A stretch of 31,722 nt of DNA from IMG/VR virus record IMGVR_UViG_3300046007_005029, positions 1-31,722 of that record, one strand, 5' to 3'. This document shows, one piece after another, positions 1 through 31,722 of the stretch. The position numbers and the translations under genes are program-made. The notes beneath the pieces were generated by a model. It had not been told where the DNA came from. It was given only the letters and a program-made list of their open reading frames with translations, and did no database searches. This stretch comes from a virus. Its lineage: Duplodnaviria; Caudoviricetes. Numbering within the stretch: the stretch's first letter is position 1; each line of letters starts with the position of its first letter.

Positions 1-75
1 TCATGCGGTTAGGCACGTCAATCTGCATGAAGTCAGGCCGGGAGCCTGTTTGACGTACCGGATAAATCCCGGAAT
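1..75 (-). ncRNA. Candidate pseudoknotted structured RNA downstream of the capsid terminator (probably the 5' leader of the next late gene; may run off the window)
   Basis: Complementary pairs in plus coordinates: 12-21/50-59 (10 bp, one G-U on the minus strand), 1-6/25-30, 34-38/44-48, 38-43/67-72. The pairings cross each other. Confidence 0.55.
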
Positions 76-94
76 TACTGCCTTTATATACTAC

Positions 95-117
95 AAAAAA
101 GGGGGCGTAAAGCCCCC
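95..117 (-). terminator. Rho-independent terminator after the major capsid gene
   Basis: GGGGGC-gtaaa-GCCCCC hairpin (101-117) with A6 at 95-100, a U-tract on the minus strand; just past the MCP stop. Confidence 0.85.
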
Positions 118-125
118 CTTTCTTC

Positions 126-1034
126 TTACGCGCCTGGCGAACCGTACATGCCGAGCGGGTCAGACCAGCCGAACGAATAACGCTCACGAGACTTGTAACG
201 AACGTTACCAGTATCGAAGTCACCATCCATCGACTGCTGCAACGGGGTACGCACAAAGTGCTTCATACCGTTAGGCACGTCAGTGGTCAGGAACCATGCG
301 TTCGTGTCGGTCAAGAAGTGGTTGATCGTAAAGCCTTCTGGGATCGAACCGTTGTTCTTGATTGCGTTCACGTCGTTGTCGTTGGTACCGACACGCAGTT
401 CAGTTTCCAGCAGGCGGGTTGCCACGAACTGCAATGCAGGCGGGACAATCAGCTTGCGGGGCTTGGCTGCGATCAGCAGGCCACGTTCGTCGGTCCAGCC
501 TGCGATTTGAATCACAGCGTTTTCCAACGAGGTTTCGTTCAAATCTGCCGCAGTGGCAGGCTCGTTCGAGTTAGTGCCGCCTGATACCAGAGGGTGCGAG
601 TCAGAGAACAGAGCAACGCCGTCGCCACCAGGGTAGCTGTTGGAGAAGCCGTTGTTCAAAACTGCTGCTGCTTTTACCTGCTTGGTATACGACATAGCAC
701 GAGCCAGCGCCTTGGTATAACGAGCCGACAGGCTGTCATACAGGTTATCTTCGATGGCCTCTTCGGTCAGCGAGAAACCCAGAGCGATGGTTTCGTGGTT
801 GTATCGAGCAGTCCAAGCTTCCTGGCCGTTGTCGTACGAGATCGCAGAACCTTCGTTCTTGACCGGTGCGGCACTGAAGCCAGACAGTTTGGTTTCTTCT
901 TCGAAGGAACGCTCGGAAGTCTCGGTTTCGTAGATTTCCTTGTGCTCTTCGCCGTAGCGAGCATACTCCATGCCGAACAAAGCGTTCAGGCCAGGCAGCA
1001 GCTCTTTCAGTAGTTGTGCGCGTGAAATAGCCAT
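126..1034 (-). CDS. Major capsid protein (Mu gpT-like family)
   Basis: 302 aa; MAISRAQLLKELLPGLNALFG start and KPRKLIVPPAL...AWFL...DFDTGNVRYK..ERYSFGWSDP motifs typical of this MCP family; AAGGAG RBS; follows scaffold and portal. Confidence 0.9.
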   Translation of the reverse strand: MAISRAQLLKELLPGLNALFGMEYARYGEEHKEIYETETSERSFEEETKLSGFSAAPVKNEGSAISYDNGQEAWTARYNHETIALGFSLTEEAIEDNLYDSLSARYTKALARAMSYTKQVKAAAVLNNGFSNSYPGGDGVALFSDSHPLVSGGTNSNEPATAADLNETSLENAVIQIAGWTDERGLLIAAKPRKLIVPPALQFVATRLLETELRVGTNDNDVNAIKNNGSIPEGFTINHFLTDTNAWFLTTDVPNGMKHFVRTPLQQSMDGDFDTGNVRYKSRERYSFGWSDPLGMYGSPGA

Positions 1035-1044
1035 GTCTTACTCC

Positions 1045-1725
1045 TTAAACGCCAACAGGGTTGTTGTACTGATGGCCACCGGTGACGGTCGAAGTAACAG
1101 TAGTTGTCACAACGTTAGTCGAGGTGTTCAGTGTTGAAGTTGCGGTAGACACCACATACGGTGCGTTGAATTTGCAAATAAATTCGCAGAAGCTACCACC
1201 GGAGTTGGCCGTATCTGGCACAACGTCGATGATGCGAATTGGCAACGATGCAGTGGTAGCCACCGATGCGCCGTTAATTGCAACAGCCGAATCGCCCGTA
1301 GTAGTCGAACCAGCGTTCTGAACCAGCGGTGCGTTCGAGCCAACAACGGTCTGTGCGTAGAAAGCCACAACAGTTGTACCCGAAACAGCAGCTACCTTAA
1401 ACAGAACATCAGGATCATCCACAACATAAGCCTGAGCATCAGTAGCGACCGTGTTAGCTGGCCAGTACTGAGTTTGCAGTCTTTGCTTGGTTGTTGGGTT
1501 GGTATAAACGCAGCCCAAGAAAACACCTACAGGGGTTGCAGTTGTAGTGCCGGTGTCTTTCTCAACGGTGCCAGAAGATACCAGTTTCACAACGTCGCCA
1601 TAGAAGATGTCAGTGTTGTACTCACTAGCAATCTTCATGAGACGAGTGGAACCGGCATACACCTGACCACCGATCAGGTTTACCGGACGTAGGCCGTAAG
1701 GGGCCGATACAGTCGGATATGCCAT
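1045..1725 (-). CDS. Putative capsid decoration/cement protein
   Basis: 226 aa, rich in G/T/V/A; APYGLRPV and IFYGDVV..GVFLGC.Y..VVDDPDVLF motifs; directly upstream of MCP with an identical initiation region. Confidence 0.6.
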   Translation of the reverse strand: MAYPTVSAPYGLRPVNLIGGQVYAGSTRLMKIASEYNTDIFYGDVVKLVSSGTVEKDTGTTTATPVGVFLGCVYTNPTTKQRLQTQYWPANTVATDAQAYVVDDPDVLFKVAAVSGTTVVAFYAQTVVGSNAPLVQNAGSTTTGDSAVAINGASVATTASLPIRIIDVVPDTANSGGSFCEFICKFNAPYVVSTATSTLNTSTNVVTTTVTSTVTGGHQYNNPVGV

Positions 1726-1745
1726 GTCTTACTCCAAAAAGTTTG

Positions 1746-2186
1746 TTAGCCCGCCTTAGAAACCGAAGACTTCGATTCCTTAAAGAGAGGCATCCGAGGG
1801 TCATTTTGACGCATCAGATTATTGTCTACCGACTGGAGTTGGCCTTCAGCTTGCTTCAAGTAATAAGCATTACGCTGTTCGACAAACTCTATAGGCGTCT
1901 TGCAGAGCAATAACCCGCCGACCTCAACGTTGTCTTTGAATCGACTGTTGGGGTCTACCATCAATTGAAACTGGGGCTGTTCCTCTAACTTCACCGGCTC
2001 CCAACCTTCTCGCTGTTTAGCAGAGATGTTGCGGGGATCGGCTGTATTTAGAGTAGAAACCCTAATCCATCTGTACGCAAAGCCAGGCTGCTTATCCGGT
2101 TCTGGTAACAGTTCCGGTGGTGTCCAAGCCTTTGGACGTTCTGCCGTTGCTCGCGTTTCTATACTACGTGGTGTCTTATCAGCCAT
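1746..2186 (-). CDS. Conserved phage head-module protein, function unknown
   Basis: Start moved to ATG 2186 (GGAGG RBS); PGFAYRWIRVS..D.RNIS...REGWEPV..VGGLLLCK motifs; lies between scaffold and decoration genes. Confidence 0.7.
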   Translation of the reverse strand: MADKTPRSIETRATAERPKAWTPPELLPEPDKQPGFAYRWIRVSTLNTADPRNISAKQREGWEPVKLEEQPQFQLMVDPNSRFKDNVEVGGLLLCKTPIEFVEQRNAYYLKQAEGQLQSVDNNLMRQNDPRMPLFKESKSSVSKAG

Positions 2187-3141
2187 TTTTGGCCTCCAAT
2201 TTTTGCATTTCACGGATGTAAGCTTCTGGGGTAATACCCAATTTCTTGATTGTGTTTACCGTAGACTGCTTCAGTTTGACCTTTTTGGAGGCCGTCGTGC
2301 GCGTCGCCGGAGCTACAACCGTCGCTGCTTTCTCTGTACGCTGTCGGTTTGTGGACGGCGTTTCTTCTTGCGAATCTGAAAATGCCTCTGGGAAGCGTCG
2401 TCTCATCGTATGATCGACCTTCTGCCAGTATTCGTCCGTAGACGGATAAGCCTGACCGTATTCGCTTACGAGCTTTTGGTGTAAGCCCAAAGCCAAACTG
2501 GTCATCTCCGGATCCTTTCCAAACCACTGATTGCGCTCTTGCCACGCCATCATCTTTGGATCAGGCCGGGATGCCGGCACTTCTGGCTCGCGTTGTACAA
2601 CAGTTTCTTCCTGTTGTAAAGCAGGCACGTATTCACTTGCCCGCCGCAACTTGTACTGAGCGTCATTCAGCTGCTGCTGCGCCTCTACCAACTTCTCCGG
2701 ATCGCCCATGTCATAGGCATCCTTGTAGGCACGCTTGGCAACATCCAGCTCCATCTCCGCTGCCGTCTTGTACGTATCCACGAACGTCTGCTCGCCGCGC
2801 GAGATCCGCCCCTTCAACGACTTGTTTTCCTCCATCATTCGCTTGGCGAAATCGATGGCTTCCTGCTGCTCACGCAACGCCTGCTCTTTCTCACGGCGCT
2901 CGTCGTTCCAGACCTTCTTCAGCTGCTTCAGCTTGGTCTTGACGTTGTCGGAATACTCCTCCAACTCGTCCTTCTCAAGCTCCTCCACTACATTCTTGGG
3001 TAAAGGCTGTCGGCCACGGTCAACCTCGGGCGTATCGTCCTCAATCTCAATCTCAAACTCGTCTTCCTGCGCAGCCTCTACCTTCTGCTCTTTTTCGTCA
3101 GGAAACTCGAAATCATCCATCTGCATTTGATTTGCCATCAT
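2179..3141 (-). CDS. Putative capsid scaffolding protein
   Basis: 320 aa, acidic N-terminus, long coiled coil, C-terminal KKLGITPEAY helix; position between portal and MCP; AAGGAG RBS. Confidence 0.65.
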   Translation of the reverse strand: MMANQMQMDDFEFPDEKEQKVEAAQEDEFEIEIEDDTPEVDRGRQPLPKNVVEELEKDELEEYSDNVKTKLKQLKKVWNDERREKEQALREQQEAIDFAKRMMEENKSLKGRISRGEQTFVDTYKTAAEMELDVAKRAYKDAYDMGDPEKLVEAQQQLNDAQYKLRRASEYVPALQQEETVVQREPEVPASRPDPKMMAWQERNQWFGKDPEMTSLALGLHQKLVSEYGQAYPSTDEYWQKVDHTMRRRFPEAFSDSQEETPSTNRQRTEKAATVVAPATRTTASKKVKLKQSTVNTIKKLGITPEAYIREMQKLEAKNG

Positions 3142-3152
3142 GTTTCTCCTTG

Positions 3153-3554
3153 TTAAGCCCGACTAATGCCGCGTGGATCATCTACTACTGCCTCCACCGT
3201 ATCGTCGTTCAGAAGTCTGAATTCACGACCGTGAATCTTCAGACGGGTGCCAGAGTTAGGACGGGCGAGAATGAAATCCCCTTCCTTGCACCACGGACCG
3301 TTTGGAAACCGTTTCTCATCTTTGTAGCAGTCCGGTCCCAATTTCACTACGAAGAACACCGTAGCCAGCACTTGTTCGTGGTGCATGGTGGCGTCCGCTT
3401 TTGCTAACCCGCTTTCAAACTTATCTTCCACTTCCGGCAACGCTACCAGGATGTGATAGCCCGTCGGTTCGGGAAGTTGTTTGGCCTTCTCCTCTGCTGT
3501 TTGGGGCAGAGTGGATACTTCACCGCTGTCTGTGGCGATGGCGATCTCAGTCAT
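3153..3554 (-). CDS. groES: GroES-like co-chaperonin (Cpn10)
   Basis: PEPTGYHILV..ESGL..VVKLGPDCY..PWCKEGDFIL...SGTRLKIHGREFRLLNDDTVEAVV matches the Cpn10 pattern. Confidence 0.85.
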   Translation of the reverse strand: MTEIAIATDSGEVSTLPQTAEEKAKQLPEPTGYHILVALPEVEDKFESGLAKADATMHHEQVLATVFFVVKLGPDCYKDEKRFPNGPWCKEGDFILARPNSGTRLKIHGREFRLLNDDTVEAVVDDPRGISRA

Positions 3555-3738
3555 CAGAAAACTCCATTTGTTTTGCTAGATCAAGAATGAAACCTTCGGC
3601 CATTGATAAGCCTCTGATTTCCCCGCAGAGCTTTTGGTACTCTGCATAGTCCTTAGCCGCGTTGGTGGACACGGCCTCAACTATCTGTTGTCGCTTCTGC
3701 CTGATTTGCTCTAGCAGTACTTCCAGCGTTTTTTCCAT
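3547..3738 (-). CDS. Small conserved phage protein between portal and groES
   Basis: 63 aa helical, DYAEYQKLCGEIRGL motif, AAGGAG RBS, overlaps groES start. Confidence 0.7.
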   Translation of the reverse strand: MEKTLEVLLEQIRQKRQQIVEAVSTNAAKDYAEYQKLCGEIRGLSMAEGFILDLAKQMEFSDD

Positions 3739-3741
3739 ACA

Positions 3742-6204
3742 TTACTCCTTGCCTCTTGTCGGCTTTGGTAACTGTGGACGATTCATTGCTATTTGATCTT
3801 TGGCCATTTGGGAACCGAGTCTGACGCCCTCTAGCTCCATCTTTGCCTCAAGATCTGCTTTGTCTTTGGCGGTTTTGGCGCCAACCTGCATACCTGCAAT
3901 CTCTTTCTGTGCCTCGATACGCTCTTCCTCAATCCGCAGACGGTCAGCTTTGTCAGCCATATCAATAGCAAGCTTCTGCTTCTTCAGCTCCAGCTCCTGC
4001 TGCTTCAACTGCAACTCTGCCTGCTGCATCTGGACAATCGGATCTTGCGCTGCTTCCTGCGCCTGCTGCTGTTGCTGCTCTGCCTGATCCTTCTGCAACA
4101 ACTTGCCTGCCGCGGCTGCCATCATCCGAGACACTTCGACTTCCATTTCCTCCGGCAATTCCTTGTCCATCTCTGGCAGCGGAACGCCCAGCATCTCTTC
4201 AATCTGCTTGCGATATTCAAACGCCGTATGCTCTGCAATGTGCGCCTGCATCGCCGCCTGCATTGCTTGAGCATTCGGGTTCTGGCCAATTGCCTGCATG
4301 ATCTTCGGATCCTGCATTACAGACGTATGCACCTGAATGTGCGCCTGATGATCCTGATAAATGAACGCCTTCACCGGCTTCATATTCATGATGGCCATGT
4401 TTTCCGATACCGGATCTTTCGGCTTCTGATCCTCCGCGCCCGGCACCAGCTTGCCGATGTTCTTAATACCCAGAACATCTAGCATCTGACGGTTCAGCTC
4501 CACCATGTCGTAGATCTGCGGGTTCTGTTGCGCCATCTGCATCACAGCCTGATACTGCACAACCTTCTGCGCCATCGTGGCCGAGTTAGGATCGGACACT
4601 GGGATCACATCCACCTGATCGTAGTCAGACTGTTTCGCGCGGCGTGTACCCTCGACCGGCTCGTAGCTGTACTCTTCAGGGGTGTAGTCGCGGATGATCT
4701 CTTTTAGCAGCTTTAATTCCTGCTTCATCGCGTAGTGCATACGCGCCTGCACCGCAGACATAACTTTCAGGGTGCGCTCGAGAATCGCCAGAGTCGTACC
4801 TACCGGCGAGTTGGCCGACATATCCGCTACCTTCAGATCAGCCGCCGAGGCAAAACGGCGCCCCTCTTCGACGATCTGATTCATCAAGGTCAGAAGGACC
4901 TGACTTGGCTCCTTATAGGGAAGAGGCAGGATATTGTCTCGTATCGTTCCTGCCGCAACGTCCACATCTCGAAACTCTCCCGGTGCAATCGGGGTGTCAT
5001 CGCCTTTAACTCGCATCCCTTTGGTCTTAAGTCCGCCAGGGAGGTTGGATAATGTGCCGGCGTCCACGAGCTGACGAATGATACTAGTGCCAGACTTAGC
5101 GAAAGCGCCAATAAGATGTATGAGGCCAAACGCATAGAATCCAAACCCCGGTATGTAGGGATAATGGACAAAGTGGGAGCGCTTCTGTTTGCCCTCGTCC
5201 TCCGGATGGTAGTTGCGCCGGATTGCCAAGATTTCCTGTGATGTCTTTTCAATCGTGACAATATACGGAAGCCCGATCCCAGTTTCCTCGCCATCATCGT
5301 CTTTATCCTCATAGCCGGGCAGATCTAAATAGACCTGCATTTCCAAGAGTTTGTACCGATCATCCGTCGTGGCTCGGAAGCCCATCTTCTCGGCAATCTT
5401 CTTCTCAATATCGTCCAGCACATTCTCAGGTTCTGGCAGGTCAATATCTCGATAAAAGCCAGCCACCATCAACTTGCGCAGATCGTTCTTAGTCTTCCTC
5501 ATGACATGCGTCACACGCGGCGCTGTCTCTAAGTTACTCGCCCCGTACGGCACCACCACATCTTCCGCCGGTACATAAATAGACACCTGACGGTCCAGAC
5601 TTGGATCGAAGTAAACCTTCTTGAACCCGTTGCCAGACAAGCCCAAGCCCCACAACATACGCTCATGCTCCGGGCGATACTCCACCATCACCTCGGTGAG
5701 CTGGTAGTTCATGTCATCCCGGACTCGGTCTGAGGCTTCTTTCTTTTCGGGTGTCTCTTTGCCAATGATCTTGGTTTTAACCGGCCCAGCGGCAGGGAAA
5801 GTTTCCATGATCGTCTCAGACTGGAACTTAACCAAGGCTTCCGAAAGGAGCGGGTGGTAGACCCCGCAGGCGCCTTCCCACGGTTCAGACCGTTCTTCAA
5901 TCTTCATCCCCAATAGTTCTAGGCCATCGACATACGTTTGCATCCAATCCTTGCGACTGGAGATGTCCTCGTCAAAATCACCGATCAAGTCACCCGCGAT
6001 TTCCTGCAACACGTCTTCCGGCAAGTGTTCTGCCAAGTTGGCGTTGAACTCATCGTCAGGCACGTCCGGCTCGATCTCAATCTCCAGCCCGCCGATCCCA
6101 ATACTCACCGACTCCGGATCTTCGATCTCAATCTCAATCTCCGGCTCCATTTCCTCTAGCCCAGCCGGTGCTTGGTACAAAGCTTTGTCAAAATTGGTTG
6201 CCAT
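3742..6204 (-). CDS. Portal protein
   Basis: 820 aa immediately after terL; D..SRKDW, PWEGACGVYHPLL, G.GFKKVYFD motifs; Q-rich coiled-coil C-terminal barrel as in P22-like portals. Confidence 0.85.
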   Translation of the reverse strand: MATNFDKALYQAPAGLEEMEPEIEIEIEDPESVSIGIGGLEIEIEPDVPDDEFNANLAEHLPEDVLQEIAGDLIGDFDEDISSRKDWMQTYVDGLELLGMKIEERSEPWEGACGVYHPLLSEALVKFQSETIMETFPAAGPVKTKIIGKETPEKKEASDRVRDDMNYQLTEVMVEYRPEHERMLWGLGLSGNGFKKVYFDPSLDRQVSIYVPAEDVVVPYGASNLETAPRVTHVMRKTKNDLRKLMVAGFYRDIDLPEPENVLDDIEKKIAEKMGFRATTDDRYKLLEMQVYLDLPGYEDKDDDGEETGIGLPYIVTIEKTSQEILAIRRNYHPEDEGKQKRSHFVHYPYIPGFGFYAFGLIHLIGAFAKSGTSIIRQLVDAGTLSNLPGGLKTKGMRVKGDDTPIAPGEFRDVDVAAGTIRDNILPLPYKEPSQVLLTLMNQIVEEGRRFASAADLKVADMSANSPVGTTLAILERTLKVMSAVQARMHYAMKQELKLLKEIIRDYTPEEYSYEPVEGTRRAKQSDYDQVDVIPVSDPNSATMAQKVVQYQAVMQMAQQNPQIYDMVELNRQMLDVLGIKNIGKLVPGAEDQKPKDPVSENMAIMNMKPVKAFIYQDHQAHIQVHTSVMQDPKIMQAIGQNPNAQAMQAAMQAHIAEHTAFEYRKQIEEMLGVPLPEMDKELPEEMEVEVSRMMAAAAGKLLQKDQAEQQQQQAQEAAQDPIVQMQQAELQLKQQELELKKQKLAIDMADKADRLRIEEERIEAQKEIAGMQVGAKTAKDKADLEAKMELEGVRLGSQMAKDQIAMNRPQLPKPTRGKE

Positions 6205-6213
6205 GTTTCATCC

Positions 6214-7695
6214 TCAGTAATAGCTTCGCTTACGGCGGAAGCCTAAATCCTCGTCATCTTCGTCCGTGTCCAGCCGCAAGAACCCGCCTTGCCGAAATCG
6301 CATAAGCGCCTGCACACTGGAGTCCACCAGATCGTCGTGTTCCGCGTTCGGGAACCGCGCCATCTCTTCAATTACCTCGTCCGCCCACCTAGTCTCGGGC
6401 GCCCACACTTTACCGGAAGAAAATAGGTCTGTAACGCTGTTCAAACGCACGAACTTGTCGTTCCCTTTTGTCGGCGTGTAGTCCTGAACCATCACACCCA
6501 TCCGTCTCAACTCGTGAATCAGCGGCGCACCCGCAGCTTTTGCTTCAATAATGCAGGAATCCGGCTCCCATTCGTCATAAAGCCGCTTGGCCATGGCCTT
6601 TAACTCCGGAAATTCCACCTTTTCCTTCCACGCATCCAGCAAAATGATGTTCACATCACTCGGATCTTCATTCAAATGGAACACACCCCACGTCGTACAC
6701 GCAGAATAGTCAGCCCGTTGACTCTTAGAGTACGCCGTATCCCAACTTTGGATGATAAATTCACACGCAGGCGGCCTTTCTCGCTCCCACCGACGCCACC
6801 AGTCCCGCTTTACTATCGCACCCTCTTCACCCGTGGGCTTTTGCTGGTACTGGGCGTTCCATTTATACGGTGGAAGTTCTTCTTTTAACGCCTCCAACTC
6901 CTCCAGCGCCCAGAATTCTGGCCATAGAGAGCTGCCGGACGGCAAAATTGCTGGAAGTTCTATCAACTCCCACTCAGTACTGTCACTTTTTATCACCCGG
7001 CCAGTCAGATCCTTGTCCGACCAGCGCGTCATCACCACCACTATCGCCCCGCCCGGCTGTAAACGCTGCCGTGGGCCAGACGTGTACCACTCATAAACAC
7101 TATCAAAGACGCTCGGATCCCCTTGCGCCAATCTCGCTTCCTGTTCCGAATGCGGATCGTCAATAATCAGCAGATCAGCACCCTTACCCGTCACCGTCCC
7201 GCCAACACCAATCGCAAAATAATCGCCACCGTGTGACGTCGCCCAACGACCCGCCGCCTTAGAATCCGCTCTCAGCCCCACATTCGGGAATATTTTCGCG
7301 TACGCCTCACTATCTACCAGGTTCCTGACCTTCCGGCCAAACCCCACCGCCAGTTCTGCGGTATTCGACGTCTGGATCACCTTCTTATTCGGATACTTCC
7401 CCAAGAACCACGCCGGCAATAAGTAACTCGCAAACTCACTTTTCGTGTGCCGCGGCGGCATATTAATAATCAGCCGCTTTAACTTCCCCTGCGCTATCTC
7501 CTCAAACTTCTTGGCCATAAGAGCATGATGCCGCCCGTGTATAAACCCCGGCCACATCTCTTTCACAAAAGCCATAAAAGATCCCTGCGCCTTCTCCCGT
7601 ACCAGCGCGTCCTTATACTCCCCCACCTGGGCTAATAACTTCTCCTGCTCCGCGCGCGGCAACTTCCCTATCAGCTCAGATAAATCCATACTCAC
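6214..7695 (-). CDS. terL: Terminase large subunit
   Basis: Walker A-like INMPPRHTKSE, Walker B LLIIDDPH, motif III VMTRW, RNase H-like SWDTA and HDDLVDS. Confidence 0.95.
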   Translation of the reverse strand: MSMDLSELIGKLPRAEQEKLLAQVGEYKDALVREKAQGSFMAFVKEMWPGFIHGRHHALMAKKFEEIAQGKLKRLIINMPPRHTKSEFASYLLPAWFLGKYPNKKVIQTSNTAELAVGFGRKVRNLVDSEAYAKIFPNVGLRADSKAAGRWATSHGGDYFAIGVGGTVTGKGADLLIIDDPHSEQEARLAQGDPSVFDSVYEWYTSGPRQRLQPGGAIVVVMTRWSDKDLTGRVIKSDSTEWELIELPAILPSGSSLWPEFWALEELEALKEELPPYKWNAQYQQKPTGEEGAIVKRDWWRRWERERPPACEFIIQSWDTAYSKSQRADYSACTTWGVFHLNEDPSDVNIILLDAWKEKVEFPELKAMAKRLYDEWEPDSCIIEAKAAGAPLIHELRRMGVMVQDYTPTKGNDKFVRLNSVTDLFSSGKVWAPETRWADEVIEEMARFPNAEHDDLVDSSVQALMRFRQGGFLRLDTDEDDEDLGFRRKRSYY

Positions 7696-8003
7696 TCCAA
7701 ATACCTAAACTGTATATACACAGGCCGTACACTCCTCACCGCCCCCTTCACCTTCTTCAATACCCCCAACTTCACCAACCGCCCAATAATCTCACTCGTA
7801 TTCCCCATCCCACCCTTCCCACGGATATCACATATATCCCGTATAGAAGGACCAAACCCATACTTCTTCCACCACTCATCCACAATCAAAAAAACCTCTC
7901 TCTGCGCCGGCGTCATCACCATACCCTCACATTCCTCAAACGTCTTCTCCCGACGTCTAGCCACCATGTCCCTGTTAATCTCTATTTTGTTGCGATGCGG
8001 CAC
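7692..8003 (-). CDS. LexA-like winged-helix DNA-binding protein (N-terminal domain only; start uncertain)
   Basis: MTPAQREVFLIV.....KYGFGPSIRDIC.......S....RLVKLG.LKK..GAVRSV aligns by eye with the LexA DNA-binding domain; no peptidase domain. Confidence 0.7.
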   Translation of the reverse strand: MPHRNKIEINRDMVARRREKTFEECEGMVMTPAQREVFLIVDEWWKKYGFGPSIRDICDIRGKGGMGNTSEIIGRLVKLGVLKKVKGAVRSVRPVYIQFRYLE

Positions 8004-8039
8004 AAAAAAAACCCTTATAAATCAATGCTCCGACCCCCG

Positions 8040-8059
8040 TCTTGGAATTACTTCCAAGA
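8040..8059. promoter_or_regulatory. Palindrome TCTTGGAA-TTAC-TTCCAAGA, putative protein binding site
   Basis: Perfect 8 bp inverted repeat in the gap between terS and the LexA-like gene; 15/17 identical to the repeat unit at 16490-16506. Confidence 0.55.
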
Positions 8060-8061
8060 TT

Positions 8062-8814
8062 TTATTGCGGTGCAGCACCATCTTTTCCCAAAAATATATC
8101 CCCCCCGGGGGTGTCCGTTTCGCCAGACAAGGGGGTGGGTTCCGATTCTGGATAGGATGGTTCGTGTGGATTAGTATGTGTACCCAGGCCGGAGTCCCAT
8201 TCCCCTGATTGGGGTGATACCCCCGCGGTGGGACCATCATCCTCCTGATTTGCATCCCCTCCCCCCACTAATTCTGTGAGCAGAGCGCTTGCATCCACGT
8301 CGACAACGTCTTCTGACTGCAATGCAATCGATTTAAGCTCTTGCAATATGCGCTCTCTCATTTGTGCGCTGTCGTTGATCGTGGTGATTTGTTTGCGCTC
8401 GGTGAATGCTGCTACTTCCGTCACCGTGCCAAGGACCTTAGCCGCTTGTATCTTGGTTGCGGCTTTCACTTCGGGGTCGATCAGCGCAGAAGTGAGGGAA
8501 GAAATTACAAGCGACCGCAAAGCTTCGGCGGAATGCAACGCAGCTACCTGTTTTGCCTGTTCTAGGGCTTCTATTTCTCTCTTTATTCTCTCTTGGGCTT
8601 TCAGCATACTCGCTTTAGTACCGATAATCTTCGGGCTAGCCTTGCTGTCATAAGCGGTTCTATACGCATCCGCCCCTGTCATTTCATCCAATACAAGCGC
8701 TTCCGCAAACTTTCTTTGCTTGTGTGTGAGGGATTGGCGGGGAACTCTGAGGACGGAAGCTATTCCTTTTCCCTCTATAGCTTCCTTCAATTGTTTTCTA
8801 CTTGGGGTCTTCAT
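8062..8814 (-). CDS. terS: Terminase small subunit
   Basis: LTHKQRKFAEAL....TGADAYRTAY...........ASML.....IKREI matches the TerS N-terminal HTH; upstream of terL. Confidence 0.75.
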   Translation of the reverse strand: MKTPSRKQLKEAIEGKGIASVLRVPRQSLTHKQRKFAEALVLDEMTGADAYRTAYDSKASPKIIGTKASMLKAQERIKREIEALEQAKQVAALHSAEALRSLVISSLTSALIDPEVKAATKIQAAKVLGTVTEVAAFTERKQITTINDSAQMRERILQELKSIALQSEDVVDVDASALLTELVGGGDANQEDDGPTAGVSPQSGEWDSGLGTHTNPHEPSYPESEPTPLSGETDTPGGDIFLGKDGAAPQ

Positions 8815-8969
8815 TTGGTGCCGTTGTTCGCTCCGCTCACTTGCGGCTTACGGGCGGACAATACCGGAACAAATACAGAAAATCAATCACTCGCCCAAAA
8901 CTGATAGCCAGACTATCGATTCCAGGCGCTTGATTAAAAAATACAATGAAAAAATGCAATATGTCCCCC

Positions 8970-8997
8970 TTGATTTATATATTGTTTCGTCTAATAT
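8970..8997 (+). promoter_or_regulatory. Putative sigma70 promoter of the early gene cluster
   Basis: TTGATT-16 nt-TAATAT with A-tracts upstream (8930-8955), about 45 nt before the first plus-strand ORF. Confidence 0.55.
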
Positions 8998-9042
8998 CCC
9001 TTCCATGCGCTTCACTCCGGAGCGCTTCACTAAGGGGATGAA

Positions 9043-9228
9043 ATGAACAAGGCACAAGCGAAACAAGTAGCAATGATTGAAGTCTACCTATCCAACGATA
9101 TGCGCGATACAGCCGCTCGGAGCCTATCGGCGCTCATCCGCTCGGCGCTAGTAAATAAAACCGCCCAAGAGTTCCATGCAATAGCCGCCAAGCATGGATT
9201 GAACACTCATCCGGATTTCATCGTTTAA
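9043..9228 (+). CDS. Hypothetical early protein
   Basis: 61 aa, TAAGGGGA RBS, first gene after the promoter, followed by a terminator. Confidence 0.7.
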   Translation: MNKAQAKQVAMIEVYLSNDMRDTAARSLSALIRSALVNKTAQEFHAIAAKHGLNTHPDFIV

Positions 9229-9235
9229 CCCGACC

Positions 9236-9257
9236 GCCGGAGCGCTTCCGGCTTTTT
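9236..9257 (+). terminator. Rho-independent terminator/attenuator
   Basis: GCCGGA-gcgct-TCCGGC followed by TTTTT. Confidence 0.7.
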
Positions 9258-9274
9258 AATCATAAGGGGGAATT

Positions 9275-9448
9275 ATGACTATTACCGTCACCGTCCGCGA
9301 TATCTACGGCATTCAGACAATCTATCCGGCTTGCGATACCGCAAAGTTACTCGCACGGCTAGCCGGAACTAAGACACTCACTCGCCAAGCGCTCGAAACA
9401 ATTAAGAAGCTCGGCTATACCGTCACCGTCACCGCTCCGACAATCTAA
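9275..9448 (+). CDS. Small phage protein (57 aa), not in the ORF track
   Basis: Translated by hand: MTITVTVRDIYGIQTIYPACDTAKLLARLAGTKTLTRQALETIKKLGYTVTVTAPTI; TAAGGGGGAA RBS; YG..TIYP.C..AK..A..AGTKTLT is a recurrent phage early-protein pattern. Confidence 0.8.
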   Translation: MTITVTVRDIYGIQTIYPACDTAKLLARLAGTKTLTRQALETIKKLGYTVTVTAPTI

Positions 9449-9457
9449 GGGGAAACC

Positions 9458-10210
9458 GTGAAAAATCCATTTAAAGCACAATTGCAAGCCGAGGGATTGC
9501 CCTATCGTCCTATCCTCGGCGAATCGTCCGCTAAAACCGTCAAGGGTGAAAAAATCGGCTACTTGACGGCTATTTGCTACCTAGTACCGGATGAGAAGCT
9601 TTGCCCCTTTGCGAAGCTTGCCGGATGTTTCGACGGCTGTCTGAAATCCGCCGGACGCGGTGCTTTCAATTCCGTGCAAAAGGCGAGAGCCGCGAAAACC
9701 AAATTTTTTAACCAGCACATCCGCGCTTTTATGCTTTCCATGTGCGCTGATATCTGGACTCACAAGCGCCGCGCCGAAAAGCTTGGATTGATACCGCTTG
9801 TACGTCCCAATGGCACGTCCGATATCCCTTTCGAGAATATCAAAATCGACGGTCGGACAATTTTTCAGATATTCGCGGATGTTCAATTCTACGATTACAC
9901 AAAACACCCAAGCCGAAAGTTAGAAGGGAAAACAGCCGGTAATTACGATTTAACTTATTCATTCTCGGCGCTCACTCCGAGGACGGTTTCCGTCAAGGGT
10001 TTATCCAATGTCGCAAATCAGCGGACGGCTGTGGTGTTCTTGCACCGCTCAGAAATCCCCGAAACCTTCCGCGGCTGGAAAGTAGTTGACGGTGACGATA
10101 CGGACGTGCGGCATATTGAGCCGACCGGCGTAGTAGTGGCGCTTTATGCCAAGGGAAAAGCTAAAGCCGATACAAGCGGTTTTGTTCAAATCAAGGGGAG
10201 GGATTATTAA
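9458..10210 (+). CDS. GP88-like protein (radical-SAM-like Cys motif)
   Basis: LCPFA..AGC...CL..AGRG, VRPNGTSDI, VQFYDYTK, NYDLTYSFS, VVDGDDTDVR motifs characteristic of 'gene product 88'; GTG start with AAGGGG RBS. Confidence 0.7.
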   Translation: MKNPFKAQLQAEGLPYRPILGESSAKTVKGEKIGYLTAICYLVPDEKLCPFAKLAGCFDGCLKSAGRGAFNSVQKARAAKTKFFNQHIRAFMLSMCADIWTHKRRAEKLGLIPLVRPNGTSDIPFENIKIDGRTIFQIFADVQFYDYTKHPSRKLEGKTAGNYDLTYSFSALTPRTVSVKGLSNVANQRTAVVFLHRSEIPETFRGWKVVDGDDTDVRHIEPTGVVVALYAKGKAKADTSGFVQIKGRDY

Positions 10211-10407
10211 TGCTGAACACCGATCAAAAAGACATCACGTTTTATGTCACCGAAGAAACGGACGGCGAAGACATGGACGGCTTTGTGGTTCATTACGTCG
10301 ACTCGACAGGAAGCACGATTTGGAGCGAATTCTACGAAACAATGGACGATATAAGGGTTGCTTACAGGGAAGAAATCAAATCAGGACAATTTGAAGGGGA
10401 AATTTAA
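10210..10407 (+). CDS. Hypothetical acidic protein
   Basis: 65 aa, D/E-rich, TAATG coupling to the upstream gene. Confidence 0.65.
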   Translation: MLNTDQKDITFYVTEETDGEDMDGFVVHYVDSTGSTIWSEFYETMDDIRVAYREEIKSGQFEGEI

Positions 10408-10408
10408 C

Positions 10409-10600
10409 ATGGATAACATCAAAAAAATTGAAACCGAAAACACCGGCGGCGGCACTATGGTCGACATTCTTACGCTATGGAACGGCAGAGTTATTGTCGT
10501 TAGTGATGAGTATGTCGGCGTGTATACCAGCAAAGAGGATTTTTATAACTCGGTGGTCGATGACGATGAATCGAAAATGCTCGGCGGTTCTTGGTACTAA
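10409..10600 (+). CDS. Hypothetical protein
   Basis: Start moved to ATG 10409 (GAAGGGGA RBS); NTGGG.MVD motif. Confidence 0.7.
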   Translation: MDNIKKIETENTGGGTMVDILTLWNGRVIVVSDEYVGVYTSKEDFYNSVVDDDESKMLGGSWY

Positions 10601-10610
10601 GGGGGAAATT

Positions 10611-10838
10611 ATGCGAACAATCACAGCCAGATACGCCGGTTTTTGCGCGGCTACCGGCGCTCGAATCCTAGCCGGTGACGTTATCCAATGGCAAAAGGGG
10701 AAAGCCGTACTGTTAAAGCGGAAAGCCGTCCGCGTGGATACCGTCACGCTGTACGGTGACAAAGGTCCGACCGAGTTTTATAGAAACGCGCGGGGGCGCT
10801 GCGAGGACGCGCCCTGCTGCGGATGCTGCACTATTTAA
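10611..10838 (+). CDS. Small basic Cys-rich protein
   Basis: Start moved to ATG 10611 (TAAGGGGGAA RBS); ARYAGFC...G..I..GD.I N-terminus and RCEDAPCCGCC C-terminus. Confidence 0.75.
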   Translation: MRTITARYAGFCAATGARILAGDVIQWQKGKAVLLKRKAVRVDTVTLYGDKGPTEFYRNARGRCEDAPCCGCCTI

Positions 10839-10851
10839 AAGGGGATTAATC

Positions 10852-11067
10852 ATGCAAAAAAATCAAATGTACGGCCATGAGCAGTTTGTCTGCGTTTGGA
10901 ATGTTTCAACGGACAAATTTGTCACAGAAATTCATGACGGTAGTTTCTTTAACAAGGACAACGGCTATTCAGAGGATGACATAGAGTGTGTTACCGATTT
11001 GCTGATCGGCGAATCGACTGACATATCAGGTCCGACACAAGCGCATTATGTTATGCGCGTCTACTAA
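10852..11067 (+). CDS. Hypothetical protein
   Basis: Start moved to ATG 10852 (AAAGGGGA RBS). Confidence 0.65.
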   Translation: MQKNQMYGHEQFVCVWNVSTDKFVTEIHDGSFFNKDNGYSEDDIECVTDLLIGESTDISGPTQAHYVMRVY

Positions 11068-11098
11068 TACAGCACACAAATTCTAAAAGGGGATTGAC

Positions 11099-11278
11099 AT
11101 GGAAAAGCTACACGCACACGACAAGGAAACATGGTTAGACACAATCTGGTCGGCGCTCCACGCCTACAGAGGGGATTGCATTCCGGAGGGGAAACCGGCT
11201 TTCGACGATGAATGGTCCGACATATGCACGGCCATGGCATGGATTGAGGAAGAGCTAGATTTGCAGGACGAATTCTAA
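11099..11278 (+). CDS. Hypothetical protein (59 aa), not in the ORF track
   Basis: MEKLHAHDKETWLDTIWSALHAYRGDCIPEGKPAFDDEWSDICTAMAWIEEELDLQDEF; AAAGGGGA RBS; fills the gap exactly. Confidence 0.75.
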   Translation: MEKLHAHDKETWLDTIWSALHAYRGDCIPEGKPAFDDEWSDICTAMAWIEEELDLQDEF

Positions 11279-11290
11279 AAGGGGGTTGCC

Positions 11291-11473
11291 ATGCTTGAAG
11301 TGTATGAATTTTACTTTTTCGAGCCGTCCGTAAACCGGTTTGGGCGGCTATGCATTGCCGCCGATAGTGAATGGCAGGCGCTGATGCGGTTCAACGAAAT
11401 CGACGATTTAATATTCAAAGGGCAGAAGCTGATTAAATTTATTGAAGGGGGTTGCTATGATGAAAAAGGGTGA
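11291..11473 (+). CDS. Hypothetical protein
   Basis: 60 aa, AAAGGGGG RBS. Confidence 0.6.
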   Translation: MLEVYEFYFFEPSVNRFGRLCIAADSEWQALMRFNEIDDLIFKGQKLIKFIEGGCYDEKG

Positions 11474-11822
11474 GTACTACGTTGGGGACCTTTGCTATGT
11501 GCTTGACGATGCCACATGGGACAGGCTTTGTGATCTGCGGTGCGGTGGTTATCAGCCGCTTGACGGTGAATTCGAATTGCCGGACGGGCGGCGGGTTGCC
11601 ATGTTTCAGACAGCCTACGGGGACGGTGTTTACGAGGGGTCTTGCGGCGGCCAATATTTGGTTGACTCGGGATCGATTGGGTGTATCCGCGTGTCAGATT
11701 TACAGCCAGAACATCAGGACGATTCGTCATGGGGACACTTCGTGGAGTTCGACGAGGACTTCACCGTCGAATCAGATCACGGCGTGATCCGCATTGGTCA
11801 CGTTGAAATTGACACAAACTAA
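11457..11822 (+). CDS. Conserved phage protein (DUF4241-like)
   Basis: YYVGDLCYV, TAYGDGVY, VDSGSIGCI motifs; GAAGGGGG RBS. Confidence 0.65.
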   Translation: MMKKGEYYVGDLCYVLDDATWDRLCDLRCGGYQPLDGEFELPDGRRVAMFQTAYGDGVYEGSCGGQYLVDSGSIGCIRVSDLQPEHQDDSSWGHFVEFDEDFTVESDHGVIRIGHVEIDTN

Positions 11823-11838
11823 ATGAGGGGGGCAGATC

Positions 11839-12006
11839 ATGAACTTGTACAGATTCGAATGCGTCATATGGGTGAAAGGCGAAAGCCTTGAGGAAGCGCA
11901 AAGGGAATTGCACGATGAGGCGCTGTACCACTTTGCGGGGGACAACAACCTGGTTTCGCTCCAAAGTAACGATGGCGAGCTGGTCGAAGATGACACCGAT
12001 TTATAG
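11839..12006 (+). CDS. Hypothetical acidic protein (55 aa), not in the ORF track
   Basis: MNLYRFECVIWVKGESLEEAQRELHDEALYHFAGDNNLVSLQSNDGELVEDDTDL; GAGGGGGG RBS. Confidence 0.7.
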   Translation: MNLYRFECVIWVKGESLEEAQRELHDEALYHFAGDNNLVSLQSNDGELVEDDTDL

Positions 12007-12015
12007 GGGATTGCC

Positions 12016-12366
12016 ATGAAAACAAGTGAACTAAAAGGCGCAGCTCTTGATTGGGCGGTGGCTAAAGCTAAGGGCGTGACGCTGTACCCAAGCAAGCAAG
12101 GCAAGTGGATGCTCAAAAACTATGGTGAGTTTAATCATAGGCACGGAACACCGTGGTGGAATCCGTCAACCAACTGGGCGCAAGCCGGAACGATTATTGA
12201 CCGAGAGGGCATTTGCTTGGTGTTTTACCAGCACAAAATATGGGATGCTCACATGGATAACGTAAACTTTTATGAAACCGGCACGACCCCACTCATTGCA
12301 GCCATGCGCTGCTACGTTGCTAGCAAACTAGGTGACGAGGTGGAATTGCCGGAAGAACTGCACTAA
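12016..12366 (+). CDS. ninX: NinX/DUF2591 family protein
   Basis: L.GAALDWAVAKA...PSTNWAQAG.IIDREGI...G.TPLIAAMRCYVASKLG. Confidence 0.8.
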   Translation: MKTSELKGAALDWAVAKAKGVTLYPSKQGKWMLKNYGEFNHRHGTPWWNPSTNWAQAGTIIDREGICLVFYQHKIWDAHMDNVNFYETGTTPLIAAMRCYVASKLGDEVELPEELH

Positions 12367-12566
12367 TGACTAGCCAACGGATGTTTACCCTGCACCTGCT
12401 CGAGGATGAACTCGGGCGGGTGAGGGTTGTGTCTGACTGGTCCGGCGAGGGTCAGCGCTGTCTTGCTTTGGGCATAGAGATTATGCAAAGTCTGCAAGAT
12501 ATCCAGCCGTTCACCGATGGCGAATTAACTTTCGTCCTACCCGCTCGCACTGACATTGAACATTAA
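12366..12566 (+). CDS. Hypothetical protein
   Basis: 66 aa, TAATG coupling; converges on the primase gene with a 30 nt overlap. Confidence 0.55.
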   Translation: MTSQRMFTLHLLEDELGRVRVVSDWSGEGQRCLALGIEIMQSLQDIQPFTDGELTFVLPARTDIEH

Positions 12567-13376
12567 ATGCGTCAGGCTTTGCGACAGCGCAAACAACCCT
12601 GCTCTCTGGTGGTAGTCGTTGGCATCCTCCCCCGCCACATCCGACAGCCAAGACGGCCAGCCGATTTCCTTGGCGGCTTGCTGCCCTGTACCAGACACAT
12701 CATTGTCTGCAATCACGATGCCGCGCTCGAGTCCCGCAGCTACCCGCACCATATTCCCCGCGGAGAAACAAACATGAAGCTTGTATCTTTGCTTCATGCT
12801 TTTCAGCGCAGCGCGAACGGACAGCGCAGTCGCGTACCCCTCACACACGACATTGATTCCCCTATTGTCAAAGCAAAAGGTCGCTCCCGCTGTCTTCTGA
12901 CCGTAGAGAAACCGCTTTGTACCTTCGGCATCGATCTGCTGCACACCGACCAGGCTGCCGTTCACCCGCATGGGAATCAACAAAATCGGCTGGCCGCCCT
13001 GATAAAAGACGTGGCCTTCTTCTTCCTTGAATCCCTTGTTCATGAGATACGGATGCGTCTGAGTGGTGCTGCCATTCAGCATATCAACGGCACGCCTCAC
13101 CGCATCATGCTGTCGCTTCCTGGTCTCCGCTTCCGCCTGCCGCTGCCGCTTAGCCAGATCGTGAATGCTGGGTGCCGCTTCCTTTGAGGAAGGCTTCCAG
13201 ATTGAAACGACTGTGCTGGTTGCATGGTTTTGGACAAAGCCATGGTCACCCATGTATTTGACCGCCCCGTTCCTGCTGCGCGGATGATCCTCGGTGGGAT
13301 ACCGCTTCCATTGGCCGAAGGGGGGATGCTCAGAGATCAGGATGCCATGCGACTTGCAAAAGTTTATGAAGTCCAC
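12537..13376 (-). CDS. Toprim-domain DNA primase (P4 alpha/TraC-like, no helicase domain)
   Basis: HPYL..KG, LLIPM, VCEGYATALS, VIADND, D.NDY motifs; start moved to GTG 13376 (GAGGGGG RBS). Confidence 0.85.
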   Translation of the reverse strand: MDFINFCKSHGILISEHPPFGQWKRYPTEDHPRSRNGAVKYMGDHGFVQNHATSTVVSIWKPSSKEAAPSIHDLAKRQRQAEAETRKRQHDAVRRAVDMLNGSTTQTHPYLMNKGFKEEEGHVFYQGGQPILLIPMRVNGSLVGVQQIDAEGTKRFLYGQKTAGATFCFDNRGINVVCEGYATALSVRAALKSMKQRYKLHVCFSAGNMVRVAAGLERGIVIADNDVSGTGQQAAKEIGWPSWLSDVAGEDANDYHQRAGLFALSQSLTHLMFNVSASG

Positions 13377-13549
13377 GGCTCCCCCTCTTTCACCTTGTAG
13401 TGCTGAGAAAATGTGTACACATTCTGCCATGTAGCCTTGCAATCGCAGCACTCCATGTCATCTTTGACTTTGTTCTTCTCGTGATAGCTTCGGACCTGCA
13501 AGATGTTGCGCTGCTTGCAGATTGGGCATCGGTCTACTCTCTCCATCAT
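13364..13549 (-). CDS. Small zinc-ribbon protein
   Basis: CPIC...CCDC..TW; overlaps both helicase stop and primase start. Confidence 0.6.
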   Translation of the reverse strand: MMERVDRCPICKQRNILQVRSYHEKNKVKDDMECCDCKATWQNVYTFSQHYKVKEGEPWTS

Positions 13550-15036
13550 CTCCGTCCTATTGATTTTAGAAACTTCTTAAGTTGTTTTTCCACTAGCCTC
13601 ATCGTCTCGACTGTCGGCATCTGCGGCATATCATTACTCAACCCCCGCGGCCACACTCCGAACTGCTCTCTGTAAGTGTGAGCCGCTCGTCCGCTGGACC
13701 ATCCTTTGTATCGCTGATACCAGACCATCTGATTCCAGAACTTCTGTTTGGACTCTCGACTGGCTCCAGCGTTAGCAACAAGCTCCTCCATTCTTCCATC
13801 AACTCTGATAATTGCATTTTGTTTTTCCCTCACAAATCCACAATGATGGCACGCATCATTACCTTCAATCCACAACGCCCCACACCGCTGACACTTGCTC
13901 TCTTTCTTTTCCCTCTCTGATGGTTCGCTCTTGCTTTTCTCGCGGCCATCGTCCAGGCGGTTTACCCCATCTTGAAATACGTCATCCCAATCGTCTTGGA
14001 ATCTAAGATAGTTACCGCTGTGATCTAGCCAGACAGCAAACGGTTTATCCGTCGGATTATTTAGGTTCGCCCGCATCACCCTGCCCATCTGCTGGATGTG
14101 TGATGACAGACTCTTCGAGAATGGCCGCGCCGAGATACCGATCATCACGTCCGGAACGTCGAAGCCTTTGGTCAGTATGTCGGTGGCAATCAAGCCATGA
14201 ATCTTGGTGTCCGGCCTGCTGAAGTCCTCGATAGTCTGGCGCTTCCACTCGTCATCATCCTTGTAGCTGACGCACACAAAGTTATACCCGCGGTTTGCAA
14301 ACTCCCGCGAGAGATGAACGCCGTGATCAACACCCGCGCAGAAGACAATCGTCTTCCGTGGCCGACCAAATATCTCGTGCGTCTTCTTAATCCACTCGGC
14401 CACCACGTCACCGGTAATCTTGATGCCGCGCCGCGTGGCTTCTAATTGTGACCACTCGCCGGCCACCTTCTTCGCGCCGCTCATGTCAATTTCTTTGGCA
14501 ATGAACACGCGCAGCGGGACTAGTAGCTTCTCATCTACTAGCTGCTTGGTAGTCACCGGACTAACCACGTTGTCATAAACTTTGCCAAGACCTCTGGTAA
14601 ACGGCGTGGCTGTTAAACCAATCACGCGGATGTTCGGATTGGCTTTAATGAAATCAATCGTGGCCTTGCGAGTTTGATGCGCTTCATCAATGATGAGCAG
14701 GTCAAGCCCTGGGAACTCGCCGCGTTTCTCTAGCGTCTGTGCTGAACACACTTGGATAGGTTCGTACGGACGGTAACGCCAGTGGCCTGACTGTAGAACA
14801 CCGTGGTCAATGCCATATTTTTCTAAGCGTCCGCTTGTTTGATTGCAGAGAACGATCCGATCAAGCAGCATGGCTGCGCGATTGCCCTTCTCTTTGACAG
14901 CCTTCATCAAAGCGATGGCCATCTCAGTTTTGCCTGCACCCGTAGGCGCTACTAATATCTGCGCCTTCGCACCATTTGCGAAACCCTTTCGCAATAGTGA
15001 GAGCGCCTCCTCTTGATACGACCGGAGTTCTAACAT
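13546..15036 (-). CDS. Superfamily 2 DNA helicase (SSL2/YejH-like) with C-terminal Zn ribbon
   Basis: APTGAGKT, IIDEAH, GLTATP, LTKGFDVP, QQMGRVMR, CQRC..CHHC. Confidence 0.92.
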   Translation of the reverse strand: MLELRSYQEEALSLLRKGFANGAKAQILVAPTGAGKTEMAIALMKAVKEKGNRAAMLLDRIVLCNQTSGRLEKYGIDHGVLQSGHWRYRPYEPIQVCSAQTLEKRGEFPGLDLLIIDEAHQTRKATIDFIKANPNIRVIGLTATPFTRGLGKVYDNVVSPVTTKQLVDEKLLVPLRVFIAKEIDMSGAKKVAGEWSQLEATRRGIKITGDVVAEWIKKTHEIFGRPRKTIVFCAGVDHGVHLSREFANRGYNFVCVSYKDDDEWKRQTIEDFSRPDTKIHGLIATDILTKGFDVPDVMIGISARPFSKSLSSHIQQMGRVMRANLNNPTDKPFAVWLDHSGNYLRFQDDWDDVFQDGVNRLDDGREKSKSEPSEREKKESKCQRCGALWIEGNDACHHCGFVREKQNAIIRVDGRMEELVANAGASRESKQKFWNQMVWYQRYKGWSSGRAAHTYREQFGVWPRGLSNDMPQMPTVETMRLVEKQLKKFLKSIGRR

Positions 15037-15057
15037 TGATTCCTCTCTCTGCCAGCA

Positions 15058-16209
15058 CTAGCCCGCTGGCTTGGGCATCTGTAATTTTATTCGCTTTCCT
15101 ATCCAATTCATCACAGGTACGGCCATTGAATTTCCCAATGCCTTGTAGCGTGGTCCATCGGGAGAATCTATCGCCTTGCGCCACGGGATATTGGTGTACC
15201 CATCTGGGAATCCCTGCAATCGTTCGCACTCGACTGGCGTAAGACGGCGCACCGCCATTGATTGAATCAATACGTTTTCACCACCGGAGTTGCGTCCTTG
15301 CGCGAAGGCAACGTCACTAACACAGGGGTCTTGAGTACCATGAATAACTGTTGGCTGCGCTACACCTTGCAAACCAGTGGTGTCCAACGTGTACATCGTG
15401 CCGTCAGCTTTCCAACCTGCGCCGTTCTGATTTTTATCGCGGCTGCTTGTGTCGGCTAACGCTATCGGCGCAAGGATCGGTGTCTGCCCTTCATCAAGGG
15501 TGGTGTTGATACCCTTGTGCATCCGTTGCGTCAGACAGTTGGCGACACGGTAGGGTTGGAAGTGTCCAACTGCTGCTCCTTCTGGTCGCCCTCCTGCGCC
15601 ACCACTGAAAGAGCTGCTTGCAATTGCTCCGGCAATTTCTTTCCGCGCTTCTCTGCTCGGCGGAGAATCCCCGCGCACGCTTTCGCGCTCAAAAAGAACC
15701 TCGGCGGCAGGTCGCCAGTCTCCAAGGTATCCGACAACGAACACACGACGGCGTCGCTGGGCCACTCCGAAGTACTGAGCGTCAAGCGTTCTGTAGGCGA
15801 ACCCATACCCGAGTTCTGCCAACGCCCCGAGGAAGGAACCAAAGTCCCGTCCTCCGCTACTACTGAGGACACCCGGCACGTTTTCCCATACGCACCACTG
15901 GGGTCTAAACCTGTCAAGAATTCCGACATAAGTGAGGGCGAGGTTGCCTCGAGGGTCTTCGAGTCCACGCCTGAGTCCGGCGACGGAAAAAGATTGGCAA
16001 GGTGTTCCACCGACCAGAAGGTCAATTGGCTCAAGGTTCCACTCCTTGTACTTGGTCATGTCCCCTAGGTTGGGAACGTTGGGGTAATGGTGCGCTAGCA
16101 CCGCAGATGGGAAGGCTTCGATCTCAGAGAACCCCACTGGCTGCCAACCCAGTGGGTGCCATGCTACCGTCGCTGCCTCTATGCCCGAGCAGACAGACAG
16201 GTATCTCAT
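15058..16209 (-). CDS. DNA (cytosine-5) methyltransferase, alpha polypeptide
   Basis: Motif I SVCSGIEA, IV GGTPCQSFS, VI WENVPG, VIII QRRRRVF, RRLTPVECERLQGFP, X YKALGNSMAVP. Confidence 0.95.
   Translation of the reverse strand: MRYLSVCSGIEAATVAWHPLGWQPVGFSEIEAFPSAVLAHHYPNVPNLGDMTKYKEWNLEPIDLLVGGTPCQSFSVAGLRRGLEDPRGNLALTYVGILDRFRPQWCVWENVPGVLSSSGGRDFGSFLGALAELGYGFAYRTLDAQYFGVAQRRRRVFVVGYLGDWRPAAEVLFERESVRGDSPPSREARKEIAGAIASSSFSGGAGGRPEGAAVGHFQPYRVANCLTQRMHKGINTTLDEGQTPILAPIALADTSSRDKNQNGAGWKADGTMYTLDTTGLQGVAQPTVIHGTQDPCVSDVAFAQGRNSGGENVLIQSMAVRRLTPVECERLQGFPDGYTNIPWRKAIDSPDGPRYKALGNSMAVPVMNWIGKRIKLQMPKPAG
15531..16034 (-). CDS. Nested alternative-frame gene, M.EcoHK31I beta-like methyltransferase subunit
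   Basis: 167 aa entirely inside the MTase gene on the same strand; AAGGAG 7 nt before the TTG start; S.RW.NSGM...E.PS....CSLSD.LET.....FFLS..AC.GILRRA..RG..LP resembles the EcoHK31I beta polypeptide. Confidence 0.75.
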   Translation of the reverse strand: MSQLTFWSVEHLANLFPSPDSGVDSKTLEATSPSLMSEFLTGLDPSGAYGKTCRVSSVVAEDGTLVPSSGRWQNSGMGSPTERLTLSTSEWPSDAVVCSLSDTLETGDLPPRFFLSAKACAGILRRAEKRGKKLPEQLQAALSVVAQEGDQKEQQLDTSNPTVSPTV

Positions 16210-17006
16210 CCCTGAAGTTTCTTAAGCTTGTTGGTGAGGCTGTTAACCTGCCGCATCAGCTGCGCGTTCTCTCTCATCAAAGAATCTCGAGAATCGGTGA
16301 CCGCCTTGACTTCAATCTCCAGCAATCGGATCTGAGCGCGTAAGTCTTTGATGGTGGACTCGGCCATGGCCTTGTCCAGTTCATCCGCATCCATGCTTGC
16401 GATGGCCAGCTGGTCAGACAACGCTTCGTTCTCCGCTTTCAACAGCTCAATCGTGGCCTGCATTTCCTCCTGAAAAATATCATCCTCGTTTGGAGTTTCT
16501 TCCAAGGTTGGAGTTTCTTCCAGCTTTGGATTTTCTTCCAAGGTTGGAGCTGCTTGCGCCTTGTTGCTCTGTTTCTTTTCTTCTAACTCTTGTTTTACTT
16601 TTAATACCAGTGAGTGGCTGCAATCACACAGGACAGCGATCTCGCGGCTGGGTTTGCTCTTAGTTCTTGGATGTGACAGCGCATTCAATACAGACTTGCG
16701 GCGATCTTTGACGGTTGGACGTAGGCCATGCTTGCTGTTGACGCTCCAGCTTTTGATGATGGCGTCATCAAGGGTGCCTTCCTGCACGTCACACTCAATG
16801 CCTGGCGCTCCGATCTTCCGAGCGGCGAAGTAACGGTGAAATCCATCCACCAGATAGTGCTTTGTGCCATCTGATATCACTAGACAGGGAGTAAATTTCG
16901 CCCCGTCTTTCATCGCCTCCGCATACTCAGCAATCGTATGCTTGTCTAATGACACGCGAGACTGTGTGCCGGCGTCAATTGTTATTTTGTCAAGACTCAG
17001 GTGCAT
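16206..17006 (-). CDS. ParB/Srx-like N-terminal domain protein with HTH and coiled coil
   Basis: TQSR, LVDGFHRYFAA, N.KHGL, SREIAVLCDCSHSLV (HTH); start moved to ATG 17006 (GGGAG RBS). Confidence 0.8.
   Translation of the reverse strand: MHLSLDKITIDAGTQSRVSLDKHTIAEYAEAMKDGAKFTPCLVISDGTKHYLVDGFHRYFAARKIGAPGIECDVQEGTLDDAIIKSWSVNSKHGLRPTVKDRRKSVLNALSHPRTKSKPSREIAVLCDCSHSLVLKVKQELEEKKQSNKAQAAPTLEENPKLEETPTLEETPNEDDIFQEEMQATIELLKAENEALSDQLAIASMDADELDKAMAESTIKDLRAQIRLLEIEVKAVTDSRDSLMRENAQLMRQVNSLTNKLKKLQG
16490..16549. repeat. 3.3 tandem copies of an 18 bp quasi-palindromic unit inside the ParB-like gene
   Basis: TTGGAGTTTCTTCCAAGG / TTGGAGTTTCTTCCAGCT / TTGGATTTTCTTCCAAGG / TTGGAG; encodes PTLEENPKLEETPTLEETPN. 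Confidence 0.9.
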
Positions 17007-17008
17007 AA

Positions 17009-17113
17009 TTACTCCCATGTAAACGCAATAAATGCAGCAACTGCTAGGCCAAGGATAGATCCCGCGCCAATCAATATGCCGCTAACTAAAATGATGGCAG
17101 TGAATGTATCCAC
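17009..17113 (-). CDS. Small single-pass membrane peptide (34 aa), not in the ORF track
   Basis: MDTFTAIILVSGILIGAGSILGLAVAAFIAFTWE; TAGTG coupling to the upstream ORF; fills the gap exactly. Confidence 0.6.
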   Translation of the reverse strand: MDTFTAIILVSGILIGAGSILGLAVAAFIAFTWE

Positions 17114-17319
17114 TAGTCCCCCATTCTTCCTTTGATCAGGTCAATCATTTCGCTGTACGCCGCCTTGCTTTGCTCATGCGTACGCGCCCAGACCATCTCG
17201 TGGGCTGCTTGGTAAACACGATCAAGGCGACGCAGTAACGCTGCTGCCTCGTTGTCACGCTGCTCCCGAGCGCGGTCTTCCAAGTAGTCGGCTAACTCCT
17301 CTGCTGTACTTTTAATCAC
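17113..17319 (-). CDS. Hypothetical protein
   Basis: 68 aa helical; GAGGAG RBS; GTGA overlap. Confidence 0.65.
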   Translation of the reverse strand: MIKSTAEELADYLEDRAREQRDNEAAALLRRLDRVYQAAHEMVWARTHEQSKAAYSEMIDLIKGRMGD

Positions 17320-17513
17320 AGTGTGGACTCCTCTCGTGTGTTGATAGACAACCTCGCCACGTCAAACAGGAAGCCATTATCAGCAGCCACCTGCTCTAAC
17401 GTCCTCTCCAGCGCCCTAGAAACATTCAACGCAGTTTCACCAGAAAGCGGCTCAGAAGCGCGGAACGCTAGTCTAGCGGTAAACAATAGGTCTGCCTCGT
17501 AAAAACTCTCCAT
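17316..17513 (-). CDS. Hypothetical protein
   Basis: 65 aa; AGGAGG RBS. Confidence 0.6.
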   Translation of the reverse strand: MESFYEADLLFTARLAFRASEPLSGETALNVSRALERTLEQVAADNGFLFDVARLSINTREESTL

Positions 17514-17524
17514 ACGCCCTCCTG

Positions 17525-17773
17525 TTAGGTCTTAGCCATGATTCGTGTTGCTATGTCATCCGCGGGATACTCCACGTCCCGCAGCTGGTGGCAGATCATT
17601 GCCGCCCGCTCCCGCTCCTGCTCCTTCACCAGGGTGGCGAACTGCCACAGGCTAGCCAGATCACCCTCCATCCCCTCATCGGTATGCACGAACTCTTTGC
17701 CCGTCCACTCATGCCTAACCCACGGCAAGATGCCCGCACGCTCGGCCAATCTCAAAAGCTCTTCTCGTTCCAT
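17525..17773 (-). CDS. Hypothetical phage protein
   Basis: 82 aa; GGAGGAG RBS; M.REE..RLA..AG...L..FA.LV...ERE..A.IC pattern common in small phage proteins. Confidence 0.7.
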   Translation of the reverse strand: MEREELLRLAERAGILPWVRHEWTGKEFVHTDEGMEGDLASLWQFATLVKEQERERAAMICHQLRDVEYPADDIATRIMAKT

Positions 17774-17860
17774 TTACTCCTCCCTGTGTGTACAACACTT
17801 GCAATGCTAGCGGAACAGAGTGTTGCGTCTAATTGTAAATTTTTATCAGGAAAAAAAAGT

Positions 17861-18170
17861 TGATAGCCCACAAAGTAAATAGGCATAGGGTCCCCATGGG
17901 TGATAGCCCGAGCCAAATGCGAAGCACACTTGATGGGGTATCACTCCTGCCCAGAGTAGCTTGTGATGCTAGCTACTCCTAGCTGCTGGAACTTGTCTGT
18001 TGTCAGACTTGCTACAGCTCCCAGAAGGCAGCGATTATCTCGATGGGGAAGATGTCTATCACCACTGGCTTCCCCCTCTTGTGCAGTCCCTCACTGACAG
18101 GCTGCGTGGCTAGTAGGCGGGTGAGACCTCTGCCAGTGTTTCTCGGGTTCAGCCCATGCAGGCCATTAGC
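17861..18170 (-). ncRNA. Candidate ~300 nt structured non-coding element (RNA, or ssDNA origin)
   Basis: No ORF in the track; stems at 17954-61/17971-78, 17982-86/18028-32, 17995-99/18004-08, 18045-51/18069-75, 17898-905/17939-46. Strand inferred from flanking transcription and the A8 tract at 17851-17858. Confidence 0.5.
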
Positions 18171-18422
18171 TTACGCGCCCTGACGCTCAGTAGCATTACT
18201 GCTTTCAAAGTGGGCGGTGATGATTTGTTTGGTCTTGTTCGCCGTTTTTTGTGGAAGCACTATTCCCGCATCCATCAAATTTTTAAGACGGCCTAATTCA
18301 GAACAGACTTGATCAACCGACAGCCCAAATTTACGAGCCAGATCTTGCTGTTCTTTAAGCGTCACGGCGTATGTCTTCCGAGTATCGTTGGACATTGGCA
18401 GGAAAAGCTTTTGAGACAACAT
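18171..18422 (-). CDS. Hypothetical protein downstream of the C4-like RNA
   Basis: ATG 18422 has an AGGGG RBS 7 nt upstream; earlier starts run into the terminator. Confidence 0.5.
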   Translation of the reverse strand: MLSQKLFLPMSNDTRKTYAVTLKEQQDLARKFGLSVDQVCSELGRLKNLMDAGIVLPQKTANKTKQIITAHFESSNATERQGA

Positions 18423-18454
18423 GACCTGGCCCCTGAGGAGTGTCATCGGAAAAC

Positions 18455-18568
18455 CAAAAGAAAAAACCCTCAAGGCTTGGCTCTCCGTGTGTCAGGCACG
18501 TCCCCACTGAAGGGGTGAGAACCAAAGCTTGAGGGCTTCGGTGTTTGTCGCCGCCTGACACAGTGACG
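18455..18568 (-). ncRNA. C4/CI-like antisense (immunity-type) RNA with leader target and terminator
   Basis: Outer stem CCCTCAAG 18467-74/CTTGAGGG 18528-35, inner stem, two hairpins (CGTG-tgtcagg-CACG; CCCC-actgaa-GGGG); 18488-97 is complementary to leader 18553-62; U-tract follows. Confidence 0.7.
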
Positions 18569-18573
18569 AGCGC

Positions 18574-18602
18574 AGTGTAGGTCAGGATGAGATGGATTGC
18601 AA
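18574..18602 (-). promoter_or_regulatory. Sigma70 promoter for the C4-like RNA
   Basis: TTGCAA (18602-18597)-17 nt-TACACT (18579-18574). Confidence 0.7.
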
Positions 18603-18649
18603 GTGGCAGCTTAATTACTTTTTTGAAAAGCCGCACTATATATATGTGA

Positions 18650-18733
18650 AACAATAAACCCCGTCTTTCCGGGGTGTCACTACTCGCTACGTCTGACAGG
18701 AAGGGGGAACCTGCCAGCATCCGCTTTCGATAG
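18650..18733 (-). ncRNA. Candidate ~80 nt small RNA with a UUCCCCCUU apical loop
   Basis: Own promoter; CUG-GCAGG/CCUGU-CAG stem closing loop 18701-18709; terminator ACCCCG 18658-63/CGGGGT 18670-75 followed by UUAUUGUUU. Confidence 0.65.
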
Positions 18734-18737
18734 TGAG

Positions 18738-18766
18738 AGTATACAGGAACGGTATATTGCAATCAA
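18738..18766 (-). promoter_or_regulatory. Sigma70 promoter for the ~80 nt sRNA
   Basis: TTGATT (18766-18761)-17 nt-TATACT (18743-18738). Confidence 0.7.
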
Positions 18767-18770
18767 TGGC

Positions 18771-18875
18771 AAAAAAGAGGGCGCCGGATACCGTTACGCC
18801 CTCAAACTCCCACACGGGAGCTGTCGCCGCTGCGAAGAAGCCTAGTCGAGAGAGAGATCGACCAGGCAGCCTCAA
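18771..18875 (-). ncRNA. Candidate ~100 nt small RNA with three hairpins
   Basis: Hairpin 18840-18867 with UCUCUCUC loop, CTCCC/GGGAG hairpin 18807-18820, terminator GAGGGCG 18777-83/CGCCCTC 18797-803 plus U6. Confidence 0.55.
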
Positions 18876-18879
18876 CGCC

Positions 18880-18907
18880 ACAATAGCACACGCATAAAAG
18901 TTGTCCA
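18880..18907 (-). promoter_or_regulatory. Putative promoter for the ~100 nt sRNA
   Basis: TGGACA-16 nt-TATTGT with a TGn extended -10. Confidence 0.45.
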
Positions 18908-18990
18908 CAGCCTAGTATCCATGCGGGTTTTCAGACTGTTCCAGACTATCTTGCACTTTGTAATACATTGTTCCTGTTACAAATTAACTG

Positions 18991-19019
18991 TTGACACGCA
19001 CTAAATACGCCGCTACATT
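18991..19019 (+). promoter_or_regulatory. Sigma70 promoter of the rightward operon
   Basis: TTGACA-17 nt-TACATT, 30 nt before ATG 19050. Confidence 0.8.
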
Positions 19020-19049
19020 TAGGTTGTGGGACATTTATTGGAGATAAAA

Positions 19050-19277
19050 ATGCTGAGTCCAGAACACCAGAAAGTATTGATGACTGCATATGATCGTTAC
19101 AAAGTTTCCAGAGATCCGGACGAACTTAACAAAGCGATTGAGCTGGTTCGGATATTGGCATCAGAGAAGTTCTTTCATGGCGACGATGACCCGCGGCTGA
19201 AAGACCGTGTGTTTTTCAACGAGCCTTACAGCGCACATTGGTCTGGCTCTTACGTCAAAAGATATGGTGCTAAATGA
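19050..19277 (+). CDS. Hypothetical protein
   Basis: Start moved to ATG 19050 (GGAG RBS); first gene of the operon. Confidence 0.65.
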   Translation: MLSPEHQKVLMTAYDRYKVSRDPDELNKAIELVRILASEKFFHGDDDPRLKDRVFFNEPYSAHWSGSYVKRYGAK

Positions 19278-19477
19278 TCGTCGATACCATTAACTACAAA
19301 GCAATATGGGCATGGATCAATGCTGTCTGGGCCAAGTCATTTATCGCTGTCGTTCTCTTCATGCTTGGGCTGTGGATTGGCACCGTGCAAACAGAAAGCC
19401 GGCTTGCTTCTGACTGCAAGTTCGCTGGCGCTTTTCGCGTGGACATTCAGGCCTTCACTTGTCAGAGGAAGCTATGA
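19274..19477 (+). CDS. Small membrane protein
   Basis: One hydrophobic segment, then DCK..G.FR.....F.C; ATGA overlap. Confidence 0.65.
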   Translation: MIVDTINYKAIWAWINAVWAKSFIAVVLFMLGLWIGTVQTESRLASDCKFAGAFRVDIQAFTCQRKL

Positions 19478-19665
19478 CCAAGGATGACATTGCCCGTATT
19501 GCGGAGCAAACCAAAAAATATGCGAAGGTTGATCAGATGGGGATAGTGGCCGTCTTGTCAGAAGACGTAGGCGGCATGACTTACGTGGCGCGGTGGGTGA
19601 GAACAGATTTGATTCAAGACTTTCCTGAAGGCGCGACGTGGGCTGAGATGACGGGGGTGCCATGA
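19474..19665 (+). CDS. Hypothetical protein
   Basis: ATGA overlap at 19474, GAGGA RBS. Confidence 0.6.
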   Translation: MTKDDIARIAEQTKKYAKVDQMGIVAVLSEDVGGMTYVARWVRTDLIQDFPEGATWAEMTGVP

Positions 19666-19859
19666 CTGACAAAGATTGGCACGACATTTGGGAGCAATTC
19701 GATTGGCATTCTTTTGACATAGAAGAAGCGTTCCAAAAAGAAATGGTTGCGAAGCATGGCGATGGACACTATTACATGGATAGTGATGAAGACTGGAAAA
19801 GACAAAAAGCCCTGATACAAAAACTTGTAGAAGCCAAGCTGAGGGAGAAGAACACATGA
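19662..19859 (+). CDS. Hypothetical protein ending EAKLREKNT
   Basis: 65 aa, ATGA overlaps at both ends. Confidence 0.65.
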   Translation: MTDKDWHDIWEQFDWHSFDIEEAFQKEMVAKHGDGHYYMDSDEDWKRQKALIQKLVEAKLREKNT

Positions 19860-20218
19860 TCACACTAACCCGCGAGGAAGCGCAGCAGGTGCTGGATGCG
19901 TTGCAATGCGCTACCCCGCCGACGTTCAGCACAAAGATGGTAGAGGATTGGCAAAGCGCAGTCGAATTTCTCCGCGCCCGACTCGCGCAGCCTGAACCGG
20001 AGCCGGTGGCAGACAAGTACCTGATGGAAATCGAATGCACAAAGTGCGGAGCAAAGCAGGATGGCATCTTGACCGTCAACGCCCCTCCACAGCGCAAATG
20101 GCAGGGGCTGACGGATGAGGAGATTATGTCGCTGTTGCCCGGTGCAGTCAGGCTGCCGCCGGGATGGTCTGAAACTGTTCGCGCCATCGAAGCCAAGCTG
20201 AAGGAGAAGAACACATGA
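19830..20218 (+). repeat. 30 bp direct repeat (19830-19859 and 20189-20218)
   Basis: GAAGCCAAGCTGAGGGAGAAGAACACATGA versus GAAGCCAAGCTGAAGGAGAAGAACACATGA, one mismatch. Confidence 0.9.
19856..20218 (+). CDS. Mosaic phage protein (QPEPEPVA...WQGLTDEEI...AIEAKLKEKNT type)
   Basis: 120 aa, built of short recurrent phage modules around a CxxC insert. Confidence 0.7.
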   Translation: MITLTREEAQQVLDALQCATPPTFSTKMVEDWQSAVEFLRARLAQPEPEPVADKYLMEIECTKCGAKQDGILTVNAPPQRKWQGLTDEEIMSLLPGAVRLPPGWSETVRAIEAKLKEKNT

Positions 20219-20427
20219 AAGCATTTCCAAACATGACCGGAGAGAAGGGCATGGACTTGCGGGATTACTTTGCGGCAAAGGCAGTTCAGAGTCTGTGGGC
20301 GCTGGGTCCTATGGCTTTTGAAAAACGAGCAAAGAAAGAAAAGAAAACAGAAGAAGAATTGGTTGCAGAGTTAGCGTACTCATTAGCAGACAAGATGATG
20401 AAAGCGAGAGAGCATGAGAGCGCTTAG
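20215..20427 (+). CDS. Conserved phage protein (GMDLRDYFAAKA family)
   Basis: AFP...GM.LRDYFAAKA...AY..AD.MMKAR motif. Confidence 0.75.
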   Translation: MKAFPNMTGEKGMDLRDYFAAKAVQSLWALGPMAFEKRAKKEKKTEEELVAELAYSLADKMMKAREHESA

Positions 20428-20599
20428 CGTTATGTACAACTTCCGAACTGATGAGACCAAGATCACACTCTCCCAAGAGTTCAAAGAGTCTGATTGGATT
20501 TTGAAGTTGGACATTCTGCGAGACGCTATCTACGACTTGGAAGAAATCTACAACGAAACTTACGCGAAAGAAATCGCCAAAGACAAGGGGGAAAAATGA
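20414..20599 (+). CDS. Hypothetical protein
   Basis: 61 aa, overlaps both neighbours. Confidence 0.6.
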   Translation: MRALSVMYNFRTDETKITLSQEFKESDWILKLDILRDAIYDLEEIYNETYAKEIAKDKGEK

Positions 20600-21489
20600 T
20601 ACTGACAAATAAACACGGGCTGCCAGACACTATCGTCAACGTACTGAAGCGCCCACAGTACAGCAAGGGAGACAGCCATGTCTCTGTTACTGAGCTGCTG
20701 TCGCCGCCGCAGATCGTCCAGCTTCGCGCCAAGCATGACGCAGAGATCGAGCAAGACGCTAGCGAGATGGTCTGGTCACTGTTTGGCACCGCTGTCCACA
20801 ACGTCCTCGAGCGTGGCAAGGATGACCACCATATCGTAGAGGAGCGCATCTTTACCGACATGGACGGCTGGCGGATCAGCGGACAGATCGACCTGCAAGA
20901 AATCTACGAAGACGGTATCGCTATCAAAGACTACAAAGTCACATCAGCCTGGGCAGTCCAAGCAGAGAAGGCAGAGTGGCACAACCAGCTGAACATCTAC
21001 GCTTGGTTAGTAGAGAAGGCCAAAGGCGTGGAAGTAAAGAGCCTACAGATCGTGGCCATCATCCGTGACTGGAGCCGGCGCGATGCAGTAACCAAAGATG
21101 GTTACCCGCAGGCCCCTATCGTCACCATCGACATTCCGCTGTGGGAGCCAGAACAACAAGAAGCATTCGTTAAAGAGCGACTCAACAAACACAGCGAGGC
21201 TAGCCTGTCTGTACAAATCGGGCATGAGCTGCCGGAATGTACAGCAGAGGATATGTGGGAGAAGCCCACAACCTACGCCGTCAAGAAGGTTGGCGGTGTA
21301 CGGGCGAAGCGGGTATTCGATTCCCACGAGGAAGCAAAAGTGTTTTTGAAAACTGTAAAGGATCATCAGATTGAGATCAGACATGGTGGCAGAACCAGAT
21401 GCCAAAGCTTCTGCAATGTCAGCCAGTTCTGTTCTCAGCACCAGCAGTACATAGAGCAGTATCAATCAACCTTTGAATCAGGAGAATGA
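20596..21489 (+). CDS. PD-(D/E)XK exonuclease (Cas4/AddB-like) of the recombination module
   Basis: SVTELL, GTAVHNVLE, SGQIDL, IKDYKVT, QLNIYAWL, C-terminal RC..FC....FC; start moved to ATG 20596 (AAGGGGGAA RBS); next to erf. Confidence 0.8.
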   Translation: MILTNKHGLPDTIVNVLKRPQYSKGDSHVSVTELLSPPQIVQLRAKHDAEIEQDASEMVWSLFGTAVHNVLERGKDDHHIVEERIFTDMDGWRISGQIDLQEIYEDGIAIKDYKVTSAWAVQAEKAEWHNQLNIYAWLVEKAKGVEVKSLQIVAIIRDWSRRDAVTKDGYPQAPIVTIDIPLWEPEQQEAFVKERLNKHSEASLSVQIGHELPECTAEDMWEKPTTYAVKKVGGVRAKRVFDSHEEAKVFLKTVKDHQIEIRHGGRTRCQSFCNVSQFCSQHQQYIEQYQSTFESGE

Positions 21490-21490
21490 C

Positions 21491-21640
21491 ATGAAATACC
21501 TAATCGCTGTTTGGGCATTGGCCGCCGCAGGCATGGCATACGCAGGTTGCACCTATAACAACTTCTGTGACAACCGTGGCAACTGCACCTTCTGCACGAC
21601 CTGCTGCTACGGTGGCGTGTGCAATACCACTTGCAACTAA
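21491..21640 (+). CDS. Secreted Cys-rich micro-protein (49 aa), not in the ORF track
   Basis: MKYLIAVWALAAAGMAYA-GCTYNNFCDNRGNCTFCTTCCYGGVCNTTCN; AGGAG RBS; fills the gap between nuclease and erf. Confidence 0.8.
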   Translation: MKYLIAVWALAAAGMAYAGCTYNNFCDNRGNCTFCTTCCYGGVCNTTCN

Positions 21641-21649
21641 GGAGAACGA

Positions 21650-22357
21650 ATGAAAGCAATCGCCGCCGCATTGGTCAAGGCGCAGAGAGAGTTTGGACCA
21701 GCGCTGAAGACCAGCACTAACCCGCACTTCCGTAGCAAGTACGCGTCCTTGGATGCCTGTATTGAGGCAGTCATCGACGCGCTGAACAACAACGGCATCT
21801 ACCTGATGCAGCTGACAGACGAGCATGAAAACGGGGTGAAGGTAGCCACCACCTTTATCCACGAGTCTGGCGAGCAACTATCAGGTGGCACGCTGTTCAT
21901 GCCGGCTACCAAACACGACGCCCAGGGATTTGGTTCGGCTTTGTCTTATGCCCGCAGATACAGCCTGATGGCTGCGTGCGGTATCGCCCCGGAGGATGAC
22001 GATGGCAACCAAGCATCAAAGACAGCGCCAGTTCAAGCGGCTCCTAAAGCAGTACCGAAAGCTCCGCCGGTTGTTCCGAAGCAGATCGCCGGGAAGGACT
22101 CCCCTTGGCAGCTTAAGGCATCCACTGAAGATGAGACGAACCCTGAGGATTGGGTAGTTGCTGTTACTGAAGCCACATCATTTGCGCTTGAGATGGCGCA
22201 GTCAGTCAGTGATGTGAACAACATCTACAAGGTGAACAAGGTGGTCTACGACAAATTGAAGAACGTCGATGGGGTGACATACTCCATGTTGTTGGACCGA
22301 TTCAAAACCATGAAAGAAAAATTTGAGGAGAAAGCAGATGAGTACGTTCCCGAATAG
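21650..22357 (+). CDS. erf: ERF family ssDNA-annealing protein
   Basis: NPHFRSKYASL, HESGE, QGFGSALSYARRYSL.AACGIAPEDDDGN. Confidence 0.9.
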   Translation: MKAIAAALVKAQREFGPALKTSTNPHFRSKYASLDACIEAVIDALNNNGIYLMQLTDEHENGVKVATTFIHESGEQLSGGTLFMPATKHDAQGFGSALSYARRYSLMAACGIAPEDDDGNQASKTAPVQAAPKAVPKAPPVVPKQIAGKDSPWQLKASTEDETNPEDWVVAVTEATSFALEMAQSVSDVNNIYKVNKVVYDKLKNVDGVTYSMLLDRFKTMKEKFEEKADEYVPE

Positions 22358-22628
22358 TGGGCGCCTGAACTACAGCAAGCAGAAGATCAACCAGTCCAGC
22401 CCTGATCTGTACGGGGAGATTGCGATTGATCGCACCCTGCTGCGGCAGATGCTGTCGGAAACAGACGAGGACAACATCGTCATCCGCCTATCTGGCTGGG
22501 AAAAGAACGGCAACTACGGTCCTTGGTTCTCTATCAAGGTAAACACTTGGAAGAAGACCGAAACCATGGAAGCGCCCAAACCAGCAGCGCCACCGCCAGT
22601 AGTAGATGACAGCGACATTCCTTTCTGA
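22338..22628 (+). CDS. Putative single-stranded DNA-binding protein
   Basis: NSG.L....K.....PD..G.I...LSGW pattern and acidic C-terminal DDSDIPF tail; follows erf. Confidence 0.7.
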   Translation: MSTFPNSGRLNYSKQKINQSSPDLYGEIAIDRTLLRQMLSETDEDNIVIRLSGWEKNGNYGPWFSIKVNTWKKTETMEAPKPAAPPPVVDDSDIPF

Positions 22629-22635
22629 GGGTGCC

Positions 22636-22839
22636 ATGAACCACCTGATAGATTACTTAGTGCGGGAATACGATCTCCGTAATGATGCAGCGTTGGCCAA
22701 GACGATAGGCGTTCACCCGCCTACCATCTCAAAGCTGCGTCATGGTGGGATGTCCCTGACGCCGACCGTCATCCTGAAGATTCATGAAGCCTTTGATATG
22801 CCGGTGAAAGAGATCAAGCGGATTGCATATGGCAAATAA
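22636..22839 (+). CDS. XRE-family HTH protein
   Basis: LRNDAALAKTIGVHPPTISKLRHG. Confidence 0.8.
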   Translation: MNHLIDYLVREYDLRNDAALAKTIGVHPPTISKLRHGGMSLTPTVILKIHEAFDMPVKEIKRIAYGK

Positions 22840-23146
22840 ATCCCCGACGCAGCGCAGCCTCGAGTACCTACGGGAGCAGGGCTATCACTGTGAAGTGGTA
22901 GAAAAGTGGAATCCGTGGAGGCGTGTGCGTCAGGATCTCTGGGGATGGTGTGACATCTTGGCCATCCGTAGGGATGAGGTGTTAGCGGTGCAGGTCACGG
23001 CAGCCGGCGTGGCAGCAAGGATCAAGAAGATTCAGGAATCAGACACCATCGCCCGTGTCAGGGAAGCAGGCATCAGAGTGGAAGTCCACGGCTGGACCAA
23101 GCGGGCTAACGGCAAGTATGCATTGAGAGTGGAGGATATATCGTGA
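22829..23146 (+). CDS. Putative Holliday junction resolvase-like PD-(D/E)XK nuclease
   Basis: YLREQGY...DLWGWCDILAI....VLAVQVT...EVHGW. Confidence 0.6.
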   Translation: MANKSPTQRSLEYLREQGYHCEVVEKWNPWRRVRQDLWGWCDILAIRRDEVLAVQVTAAGVAARIKKIQESDTIARVREAGIRVEVHGWTKRANGKYALRVEDIS

Positions 23147-23436
23147 AGGAATTAAGCAGATGCGATAAAAGGTTTTGGGATTGGTTTTCTAGTGCGTACG
23201 CCAAACTTCCAAAGGGTCAAGAGCTTCCCTTAAGCGATGAAGACTTATATGAGTTATGGGTGTCTATGTGGCCGGTGATTTACCACTGCGGCATGACTTA
23301 CGGCCAATCGCTGGCTGATAAAAAAAATAGGCGTTCGATGGGTATTTATGAAATGAAAAGATTGTACGACTTATGTCCAAACAAAACCGGTTATGAGCTT
23401 GGCGTGATGATAGAAAAGTGGCACGGGATAGGATAA
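23143..23436 (+). CDS. Hypothetical protein
   Basis: 97 aa, GGAGG RBS, GTGA overlap, visibly lower GC than its neighbours. Confidence 0.6.
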   Translation: MKELSRCDKRFWDWFSSAYAKLPKGQELPLSDEDLYELWVSMWPVIYHCGMTYGQSLADKKNRRSMGIYEMKRLYDLCPNKTGYELGVMIEKWHGIG

Positions 23437-23465
23437 ATAATGGAAACAATTCAAGAGGATATAAG

Positions 23466-24284
23466 TTGAGAGACCCATTCATTATTGACGAGCCAATCTG
23501 TATCTCCTTCAGCGGAGGTCGGACATCTGCTTACCTGCTGTGGCGTGTCCTGCAATCCAACGGCGGCTTACCCGAACAGGCAATCGTCTGCTTCGCCAAC
23601 ACCGGCAAGGAGGAAGAGGCAACGCTGGAGTTTGTCAGAAACTGCGAGACAAACTGGAACGTGAAGATTCATTGGCTGGAGTATCAAAATGAAAAGCCTA
23701 ACTTCCGTGTGGTGGACTTTGCCACAGCCAGCAGGAATGGGGAACCGTTCGAGCAGCTGATTCTGAAGCGCAAGTATCTGCCCAATCCGGTGACTAGATT
23801 TTGCACAGCCATCTTGAAGATACGCACCATCCATCGGTATCTGAAACATCTTGGTTGGAAGCACAACGAGAACATGGATTGGCTGGGCATCCGAGCGGAC
23901 GAGCAGCGCAGAGCCGCCAAGGTAGATCGTAGTCGAGCGCCGTTAGTTGCCGCGGGCATTACTGCCAAGGATGTAGGCGAGTTCTGGAAGTCACAGCCTT
24001 TTGACTTAGGCTTGCCCAACATCAATGGCAAAACCATGCACGGGAACTGTGACTTATGTTTCTTGAAAGGTGCCAAACAAATCCTAAGTCTGGTGGCAGA
24101 GAAGCCGGAGCGGGCGGTCTGGTGGGCAAAGATGGAGACGCTAGTCCAGACGAGCAACCAAACGTTTGGCAATGGCGCTAGGTTCCGTAAGGACAGACCG
24201 TCTTATGCAGAGATGCAGAAGTACGTGGACAAACAGGTGGACATGTTTGATGACGAATCCATAGATTGTTATTGCGGAGAGTAA
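23466..24284 (+). CDS. PAPS-reductase-family (PP-loop) protein
   Basis: ISFSGGRTSAYL, FANTGKE, RFCT..LK, GIRADE.RR, GNCDLCFLK, terminal CYCGE; likely TTG start 23466 (AGAGGA RBS). Confidence 0.8.
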   Translation: MRDPFIIDEPICISFSGGRTSAYLLWRVLQSNGGLPEQAIVCFANTGKEEEATLEFVRNCETNWNVKIHWLEYQNEKPNFRVVDFATASRNGEPFEQLILKRKYLPNPVTRFCTAILKIRTIHRYLKHLGWKHNENMDWLGIRADEQRRAAKVDRSRAPLVAAGITAKDVGEFWKSQPFDLGLPNINGKTMHGNCDLCFLKGAKQILSLVAEKPERAVWWAKMETLVQTSNQTFGNGARFRKDRPSYAEMQKYVDKQVDMFDDESIDCYCGE

Positions 24285-24707
24285 ATGGAGACTAGCCAGT
24301 TTGAAGCGGTAAAGGTTGCGATGAAGCAGGATAACTCCGGCTACATCCTGACTCTGCGTATACACCCAGATGATCTACCAGAAGAAATCATGCGCGACTT
24401 TGTTGGCGCTAGGTACGTGGCAGTTCTTGTTCGAGTCAATGAAGAAGAGAAGCCTATGAACCGGGAGCAAGAGCTGGCCAAGGATATGGTGCGGGCATCC
24501 GGAATGTTGTGCAGGGATCCGAAGTTCTGGGAGTTTCTTGAGGACGCAGGCGAGATCTTCGGGCAGTCAGAGAAGGAAGCAACAGAGTGGATGTACAAGT
24601 ATCTGAAGGTGGACAGCCGGGCTGATATCCCCAAGAGCCAATCAGCTATTGAGAAACTTCTAGGAATGAAAGAGGAATTTAAGACATGGAAGATGGAAAG
24701 AGGATGA
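24285..24707 (+). CDS. Conserved hypothetical phage protein
   Basis: 140 aa; QFEAVKVAMKQD..GYILTL.IHPD, GMLCRDP.FW.FL motifs. Confidence 0.7.
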   Translation: METSQFEAVKVAMKQDNSGYILTLRIHPDDLPEEIMRDFVGARYVAVLVRVNEEEKPMNREQELAKDMVRASGMLCRDPKFWEFLEDAGEIFGQSEKEATEWMYKYLKVDSRADIPKSQSAIEKLLGMKEEFKTWKMERG

Positions 24708-24970
24708 TCCCGTACTCGGTTCACTTGTCTGAATCGACATACACGGCGCTGAAAGAACATGCCAAACACCGGCAGGCTTCTACCCTGGTGCGCAACGCTA
24801 TCGACATGATCCTCAGTAAAGAGGACCCCTTCAACGCTGGGTACAACCAAGCGCTGCGGGATGTCATCAAGACGATCAAGTCACACAAGCTAGCCAACGA
24901 TATCGTCTTCGCAGGCGAGAGCATAGGCGACACGCTGGTGACAGCTATCTCGGAGATCCATACCAGATGA
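24704..24970 (+). CDS. Putative ribbon-helix-helix DNA-binding protein
   Basis: PYSVHL (strand), ESTYTALKEHA (helix), ASTLVRNAIDMIL (helix); ATGA overlap. Confidence 0.6.
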   Translation: MIPYSVHLSESTYTALKEHAKHRQASTLVRNAIDMILSKEDPFNAGYNQALRDVIKTIKSHKLANDIVFAGESIGDTLVTAISEIHTR

Positions 24971-25500
24971 GCCACCCAGCGCAGCTACAGTTTGTCGCAG
25001 ACATCAAGAAGAACTACGTCAACCTGTTCTTTCGCAAGAAGGTTCTGGAGATCGGCAGCTTAAACATCAACGGATCTATCCGGTACTTCTTCATGGAATG
25101 TGATTACACCGGCGTTGACATAGGCGAAGGTCCGGGAGTTGATCTGGTTGCCCGCGGGGAAGACTTGGATTTCCCCAACGAAAGCTTTGACGTAGTGGCT
25201 TCTTGCGAATGTTTCGAACACAACCCCGAGTGGGCTAGGACGTTTGACAACATGACCAGAATGGCTAGGTCTTTGGTGTTCTTCTCTTGCGCTACCACCG
25301 GCAGGCCAGAGCACGGCACCAGCAGGACAACGCCGCAGGACGCGCCTTTCTGCGGGGACTATTACCAGAACCTAAAAGCTTCTGACTTCTTGGAGAAGTG
25401 CAACCTGAAACCGTATTTGCATTACACCTTTGCAGTAAACAAAGCAGCACAAGACCTGTACTTTATCGGCATCAAAAAACCTGGAGAGAATCATGGCTAG
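24967..25500 (+). CDS. Class I SAM-dependent methyltransferase
   Basis: VLEIGS..ING, YTGVDI..G.GVD, SFDVVASCECFEH. Confidence 0.85.
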   Translation: MSHPAQLQFVADIKKNYVNLFFRKKVLEIGSLNINGSIRYFFMECDYTGVDIGEGPGVDLVARGEDLDFPNESFDVVASCECFEHNPEWARTFDNMTRMARSLVFFSCATTGRPEHGTSRTTPQDAPFCGDYYQNLKASDFLEKCNLKPYLHYTFAVNKAAQDLYFIGIKKPGENHG

Positions 25501-26239
25501 ACTATTCGTAGGCACCCCAATGTACGGCGGCATGTGTACCGGCCACTATGCCCAGAGCATGTTGCAGTTGCAGAACACCATGCAGCGCAACCGTATCGAC
25601 ATGGCAGTAAGCTTCGTGTTCAACGAGTCGCTCATCACCCGTGGAAGAAATGCCATCGTCCACAACTTCCTGAAGTCTGGCTTCACGCACCTGATGTTTA
25701 TCGACGCGGACATCAAGTTCAACGCCGAGGACATCATCCCTATGCTGCTGTCAGAGAAGGAAATCATCTGCGGCATCTACCCCAAGAAGGAGATCAACTG
25801 GGCGCTGGTGGAGCAGGCAGTCAAGGCGGGTGTGCCTACAGATCAGATCAAGTACTACTCTGGCACCCATGTGGTGAACCTGCTAGACGGCGCTGCCCAA
25901 CAGAAGTTTGTGGTAACAGAGCCAGCCAAGATCGCCAACGGTGGTACTGGCTTCATGATCATCAAGCGGGAGGTTTTCGACCGCATGGCGCCACACGTAG
26001 GCCGGTATATCAACAACGCAGTAGATCTGTCCGGCAACATCGGTGCAGAAGAGATCGTCGAGTTCTTCACCACCAGCATTGATCCTGAGACACAGCACCT
26101 ACTGTCTGAGGATTATCACTTCTGCCGAGTCTGGAGAGAGCTGGGCGGAGACATCTGGACAGCACCGTGGGTACAGCTGGGTCACATGGGCAGCTACCTG
26201 TTCGATGGTTCGATGTCGCCGGAACTGCCGGAGGGGTGA
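25493..26239 (+). CDS. GT-A fold glycosyltransferase-like protein
   Basis: GTPMYGG, ESLITRGRN, HLMFIDADI (DxD), GTGFMIIKREVF, LSEDYHFC..W...GG.IW. Confidence 0.75.
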   Translation: MARLFVGTPMYGGMCTGHYAQSMLQLQNTMQRNRIDMAVSFVFNESLITRGRNAIVHNFLKSGFTHLMFIDADIKFNAEDIIPMLLSEKEIICGIYPKKEINWALVEQAVKAGVPTDQIKYYSGTHVVNLLDGAAQQKFVVTEPAKIANGGTGFMIIKREVFDRMAPHVGRYINNAVDLSGNIGAEEIVEFFTTSIDPETQHLLSEDYHFCRVWRELGGDIWTAPWVQLGHMGSYLFDGSMSPELPEG

Positions 26240-27021
26240 TGACCTACGACCAGATCACTGTGGTCGCCATCTATGGGGACGGGCGTGGCAACGTTGCCAT
26301 GCCAGCCCTAGAGAAGACTGCCGCCTGTTTCCCAGGATGCAAGAAACTGCTGATCACCAACCAGCGGTTAGGGATAGACATCCCGCAGAAGATCTGTGGC
26401 CCGCTAGATCACTATGGCTACTCAGCATTCTGCATGTACGCCCTGCACCATTACATCGATACTGACTACGCCCTGATCGTGCAGCACGACGGCTGGGCGC
26501 TGTCAGCAGATAACTGGAAGGATGATTGGCTGAACTATGATTACATAGGCGGCCTAGTCCACGCAGCGCTGGTGGGCGAGCAGTTCTATACCAACTTCGG
26601 CTGGATAGGACAGCCAGATCCTATCGTTATTCAGAATGGAGGATTTAGCCTGAGAAGTAAGAAGTTCATGCAGGCATTAGTACACAACGGCATCATGCCT
26701 AAAATGTACAACATTGCCATGTTGAACAATGAAGACGTACAACTGACCGGCTTCCTGCGCCCAGCGTTAGAGAAAGTCGGCATAAAGTTTGCCGCTGACG
26801 AAGAAGCCACAATGTTTGCTTTCGAGCATCTATCGCCTACCATTCACAAGGACGTGGACCTGACAAAAGTGTTTGGACACCACAGCAGGTTCAGGTCTTT
26901 AGTGGATGATAAGACGATACTTTGGAAGCTTGATCAAGACACCACCAACGAAATACCGTGGGAGCTGAAAGTCTACGATTTGTTTTCAGATCACTATGGT
27001 TATCGTATTGTTCATGAGTAA
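26239..27021 (+). CDS. DUF5672-like (glycosyltransferase-related) protein
   Basis: YS.FC...L..YIDTDYALIVQHDG, W...WL.YDYIG, NGGFSLRSKK, NED, FG.H motifs; TGATG coupling. Confidence 0.7.
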   Translation: MTYDQITVVAIYGDGRGNVAMPALEKTAACFPGCKKLLITNQRLGIDIPQKICGPLDHYGYSAFCMYALHHYIDTDYALIVQHDGWALSADNWKDDWLNYDYIGGLVHAALVGEQFYTNFGWIGQPDPIVIQNGGFSLRSKKFMQALVHNGIMPKMYNIAMLNNEDVQLTGFLRPALEKVGIKFAADEEATMFAFEHLSPTIHKDVDLTKVFGHHSRFRSLVDDKTILWKLDQDTTNEIPWELKVYDLFSDHYGYRIVHE

Positions 27022-27030
27022 GGAGGACTT

Positions 27031-27288
27031 ATGCTTAGAGACGGTAAGTTTATTAAAGAGCCACCCATTCGGATTGGCGCCTACTACGTGCCACAACCAC
27101 CGCAGCCTAGCTCGCCGGAAGATGAGTTTGTGCAGGATCTAATCTTGGCCAGTACCAACCAGCCTAAAGGATTTGCTAGCACCCATGCAGCCAAGATCAT
27201 GGATTGGATTCTGTTTATCCTACTAGTCTGGCTAGGCGTTGGTACTTTGGTGCCGGTACTAAAGGTCATTGCGGATCATCTTGTTTAA
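27031..27288 (+). CDS. Membrane-anchored hypothetical protein
   Basis: AAGGAGG RBS; C-terminal hydrophobic helix. Confidence 0.65.
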   Translation: MLRDGKFIKEPPIRIGAYYVPQPPQPSSPEDEFVQDLILASTNQPKGFASTHAAKIMDWILFILLVWLGVGTLVPVLKVIADHLV

Positions 27289-27482
27289 TGAGCCGTACAT
27301 TAAAAGTAGCAGAAGACGCCGCCATGGAATTTGATCTGGTCTACGCCCCTGATGAGCTAGCAGTTCAGTGGATGAATAGATTCTCCGAGATCATTTCCAT
27401 CGGCGAGCGTGAGAAATGCGCCCAGATCTGTGAGGATATGGGCTTACCTGAAGCCGCCAAGAAAATAAGGGAGCGCAAATGA
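27288..27482 (+). CDS. Hypothetical protein
   Basis: TAATG coupling; EREKCAQICE...AA..IR.R C-terminal module. Confidence 0.65.
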   Translation: MSRTLKVAEDAAMEFDLVYAPDELAVQWMNRFSEIISIGEREKCAQICEDMGLPEAAKKIRERK

Positions 27483-27742
27483 ATAACATCAACTGGATAC
27501 GTTCACGGCATTACACAATTACTTGGGATGACCTGCGCCCACTACCGAGCGCCCCATCTCCAGAAACTAACCTGCGTGTAGACTACGATGCCAGTGGGAA
27601 AGTGCTAAACATGGAGTGGATGAACCGCGTGCTGCCCAGCTTTGAAGAACTCTATAAAGAGTTTCTCGCTAGAAAAGATTGGCCAGACACCCCTGTTACC
27701 CGCGAAGTCTTCGAAGCTGGATGGGACGCAGCTAGATCATGA
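27479..27742 (+). CDS. Hypothetical protein
   Basis: 87 aa, ends FEAGWDAA; ATGA overlap. Confidence 0.6.
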   Translation: MNNINWIRSRHYTITWDDLRPLPSAPSPETNLRVDYDASGKVLNMEWMNRVLPSFEELYKEFLARKDWPDTPVTREVFEAGWDAARS

Positions 27743-27909
27743 GCGAGTACGATAGGAAGTTTTGCGGCAGCTGTCAGATGCACAAGCCTCTTGATGGCGG
27801 GATCATGAAGCAGACCAGAGGCGTACCTAGATGGGTCTGCAAAACCTGCGCCGCTAGAACAACTACGAATTCTAAAAAGAGAAAAAAGAATGCTCTGTCC
27901 GTCGTGTGA
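27739..27909 (+). CDS. Small zinc-finger protein (56 aa), not in the ORF track
   Basis: MSEYDRKFCGSCQMHKPLDGGIMKQTRGVPRWVCKTCAARTTTNSKKRKKNALSVV; two CxxC pairs; ATGA overlap. Confidence 0.7.
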   Translation: MSEYDRKFCGSCQMHKPLDGGIMKQTRGVPRWVCKTCAARTTTNSKKRKKNALSVV

Positions 27910-28078
27910 GGAAAGAACCAAGGTTTTAGAAACTAGGCAGTTTTATGACAAGGATGTCGGTTTCTATTACCTTGACCGCAAGCGTGAGTGCCTGTCCTGT
28001 AAGGAACGGTTTGCCTCTCTGGAGATACCGTACGATATCTGGCGGCAGTACGTGAGGGTAGAAGATGAAAACAGTTAA
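27890..28078 (+). CDS. NrdR N-terminal-like zinc ribbon protein
   Basis: M.CP.C...TKVLETR......RKRECLSC.ERF.S.E; no ATP-cone domain. Confidence 0.7.
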   Translation: MLCPSCEERTKVLETRQFYDKDVGFYYLDRKRECLSCKERFASLEIPYDIWRQYVRVEDENS

Positions 28079-28346
28079 GAAGTATATGGACGAAGTAGCC
28101 GGGATCGGCTGCGTTCTCTGTCTTCATCTTGACTACGGCTATACCCCCGCCGTCCTGCATCATCCTCGTGATGCGGTTGGCGGGGCGCAGCGTGCGTCAG
28201 ACTGGCTGGTGATTCCTCTTTGTCCGGAACATCACACCGGTAAGTCGGGATACCACGGACTAGGAAGCAGAGGCTTTTATACACGGTACAAACTTACAGA
28301 GTGGGATCTGATGGCCATGACTATTGAGCGCCATCAAAAGCTTTAA
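28065..28346 (+). CDS. Ref/DUF968-like HNH protein
   Basis: GCVLC...LHHPR...GGAQRASD..VIPLCPEHH.G..G.HG. Confidence 0.75.
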   Translation: MKTVKKYMDEVAGIGCVLCLHLDYGYTPAVLHHPRDAVGGAQRASDWLVIPLCPEHHTGKSGYHGLGSRGFYTRYKLTEWDLMAMTIERHQKL

Positions 28347-31300
28347 TCCTCACCGCCACCGTACGTCTCCATCAGACGGCCACGCAGCTTCGGATTCAGA
28401 TACACACCGTCCACACTCTCCGCTATATGCCGTTGCCGTGACATGAACGAATTGCGCAGAGTCTTGGCATCAATATCCACCTCTGGATTCTTATCGTTGA
28501 ACTTCCCTATGGCCTGCATGATCTCTTGCAGCCCGTCGTTGTCACCCTGCTGACGAGCCAGATAAGCTTTCTCCAACAGCGCTGCACGGCGATCCATGAT
28601 GGCACGCTCTGCCCGCTTCGTAGCACCAGCCCTAGCCTGGGCTTCTGCAAGTTCTGCTGGGTTGAATCCAAAGATCTGCATGAACGTGTTGTACGCCCCG
28701 ATGTCATCAGTGATCGGCACGCCGTCCTTGGTCATGGCACCTTCCGTTCCCAGACGGAAAGCTTTCAATCCATTCCGTATGAAGCTTGGCATCAACGCTT
28801 CCATGCCCCGCTGCCACTCACCCTCTTGCACCAGCTTCAGTCCGCGCTCAGCATTCCTGAACGCCCCGTAAGCTGGACCCGCAGCCTGCTCAATGGCATA
28901 CAGCGTCGGACCTATCTCAGCCAAACGCTTGGGATCATCCCGCCATATCAGCCCGTTAAATCCAGTACGGCTGGCAATGTCCACTGCAAGTAAAGCGTTG
29001 ACCGGACCCTTGTACCCAATGTCCCCGAACGCCGCACGGACAGTAGCGTCCATATCGAATGGTTCATCATCATCGTCTGCCAACATATTGGCCAGTACAG
29101 ATACCGCTCCGTACAGCGGCATACCTTGGATACCAGCAAAGATATAAGACGTACCTGCAATCCCCAGCAGCTGCTTGCGGGCGATGTCTCGAGTGTCCTT
29201 GTCAGCGCTTTTGAACGCCTGATGGAACAGCCGCCCCATCAAATAGATCTGCGCCTGCGCAAAGCGTTTGAAGGTGAAGGCTACCTTACCTATGCCCTGC
29301 TGGAAGAAGCGTGGACCTATCTCCGCTAGGGAAGCGCCGTGTGCGTCATTCACCACTGAGATAGCGTAGTCAATAGCGCCATCCACCGACATCCCCGGCT
29401 TGCCATTAGCGCCCTCTCTCGCCAGCTTGAATGCAGCGATCAGGGTGATCTCACGGTTGGCACGTTCCGAGTTCTGGAAGATCCATCCAAGGCCGTGCTC
29501 TATCTGTGCGCGGCGCCCTGTAAAGTCTTCCACCTTAGACTTACGAGCCTCTGTAATCTCATAGCCTGTAGACCGGCGGATAGCCTGCTGCTGAACGGCG
29601 GTGTCGTACAGTTGCTTCAACTCACCCTTGGCATTAGCACCAAACGTCCAGTCAGGCAGGAACTCGCTGTTGTCATCCTTACCGCCCTTCCAGTACTGGA
29701 TCGTTGCCTGACGCATAGCATCTGCCGCCCGACCGAATCCGTACCGTCCGCCCAGTAATGGGTAGACAACGATAGGCATCTGAGTCAAGTTGACTAGGGC
29801 GCTGGATACGTTACCGGCGATGAACCACATGTAGCTGAAGTAGCTAGCCTTGTTGACGATGTCACCGTTAACAGGGTTGCGGATGAAGTCCAGCTGCTTC
29901 TGCATGTTATCCACAACATCACGCAGTTCCATCGTGGGGTTCTGCTCGAACTCCTCACGGACACCAGTGACCGCCTTCTCCAGCGGCTCAGCATTTTTCA
30001 TGTTGGCCAGCTGGTTTGCCATGCGGGTAGCCACGTTGGCGTATACCTGGAAGACATCCTCACGGAAACCAAGCCTGCCCTCGCGCTTGCGGAACTGCTG
30101 CCGCACAGACTGGGCTGGGAACAGGGAGAGGTAGGTCTGGTAAATGCTGTCGATAACCTCTGGCTGTACGCCCTGATCCTGTAGTTGTTTGACCACGGAT
30201 CCCATAAATCCTGTGGGCGGGACAGTCCGGTAGGTAATCTGTTGCAGGCGGGTGAACTCTTTTACGTCAGTCATCCCGTCAGCTCTAGCCTTCTCAGCTG
30301 CCTGCTTGGCCTCGCGGACACTTTCGAACGCCATGGAAACGCGCTCGTCATTCTTGTCGTTGAACGAAACCCAGTAGTCACCCATACGGAATAGCGGCAG
30401 GTACACTTTCAGCCGCTTGGCTTCCATCTTCAGCCGTATCACAGAGGCTTGGCTTTGCTTTAGGTTAGACAGAAGCAGATGCATATACTCATCTGATGAC
30501 TTTTTGTAGTCATCACGAAGCTGCTTGTATACCTTTTGCAAGTCAGGATGAAGCTTCTCAAATTCCTTGGTCAGAGGATTGTTTGCCTCGGCAGGATCTA
30601 ACACGTCAATCTGGTCTAGCGTCGTGCGGTTAGCAATCGCGAAGAACCGCGGCAGCTGAGCCTTGTGCTTATTGGCAATCTTGTACCAGTCTTGGATGTT
30701 CTTGGAGATGCTCTGCCGGCGAGCCATCATGTCAGCGGCGCGGGCTTCTAGCGCAGTAGTTAACTTCTTCAGAGAAGGTAGCTGTGTGCCGTAGATTTCC
30801 TGTATCTGCGGCATCGTCAGGAAGCCAAGCGCTGCGCTACGCACCTTGTCCGGTACGTTAGACATGGCATTCTTGAAGTCATCAGCTAGCTGAGAGTTCA
30901 TCCCCGGCAGATTGTTTACCTGCTGGTTCAGGCCATTAAAGATGTTGGCTGCGCGTTTGCTGTAACGGATGTCAGTCTTTGTTGGATCAAAGGTGCCAAT
31001 GTTTCCAATAGCAGATTTAATCTGGTTTGGTTTAAACACTACATAAATATTTTCGCCCTTAAATCTACCTTTCATAAAAGCATCGACTCGGCTGTACTCA
31101 CCGGAATCAAAGGTATTACGTAAGATAAGTCCGTCATGCCCATTTCGACGAGCTTTGTCAATTAATTCCCGGTAAGTTGCATCTCGAAAAACTTTGTTTT
31201 TGAAGTCATGCACTAATGGGTTTTGCATGGACAAATATACTGGCATTACATTTGGCGTGGTTCCTTCTTCGGTACGCCCAGAAGGCATAAAATCTTTTGT

Positions 31301-31720
31301 ATAAACAATCCTGCTAGTTGCTTGAGCTGCTGACTCAAGATTGGGGAAATTGCCTCTTGCATAATAGTCTGCTGTTTTCTTTCTATCAGTAAAGAAGAAT
31401 CCTACCTGAGCTGACGGAGCGCCCGTATTTGTACCAAGTTTTTCTGGAGCAAAGTCCGAAAAATCATAAGCTGTTCCGTGATACACAACTAGTGGATTGC
31501 CATTAGCATCAACAACTTTGCTGTTTCCGAACCATTTGCGGAACTCTGGTGTGGCTGTAACTTTTTTCCCGGTTGGCTGAGTTTGCTCTCTAGCCGGCAT
31601 AGCTGCCCTGACTGGACCTTTCACCACAGCCTTGCGAGCGTTGGCAATTAAGCCAATCACTTCTTGATCGGTGATAGCGCCGACAGGTACGCCCAGCCTA
31701 CGCAGGAACTGTTTGATTAC
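28343..31720 (-). CDS. Large polyvalent (putatively injected) protein, 5'-truncated by the window; ART-PolyVal-like and PLxRFG-like regions
   Basis: Frame stays open to the window edge; FRKWFGNSKVVDANGNPLVVYHGT..GFFFT..VMPVYL...NPL..GHDGLI..NQIKSAIGN.GTF (ART-PolyVal-like); YLPLFRMGDYWV (PLxRFG-like); long helical C-terminus. Confidence 0.8.
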   Translation of the reverse strand, partial: VIKQFLRRLGVPVGAITDQEVIGLIANARKAVVKGPVRAAMPAREQTQPTGKKVTATPEFRKWFGNSKVVDANGNPLVVYHGTAYDFSDFAPEKLGTNTGAPSAQVGFFFTDRKKTADYYARGNFPNLESAAQATSRIVYTKDFMPSGRTEEGTTPNVMPVYLSMQNPLVHDFKNKVFRDATYRELIDKARRNGHDGLILRNTFDSGEYSRVDAFMKGRFKGENIYVVFKPNQIKSAIGNIGTFDPTKTDIRYSKRAANIFNGLNQQVNNLPGMNSQLADDFKNAMSNVPDKVRSAALGFLTMPQIQEIYGTQLPSLKKLTTALEARAADMMARRQSISKNIQDWYKIANKHKAQLPRFFAIANRTTLDQIDVLDPAEANNPLTKEFEKLHPDLQKVYKQLRDDYKKSSDEYMHLLLSNLKQSQASVIRLKMEAKRLKVYLPLFRMGDYWVSFNDKNDERVSMAFESVREAKQAAEKARADGMTDVKEFTRLQQITYRTVPPTGFMGSVVKQLQDQGVQPEVIDSIYQTYLSLFPAQSVRQQFRKREGRLGFREDVFQVYANVATRMANQLANMKNAEPLEKAVTGVREEFEQNPTMELRDVVDNMQKQLDFIRNPVNGDIVNKASYFSYMWFIAGNVSSALVNLTQMPIVVYPLLGGRYGFGRAADAMRQATIQYWKGGKDDNSEFLPDWTFGANAKGELKQLYDTAVQQQAIRRSTGYEITEARKSKVEDFTGRRAQIEHGLGWIFQNSERANREITLIAAFKLAREGANGKPGMSVDGAIDYAISVVNDAHGASLAEIGPRFFQQGIGKVAFTFKRFAQAQIYLMGRLFHQAFKSADKDTRDIARKQLLGIAGTSYIFAGIQGMPLYGAVSVLANMLADDDDEPFDMDATVRAAFGDIGYKGPVNALLAVDIASRTGFNGLIWRDDPKRLAEIGPTLYAIEQAAGPAYGAFRNAERGLKLVQEGEWQRGMEALMPSFIRNGLKAFRLGTEGAMTKDGVPITDDIGAYNTFMQIFGFNPAELAEAQARAGATKRAERAIMDRRAALLEKAYLARQQGDNDGLQEIMQAIGKFNDKNPEVDIDAKTLRNSFMSRQRHIAESVDGVYLNPKLRGRLMETYGGGED

Positions 31721-31722
31721 AT

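Follow-up and report, generated by a model that had tools for sequence, protein, structure and literature searches.

The small-gene block and its features

The window (the whole stretch of DNA analysed, 31,722 nucleotides) is a 31.7-kb freshwater phage contig in which a block of small genes sits between the terminase and primase genes. Gene calls were made with a custom script and are uncurated. The portal protein is 41-45% identical to those of HTVC023P, HTVC027P and CRP-901/902, and a GroES gene is present. Both traits are shared with the HTVC023P-type podoviruses as described in the accessible part of PMC9599517, from which this phage differs in being a freshwater one; in the main text of that article the words "Shine" and "hypervariable" do not occur. 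None of 60 ORFs scanned matched a DNA polymerase. Relatives of the GP88 gene found in genomes are distant (28-42%), and capsid relatives occur in MAGs of many phyla, probably as co-binned phage contigs. A search of the literature at the level of main texts, with subscription papers mostly out of reach, yielded nothing on the arrays of this phage group.

The left boundary of the block is the divergent terminase small subunit gene (8062..8814, minus strand; phrog_51, E 3e-7), the position of which is kept in most relatives reaching that far; the right boundary is the convergent primase gene (12537..13376, minus strand; phrog_2249). The features described between them are on the plus strand. A putative sigma70-like promoter (TTGATT-16-TAATAT, 8970..8997) was read by eye; it stays under the threshold of the promoter scan, and the surrounding region is variable among relatives. 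A 5' leader hairpin with CCGGAGCGC is predicted at 9007..9025 (z only -1.4). Its arms are the same in seven of eight aligned loci, and the locus L011 has another hairpin-compatible sequence. Junction 1, from AGGGG to ATG, lies at 9033..9045, and in relatives differing first genes follow one and the same leader. Cassette gene 1 (9043..9228, 61 aa) has no assigned function and no match in PHROG or Pfam; it is replaced in loci L001, L004, L006 and L009. The terminator-like hairpin behind it (9236..9258) carries the 12-mer CCGGAGCGCTTC of the leader, which is thus present at 9017 and 9237. Judged from the sequence, this hairpin is likely a second exchange point: identity reaches it in 3 of 24 pairs with the same downstream gene, and one lake-metagenome run has the joint 9047>9236.

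The array continues with junction 2 and a 57-aa gene (9265..9448, gene from 9275), the family of which also occurs in a sister lineage, and with the stop-fused junction 3 and the GP88-family gene (9448..10210, gene from 9458; PF17338, E 3.5e-32; phrog_1617). Junction 4 (10194..10407, gene from 10210) lies within the upstream ORF, has an ambiguous Shine-Dalgarno (SD) sequence and is followed by four different downstream genes across relatives. Junction 5 (10395..10600, gene from 10409), the stop-fused junction 6 with a Cys-tailed gene (10600..10838, gene from 10611; phrog_2656, phrog_5664) and junction 7 (10840..11067, gene from 10852) come next. Junctions 8 and 9 are the two copies of a 14-bp repeat, AATTCTAAAAGGGG, at 11079..11092 and 11271..11284. 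A cassette gene of 59 aa (11099..11278) lies between them, and the second copy precedes a gene of 60 aa (11291..11473) that is missing from L004 and whose protein found no relatives beyond known clade contigs. Junction 10, again within the upstream ORF, opens a phrog_20074 gene (11446..11822, gene from 11457); junction 11 a gene of a family also present in the sister lineage (11826..12006, gene from 11839); and the stop-fused junction 12 a NinX-family gene (12005..12366, gene from 12016; PF10765, E 4.5e-22), a family which in the sister lineage stands behind AGGAGATCAGACG. The conserved last block gene (12366..12566, 51-member family) is without GGGG and, in the loci that were displayed, lies next to the primase gene.

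The twelve starts preceded by AGGGG open plausible ORFs of 55-250 aa. The block is a hypervariable array of single genes: save for two near-duplicate pairs, the clade loci differ in gene content and order. It is called early from its position only.

The AGGGG motif and its dependence on array lineage

The sequence-only reading had held that twelve consecutive genes share a non-canonical AGGGG(G) initiation signature, often fused to the previous stop codon. All twelve starts are indeed preceded by AGGGG(G), the G-run ending 4-11 nt from the start. The start at 10210 is ambiguous because AGGGG is 11 nt away and GGAGGG is closer. The longer matches were recovered as well, AATTCTAAAAGGGG at 11079 and 11271 and GGGG(A/G)TTG(A/C)(C/T)ATG at 11089, 11281, 11447 and 12006. 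Fusion to the stop applies to about half of the cases: the motif touches or nearly touches the stop in 6 of the 11 internal junctions, and in the other five it lies inside the upstream ORF (three) or behind a spacer of 20-36 nt (two). The common core of the window junctions is 5 nt only, with variable spacers. A pattern scan for AAAGGGGATTGMCATG returned 68 stretches, the majority of which either repeat known clade contigs or are single matches that seem unrelated.

The motif is distributed unevenly across the modules. Within 9031-12018 lie 16 of the 28 plus-strand copies of AGGGG in the window, and GGGG is found at -16..-4 in 12/13 block genes versus 3/43 others (Fisher p=1e-8). In the 12 clade loci, window included, the contrast is 84/97 versus 16/64. 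The label "non-canonical" was too strong, as predicted pairing makes AGGGG a G·U-wobble SD variant: AAGGGGG scores -9.8 and AAGGAGG -10.7 kcal/mol against a generic anti-SD that may not be that of the host. This good pairing could mean that the motif merely mirrors the SD preference of the host. We regard this as very improbable, since 33/43 non-block genes of this phage have GGAG/GAGG and phages with 95% terminase identity have 0-1 GGGG sites per 10-13 array genes, with a GGAG motif instead. The mirroring that the sequence-only reading had allowed for is thereby largely refuted.

In these sister phages the locus has joints of the AGGAGATCAGAC(G) type, and gene order is nearly randomised: among 537 pairs with the same upstream gene, the downstream gene differs in 498, and 37 of 165 family pairs are found in both orders. 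The relation between the lineages was viewed with a quick version of a helicase tree only. Within shared gene families GGGG is present in 60/68 versus 22/130 cases by lineage. Hence the motif follows the array lineage and not the gene. Since another repeated motif occupies the same spot in the sister lineage, AGGGG is likely to be a recombination joint specific to its lineage and not a new signal for translation.

Another possibility is that the initiation regions are read or spared by an RNA-binding protein, an sRNA or a GGAG-specific nuclease that times early translation, as proposed for the SAS of mycobacteriophages. In favour of such a regulatory address, the motif is limited to one putative early operon, and the sister motif, a 12-nt word, is exact in 207/297 cassettes, although its loci were found using the motif. 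GAC within 6 nt of the start occurs in 196/621 array genes versus 29/362 others and recurs across lineages. Furthermore, GGAG is somewhat rare in the coding sequence of clade arrays, with 11 occurrences against 26.7 expected; the shortfall is less marked in sister cassettes (29 versus 46) and in other window genes (113 versus 160). However, GGAG is depleted in all gene sets (7th, 8th and 2nd of 256 words), and because this depletion is general, avoidance of a GGAG nuclease is weakly supported. CsrA-type avoidance of GGA was rejected: 9/12 sites retain GGA, which does not agree with escape from a GGA-binding repressor. Against an address also speak the mere 5-nt core in the window, the drift of spacers and motif along the array, and the replacement of the motif between lineages that share gene families. 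Rfam has no family match anywhere in the window, and the CCCCCTT at 8965-8971 is not conserved and sits upstream of the putative promoter. We therefore consider a regulatory address doubtful.

Exchange points and probable homogenisation of the joints

When relatives are aligned, gene gain, loss and replacement fall in the zone between AGGGG and ATG. Of the two roles suggested from the sequence, cassette shuffling is thereby supported; the regulatory address is not. Sequence to the left of AGGGG tracks the upstream gene, and sequence to the right of ATG tracks the downstream gene. In 19 of 20 comparisons with the same upstream and a different downstream gene, identity stops no earlier than GGGG and no later than two codons past the start, and in none does it stop before the motif; with the same downstream gene it begins no more than 12 nt upstream of the motif in 21/24. 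These compared pairs are not independent events, and because AGGG(G/A) was used both to pick and to align the junctions, identity of the core is built in.

One case is the 192-bp gene between the AATTCTAAAAGGGG copies, which is cleanly missing in L002 and in one lake-metagenome contig (run X5), where 14 letters at the joint 11078>11271 match both sides. Other joints in lake-metagenome contigs lie at the motif or a start codon (9047>9266, 10209>10611, 10839>11270, 11103>11279). The contig joints were placed at 88-90% likeness; most were flagged "between: not known", and several had a short side of only 21-30 letters. The assembled lake contigs showed no circle, back-jump or crossover intermediate. 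Clean direct-repeat indels involve 14, 15 and 12 nt. Across 18 indel events, the exact flanking repeats average 8.2 nt, and 10 of them have only 5-6 nt.

These short repeats leave room for homology-independent recombination followed by selection, with survival limited to products whose genes are intact and whose ribosome binding site works, so that the motif would not guide the breakpoints; this alternative of random joining plus selection is stated in the accessible text of PMC3029335. It would account for flanking repeats whose length does not significantly exceed that in random junction pairs from one genome (8.2 versus 7.0 nt, p=0.17) or in near-neighbour junctions (8.2 versus 7.5 nt, p=0.35). 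It would also suit the commonest lake joint, 10417>10613 (5/8 runs), where the break is just inside the ORF starts and off the motif, as in the loss of gene 10409-10600 from relatives including L002, and the stop/start-overlap fusions behind the GP88 gene, which have little in common beyond the SD. What it leaves unexplained are words of 12-16 nt, extending beyond the SD, that non-homologous genes of one array have in common, as well as the lineage-specific word and the gradient between neighbours. Junction similarity falls with distance along the array (rho -0.37, 0/2000 permutations). In 76 de-duplicated arrays the longest common word is 5.80 within versus 4.55 between arrays (p=3e-6), an excess that is absent in 26 of the 76; in the flanking genes the corresponding values are 4.53 and 4.29 (p=0.10), i.e. 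no significant excess. We regard illegitimate recombination plus selection as rather unlikely.

The best reading is that the stop/SD/start boundaries have been homogenised by recombination. With moderate confidence we propose that AGGGG-to-ATG is an SD variant marking gene borders which serves as a short shared sequence for recombinational gain, loss and reordering of genes. A single upstream promoter would drive the block as an early operon. A crossover within the stop/SD/start joint would keep both neighbours complete and translatable, and such products would therefore survive. Repeated unequal exchange would homogenise the joints, so that a drift from GGAG to GGGG, still pairing with the 16S rRNA, could spread through the array of a lineage. 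The likely catalysts would be the PD-(D/E)XK exonuclease and Erf single-strand annealing protein of the phage (20596..22357, plus strand; PF12705, PF04404), candidate recombination machinery by their domains. Stretches of 5-15 nt are short for annealing recombinases.

A more far-reaching version would be an integrase-free cassette system with the joint sequence as its compatibility code: GGGG-type and AGGAGATCAGACG lineages would have partly separate pools, cassettes crossing between them would receive the local joint, and a phage factor would read the joint specifically. Such a factor would account for the nearly random order of genes in the sister lineage, yet we give this version little credence.

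Comparison with known systems

Whether phage mosaicism arises via shared boundary sequences or by random joining and selection is an old open question. The locus offers a natural comparison, with the same terS-to-primase slot, overlapping gene families and two homogenised joints, of which the one in the window is degenerate and the one in the sister lineage nearly exact, with almost randomised gene order. It also illustrates that an odd, module-specific ribosome binding site need not be a regulatory code but can be a footprint of evolution. The arrays provide a catalogue of small genes that, from their position only, are candidates for host takeover or counter-defence.

The PeSLs of T4-type phages each comprise a sigma70 promoter and a stem-loop; mini-circles have been demonstrated, and crossovers are reported to fall in the stretch from the -10 box to the SD or ATG (PMC2839356 and PMC4122927, accessible parts). 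As there, small genes without assigned function lie in a hypervariable region with indels and replacements at repeats ending in SD and ATG. Unlike PeSLs as these parts describe them, the joints here are 10-16 nt and have neither promoter nor stem-loop. A plus-strand promoter scan of 8700-12700 gave no match, and most junctions have no room for a promoter; stem-loops are found only at the leader and at 9236, and junctions 8 and 9 fold no better than shuffles.

The SAS of cluster K mycobacteriophages is, in the accessible text of PMC3203893, a well-conserved 13-mer found genome-wide and common to subclusters; it is proposed to be regulatory, although control of translation through a trans factor is unproven. 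SAS/ESAS resemble the present motif as a repeated, SD-overlapping word before the starts of genes belonging to different families, with base conservation that extends past the rRNA-pairing part, and the ESAS repeat consensus varies between subclusters, akin to the lineage-specific motif here. No ESAS-like inverted repeats were found. In contrast to the SAS as described there, the motif is confined to one array (on the 31.7-kb contig, which probably does not cover the complete genome); it is degenerate in the window, and another motif replaces it in the sister lineage. A long fixed word of the SAS type is not seen in the window with its 5-nt core, but the sister lineage has one of 12 nt.

In the accessible text of PMC3029335, short conserved boundary (linker) sequences are a proposed source of phage mosaicism; like the motif here, they are short shared sequences at borders where otherwise unrelated genes exchange. 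Unlike the linkers described there, every operon joint here carries the motif, which is itself the stop/SD/start, and two alternative versions exist in the same locus of related phages that share gene families.

Phage genome and AGGGG joints

The window derives from a tailed phage, with minus-strand capsid, GroES, portal and terminase genes at 126-8814. Thirteen genes, most of them small, form a plus-strand block at 9043-12566 that would be 'early' judging by its position; minus-strand primase/helicase/methylase genes and an exonuclease-Erf block are also present. The portal is 41-45% identical to that of HTVC023P-like phages, the best matches being three cyanophage-labelled records (45%), and the samples best matching this phage are lake metagenomes. 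Other genes encode a DNA methyltransferase, a SAM-dependent methyltransferase, a PAPS-reductase-like protein and, on the minus strand at 28343-31660, a large DarB-like antirestriction protein (phrog_10089), whose gene is probably cut short where the contig stops. On its plus strand, a gene-poor stretch between divergent blocks (18390-18760) has CAGGA words in several places, together with hairpin-like segments; it has no Rfam match.

The AGGGG motif is a real feature. The sequence-only reading had proposed that twelve consecutive block starts share it, and indeed AGGGG(G) precedes every one of them, ending 4-11 nt upstream; the longer repeats were also present where that reading had placed them. 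Nor is GGGG equally frequent in all modules. By our own gene calls it lies before 12 of the 13 block genes but before 3 of the 43 other window genes (p=1e-8), 33 of which have GGAG or GAGG upstream. The motif is a wobble Shine-Dalgarno (SD) sequence. With a generic anti-SD in place of the host's own, AAGGGGG pairs at -9.8 and AAGGAGG at -10.7 kcal/mol, and block sites pair more strongly on average than the rest (-9.7 vs -7.0). The 10210 site is ambiguous because GGAGGG is nearer to the start than AGGGG. At 6 of the 11 internal junctions the motif directly adjoins the stop of the upstream gene or lies very close to it. Elsewhere, the middle block has its own repeated RBS word, GGAGAAGAACACATG, in two copies (19844 and 20203), and GGAGTAAGACATG precedes two genes of the head region (1735 and 1044, minus strand).

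Exchange points in a hypervariable array

For comparison, loci with a GP88-family gene were gathered, 80 of them viral and 80 metagenomic, as were 44 with the primase. Eleven non-redundant loci fall with the window into a GGGG group, where GGGG precedes 84/97 array genes vs 16/64 flanking genes. Between terS and the primase gene their gene lists differ by single genes and in gene order; the block is a hypervariable array.

We compared the 86 junctions, chosen for AGGG(G/A), that remained once one with a miscalled neighbour had been removed. Sequence left of the motif tracks the upstream gene, sequence right of the ATG tracks the downstream gene, and the spacer tracks either. In these motif-anchored comparisons, whose events are not independent, the identity of same-upstream pairs stops in the interval from GGGG to two codons beyond the start in 19/20, and that of same-downstream pairs starts at most 12 nt before the motif in 21/24, the other three extending to the terminator hairpin. 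Some cassettes (L004 3226-3627, L007 2910-3323, L008 2718-3131) combine two window-type genes as chimeras or fusions, with common N-termini and different C-termini; thus exchange occurs inside genes too.

In the cleanest case, locus L002, the gene at 11099-11278 is missing between two copies of AATTCTAAAAGGGG. It is also missing in a contig of metagenome run X5, where 14 letters match both sides. Among eight metagenome runs we found the further joints 9047>9266, 10209>10611, 10839>11270 and 11103>11279 (window positions), though for the majority of metagenome joints what lies between is not known and several have short sides. Six more fall within the GP88, 11839 or NinX genes and may derive from other phages. 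At the commonest joint, 10417>10613 (5/8 runs and L002), the breaks lie shortly after the ORF starts. For 18 indel events the exact flanking repeats averaged 8.2 nt vs 7.0 nt for random same-genome pairs, which is no significant excess (p=0.17); they measured 10-15 nt in 6/18 and only 5-6 nt in 10/18. Since repeat lengths are near chance and the commonest joint is off the motif, these data show where exchange occurs and not that homology causes it. The cassette shuffling proposed by the sequence-only reading is supported by the exchange points, though not by repeat length. That selection alone places exchange points at the joints seems improbable to us.

Motif, array and lineage

In a sister lineage the same slot contains AGGAGATCAGACGATG in up to about ten copies. 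A pattern scan for it matched 119 stretches; these reduced to 55 loci of three or more cassettes each, with a total of 297. In these loci, ascertained through the motif itself and counted by motif-bearing cassettes only, the stop abuts the motif at 168/200 junctions, 498/537 pairs with the same upstream gene differ in the downstream one, and both orders occur for 37/165 family pairs. In three loci (L334, L357, L420) the leader cassette, about 26 aa long, lacks a stop codon: its frame stays open across the 12-nt joint, read as GDQT, and continues into various downstream cassettes, so that N-terminal fusions arise in shuffled combinations. The sister joint contains GATC despite the depletion of this word in array genes of both lineages (21 vs 32 and 29 vs 53 expected); other window genes show none (131 vs 123).

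Five families are found behind both joint types. Ahead of the NinX-like gene, the window and locus L361 have CCGATTTATAGG in common, followed by GGATTGCC and AGATCAGACG, respectively, which suggests that the two joint types are homologous. Other lineages have yet other joint words; homologous arrays contain AGGACTGACCTATG (L140 4518-5723), GGAAAACGACC (L083 963-1900) and TAACGGGAG (L051/L052).

The motif tracks the array lineage. For families present in and out of the GGGG group, GGGG precedes 60/68 copies inside vs 22/130 in 66 loci outside. Of 177 loci with a block, de-duplication and a minimum of five genes left 76. In these arrays the longest word common to upstream 20-mers of unrelated genes is longer within an array than between arrays (5.80 vs 4.55; 50/76 arrays; p=3e-6); the same test on flanking genes gave no within-array excess (27/45; p=0.10). 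Neighbouring junctions of the GGGG group are more alike than distant ones (rho -0.37; 0/2000 permutations), as predicted by local homogenisation. A regulatory address, also raised by the sequence-only reading, is a shade less probable still than selection alone. Array coding sequence has less GGAG than expected (11 vs 26.7), but this is seen in other sequence as well; GAC lies near the start in 196/621 array genes vs 29/362 others, yet homogenisation accounts for GAC too, and the window has no Rfam match.

Terminase identity to the window is 95% in six sister-type loci vs 89% in one GGGG-type locus, and the window primase clusters with sister-type phages (support 100/99). Hence array and joint move as a module, and it is very unlikely that the motif mirrors the SD preference of the host.

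Proposed mechanism and known systems

We consider recombination at the stop/SD/start joints, which homogenises them, the best explanation and a reasonably probable one. Most likely, one putative promoter (8970-8997; below the promoter-scan threshold) would drive a polycistronic array, acting with a conserved leader hairpin, the fold of which is not significant. As the joints would unite stop, SD and start, a crossover within two of them should yield whole, translatable genes. Repeated exchange would homogenise the joints, by which a tolerated GGAG-to-GGGG change could spread; the Erf and exonuclease genes are candidate catalysts. The plus strand carries two copies of CCGGAGCGCTTC, one in the leader hairpin (9017-9028) and one in the terminator that follows gene 1 (9237-9248); they may mark another exchange point or else signal attenuation or antitermination.

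Our literature search, covering main texts, found no description of such arrays for this phage group. Gene shuffling at AGGGG joints works like PeSL-mediated shuffling (PMC2839356, PMC4122927), but the joints have no promoter or stem-loop each and do not qualify as PeSLs. The motif resembles SAS elements (PMC3203893), from which it differs in being limited to one array and varying by lineage. The joints also fit the idea of boundary sequences that PMC3029335 summarises.

Follow-up and report, generated by a model that had tools for sequence, protein, structure and literature searches.

A gene within a phage C5 cytosine methyltransferase gene, related by sequence to the beta subunit of M.EcoHK31I

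The window, by which we mean the whole stretch of 31,722 nucleotides analysed here, is a 31.7-kb linear virus record that is about half complete and derives from a tailed phage with capsid and terminase genes. The phage occurs in lake-water metagenomes. Positions 15058..16209 on the minus strand encode a protein of 383 amino acids, here called alpha, which matches PF00145 over residues 1-375 (E 4e-52) and TIGR00675. Judged from its sequence, alpha is a C5 cytosine DNA methyltransferase over its whole length. In the standard numbering of motifs I to X, alpha carries motifs I-VIII, a variable region, motif IX, and motif X in a single frame. The ten motifs follow in order, with the catalytic Pro-Cys, the Glu-Asn-Val, and the Gln-Arg-x-Arg expected of PF00145; alpha aligns with M.HaeIII and M.HhaI, motifs IX-X included, and its predicted model resembles C5 methyltransferases. 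Motif IV, GGTPCQSFS (15985..16011, minus), holds the Pro-Cys at residues 70-71 with the catalytic Cys71. It is followed by motif VIII, QRRRRVFVVG (15730..15759, minus), motif IX, RRLTPVECERLQGFPD (15202..15249, minus), and motif X, YKALGNSMAV (15118..15147, minus), the last placed by alignment to known enzymes and by profile. The variable region between motifs VIII and IX (15250..15625, minus) is the likely target-recognition part. It is highly divergent among homologs, and the model is of low confidence here, with pLDDT <50 across most of residues 194-312. Across 67 homologs, alpha ranges from 314 to 520 amino acids. As a comparison class for alpha, we take multispecific phage methyltransferases, whose variable region presumably houses a set of interchangeable recognition modules. 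Alpha is flanked by a ParB-like gene on one side and a helicase gene on the other, and no restriction gene adjoins it in the window. The ParB-like protein (16206-17018, minus) has a coiled-coil tail and lies directly upstream, overlapping the start of alpha by 4 nt.

Nested within alpha is a second open reading frame, beta, of 167 amino acids with a TTG start (15531..16034, minus), which occupies the +1 frame over alpha codons 59-227. Seven nucleotides before the TTG stands a Shine-Dalgarno sequence, AAGGAG (16042..16047, minus), spelled by the alpha codons Lys55-Glu56. The initial annotation had pointed out this 167-codon same-strand frame and its ribosome site, and both are borne out at 16034-15531. 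It had also described the frame as covering motifs IV-VIII; beta indeed starts just before motif IV, but extends about 65 codons beyond motif VIII. The N-terminal part of beta, which overlaps motif IV, is poorly conserved. Further along, RWQNSGM (beta residues 71-77; 15804..15824, minus) lies over alpha motif VII, where the alpha codons GAA, CTC, and TAT are fixed, and EWPSD..CSLS lies over motif VIII. The core module of beta follows at residues 98-142 (15609..15743, minus), reads CSLSDTLET...FFLSAKACAGILRRAEKRGKKLP..L..AL, and comprises two predicted helices; its consensus among relatives is LSDxLE...LSxKACxGILRRAEKRGKxLP. Contigs from four lake-water runs show 0-1 differences from the window across 15000-15730, 15870-16039, and 16018-16300, an agreement pieced together from several contigs, none of which covers the whole stretch alone. 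Near the beta start, we observed no repeats or RNA structure of note, and the RNA runs contained at most 0.08 of the window's words.

Folded by itself, beta gives an AlphaFold model with a mean pLDDT of 63.8, with only the C-terminal helices confident and residues 1-105 mostly low. Foldseek returned no match for this model at E <0.001, the beta sequence had no credible match among solved structures in the PDB, Pfam and NCBIfam yielded no family, and the top match in the Atlas search carried no name. At rank 27 of that search, with a score of 0.85, stands a cluster named "EaeI methyltransferase beta subunit family protein", which is a lead only.

The +1 frame, together with its ribosome site and start, is under selection, and we regard the gene within a gene as confirmed. 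When alpha codons 61-200 of the window were resampled synonymously 1000 times, no replicate left the +1 frame free of stops (0/1000, mean 6.1 stops). Over the same codons in 67 homologs, which are 81 aligned sequences thinned to <90% identity, the +1 frame contains one stop versus about 423 expected from synonymous resampling, while the +2 frame of the same 9367 codons contains 459 stops; outside the overlap, stops make up 4.7% of the +1 frame. In 80 of 80 viral loci chosen by alpha alone, the +1 frame over the beta region stays open for 142 codons or more; one viral homolog (L058) has an early stop in the beta frame. The avoidance of stop codons, proposed at the outset as a check on the nested gene, is thus near-total, and the frame is intact in the close homologs in which a break would have counted against it. 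Synonymous entropy at conserved alpha residues is 0.65, 0.65, 0.39, and 0.18 along the overlap versus 0.90 outside it; since the homologs are related sequences, the corresponding p-values overstate the constraint, but the effect is large. Past motif VIII, at the core module, the codon-position pattern turns to the beta frame: the most variable base is the alpha first position, which is the beta third (1.10 versus 0.49 at the alpha third). This shift indicates that beta is the conserved protein there. The dual-coding core at 15660-15880 is conserved even as DNA, as contigs of many other organisms pile up on it at 85% identity, with a summed contig depth of >10,000 versus about 30 on the flanks.

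The start signal follows the same pattern. Lys55 is encoded by AAG in 50/53 homologs and Glu56 by GAG in 51/58, compared to 45-47% for these codons elsewhere, so that the beta ribosome site is kept through synonymous codon choice in alpha. A ribosome site of -6 kcal/mol or below is present in 52 of the 66 homologs having a start versus 6% of 1246 control triplets; this score is the best among up to five candidate starts, and a few automatic start picks are plainly wrong. The start codon itself is TTG in 35 of the 67 homologs, ATG in 30, and GTG in 1, with none found in 1.

The arrangement extends to bacterial genomes. Of 80 such loci, selected by means of the alpha profile, every one encodes the module, 73 in the +1 frame and 7 displaced by poly-C length. 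The frame runs for at least 139 codons in 72 of the 73, the other (L225) having a stop inside beta, and motifs IX and X both lie in alpha at 64/80. Four of the displaced loci had appeared to carry the module in the alpha frame and three in the +2 frame; both classes were rejected, as all seven are poly-C length variants. In Collinsella/Coriobacteriaceae loci (L204-L206, L221, L223, L225, L226, L233, L236, L237, L240), the poly-C run falls within the dual-coding stretch, near base 495 of the methyltransferase gene, and is 6, 7, 8, and 9 long in 1, 4, 3, and 3 loci. Its length shifts both frames in or out of register together, which reflects either phase variation or assembly error.

A two-chain C5 methyltransferase with such a nested subunit, M.EcoHK31I of E. 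coli HK31, was reportedly described by Lee, Kam and Shaw in 1995 as an alpha/beta enzyme recognising YGGCCR. According to the accessible text of two later papers, its alpha polypeptide comprises motifs I-VIII, the target-recognition domain, and motif X, and its beta provides motif IX (PMC2836561, PMC3404938). The accessible part of the former further states that alpha alone gives no protection, and that upon truncation of beta, activity starts falling at delta37 and drops sharply between delta69 and delta70 (PMC2836561). Using the M.EcoHK31IB primers published with that paper, we located the EcoHK31I locus (L167); the beta primer places the system in 81/5426 E. coli genomes. At L167, alpha has 309 amino acids and lacks motif IX, and beta has 176 amino acids with motif IX at its C-terminal end. 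The window beta family matches M.EcoHK31I beta 11-109 of 176 by profile with 98.1% probability (E 1.1e-13, 36% identity, 99 columns), on which basis we consider the two homologous; the two alphas share 30% identity. A resemblance of RW.NSGM and CSLSD.LET...FLS to EcoHK31I beta, suggested in the initial annotation, is thereby upheld, with RWQNSGM corresponding to EcoHK31I beta 36-42. Counted on L167, the delta37 and delta69/70 cuts hit RWSNSGM and LSQVLE, so the shared part matters in EcoHK31I beyond motif IX.

In both systems, beta is nested entirely in the +1 frame of alpha. The division of motifs is different, however. The motif IX profile scores 62.1 bits on the window alpha and -3.9 on the window beta, as opposed to -5.7 on EcoHK31I alpha and 31.8 on its beta, and a regular expression found motif IX in 79/80 viral alphas. 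The window beta begins at alpha codon 59 and ends after the module, whereas that of EcoHK31I begins at about alpha codon 104 and continues into motif IX. Moreover, EcoHK31I has a restriction endonuclease gene beside it, whereas the window methyltransferase stands as an orphan, with ParB-like and helicase genes as its neighbours. The initial designation of an EcoHK31I-type beta subunit consequently stands as to nesting and homology, but not as to type, because motif IX resides in alpha (62 bits) and no restriction gene adjoins. Instead, the layout is a variant of that of EcoHK31I and is new relative to the literature found. We read the window pair, as the best interpretation of these comparisons, as one that would work like the EcoHK31I pair but is cut elsewhere, with beta giving only the segment after motif VIII.

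Support for this assignment comes from longer proteins containing the module. Among 65 such matches, 41 carry the module followed by motifs IX and X, and two are near-copies of a whole one-chain enzyme. We then examined 151 proteins from a search with the VIII-to-module stretch of a one-chain enzyme, taking the best 150 of 3069 matches. Motifs IV, VI, VIII, the module, IX, and X occur in a single chain in 23/151, of which 21 are distinct after removal of one near-copy and of P0230, in which the module abuts motif VIII and which is a likely indel or frameshift product. The distance from motif VIII to the YLS of the module is about 70-113 residues in one-chain proteins, and a profile of 31 one-chain segments is matched first by alpha 137-178 and, further along, by beta 70-155. 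Because the beta module served to pick the one-chain query, some circularity attaches to the match between the one-chain set and beta, but none to the succession of VIII, module, and IX within a single chain. One-chain C5 methyltransferases (P0177, P0203-P0253, and others) thus show the order motif VIII, module, variable region, IX, and X, equivalent to alpha and beta placed end to end, but in a single polypeptide rather than in the two frames of the window. The one-chain profile also weakly matches the collinear stretch after motif VIII in Dcm (304-326) and in the phage leB enzyme (176-208), with E 0.005 and 0.001 per sequence, respectively. Direct profile comparison of beta gave nil against E. 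coli Dcm (0.4%) and a non-significant 4.7% against the one-chain enzyme of phage leB.

In a catalytic-core tree of 20 nested, 20 one-chain, and 3 outside sequences, with 5 one-chain rows skipped by the cutting rule, the nested and one-chain forms interleave, requiring at least 4-5 changes. Neither form makes up one clade, and the tree gives no direction. This interleaving calls for repeated fusion, splitting, or recombination. The fusions to IX-X in 41/65 longer proteins and the presence of the module in 80/80 genome loci further indicate that the module travels with the enzyme wherever the cut falls. We infer that it is an enzyme part which may be placed in the alpha chain, together with motif IX as in EcoHK31I, together with IX-X, or alone as in the window. 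Two other arrangements were observed: P0271 has a beta-like part fused behind motif X, and P0171 and P0215 have motif I-III-like sequence C-terminal, after motif X.

We therefore postulate, with a probability of roughly 0.7, that beta is an independently translated structural second subunit that would complete the methyltransferase with its post-VIII segment. Ribosomes would start beta at the internal AAGGAG/TTG, or at an ATG in about half of the homologs, and the product would bind alpha as a structural second subunit. The beta module would dock at the beginning of the small domain, in the position that the post-VIII segment takes in one-chain enzymes, and the alpha-beta pair would methylate cytosines of the phage DNA at C5, probably as protection from host restriction. 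Alpha lacks the module found at beta residues 98-142, yet has motifs IX and X. Sequence specificity most likely resides in the alpha variable region, as this region varies freely while beta stays the same.

Possessing all the classic motifs, alpha has no obvious need for beta, unlike its EcoHK31I counterpart, and it is conceivable, if improbable, that beta is made and binds alpha as an accessory: alpha would work alone, with beta tuning activity, stability, timing, or DNA affinity. Retention of motifs I-X on alpha would suit such a role, a weak TTG start, as about half of the homologs have, would be in keeping with a partner made in sub-stoichiometric amounts, and the basic helix of beta could touch the DNA backbone. 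Against this, the module lies in frame inside one-chain relatives and is present in 80/80 genome loci, and EcoHK31I alpha alone is described in the accessible text as unprotective (PMC2836561), though the beta of that system also carries motif IX. We consider it very unlikely that beta is the DNA-recognition (specificity) subunit. The module is Lys/Arg-rich and sits where the variable region of one-chain enzymes begins, but it is nearly invariant, whereas the alpha variable region differs widely (alpha 314-520 aa), and the EcoHK31I target-recognition domain is assigned to alpha in the accessible text (PMC2836561, PMC3404938). The chance that ribosomes enter the +1 frame by frameshifting from alpha to yield one fusion product is slight in the extreme. 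Called proteins joining an alpha N-terminus to the module do exist; those with the module abutting motif VIII, however, look like indel products, a ribosome site and start codon are conserved at the 5' end of the frame, the frame is open for about 100 codons upstream of the module, and a fusion would end before IX and X. Just as improbable is a job for beta unrelated to the methyltransferase (e.g., counter-defence), or a frame that is a shadow of alpha conservation: RWxNSG follows in part from alpha motif VII residues and beta has no Pfam or NCBIfam family, but a shadow fails both the synonymous null and the codon-position reversal, and an unrelated job is hard to square with modules fused to IX-X or to whole enzymes and with the EcoHK31I homology.

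Two other named systems can be set beside the proposed subunit pair. M.AquI is, according to the accessible text, a two-polypeptide C5 methyltransferase whose small subunit contains the distal variable region and motifs IX-X (PMC3404938). Both enzymes are divided after motif VIII, but the window pair keeps IX-X on alpha, and its nested chain holds only the post-VIII segment. The pair is accordingly not of the M.AquI type; that layout occurs in relatives, namely in the 41/65 longer proteins with IX-X. In the Cluster O mycobacteriophage Corndog, genes 7/6 overlap in +1, with the second frame starting inside the methyltransferase gene and its best ribosome site within the upstream gene; the accessible text of Cresawn et al. 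2015 leaves the mode of expression open (PMC4351075). Corndog gp7 ends at motif VIII and gp6 is the C-terminal part, in contrast to the nested beta. Against the beta profiles, gp6 has no significant match, the best being 1.6 bits at the expected place.

Relatives of the pair are widespread. Beta matches 155 phage records, 535 plasmid records, 1725 called proteins, and PHROG 16143; most of the 535 plasmid records are judged to be P1-like E. coli elements by size and Dam-family label. For alpha, we estimate about 2400 viral stretches. An open +1 frame with the module is present in P1 and JL22 dmt, Omega gp127, Beem 123, Vibrio K453, Streptococcus 5093, and Brevundimonas Bambus, as well as in a Bifidobacterium plasmid and an Enterobacter plasmid, and the records of all these phages and of both plasmids have no annotation of beta. 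The expectation that gene callers would miss the nested gene hence holds for the P1, Omega, Beem, and E. coli records, but not in general, given the 1725 called proteins and PHROG 16143. Beyond EcoHK31I, a literature search confined largely to openly available papers turned up no account of a nested beta gene in a phage methyltransferase, and the accessible parts of PMC3706429 and PMC12707154 make no mention of the nested frame.

In P1, the nested frame of dmt lies unannotated at AF234172 66710-67201, where a start signal as clear as that of the window is not evident. The cytosine activity of Dmt is annotated in the P1 record only as "perhaps". The dmt gene of P1 isolate OP279344 (L170:377-3418) has about 340 extra residues at the catalytic Pro-Cys, with Cys at their start and His-Asn at their end. 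This insert resembles an endonuclease-bearing intein, and the nested frame behind it is intact. In Cluster J mycobacteriophages, the methyltransferases appear to be three-piece, composed of an alpha with motifs I-VIII, a nested beta of some 157 codons that the records leave unannotated, and IX-X on a gene of their own (Omega gp127/128, L162:2191-3495; Beem 123/124, L168:1002-2118). A fusion of beta to IX-X in Beem was considered and rejected, as a stop separates them.

Dual coding across active-site motifs has been known for one restriction-system methyltransferase, whereas in the widespread phage family described here it is general. If beta is required, recoded genes are no basis for work on the orphan methyltransferases of this family, and the question of cytosine activity in P1 Dmt is opened to direct testing. 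The segment after motif VIII would then be a part that can be separated from the rest, of use in designing split enzymes and in studies of overlapping-gene origin. A broader proposal, which we advance tentatively and with the odds somewhat against it, is that C5 methyltransferases of phages and prophages include a large clade, P1 Dmt among its members, that could consist of obligate two-chain enzymes, with the small chain encoded in another frame over the catalytic core. Such a concealed chain would free the alpha recognition region for cassette-like exchange and give an internal translational switch for methylation (in Collinsella prophages perhaps also the poly-C run). Codon-optimised or re-synthesised genes of this clade would lose their function unnoticed, and frame changes around one movable module would convert the split, three-piece, and one-chain forms into one another.

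Elsewhere in the window, genes for a SAM-dependent methyltransferase, an Anp1-like glycosyltransferase, and a DUF5672 protein form a run (24967-27021, plus), preceded by a PAPS-reductase-like gene (23418-24284); from their predicted functions, these genes are a possible DNA or virion modification set. The window further encodes a GP88-family protein (PF17338; 9458-10210, plus) and a large polyvalent protein with ART-PolyVal and LPD39 domains (28343-31720, minus), which is cut by the window end.

Follow-up and report, generated by a model that had tools for sequence, protein, structure and literature searches.

In cluster K mycobacteriophages a conserved private sequence, the start-associated sequence (SAS), occurs at the ribosome-binding site (RBS) of non-structural genes (PMC3203893). 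The authors left open whether its binding partner is RNA or protein, and mentioned that it also occurs singly, in reverse orientation, at sites remote from gene starts (PMC3203893). The present analysis concerns a 31.7-kb stretch of DNA from an uncultured phage, hereafter called the window and representing about half a genome, in which an initial annotation had drawn attention to a small RNA (the flagged RNA). As in cluster K, a conserved repeat in one orientation is found at the starts of non-structural genes (GGGG in the window, AGGAGAT in the relative L045), but the sequence and the hosts are different, and the early RBS show different motifs. Unlike the SAS, the tag found here exists in two states, AGGAGAUCA and AAGGGG, and its reverse copy forms the loop of a predicted RNA that has a separate promoter.

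The T4 endoribonuclease RegB inactivates early mRNAs class-wide through their Shine-Dalgarno (SD) motif (PMC1702504). RegB is a protein nuclease cutting GGAG, whereas the effector in the present locus would be a base-pairing RNA. The toxic or double-hairpin sRNAs of Betaproteobacteria (RF02278) are described as having unpaired, CU-rich stretches complementary to the RBS (PMC5688073, PMC4603805). An unpaired pyrimidine-rich, RBS-complementary stretch is found here too, but RF02278 RNAs are host-encoded with broad targets, and the flagged RNA is built on a different scaffold. The RF02278 covariance model gave no match at E≤10 for the flagged RNA or for a neighbouring RNA of the window, sRNA-A; among relatives, the short sRNA-A form of L487 (31.4 bits, E 5e-5) and L016 (17.2 bits) scored below the gathering threshold of 50.

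The c4 RNA of P1/P7 and the CI RNA of P4 silence the phage's own genes by means of loops with complementary sequence, and c4 acts around an RBS (PMC12197685, PMC4825925). These RNAs confer immunity by acting on a single neighbouring operon, whereas a dozen or more distant targets are predicted here: the three other AAGGGGGAA sites do not flank the RNA but belong to different operons at distances of 1.9-9.4 kb. The RF01695 (C4) model matched neither the window nor the cassettes of relatives. Judged by the Rfam models, the flagged RNA belongs to neither C4/CI nor RF02278. Among the papers listed in literature searches, which covered subscription journals only in small part, none described a phage RNA silencing an early gene class through a private SD.

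The flagged RNA and its predicted promoter

Complete relatives of the window phage have genomes of 58-67 kb. In the window, head genes (126-8814) and replication genes (12537-17773) are encoded on the minus strand, and a cluster of small genes (9043-12566), labelled early from its position and content, is encoded on the plus strand. A 1.2-kb intergenic region lies between the replication genes and a plus-strand recombination arm to its right. No tRNA or tmRNA genes were found.

The flagged RNA is a predicted transcript of about 82 nt from the minus strand of this intergenic region (18648..18731), with an identical copy in the contig L003. The hairpin described in the initial annotation, with a loop complementary to AAGGGGGAA, is present: an 8-bp stem (18717-18710 with 18700-18693, including one G-U pair) closes a 9-nt loop, UUCCCCCUU (18709-18701), which is private to the lineage. 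Folding is better than that of shuffled sequences on the minus strand (z -2.63) and not on the plus strand (z -0.55). A search of IMG/VR for the exact hairpin had two hits, a near-identical contig and an unrelated stretch that matches by chance; in cultured or GenBank phages, the hit lay elsewhere in the intergenic region. Rfam searches yielded no matches at E≤5 for the whole window and only sub-threshold matches for 17780-19060. A 135-aa open reading frame crossing the element on the minus strand (18762-18355) was rejected as a gene, as its start falls within the promoter and no corresponding frame exists at orthologous loci.

A predicted sigma-70 promoter, TTGATT-17-TATACT, precedes the RNA (18738..18766, minus strand; 9 of 12 consensus matches), with the -35 box at 18766, a 17-nt spacer and the -10 box ending at 18738, giving a predicted start at 18731. 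Since promoter-like matches in the region 8000-24000 are not above shuffled sequences (10 versus 13.3), the promoter assignment rests on conservation in relatives. The -10 region is kept in L007, L009, L011, L026 and L027, and an operator-like box overlapping the promoter is conserved as well, making the promoter credible at the sequence level. The box is a 17-mer overlapping the spacer (18743..18759, plus strand), with a second copy beside the right-arm promoter (18961-18977). Two copies in the window compare with 0.03 expected, a count that is not independent because the pattern was drawn from these two copies; copies were present in all ten relatives checked. In relatives the 17-mer was also seen in the replication arm, where it accompanies another promoter-like site.

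While the promoter described in the initial annotation thus has conserved elements, its terminator fared worse. The candidate is a hairpin, GGAAAGAC, followed by an imperfect U tract (18648..18675, minus strand), and it is doubtful because this conserved hairpin has a U-rich tail in just 3 of 18 distinct copies. Terminator-like matches in 8000-24000 are likewise not above shuffles (18 versus 17.2).

A private ribosome-binding site of the early genes

The early module (9032..12366, plus strand) carries a private AAGGGG(G/A) RBS and contains predicted targets. Of the 13 early genes, 12 have GGGG in the RBS, compared with 4 of the 45 remaining genes (Fisher p 2e-8). The window has four copies of AAGGGGGAA against 0.22 expected, at 9264, 10599 and 20585 and in the hairpin itself. 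It had been claimed that this sequence, as the exact complement of the flagged loop, forms the RBS of the genes starting at 9275, 10611 and 20596, and that the MCP, scaffold and 63-aa protein genes use AAGGAG instead; both statements hold.

In silico, the loop is also selective for the early class, as had been proposed. Using an approximate accessibility model and manually chosen starts, some of them uncertain, pairing at or below -8 kcal/mol is predicted for 12 of 13 early and none of 11 late starts; among replication starts the count is 4 of 9, and in the right arm it is 4 of 25. At or below -9 kcal/mol, the flagged RNA reaches all 13 automatically called early starts and 4 of 72 SD-bearing starts of a Limnohabitans contig, a stand-in for the host in which 72 of 204 open reading frames have a detectable SD. 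The best predicted targets include the primase, at its start region (13377..13396, minus strand; -15.4 kcal/mol), and the exonuclease, through its AAGGGGGAA RBS (20585..20593, plus strand). The AAGGGG class addressed by the flagged RNA would comprise the early module, the primase and the exonuclease. The pairing between loop and RBS extends over only 7-9 nt. On the whole there are about even odds that the flagged RNA represses translation of the AAGGGG class, that is, of early and some replication genes, by loop-RBS pairing.

The RNA scaffold family

The flagged RNA is a member of a widespread phage RNA scaffold, GAAAGCGGAUG...GCAGCGAGUA. In the window the core (18681..18728, minus strand) consists of GAAAGCGGAUG (18728-18718) and GUAGCGAGUA (18690-18681), and its GAAA/GAGUA elements are presumably loop-E-like. 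The number of IMG/VR stretches matching the pattern of two core strands is estimated at 480 to 1,700, depending on the strictness of the pattern; the members include L085-L204, L228-L347 and 23 GTDB stretches. Because betaproteobacterial names occur on 12 of 23 cellular matches of the scaffold, the host may belong to Burkholderiales.

Among 224 distinct members, basal pairs 1-4 form in 219, 210, 207 and 199, respectively. A 38-row alignment has 92.4% paired cells and 31 compensatory cells, a level reached by none of 500 shuffles; its core columns are uninformative, having been imposed by the pattern used in the search. The window copy has the closed variable hairpin between the conserved core strands. 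The covarying basal clamp of 4-5 bp, 87.9% paired across the family, is degenerate there, and the window, L007, L009 and L011 keep just its first pair in register. Rfam gave no relevant match for 20 scaffold loci, and no matches at gathering thresholds for two sets of relatives' loci (8 and 7). On the evidence of the alignment, the scaffold is real and has no Rfam entry. In literature text, the matches listed for the core motifs were unrelated. The core motif was absent from the six supplementary files of PMC10690425 that were searched (files 1, 2 and 4 were outside the search), and the scaffold may be among the candidates of that study.

Most members sit within operons, usually about 10 nt past a stop codon. 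In 133 rows examined, 19 had no detectable upstream open reading frame, and 70 of the remaining 114 members lie at most 30 nt past its stop codon. The window copy belongs to the minority placed directly behind a promoter. The genes preceding scaffold members often encode proteins with an acidic-PF tail, which we take to be typical of SSBs.

These properties bear on a different reading, in which the function resides in the conserved core, through protein binding or processing, while the tip is free-running and its match to the RBS coincidental. The core is nearly invariant and the tips, 20 to 68 nt long, are unrelated between members; the prevalent location within operons fits this reading as well. 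The family has no guide-like complementarity: 58 tips tested had no excess of exact complementarity to their own contig (p 0.066), and the concept of a scaffold with a variable guide was rejected for the family as a whole. The matching loop is confined to one lineage, as UUCCCCCUU is known from the window and its near-identical contig only, and among the 224 members it occurs in one and a CCCC loop in two, so the scaffold by itself is no anti-RBS device. Against a coincidental match, the flagged tip ranks second of 215 distinct scaffold tips when paired with the early starts of the window, the first-ranking tip, of L226, having the appearance of a chance pattern match. About 1 in 200 tips thus match so well, although the presence of several loops in the locus raises the chance to a few percent. 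In addition, the gain of the loop coincides with a switch of the early RBS and with the loss of AGGAG-directed motifs in the RNA next door. A function of the core alone is on balance rather unlikely.

The neighbouring sRNA-A

Next to the flagged RNA, upstream of its promoter, lies the gene of sRNA-A, a conserved anti-SD RNA of this phage family (18770..18907, minus strand; fold z -4.43). It has a promoter at 18907-18880, a predicted transcript at about 18873-18770 and a loop, UCUCUCUC, at 18857-18850. The promoter is conserved, the stems covary, the loops are CU-rich and the terminator is strong. sRNA-A was delimited in the window and 31 relatives, among which are 19 long and 12 short forms, and the carriers include L007, L011, L016, L019, L043, L045 and L047. 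This set was hand-picked: 27 of 46 further loci showed no terminator, many being too short upstream, and five other loci, incomplete or of another type, were excluded.

The long sRNA-A of L019, L043, L045 and L047 contains an exact 9-11 nt complement of the phage's own early tag, and that of L029, a short form, has a 14-nt match spanning a start codon. Across the 31 relatives, leaving the window aside, predicted pairing of sRNA-A is stronger at the early starts of the phage's own genome than at those of other genomes (permutation within type p 0.0007; short forms p 0.03, long forms p 0.007). The preference persists after thinning to 18 genomes (p 0.0001-0.0012; the sets include L633 and either L468 or L490) and when the AAGGGG relatives L468 and L633 are left out (p 0.0009), and it has no correlation with GC content. 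The helicase start of the same genome is likewise favoured (p 0.011; 32 genomes, the window among them). In the window, the helicase RBS contains AGAGAGAG (15043..15050, minus strand), which is complementary to the sRNA-A loop over 8 nt. Because related genomes share states, these p values look stronger than they are; as far as the sequences tell, sRNA-A loops in relatives tend to follow the early and helicase RBS.

The short forms (L029, L031, L032, L051, L066, L067, L075, L487, L495, L564, L569 and L570) are 60-75 nt long, have their own promoter and lie 2.4-7.8 kb upstream of the helicase. Their 5' part is the reverse of a whole translation start, combining anti-AUG and anti-SD segments, and by inspection CAU occurs at start-codon spacing in 10 of 12. 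The idea that they are merely gene starts on the reverse strand was rejected, as 2 of 12 have no AUG and the frames differ, also by inspection.

Loop type and early RBS type across relatives

Helicase relatives have the same element as the flagged RNA at the same position, with other tips. The early modules of most close relatives use AGGAGAUCAGACG, directly before the AUG in most early genes. This start-associated, SAS-like repeat was observed in L007, L011, L016, L019, L027, L045, L047 and others. AAGGGG is used by the early modules of L006, L033, L046, L468, L469 and L633 and by that of the window, there at all 13 automatically called starts. In a 45-row helicase tree these genomes fall in two separate, well-supported clades, and this distant distribution suggests exchange of the module. 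Of the helicase clade to which the window belongs, L005, L006 and L635 are devoid of the small-RNA locus. A 250-aa protein of the AAGGGG module (window 9458-10210 and neighbours; L468, L633, L046, L469) is 91-96% identical between genomes.

In the 20 long-form genomes, a CCCCUU loop is present in the locus of all three AAGGGG genomes versus 3 of 17 others, and UCUCCU in none of the three versus 16 of 17; the genomes are not independent, the other cassettes of relatives were uncounted, and CCCCUU comes from the flagged RNA in the window while in the three genomes with other early modules it lies in sRNA-A. The nearest relatives of the window, L007, L009 and L011, have AGGAGAUCA-type early sites. 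Three concordant differences set the window apart from them: the loss of UCUCCU and the loss of GAUCUCC in sRNA-A, and the gain of UUCCCCCUU in the flagged RNA. Few changes would have been needed for this gain, because the sister tip of the flagged RNA already contains GUUCCC.

Several genomes deviate from this pattern. L490 contains an RNA nearly identical to the CCCCUU RNA of L468, yet its early sites are of AGGAG type (GGGG in 0 of 13). L011 has the same AAGGGGGAA RBS at its exonuclease gene and no C-rich loop. L026 and L027 carry both CCCCUU and UCUCCU motifs, so that in L468 and L633 the CCCCUU loop may be older than the early module. The covariation of loop and early RBS anticipated in the initial annotation is seen across the small-RNA locus as a whole, with L490 as a contradiction. 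It is not seen in the orthologues of the flagged RNA, where the loop is not conserved and does not follow RBS usage; in relatives the matching loop sits in the neighbouring RNA. The interpretation should be widened from the flagged RNA alone to the whole small-RNA locus, and sRNA-A is the better candidate at the family level.

Discrimination between early and late starts was likewise not a general property of the design. Of ten complete or near-complete relatives, four (L045, L468, L032 and L051) have an sRNA-A that favours early starts over late ones at p<0.05, one is borderline and five show no preference; in L045, AGGAGAT occurs at 14 of 17 early and none of 22 late starts. The sRNA-A of seven relatives bind 19-57 of the 72 stand-in Limnohabitans starts, and for this reason behave as generic anti-SD RNAs. 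This raises the reading that the locus encodes RNAs damping translation of the host or of competing phages, the match to the phage's own early genes being secondary. The RF02278 score of the L487 short form and the anti-AUG segments of most short forms agree with it, as do the RBS-covering CU-rich stretches and the growth attenuation reported for toxic sRNAs (PMC5688073). However, the flagged loop, which binds all 13 early starts of its own phage, binds merely 4 of the 72 stand-in starts, and the loops match the phage's own early sites instead of avoiding them, so that this reading appears quite improbable.

A proposed RNA-programmed early off-switch

The hairpin and its selective complementarity to the private early RBS, the scaffold family and the neighbouring anti-SD RNA are all evident at the sequence level. 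The best explanation, at about even odds, is that the flagged RNA is a stand-alone small RNA whose C-rich loop pairs with the AAGGGG-type RBS and blocks translation of the early genes. A wider reading, to which we assign a somewhat lower probability of roughly 40%, is that this phage family runs an RNA-programmed early off-switch, in which the RBS tag of a swappable module is read by anti-RBS loops in a cluster of small RNAs and the lineage of the window has reprogrammed an unrelated scaffold tip to match a newly acquired tag. Such a switch would be an RNA counterpart of T4 RegB and would explain start-associated sequences.

In the proposed mechanism, the flagged RNA is transcribed from its own promoter, and a phage protein binding the operator-like box, common to this and the right-arm promoter, would control it, resulting in middle timing. 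The C-rich loop would pair first with AAGGGG RBS in competition with 16S rRNA, leading to exclusion of the 30S subunit and a block of early-gene translation. Labour would be divided between the two RNAs, sRNA-A keeping the helicase site and the flagged RNA taking over the AAGGGG class. This takeover would have followed the acquisition of the AAGGGG-type early module by the lineage.

It is highly improbable that the pairing serves immunity, which the initial annotation had also suggested, or superinfection exclusion in place of a timed switch, either by silencing the early module when a related phage enters the cell or by maintaining a carrier state. In favour of such a role, the predicted targets are genes that an incoming genome presumably expresses first, plus the primase and exonuclease, operator-like boxes are present on several promoters, and precedents exist in the c4 RNA of P1 and the CI RNA of P4 (PMC12197685, PMC4825925). 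Against it, all five complete relatives are devoid of a tyrosine integrase or resolvase, the relatives' cassettes have no Rfam C4 match, and the MCP shares 63% identity with its counterpart in the lytic pelagiphage HTVC023P.

If the early off-switch operates as proposed, one short RNA loop together with a private SD variant would shut down a whole temporal gene class at translation, and phages could re-tune this class-wide shut-off by a few base changes. The role of start-associated sequences, left open in PMC3203893, would become directly approachable with simple reporters in a laboratory strain, and the locus would provide a natural orthogonal RBS/anti-RBS pair. Regardless of function, it exposes two RNA families with no Rfam entry: the loop-E-like scaffold, found in some 1,700 viral stretches, and an anti-SD RNA carried by phages and conserved in no fewer than 31 relatives.

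Other non-coding elements

Downstream of the flagged RNA, and not part of it, are a conserved promoter and an attenuator-like leader of the replication operon (18456..18602, minus strand; fold z -4.14), which ends in a strong terminator; its conservation was assessed over 23 loci, duplicates included. In relatives, arrays of repeated structured cassettes, ACGCATGAGGATTG...CAGTCCTCAGCCGTGTTG and others, are inserted between the small-RNA promoters and this leader (L007 7790-7880, L016 2500-3150, L019, L039 and L043); they have no Rfam match, and their designation as C4-like was accordingly dropped. Two conserved non-coding blocks on the minus strand (17886-18163) are common to more than ten relatives.
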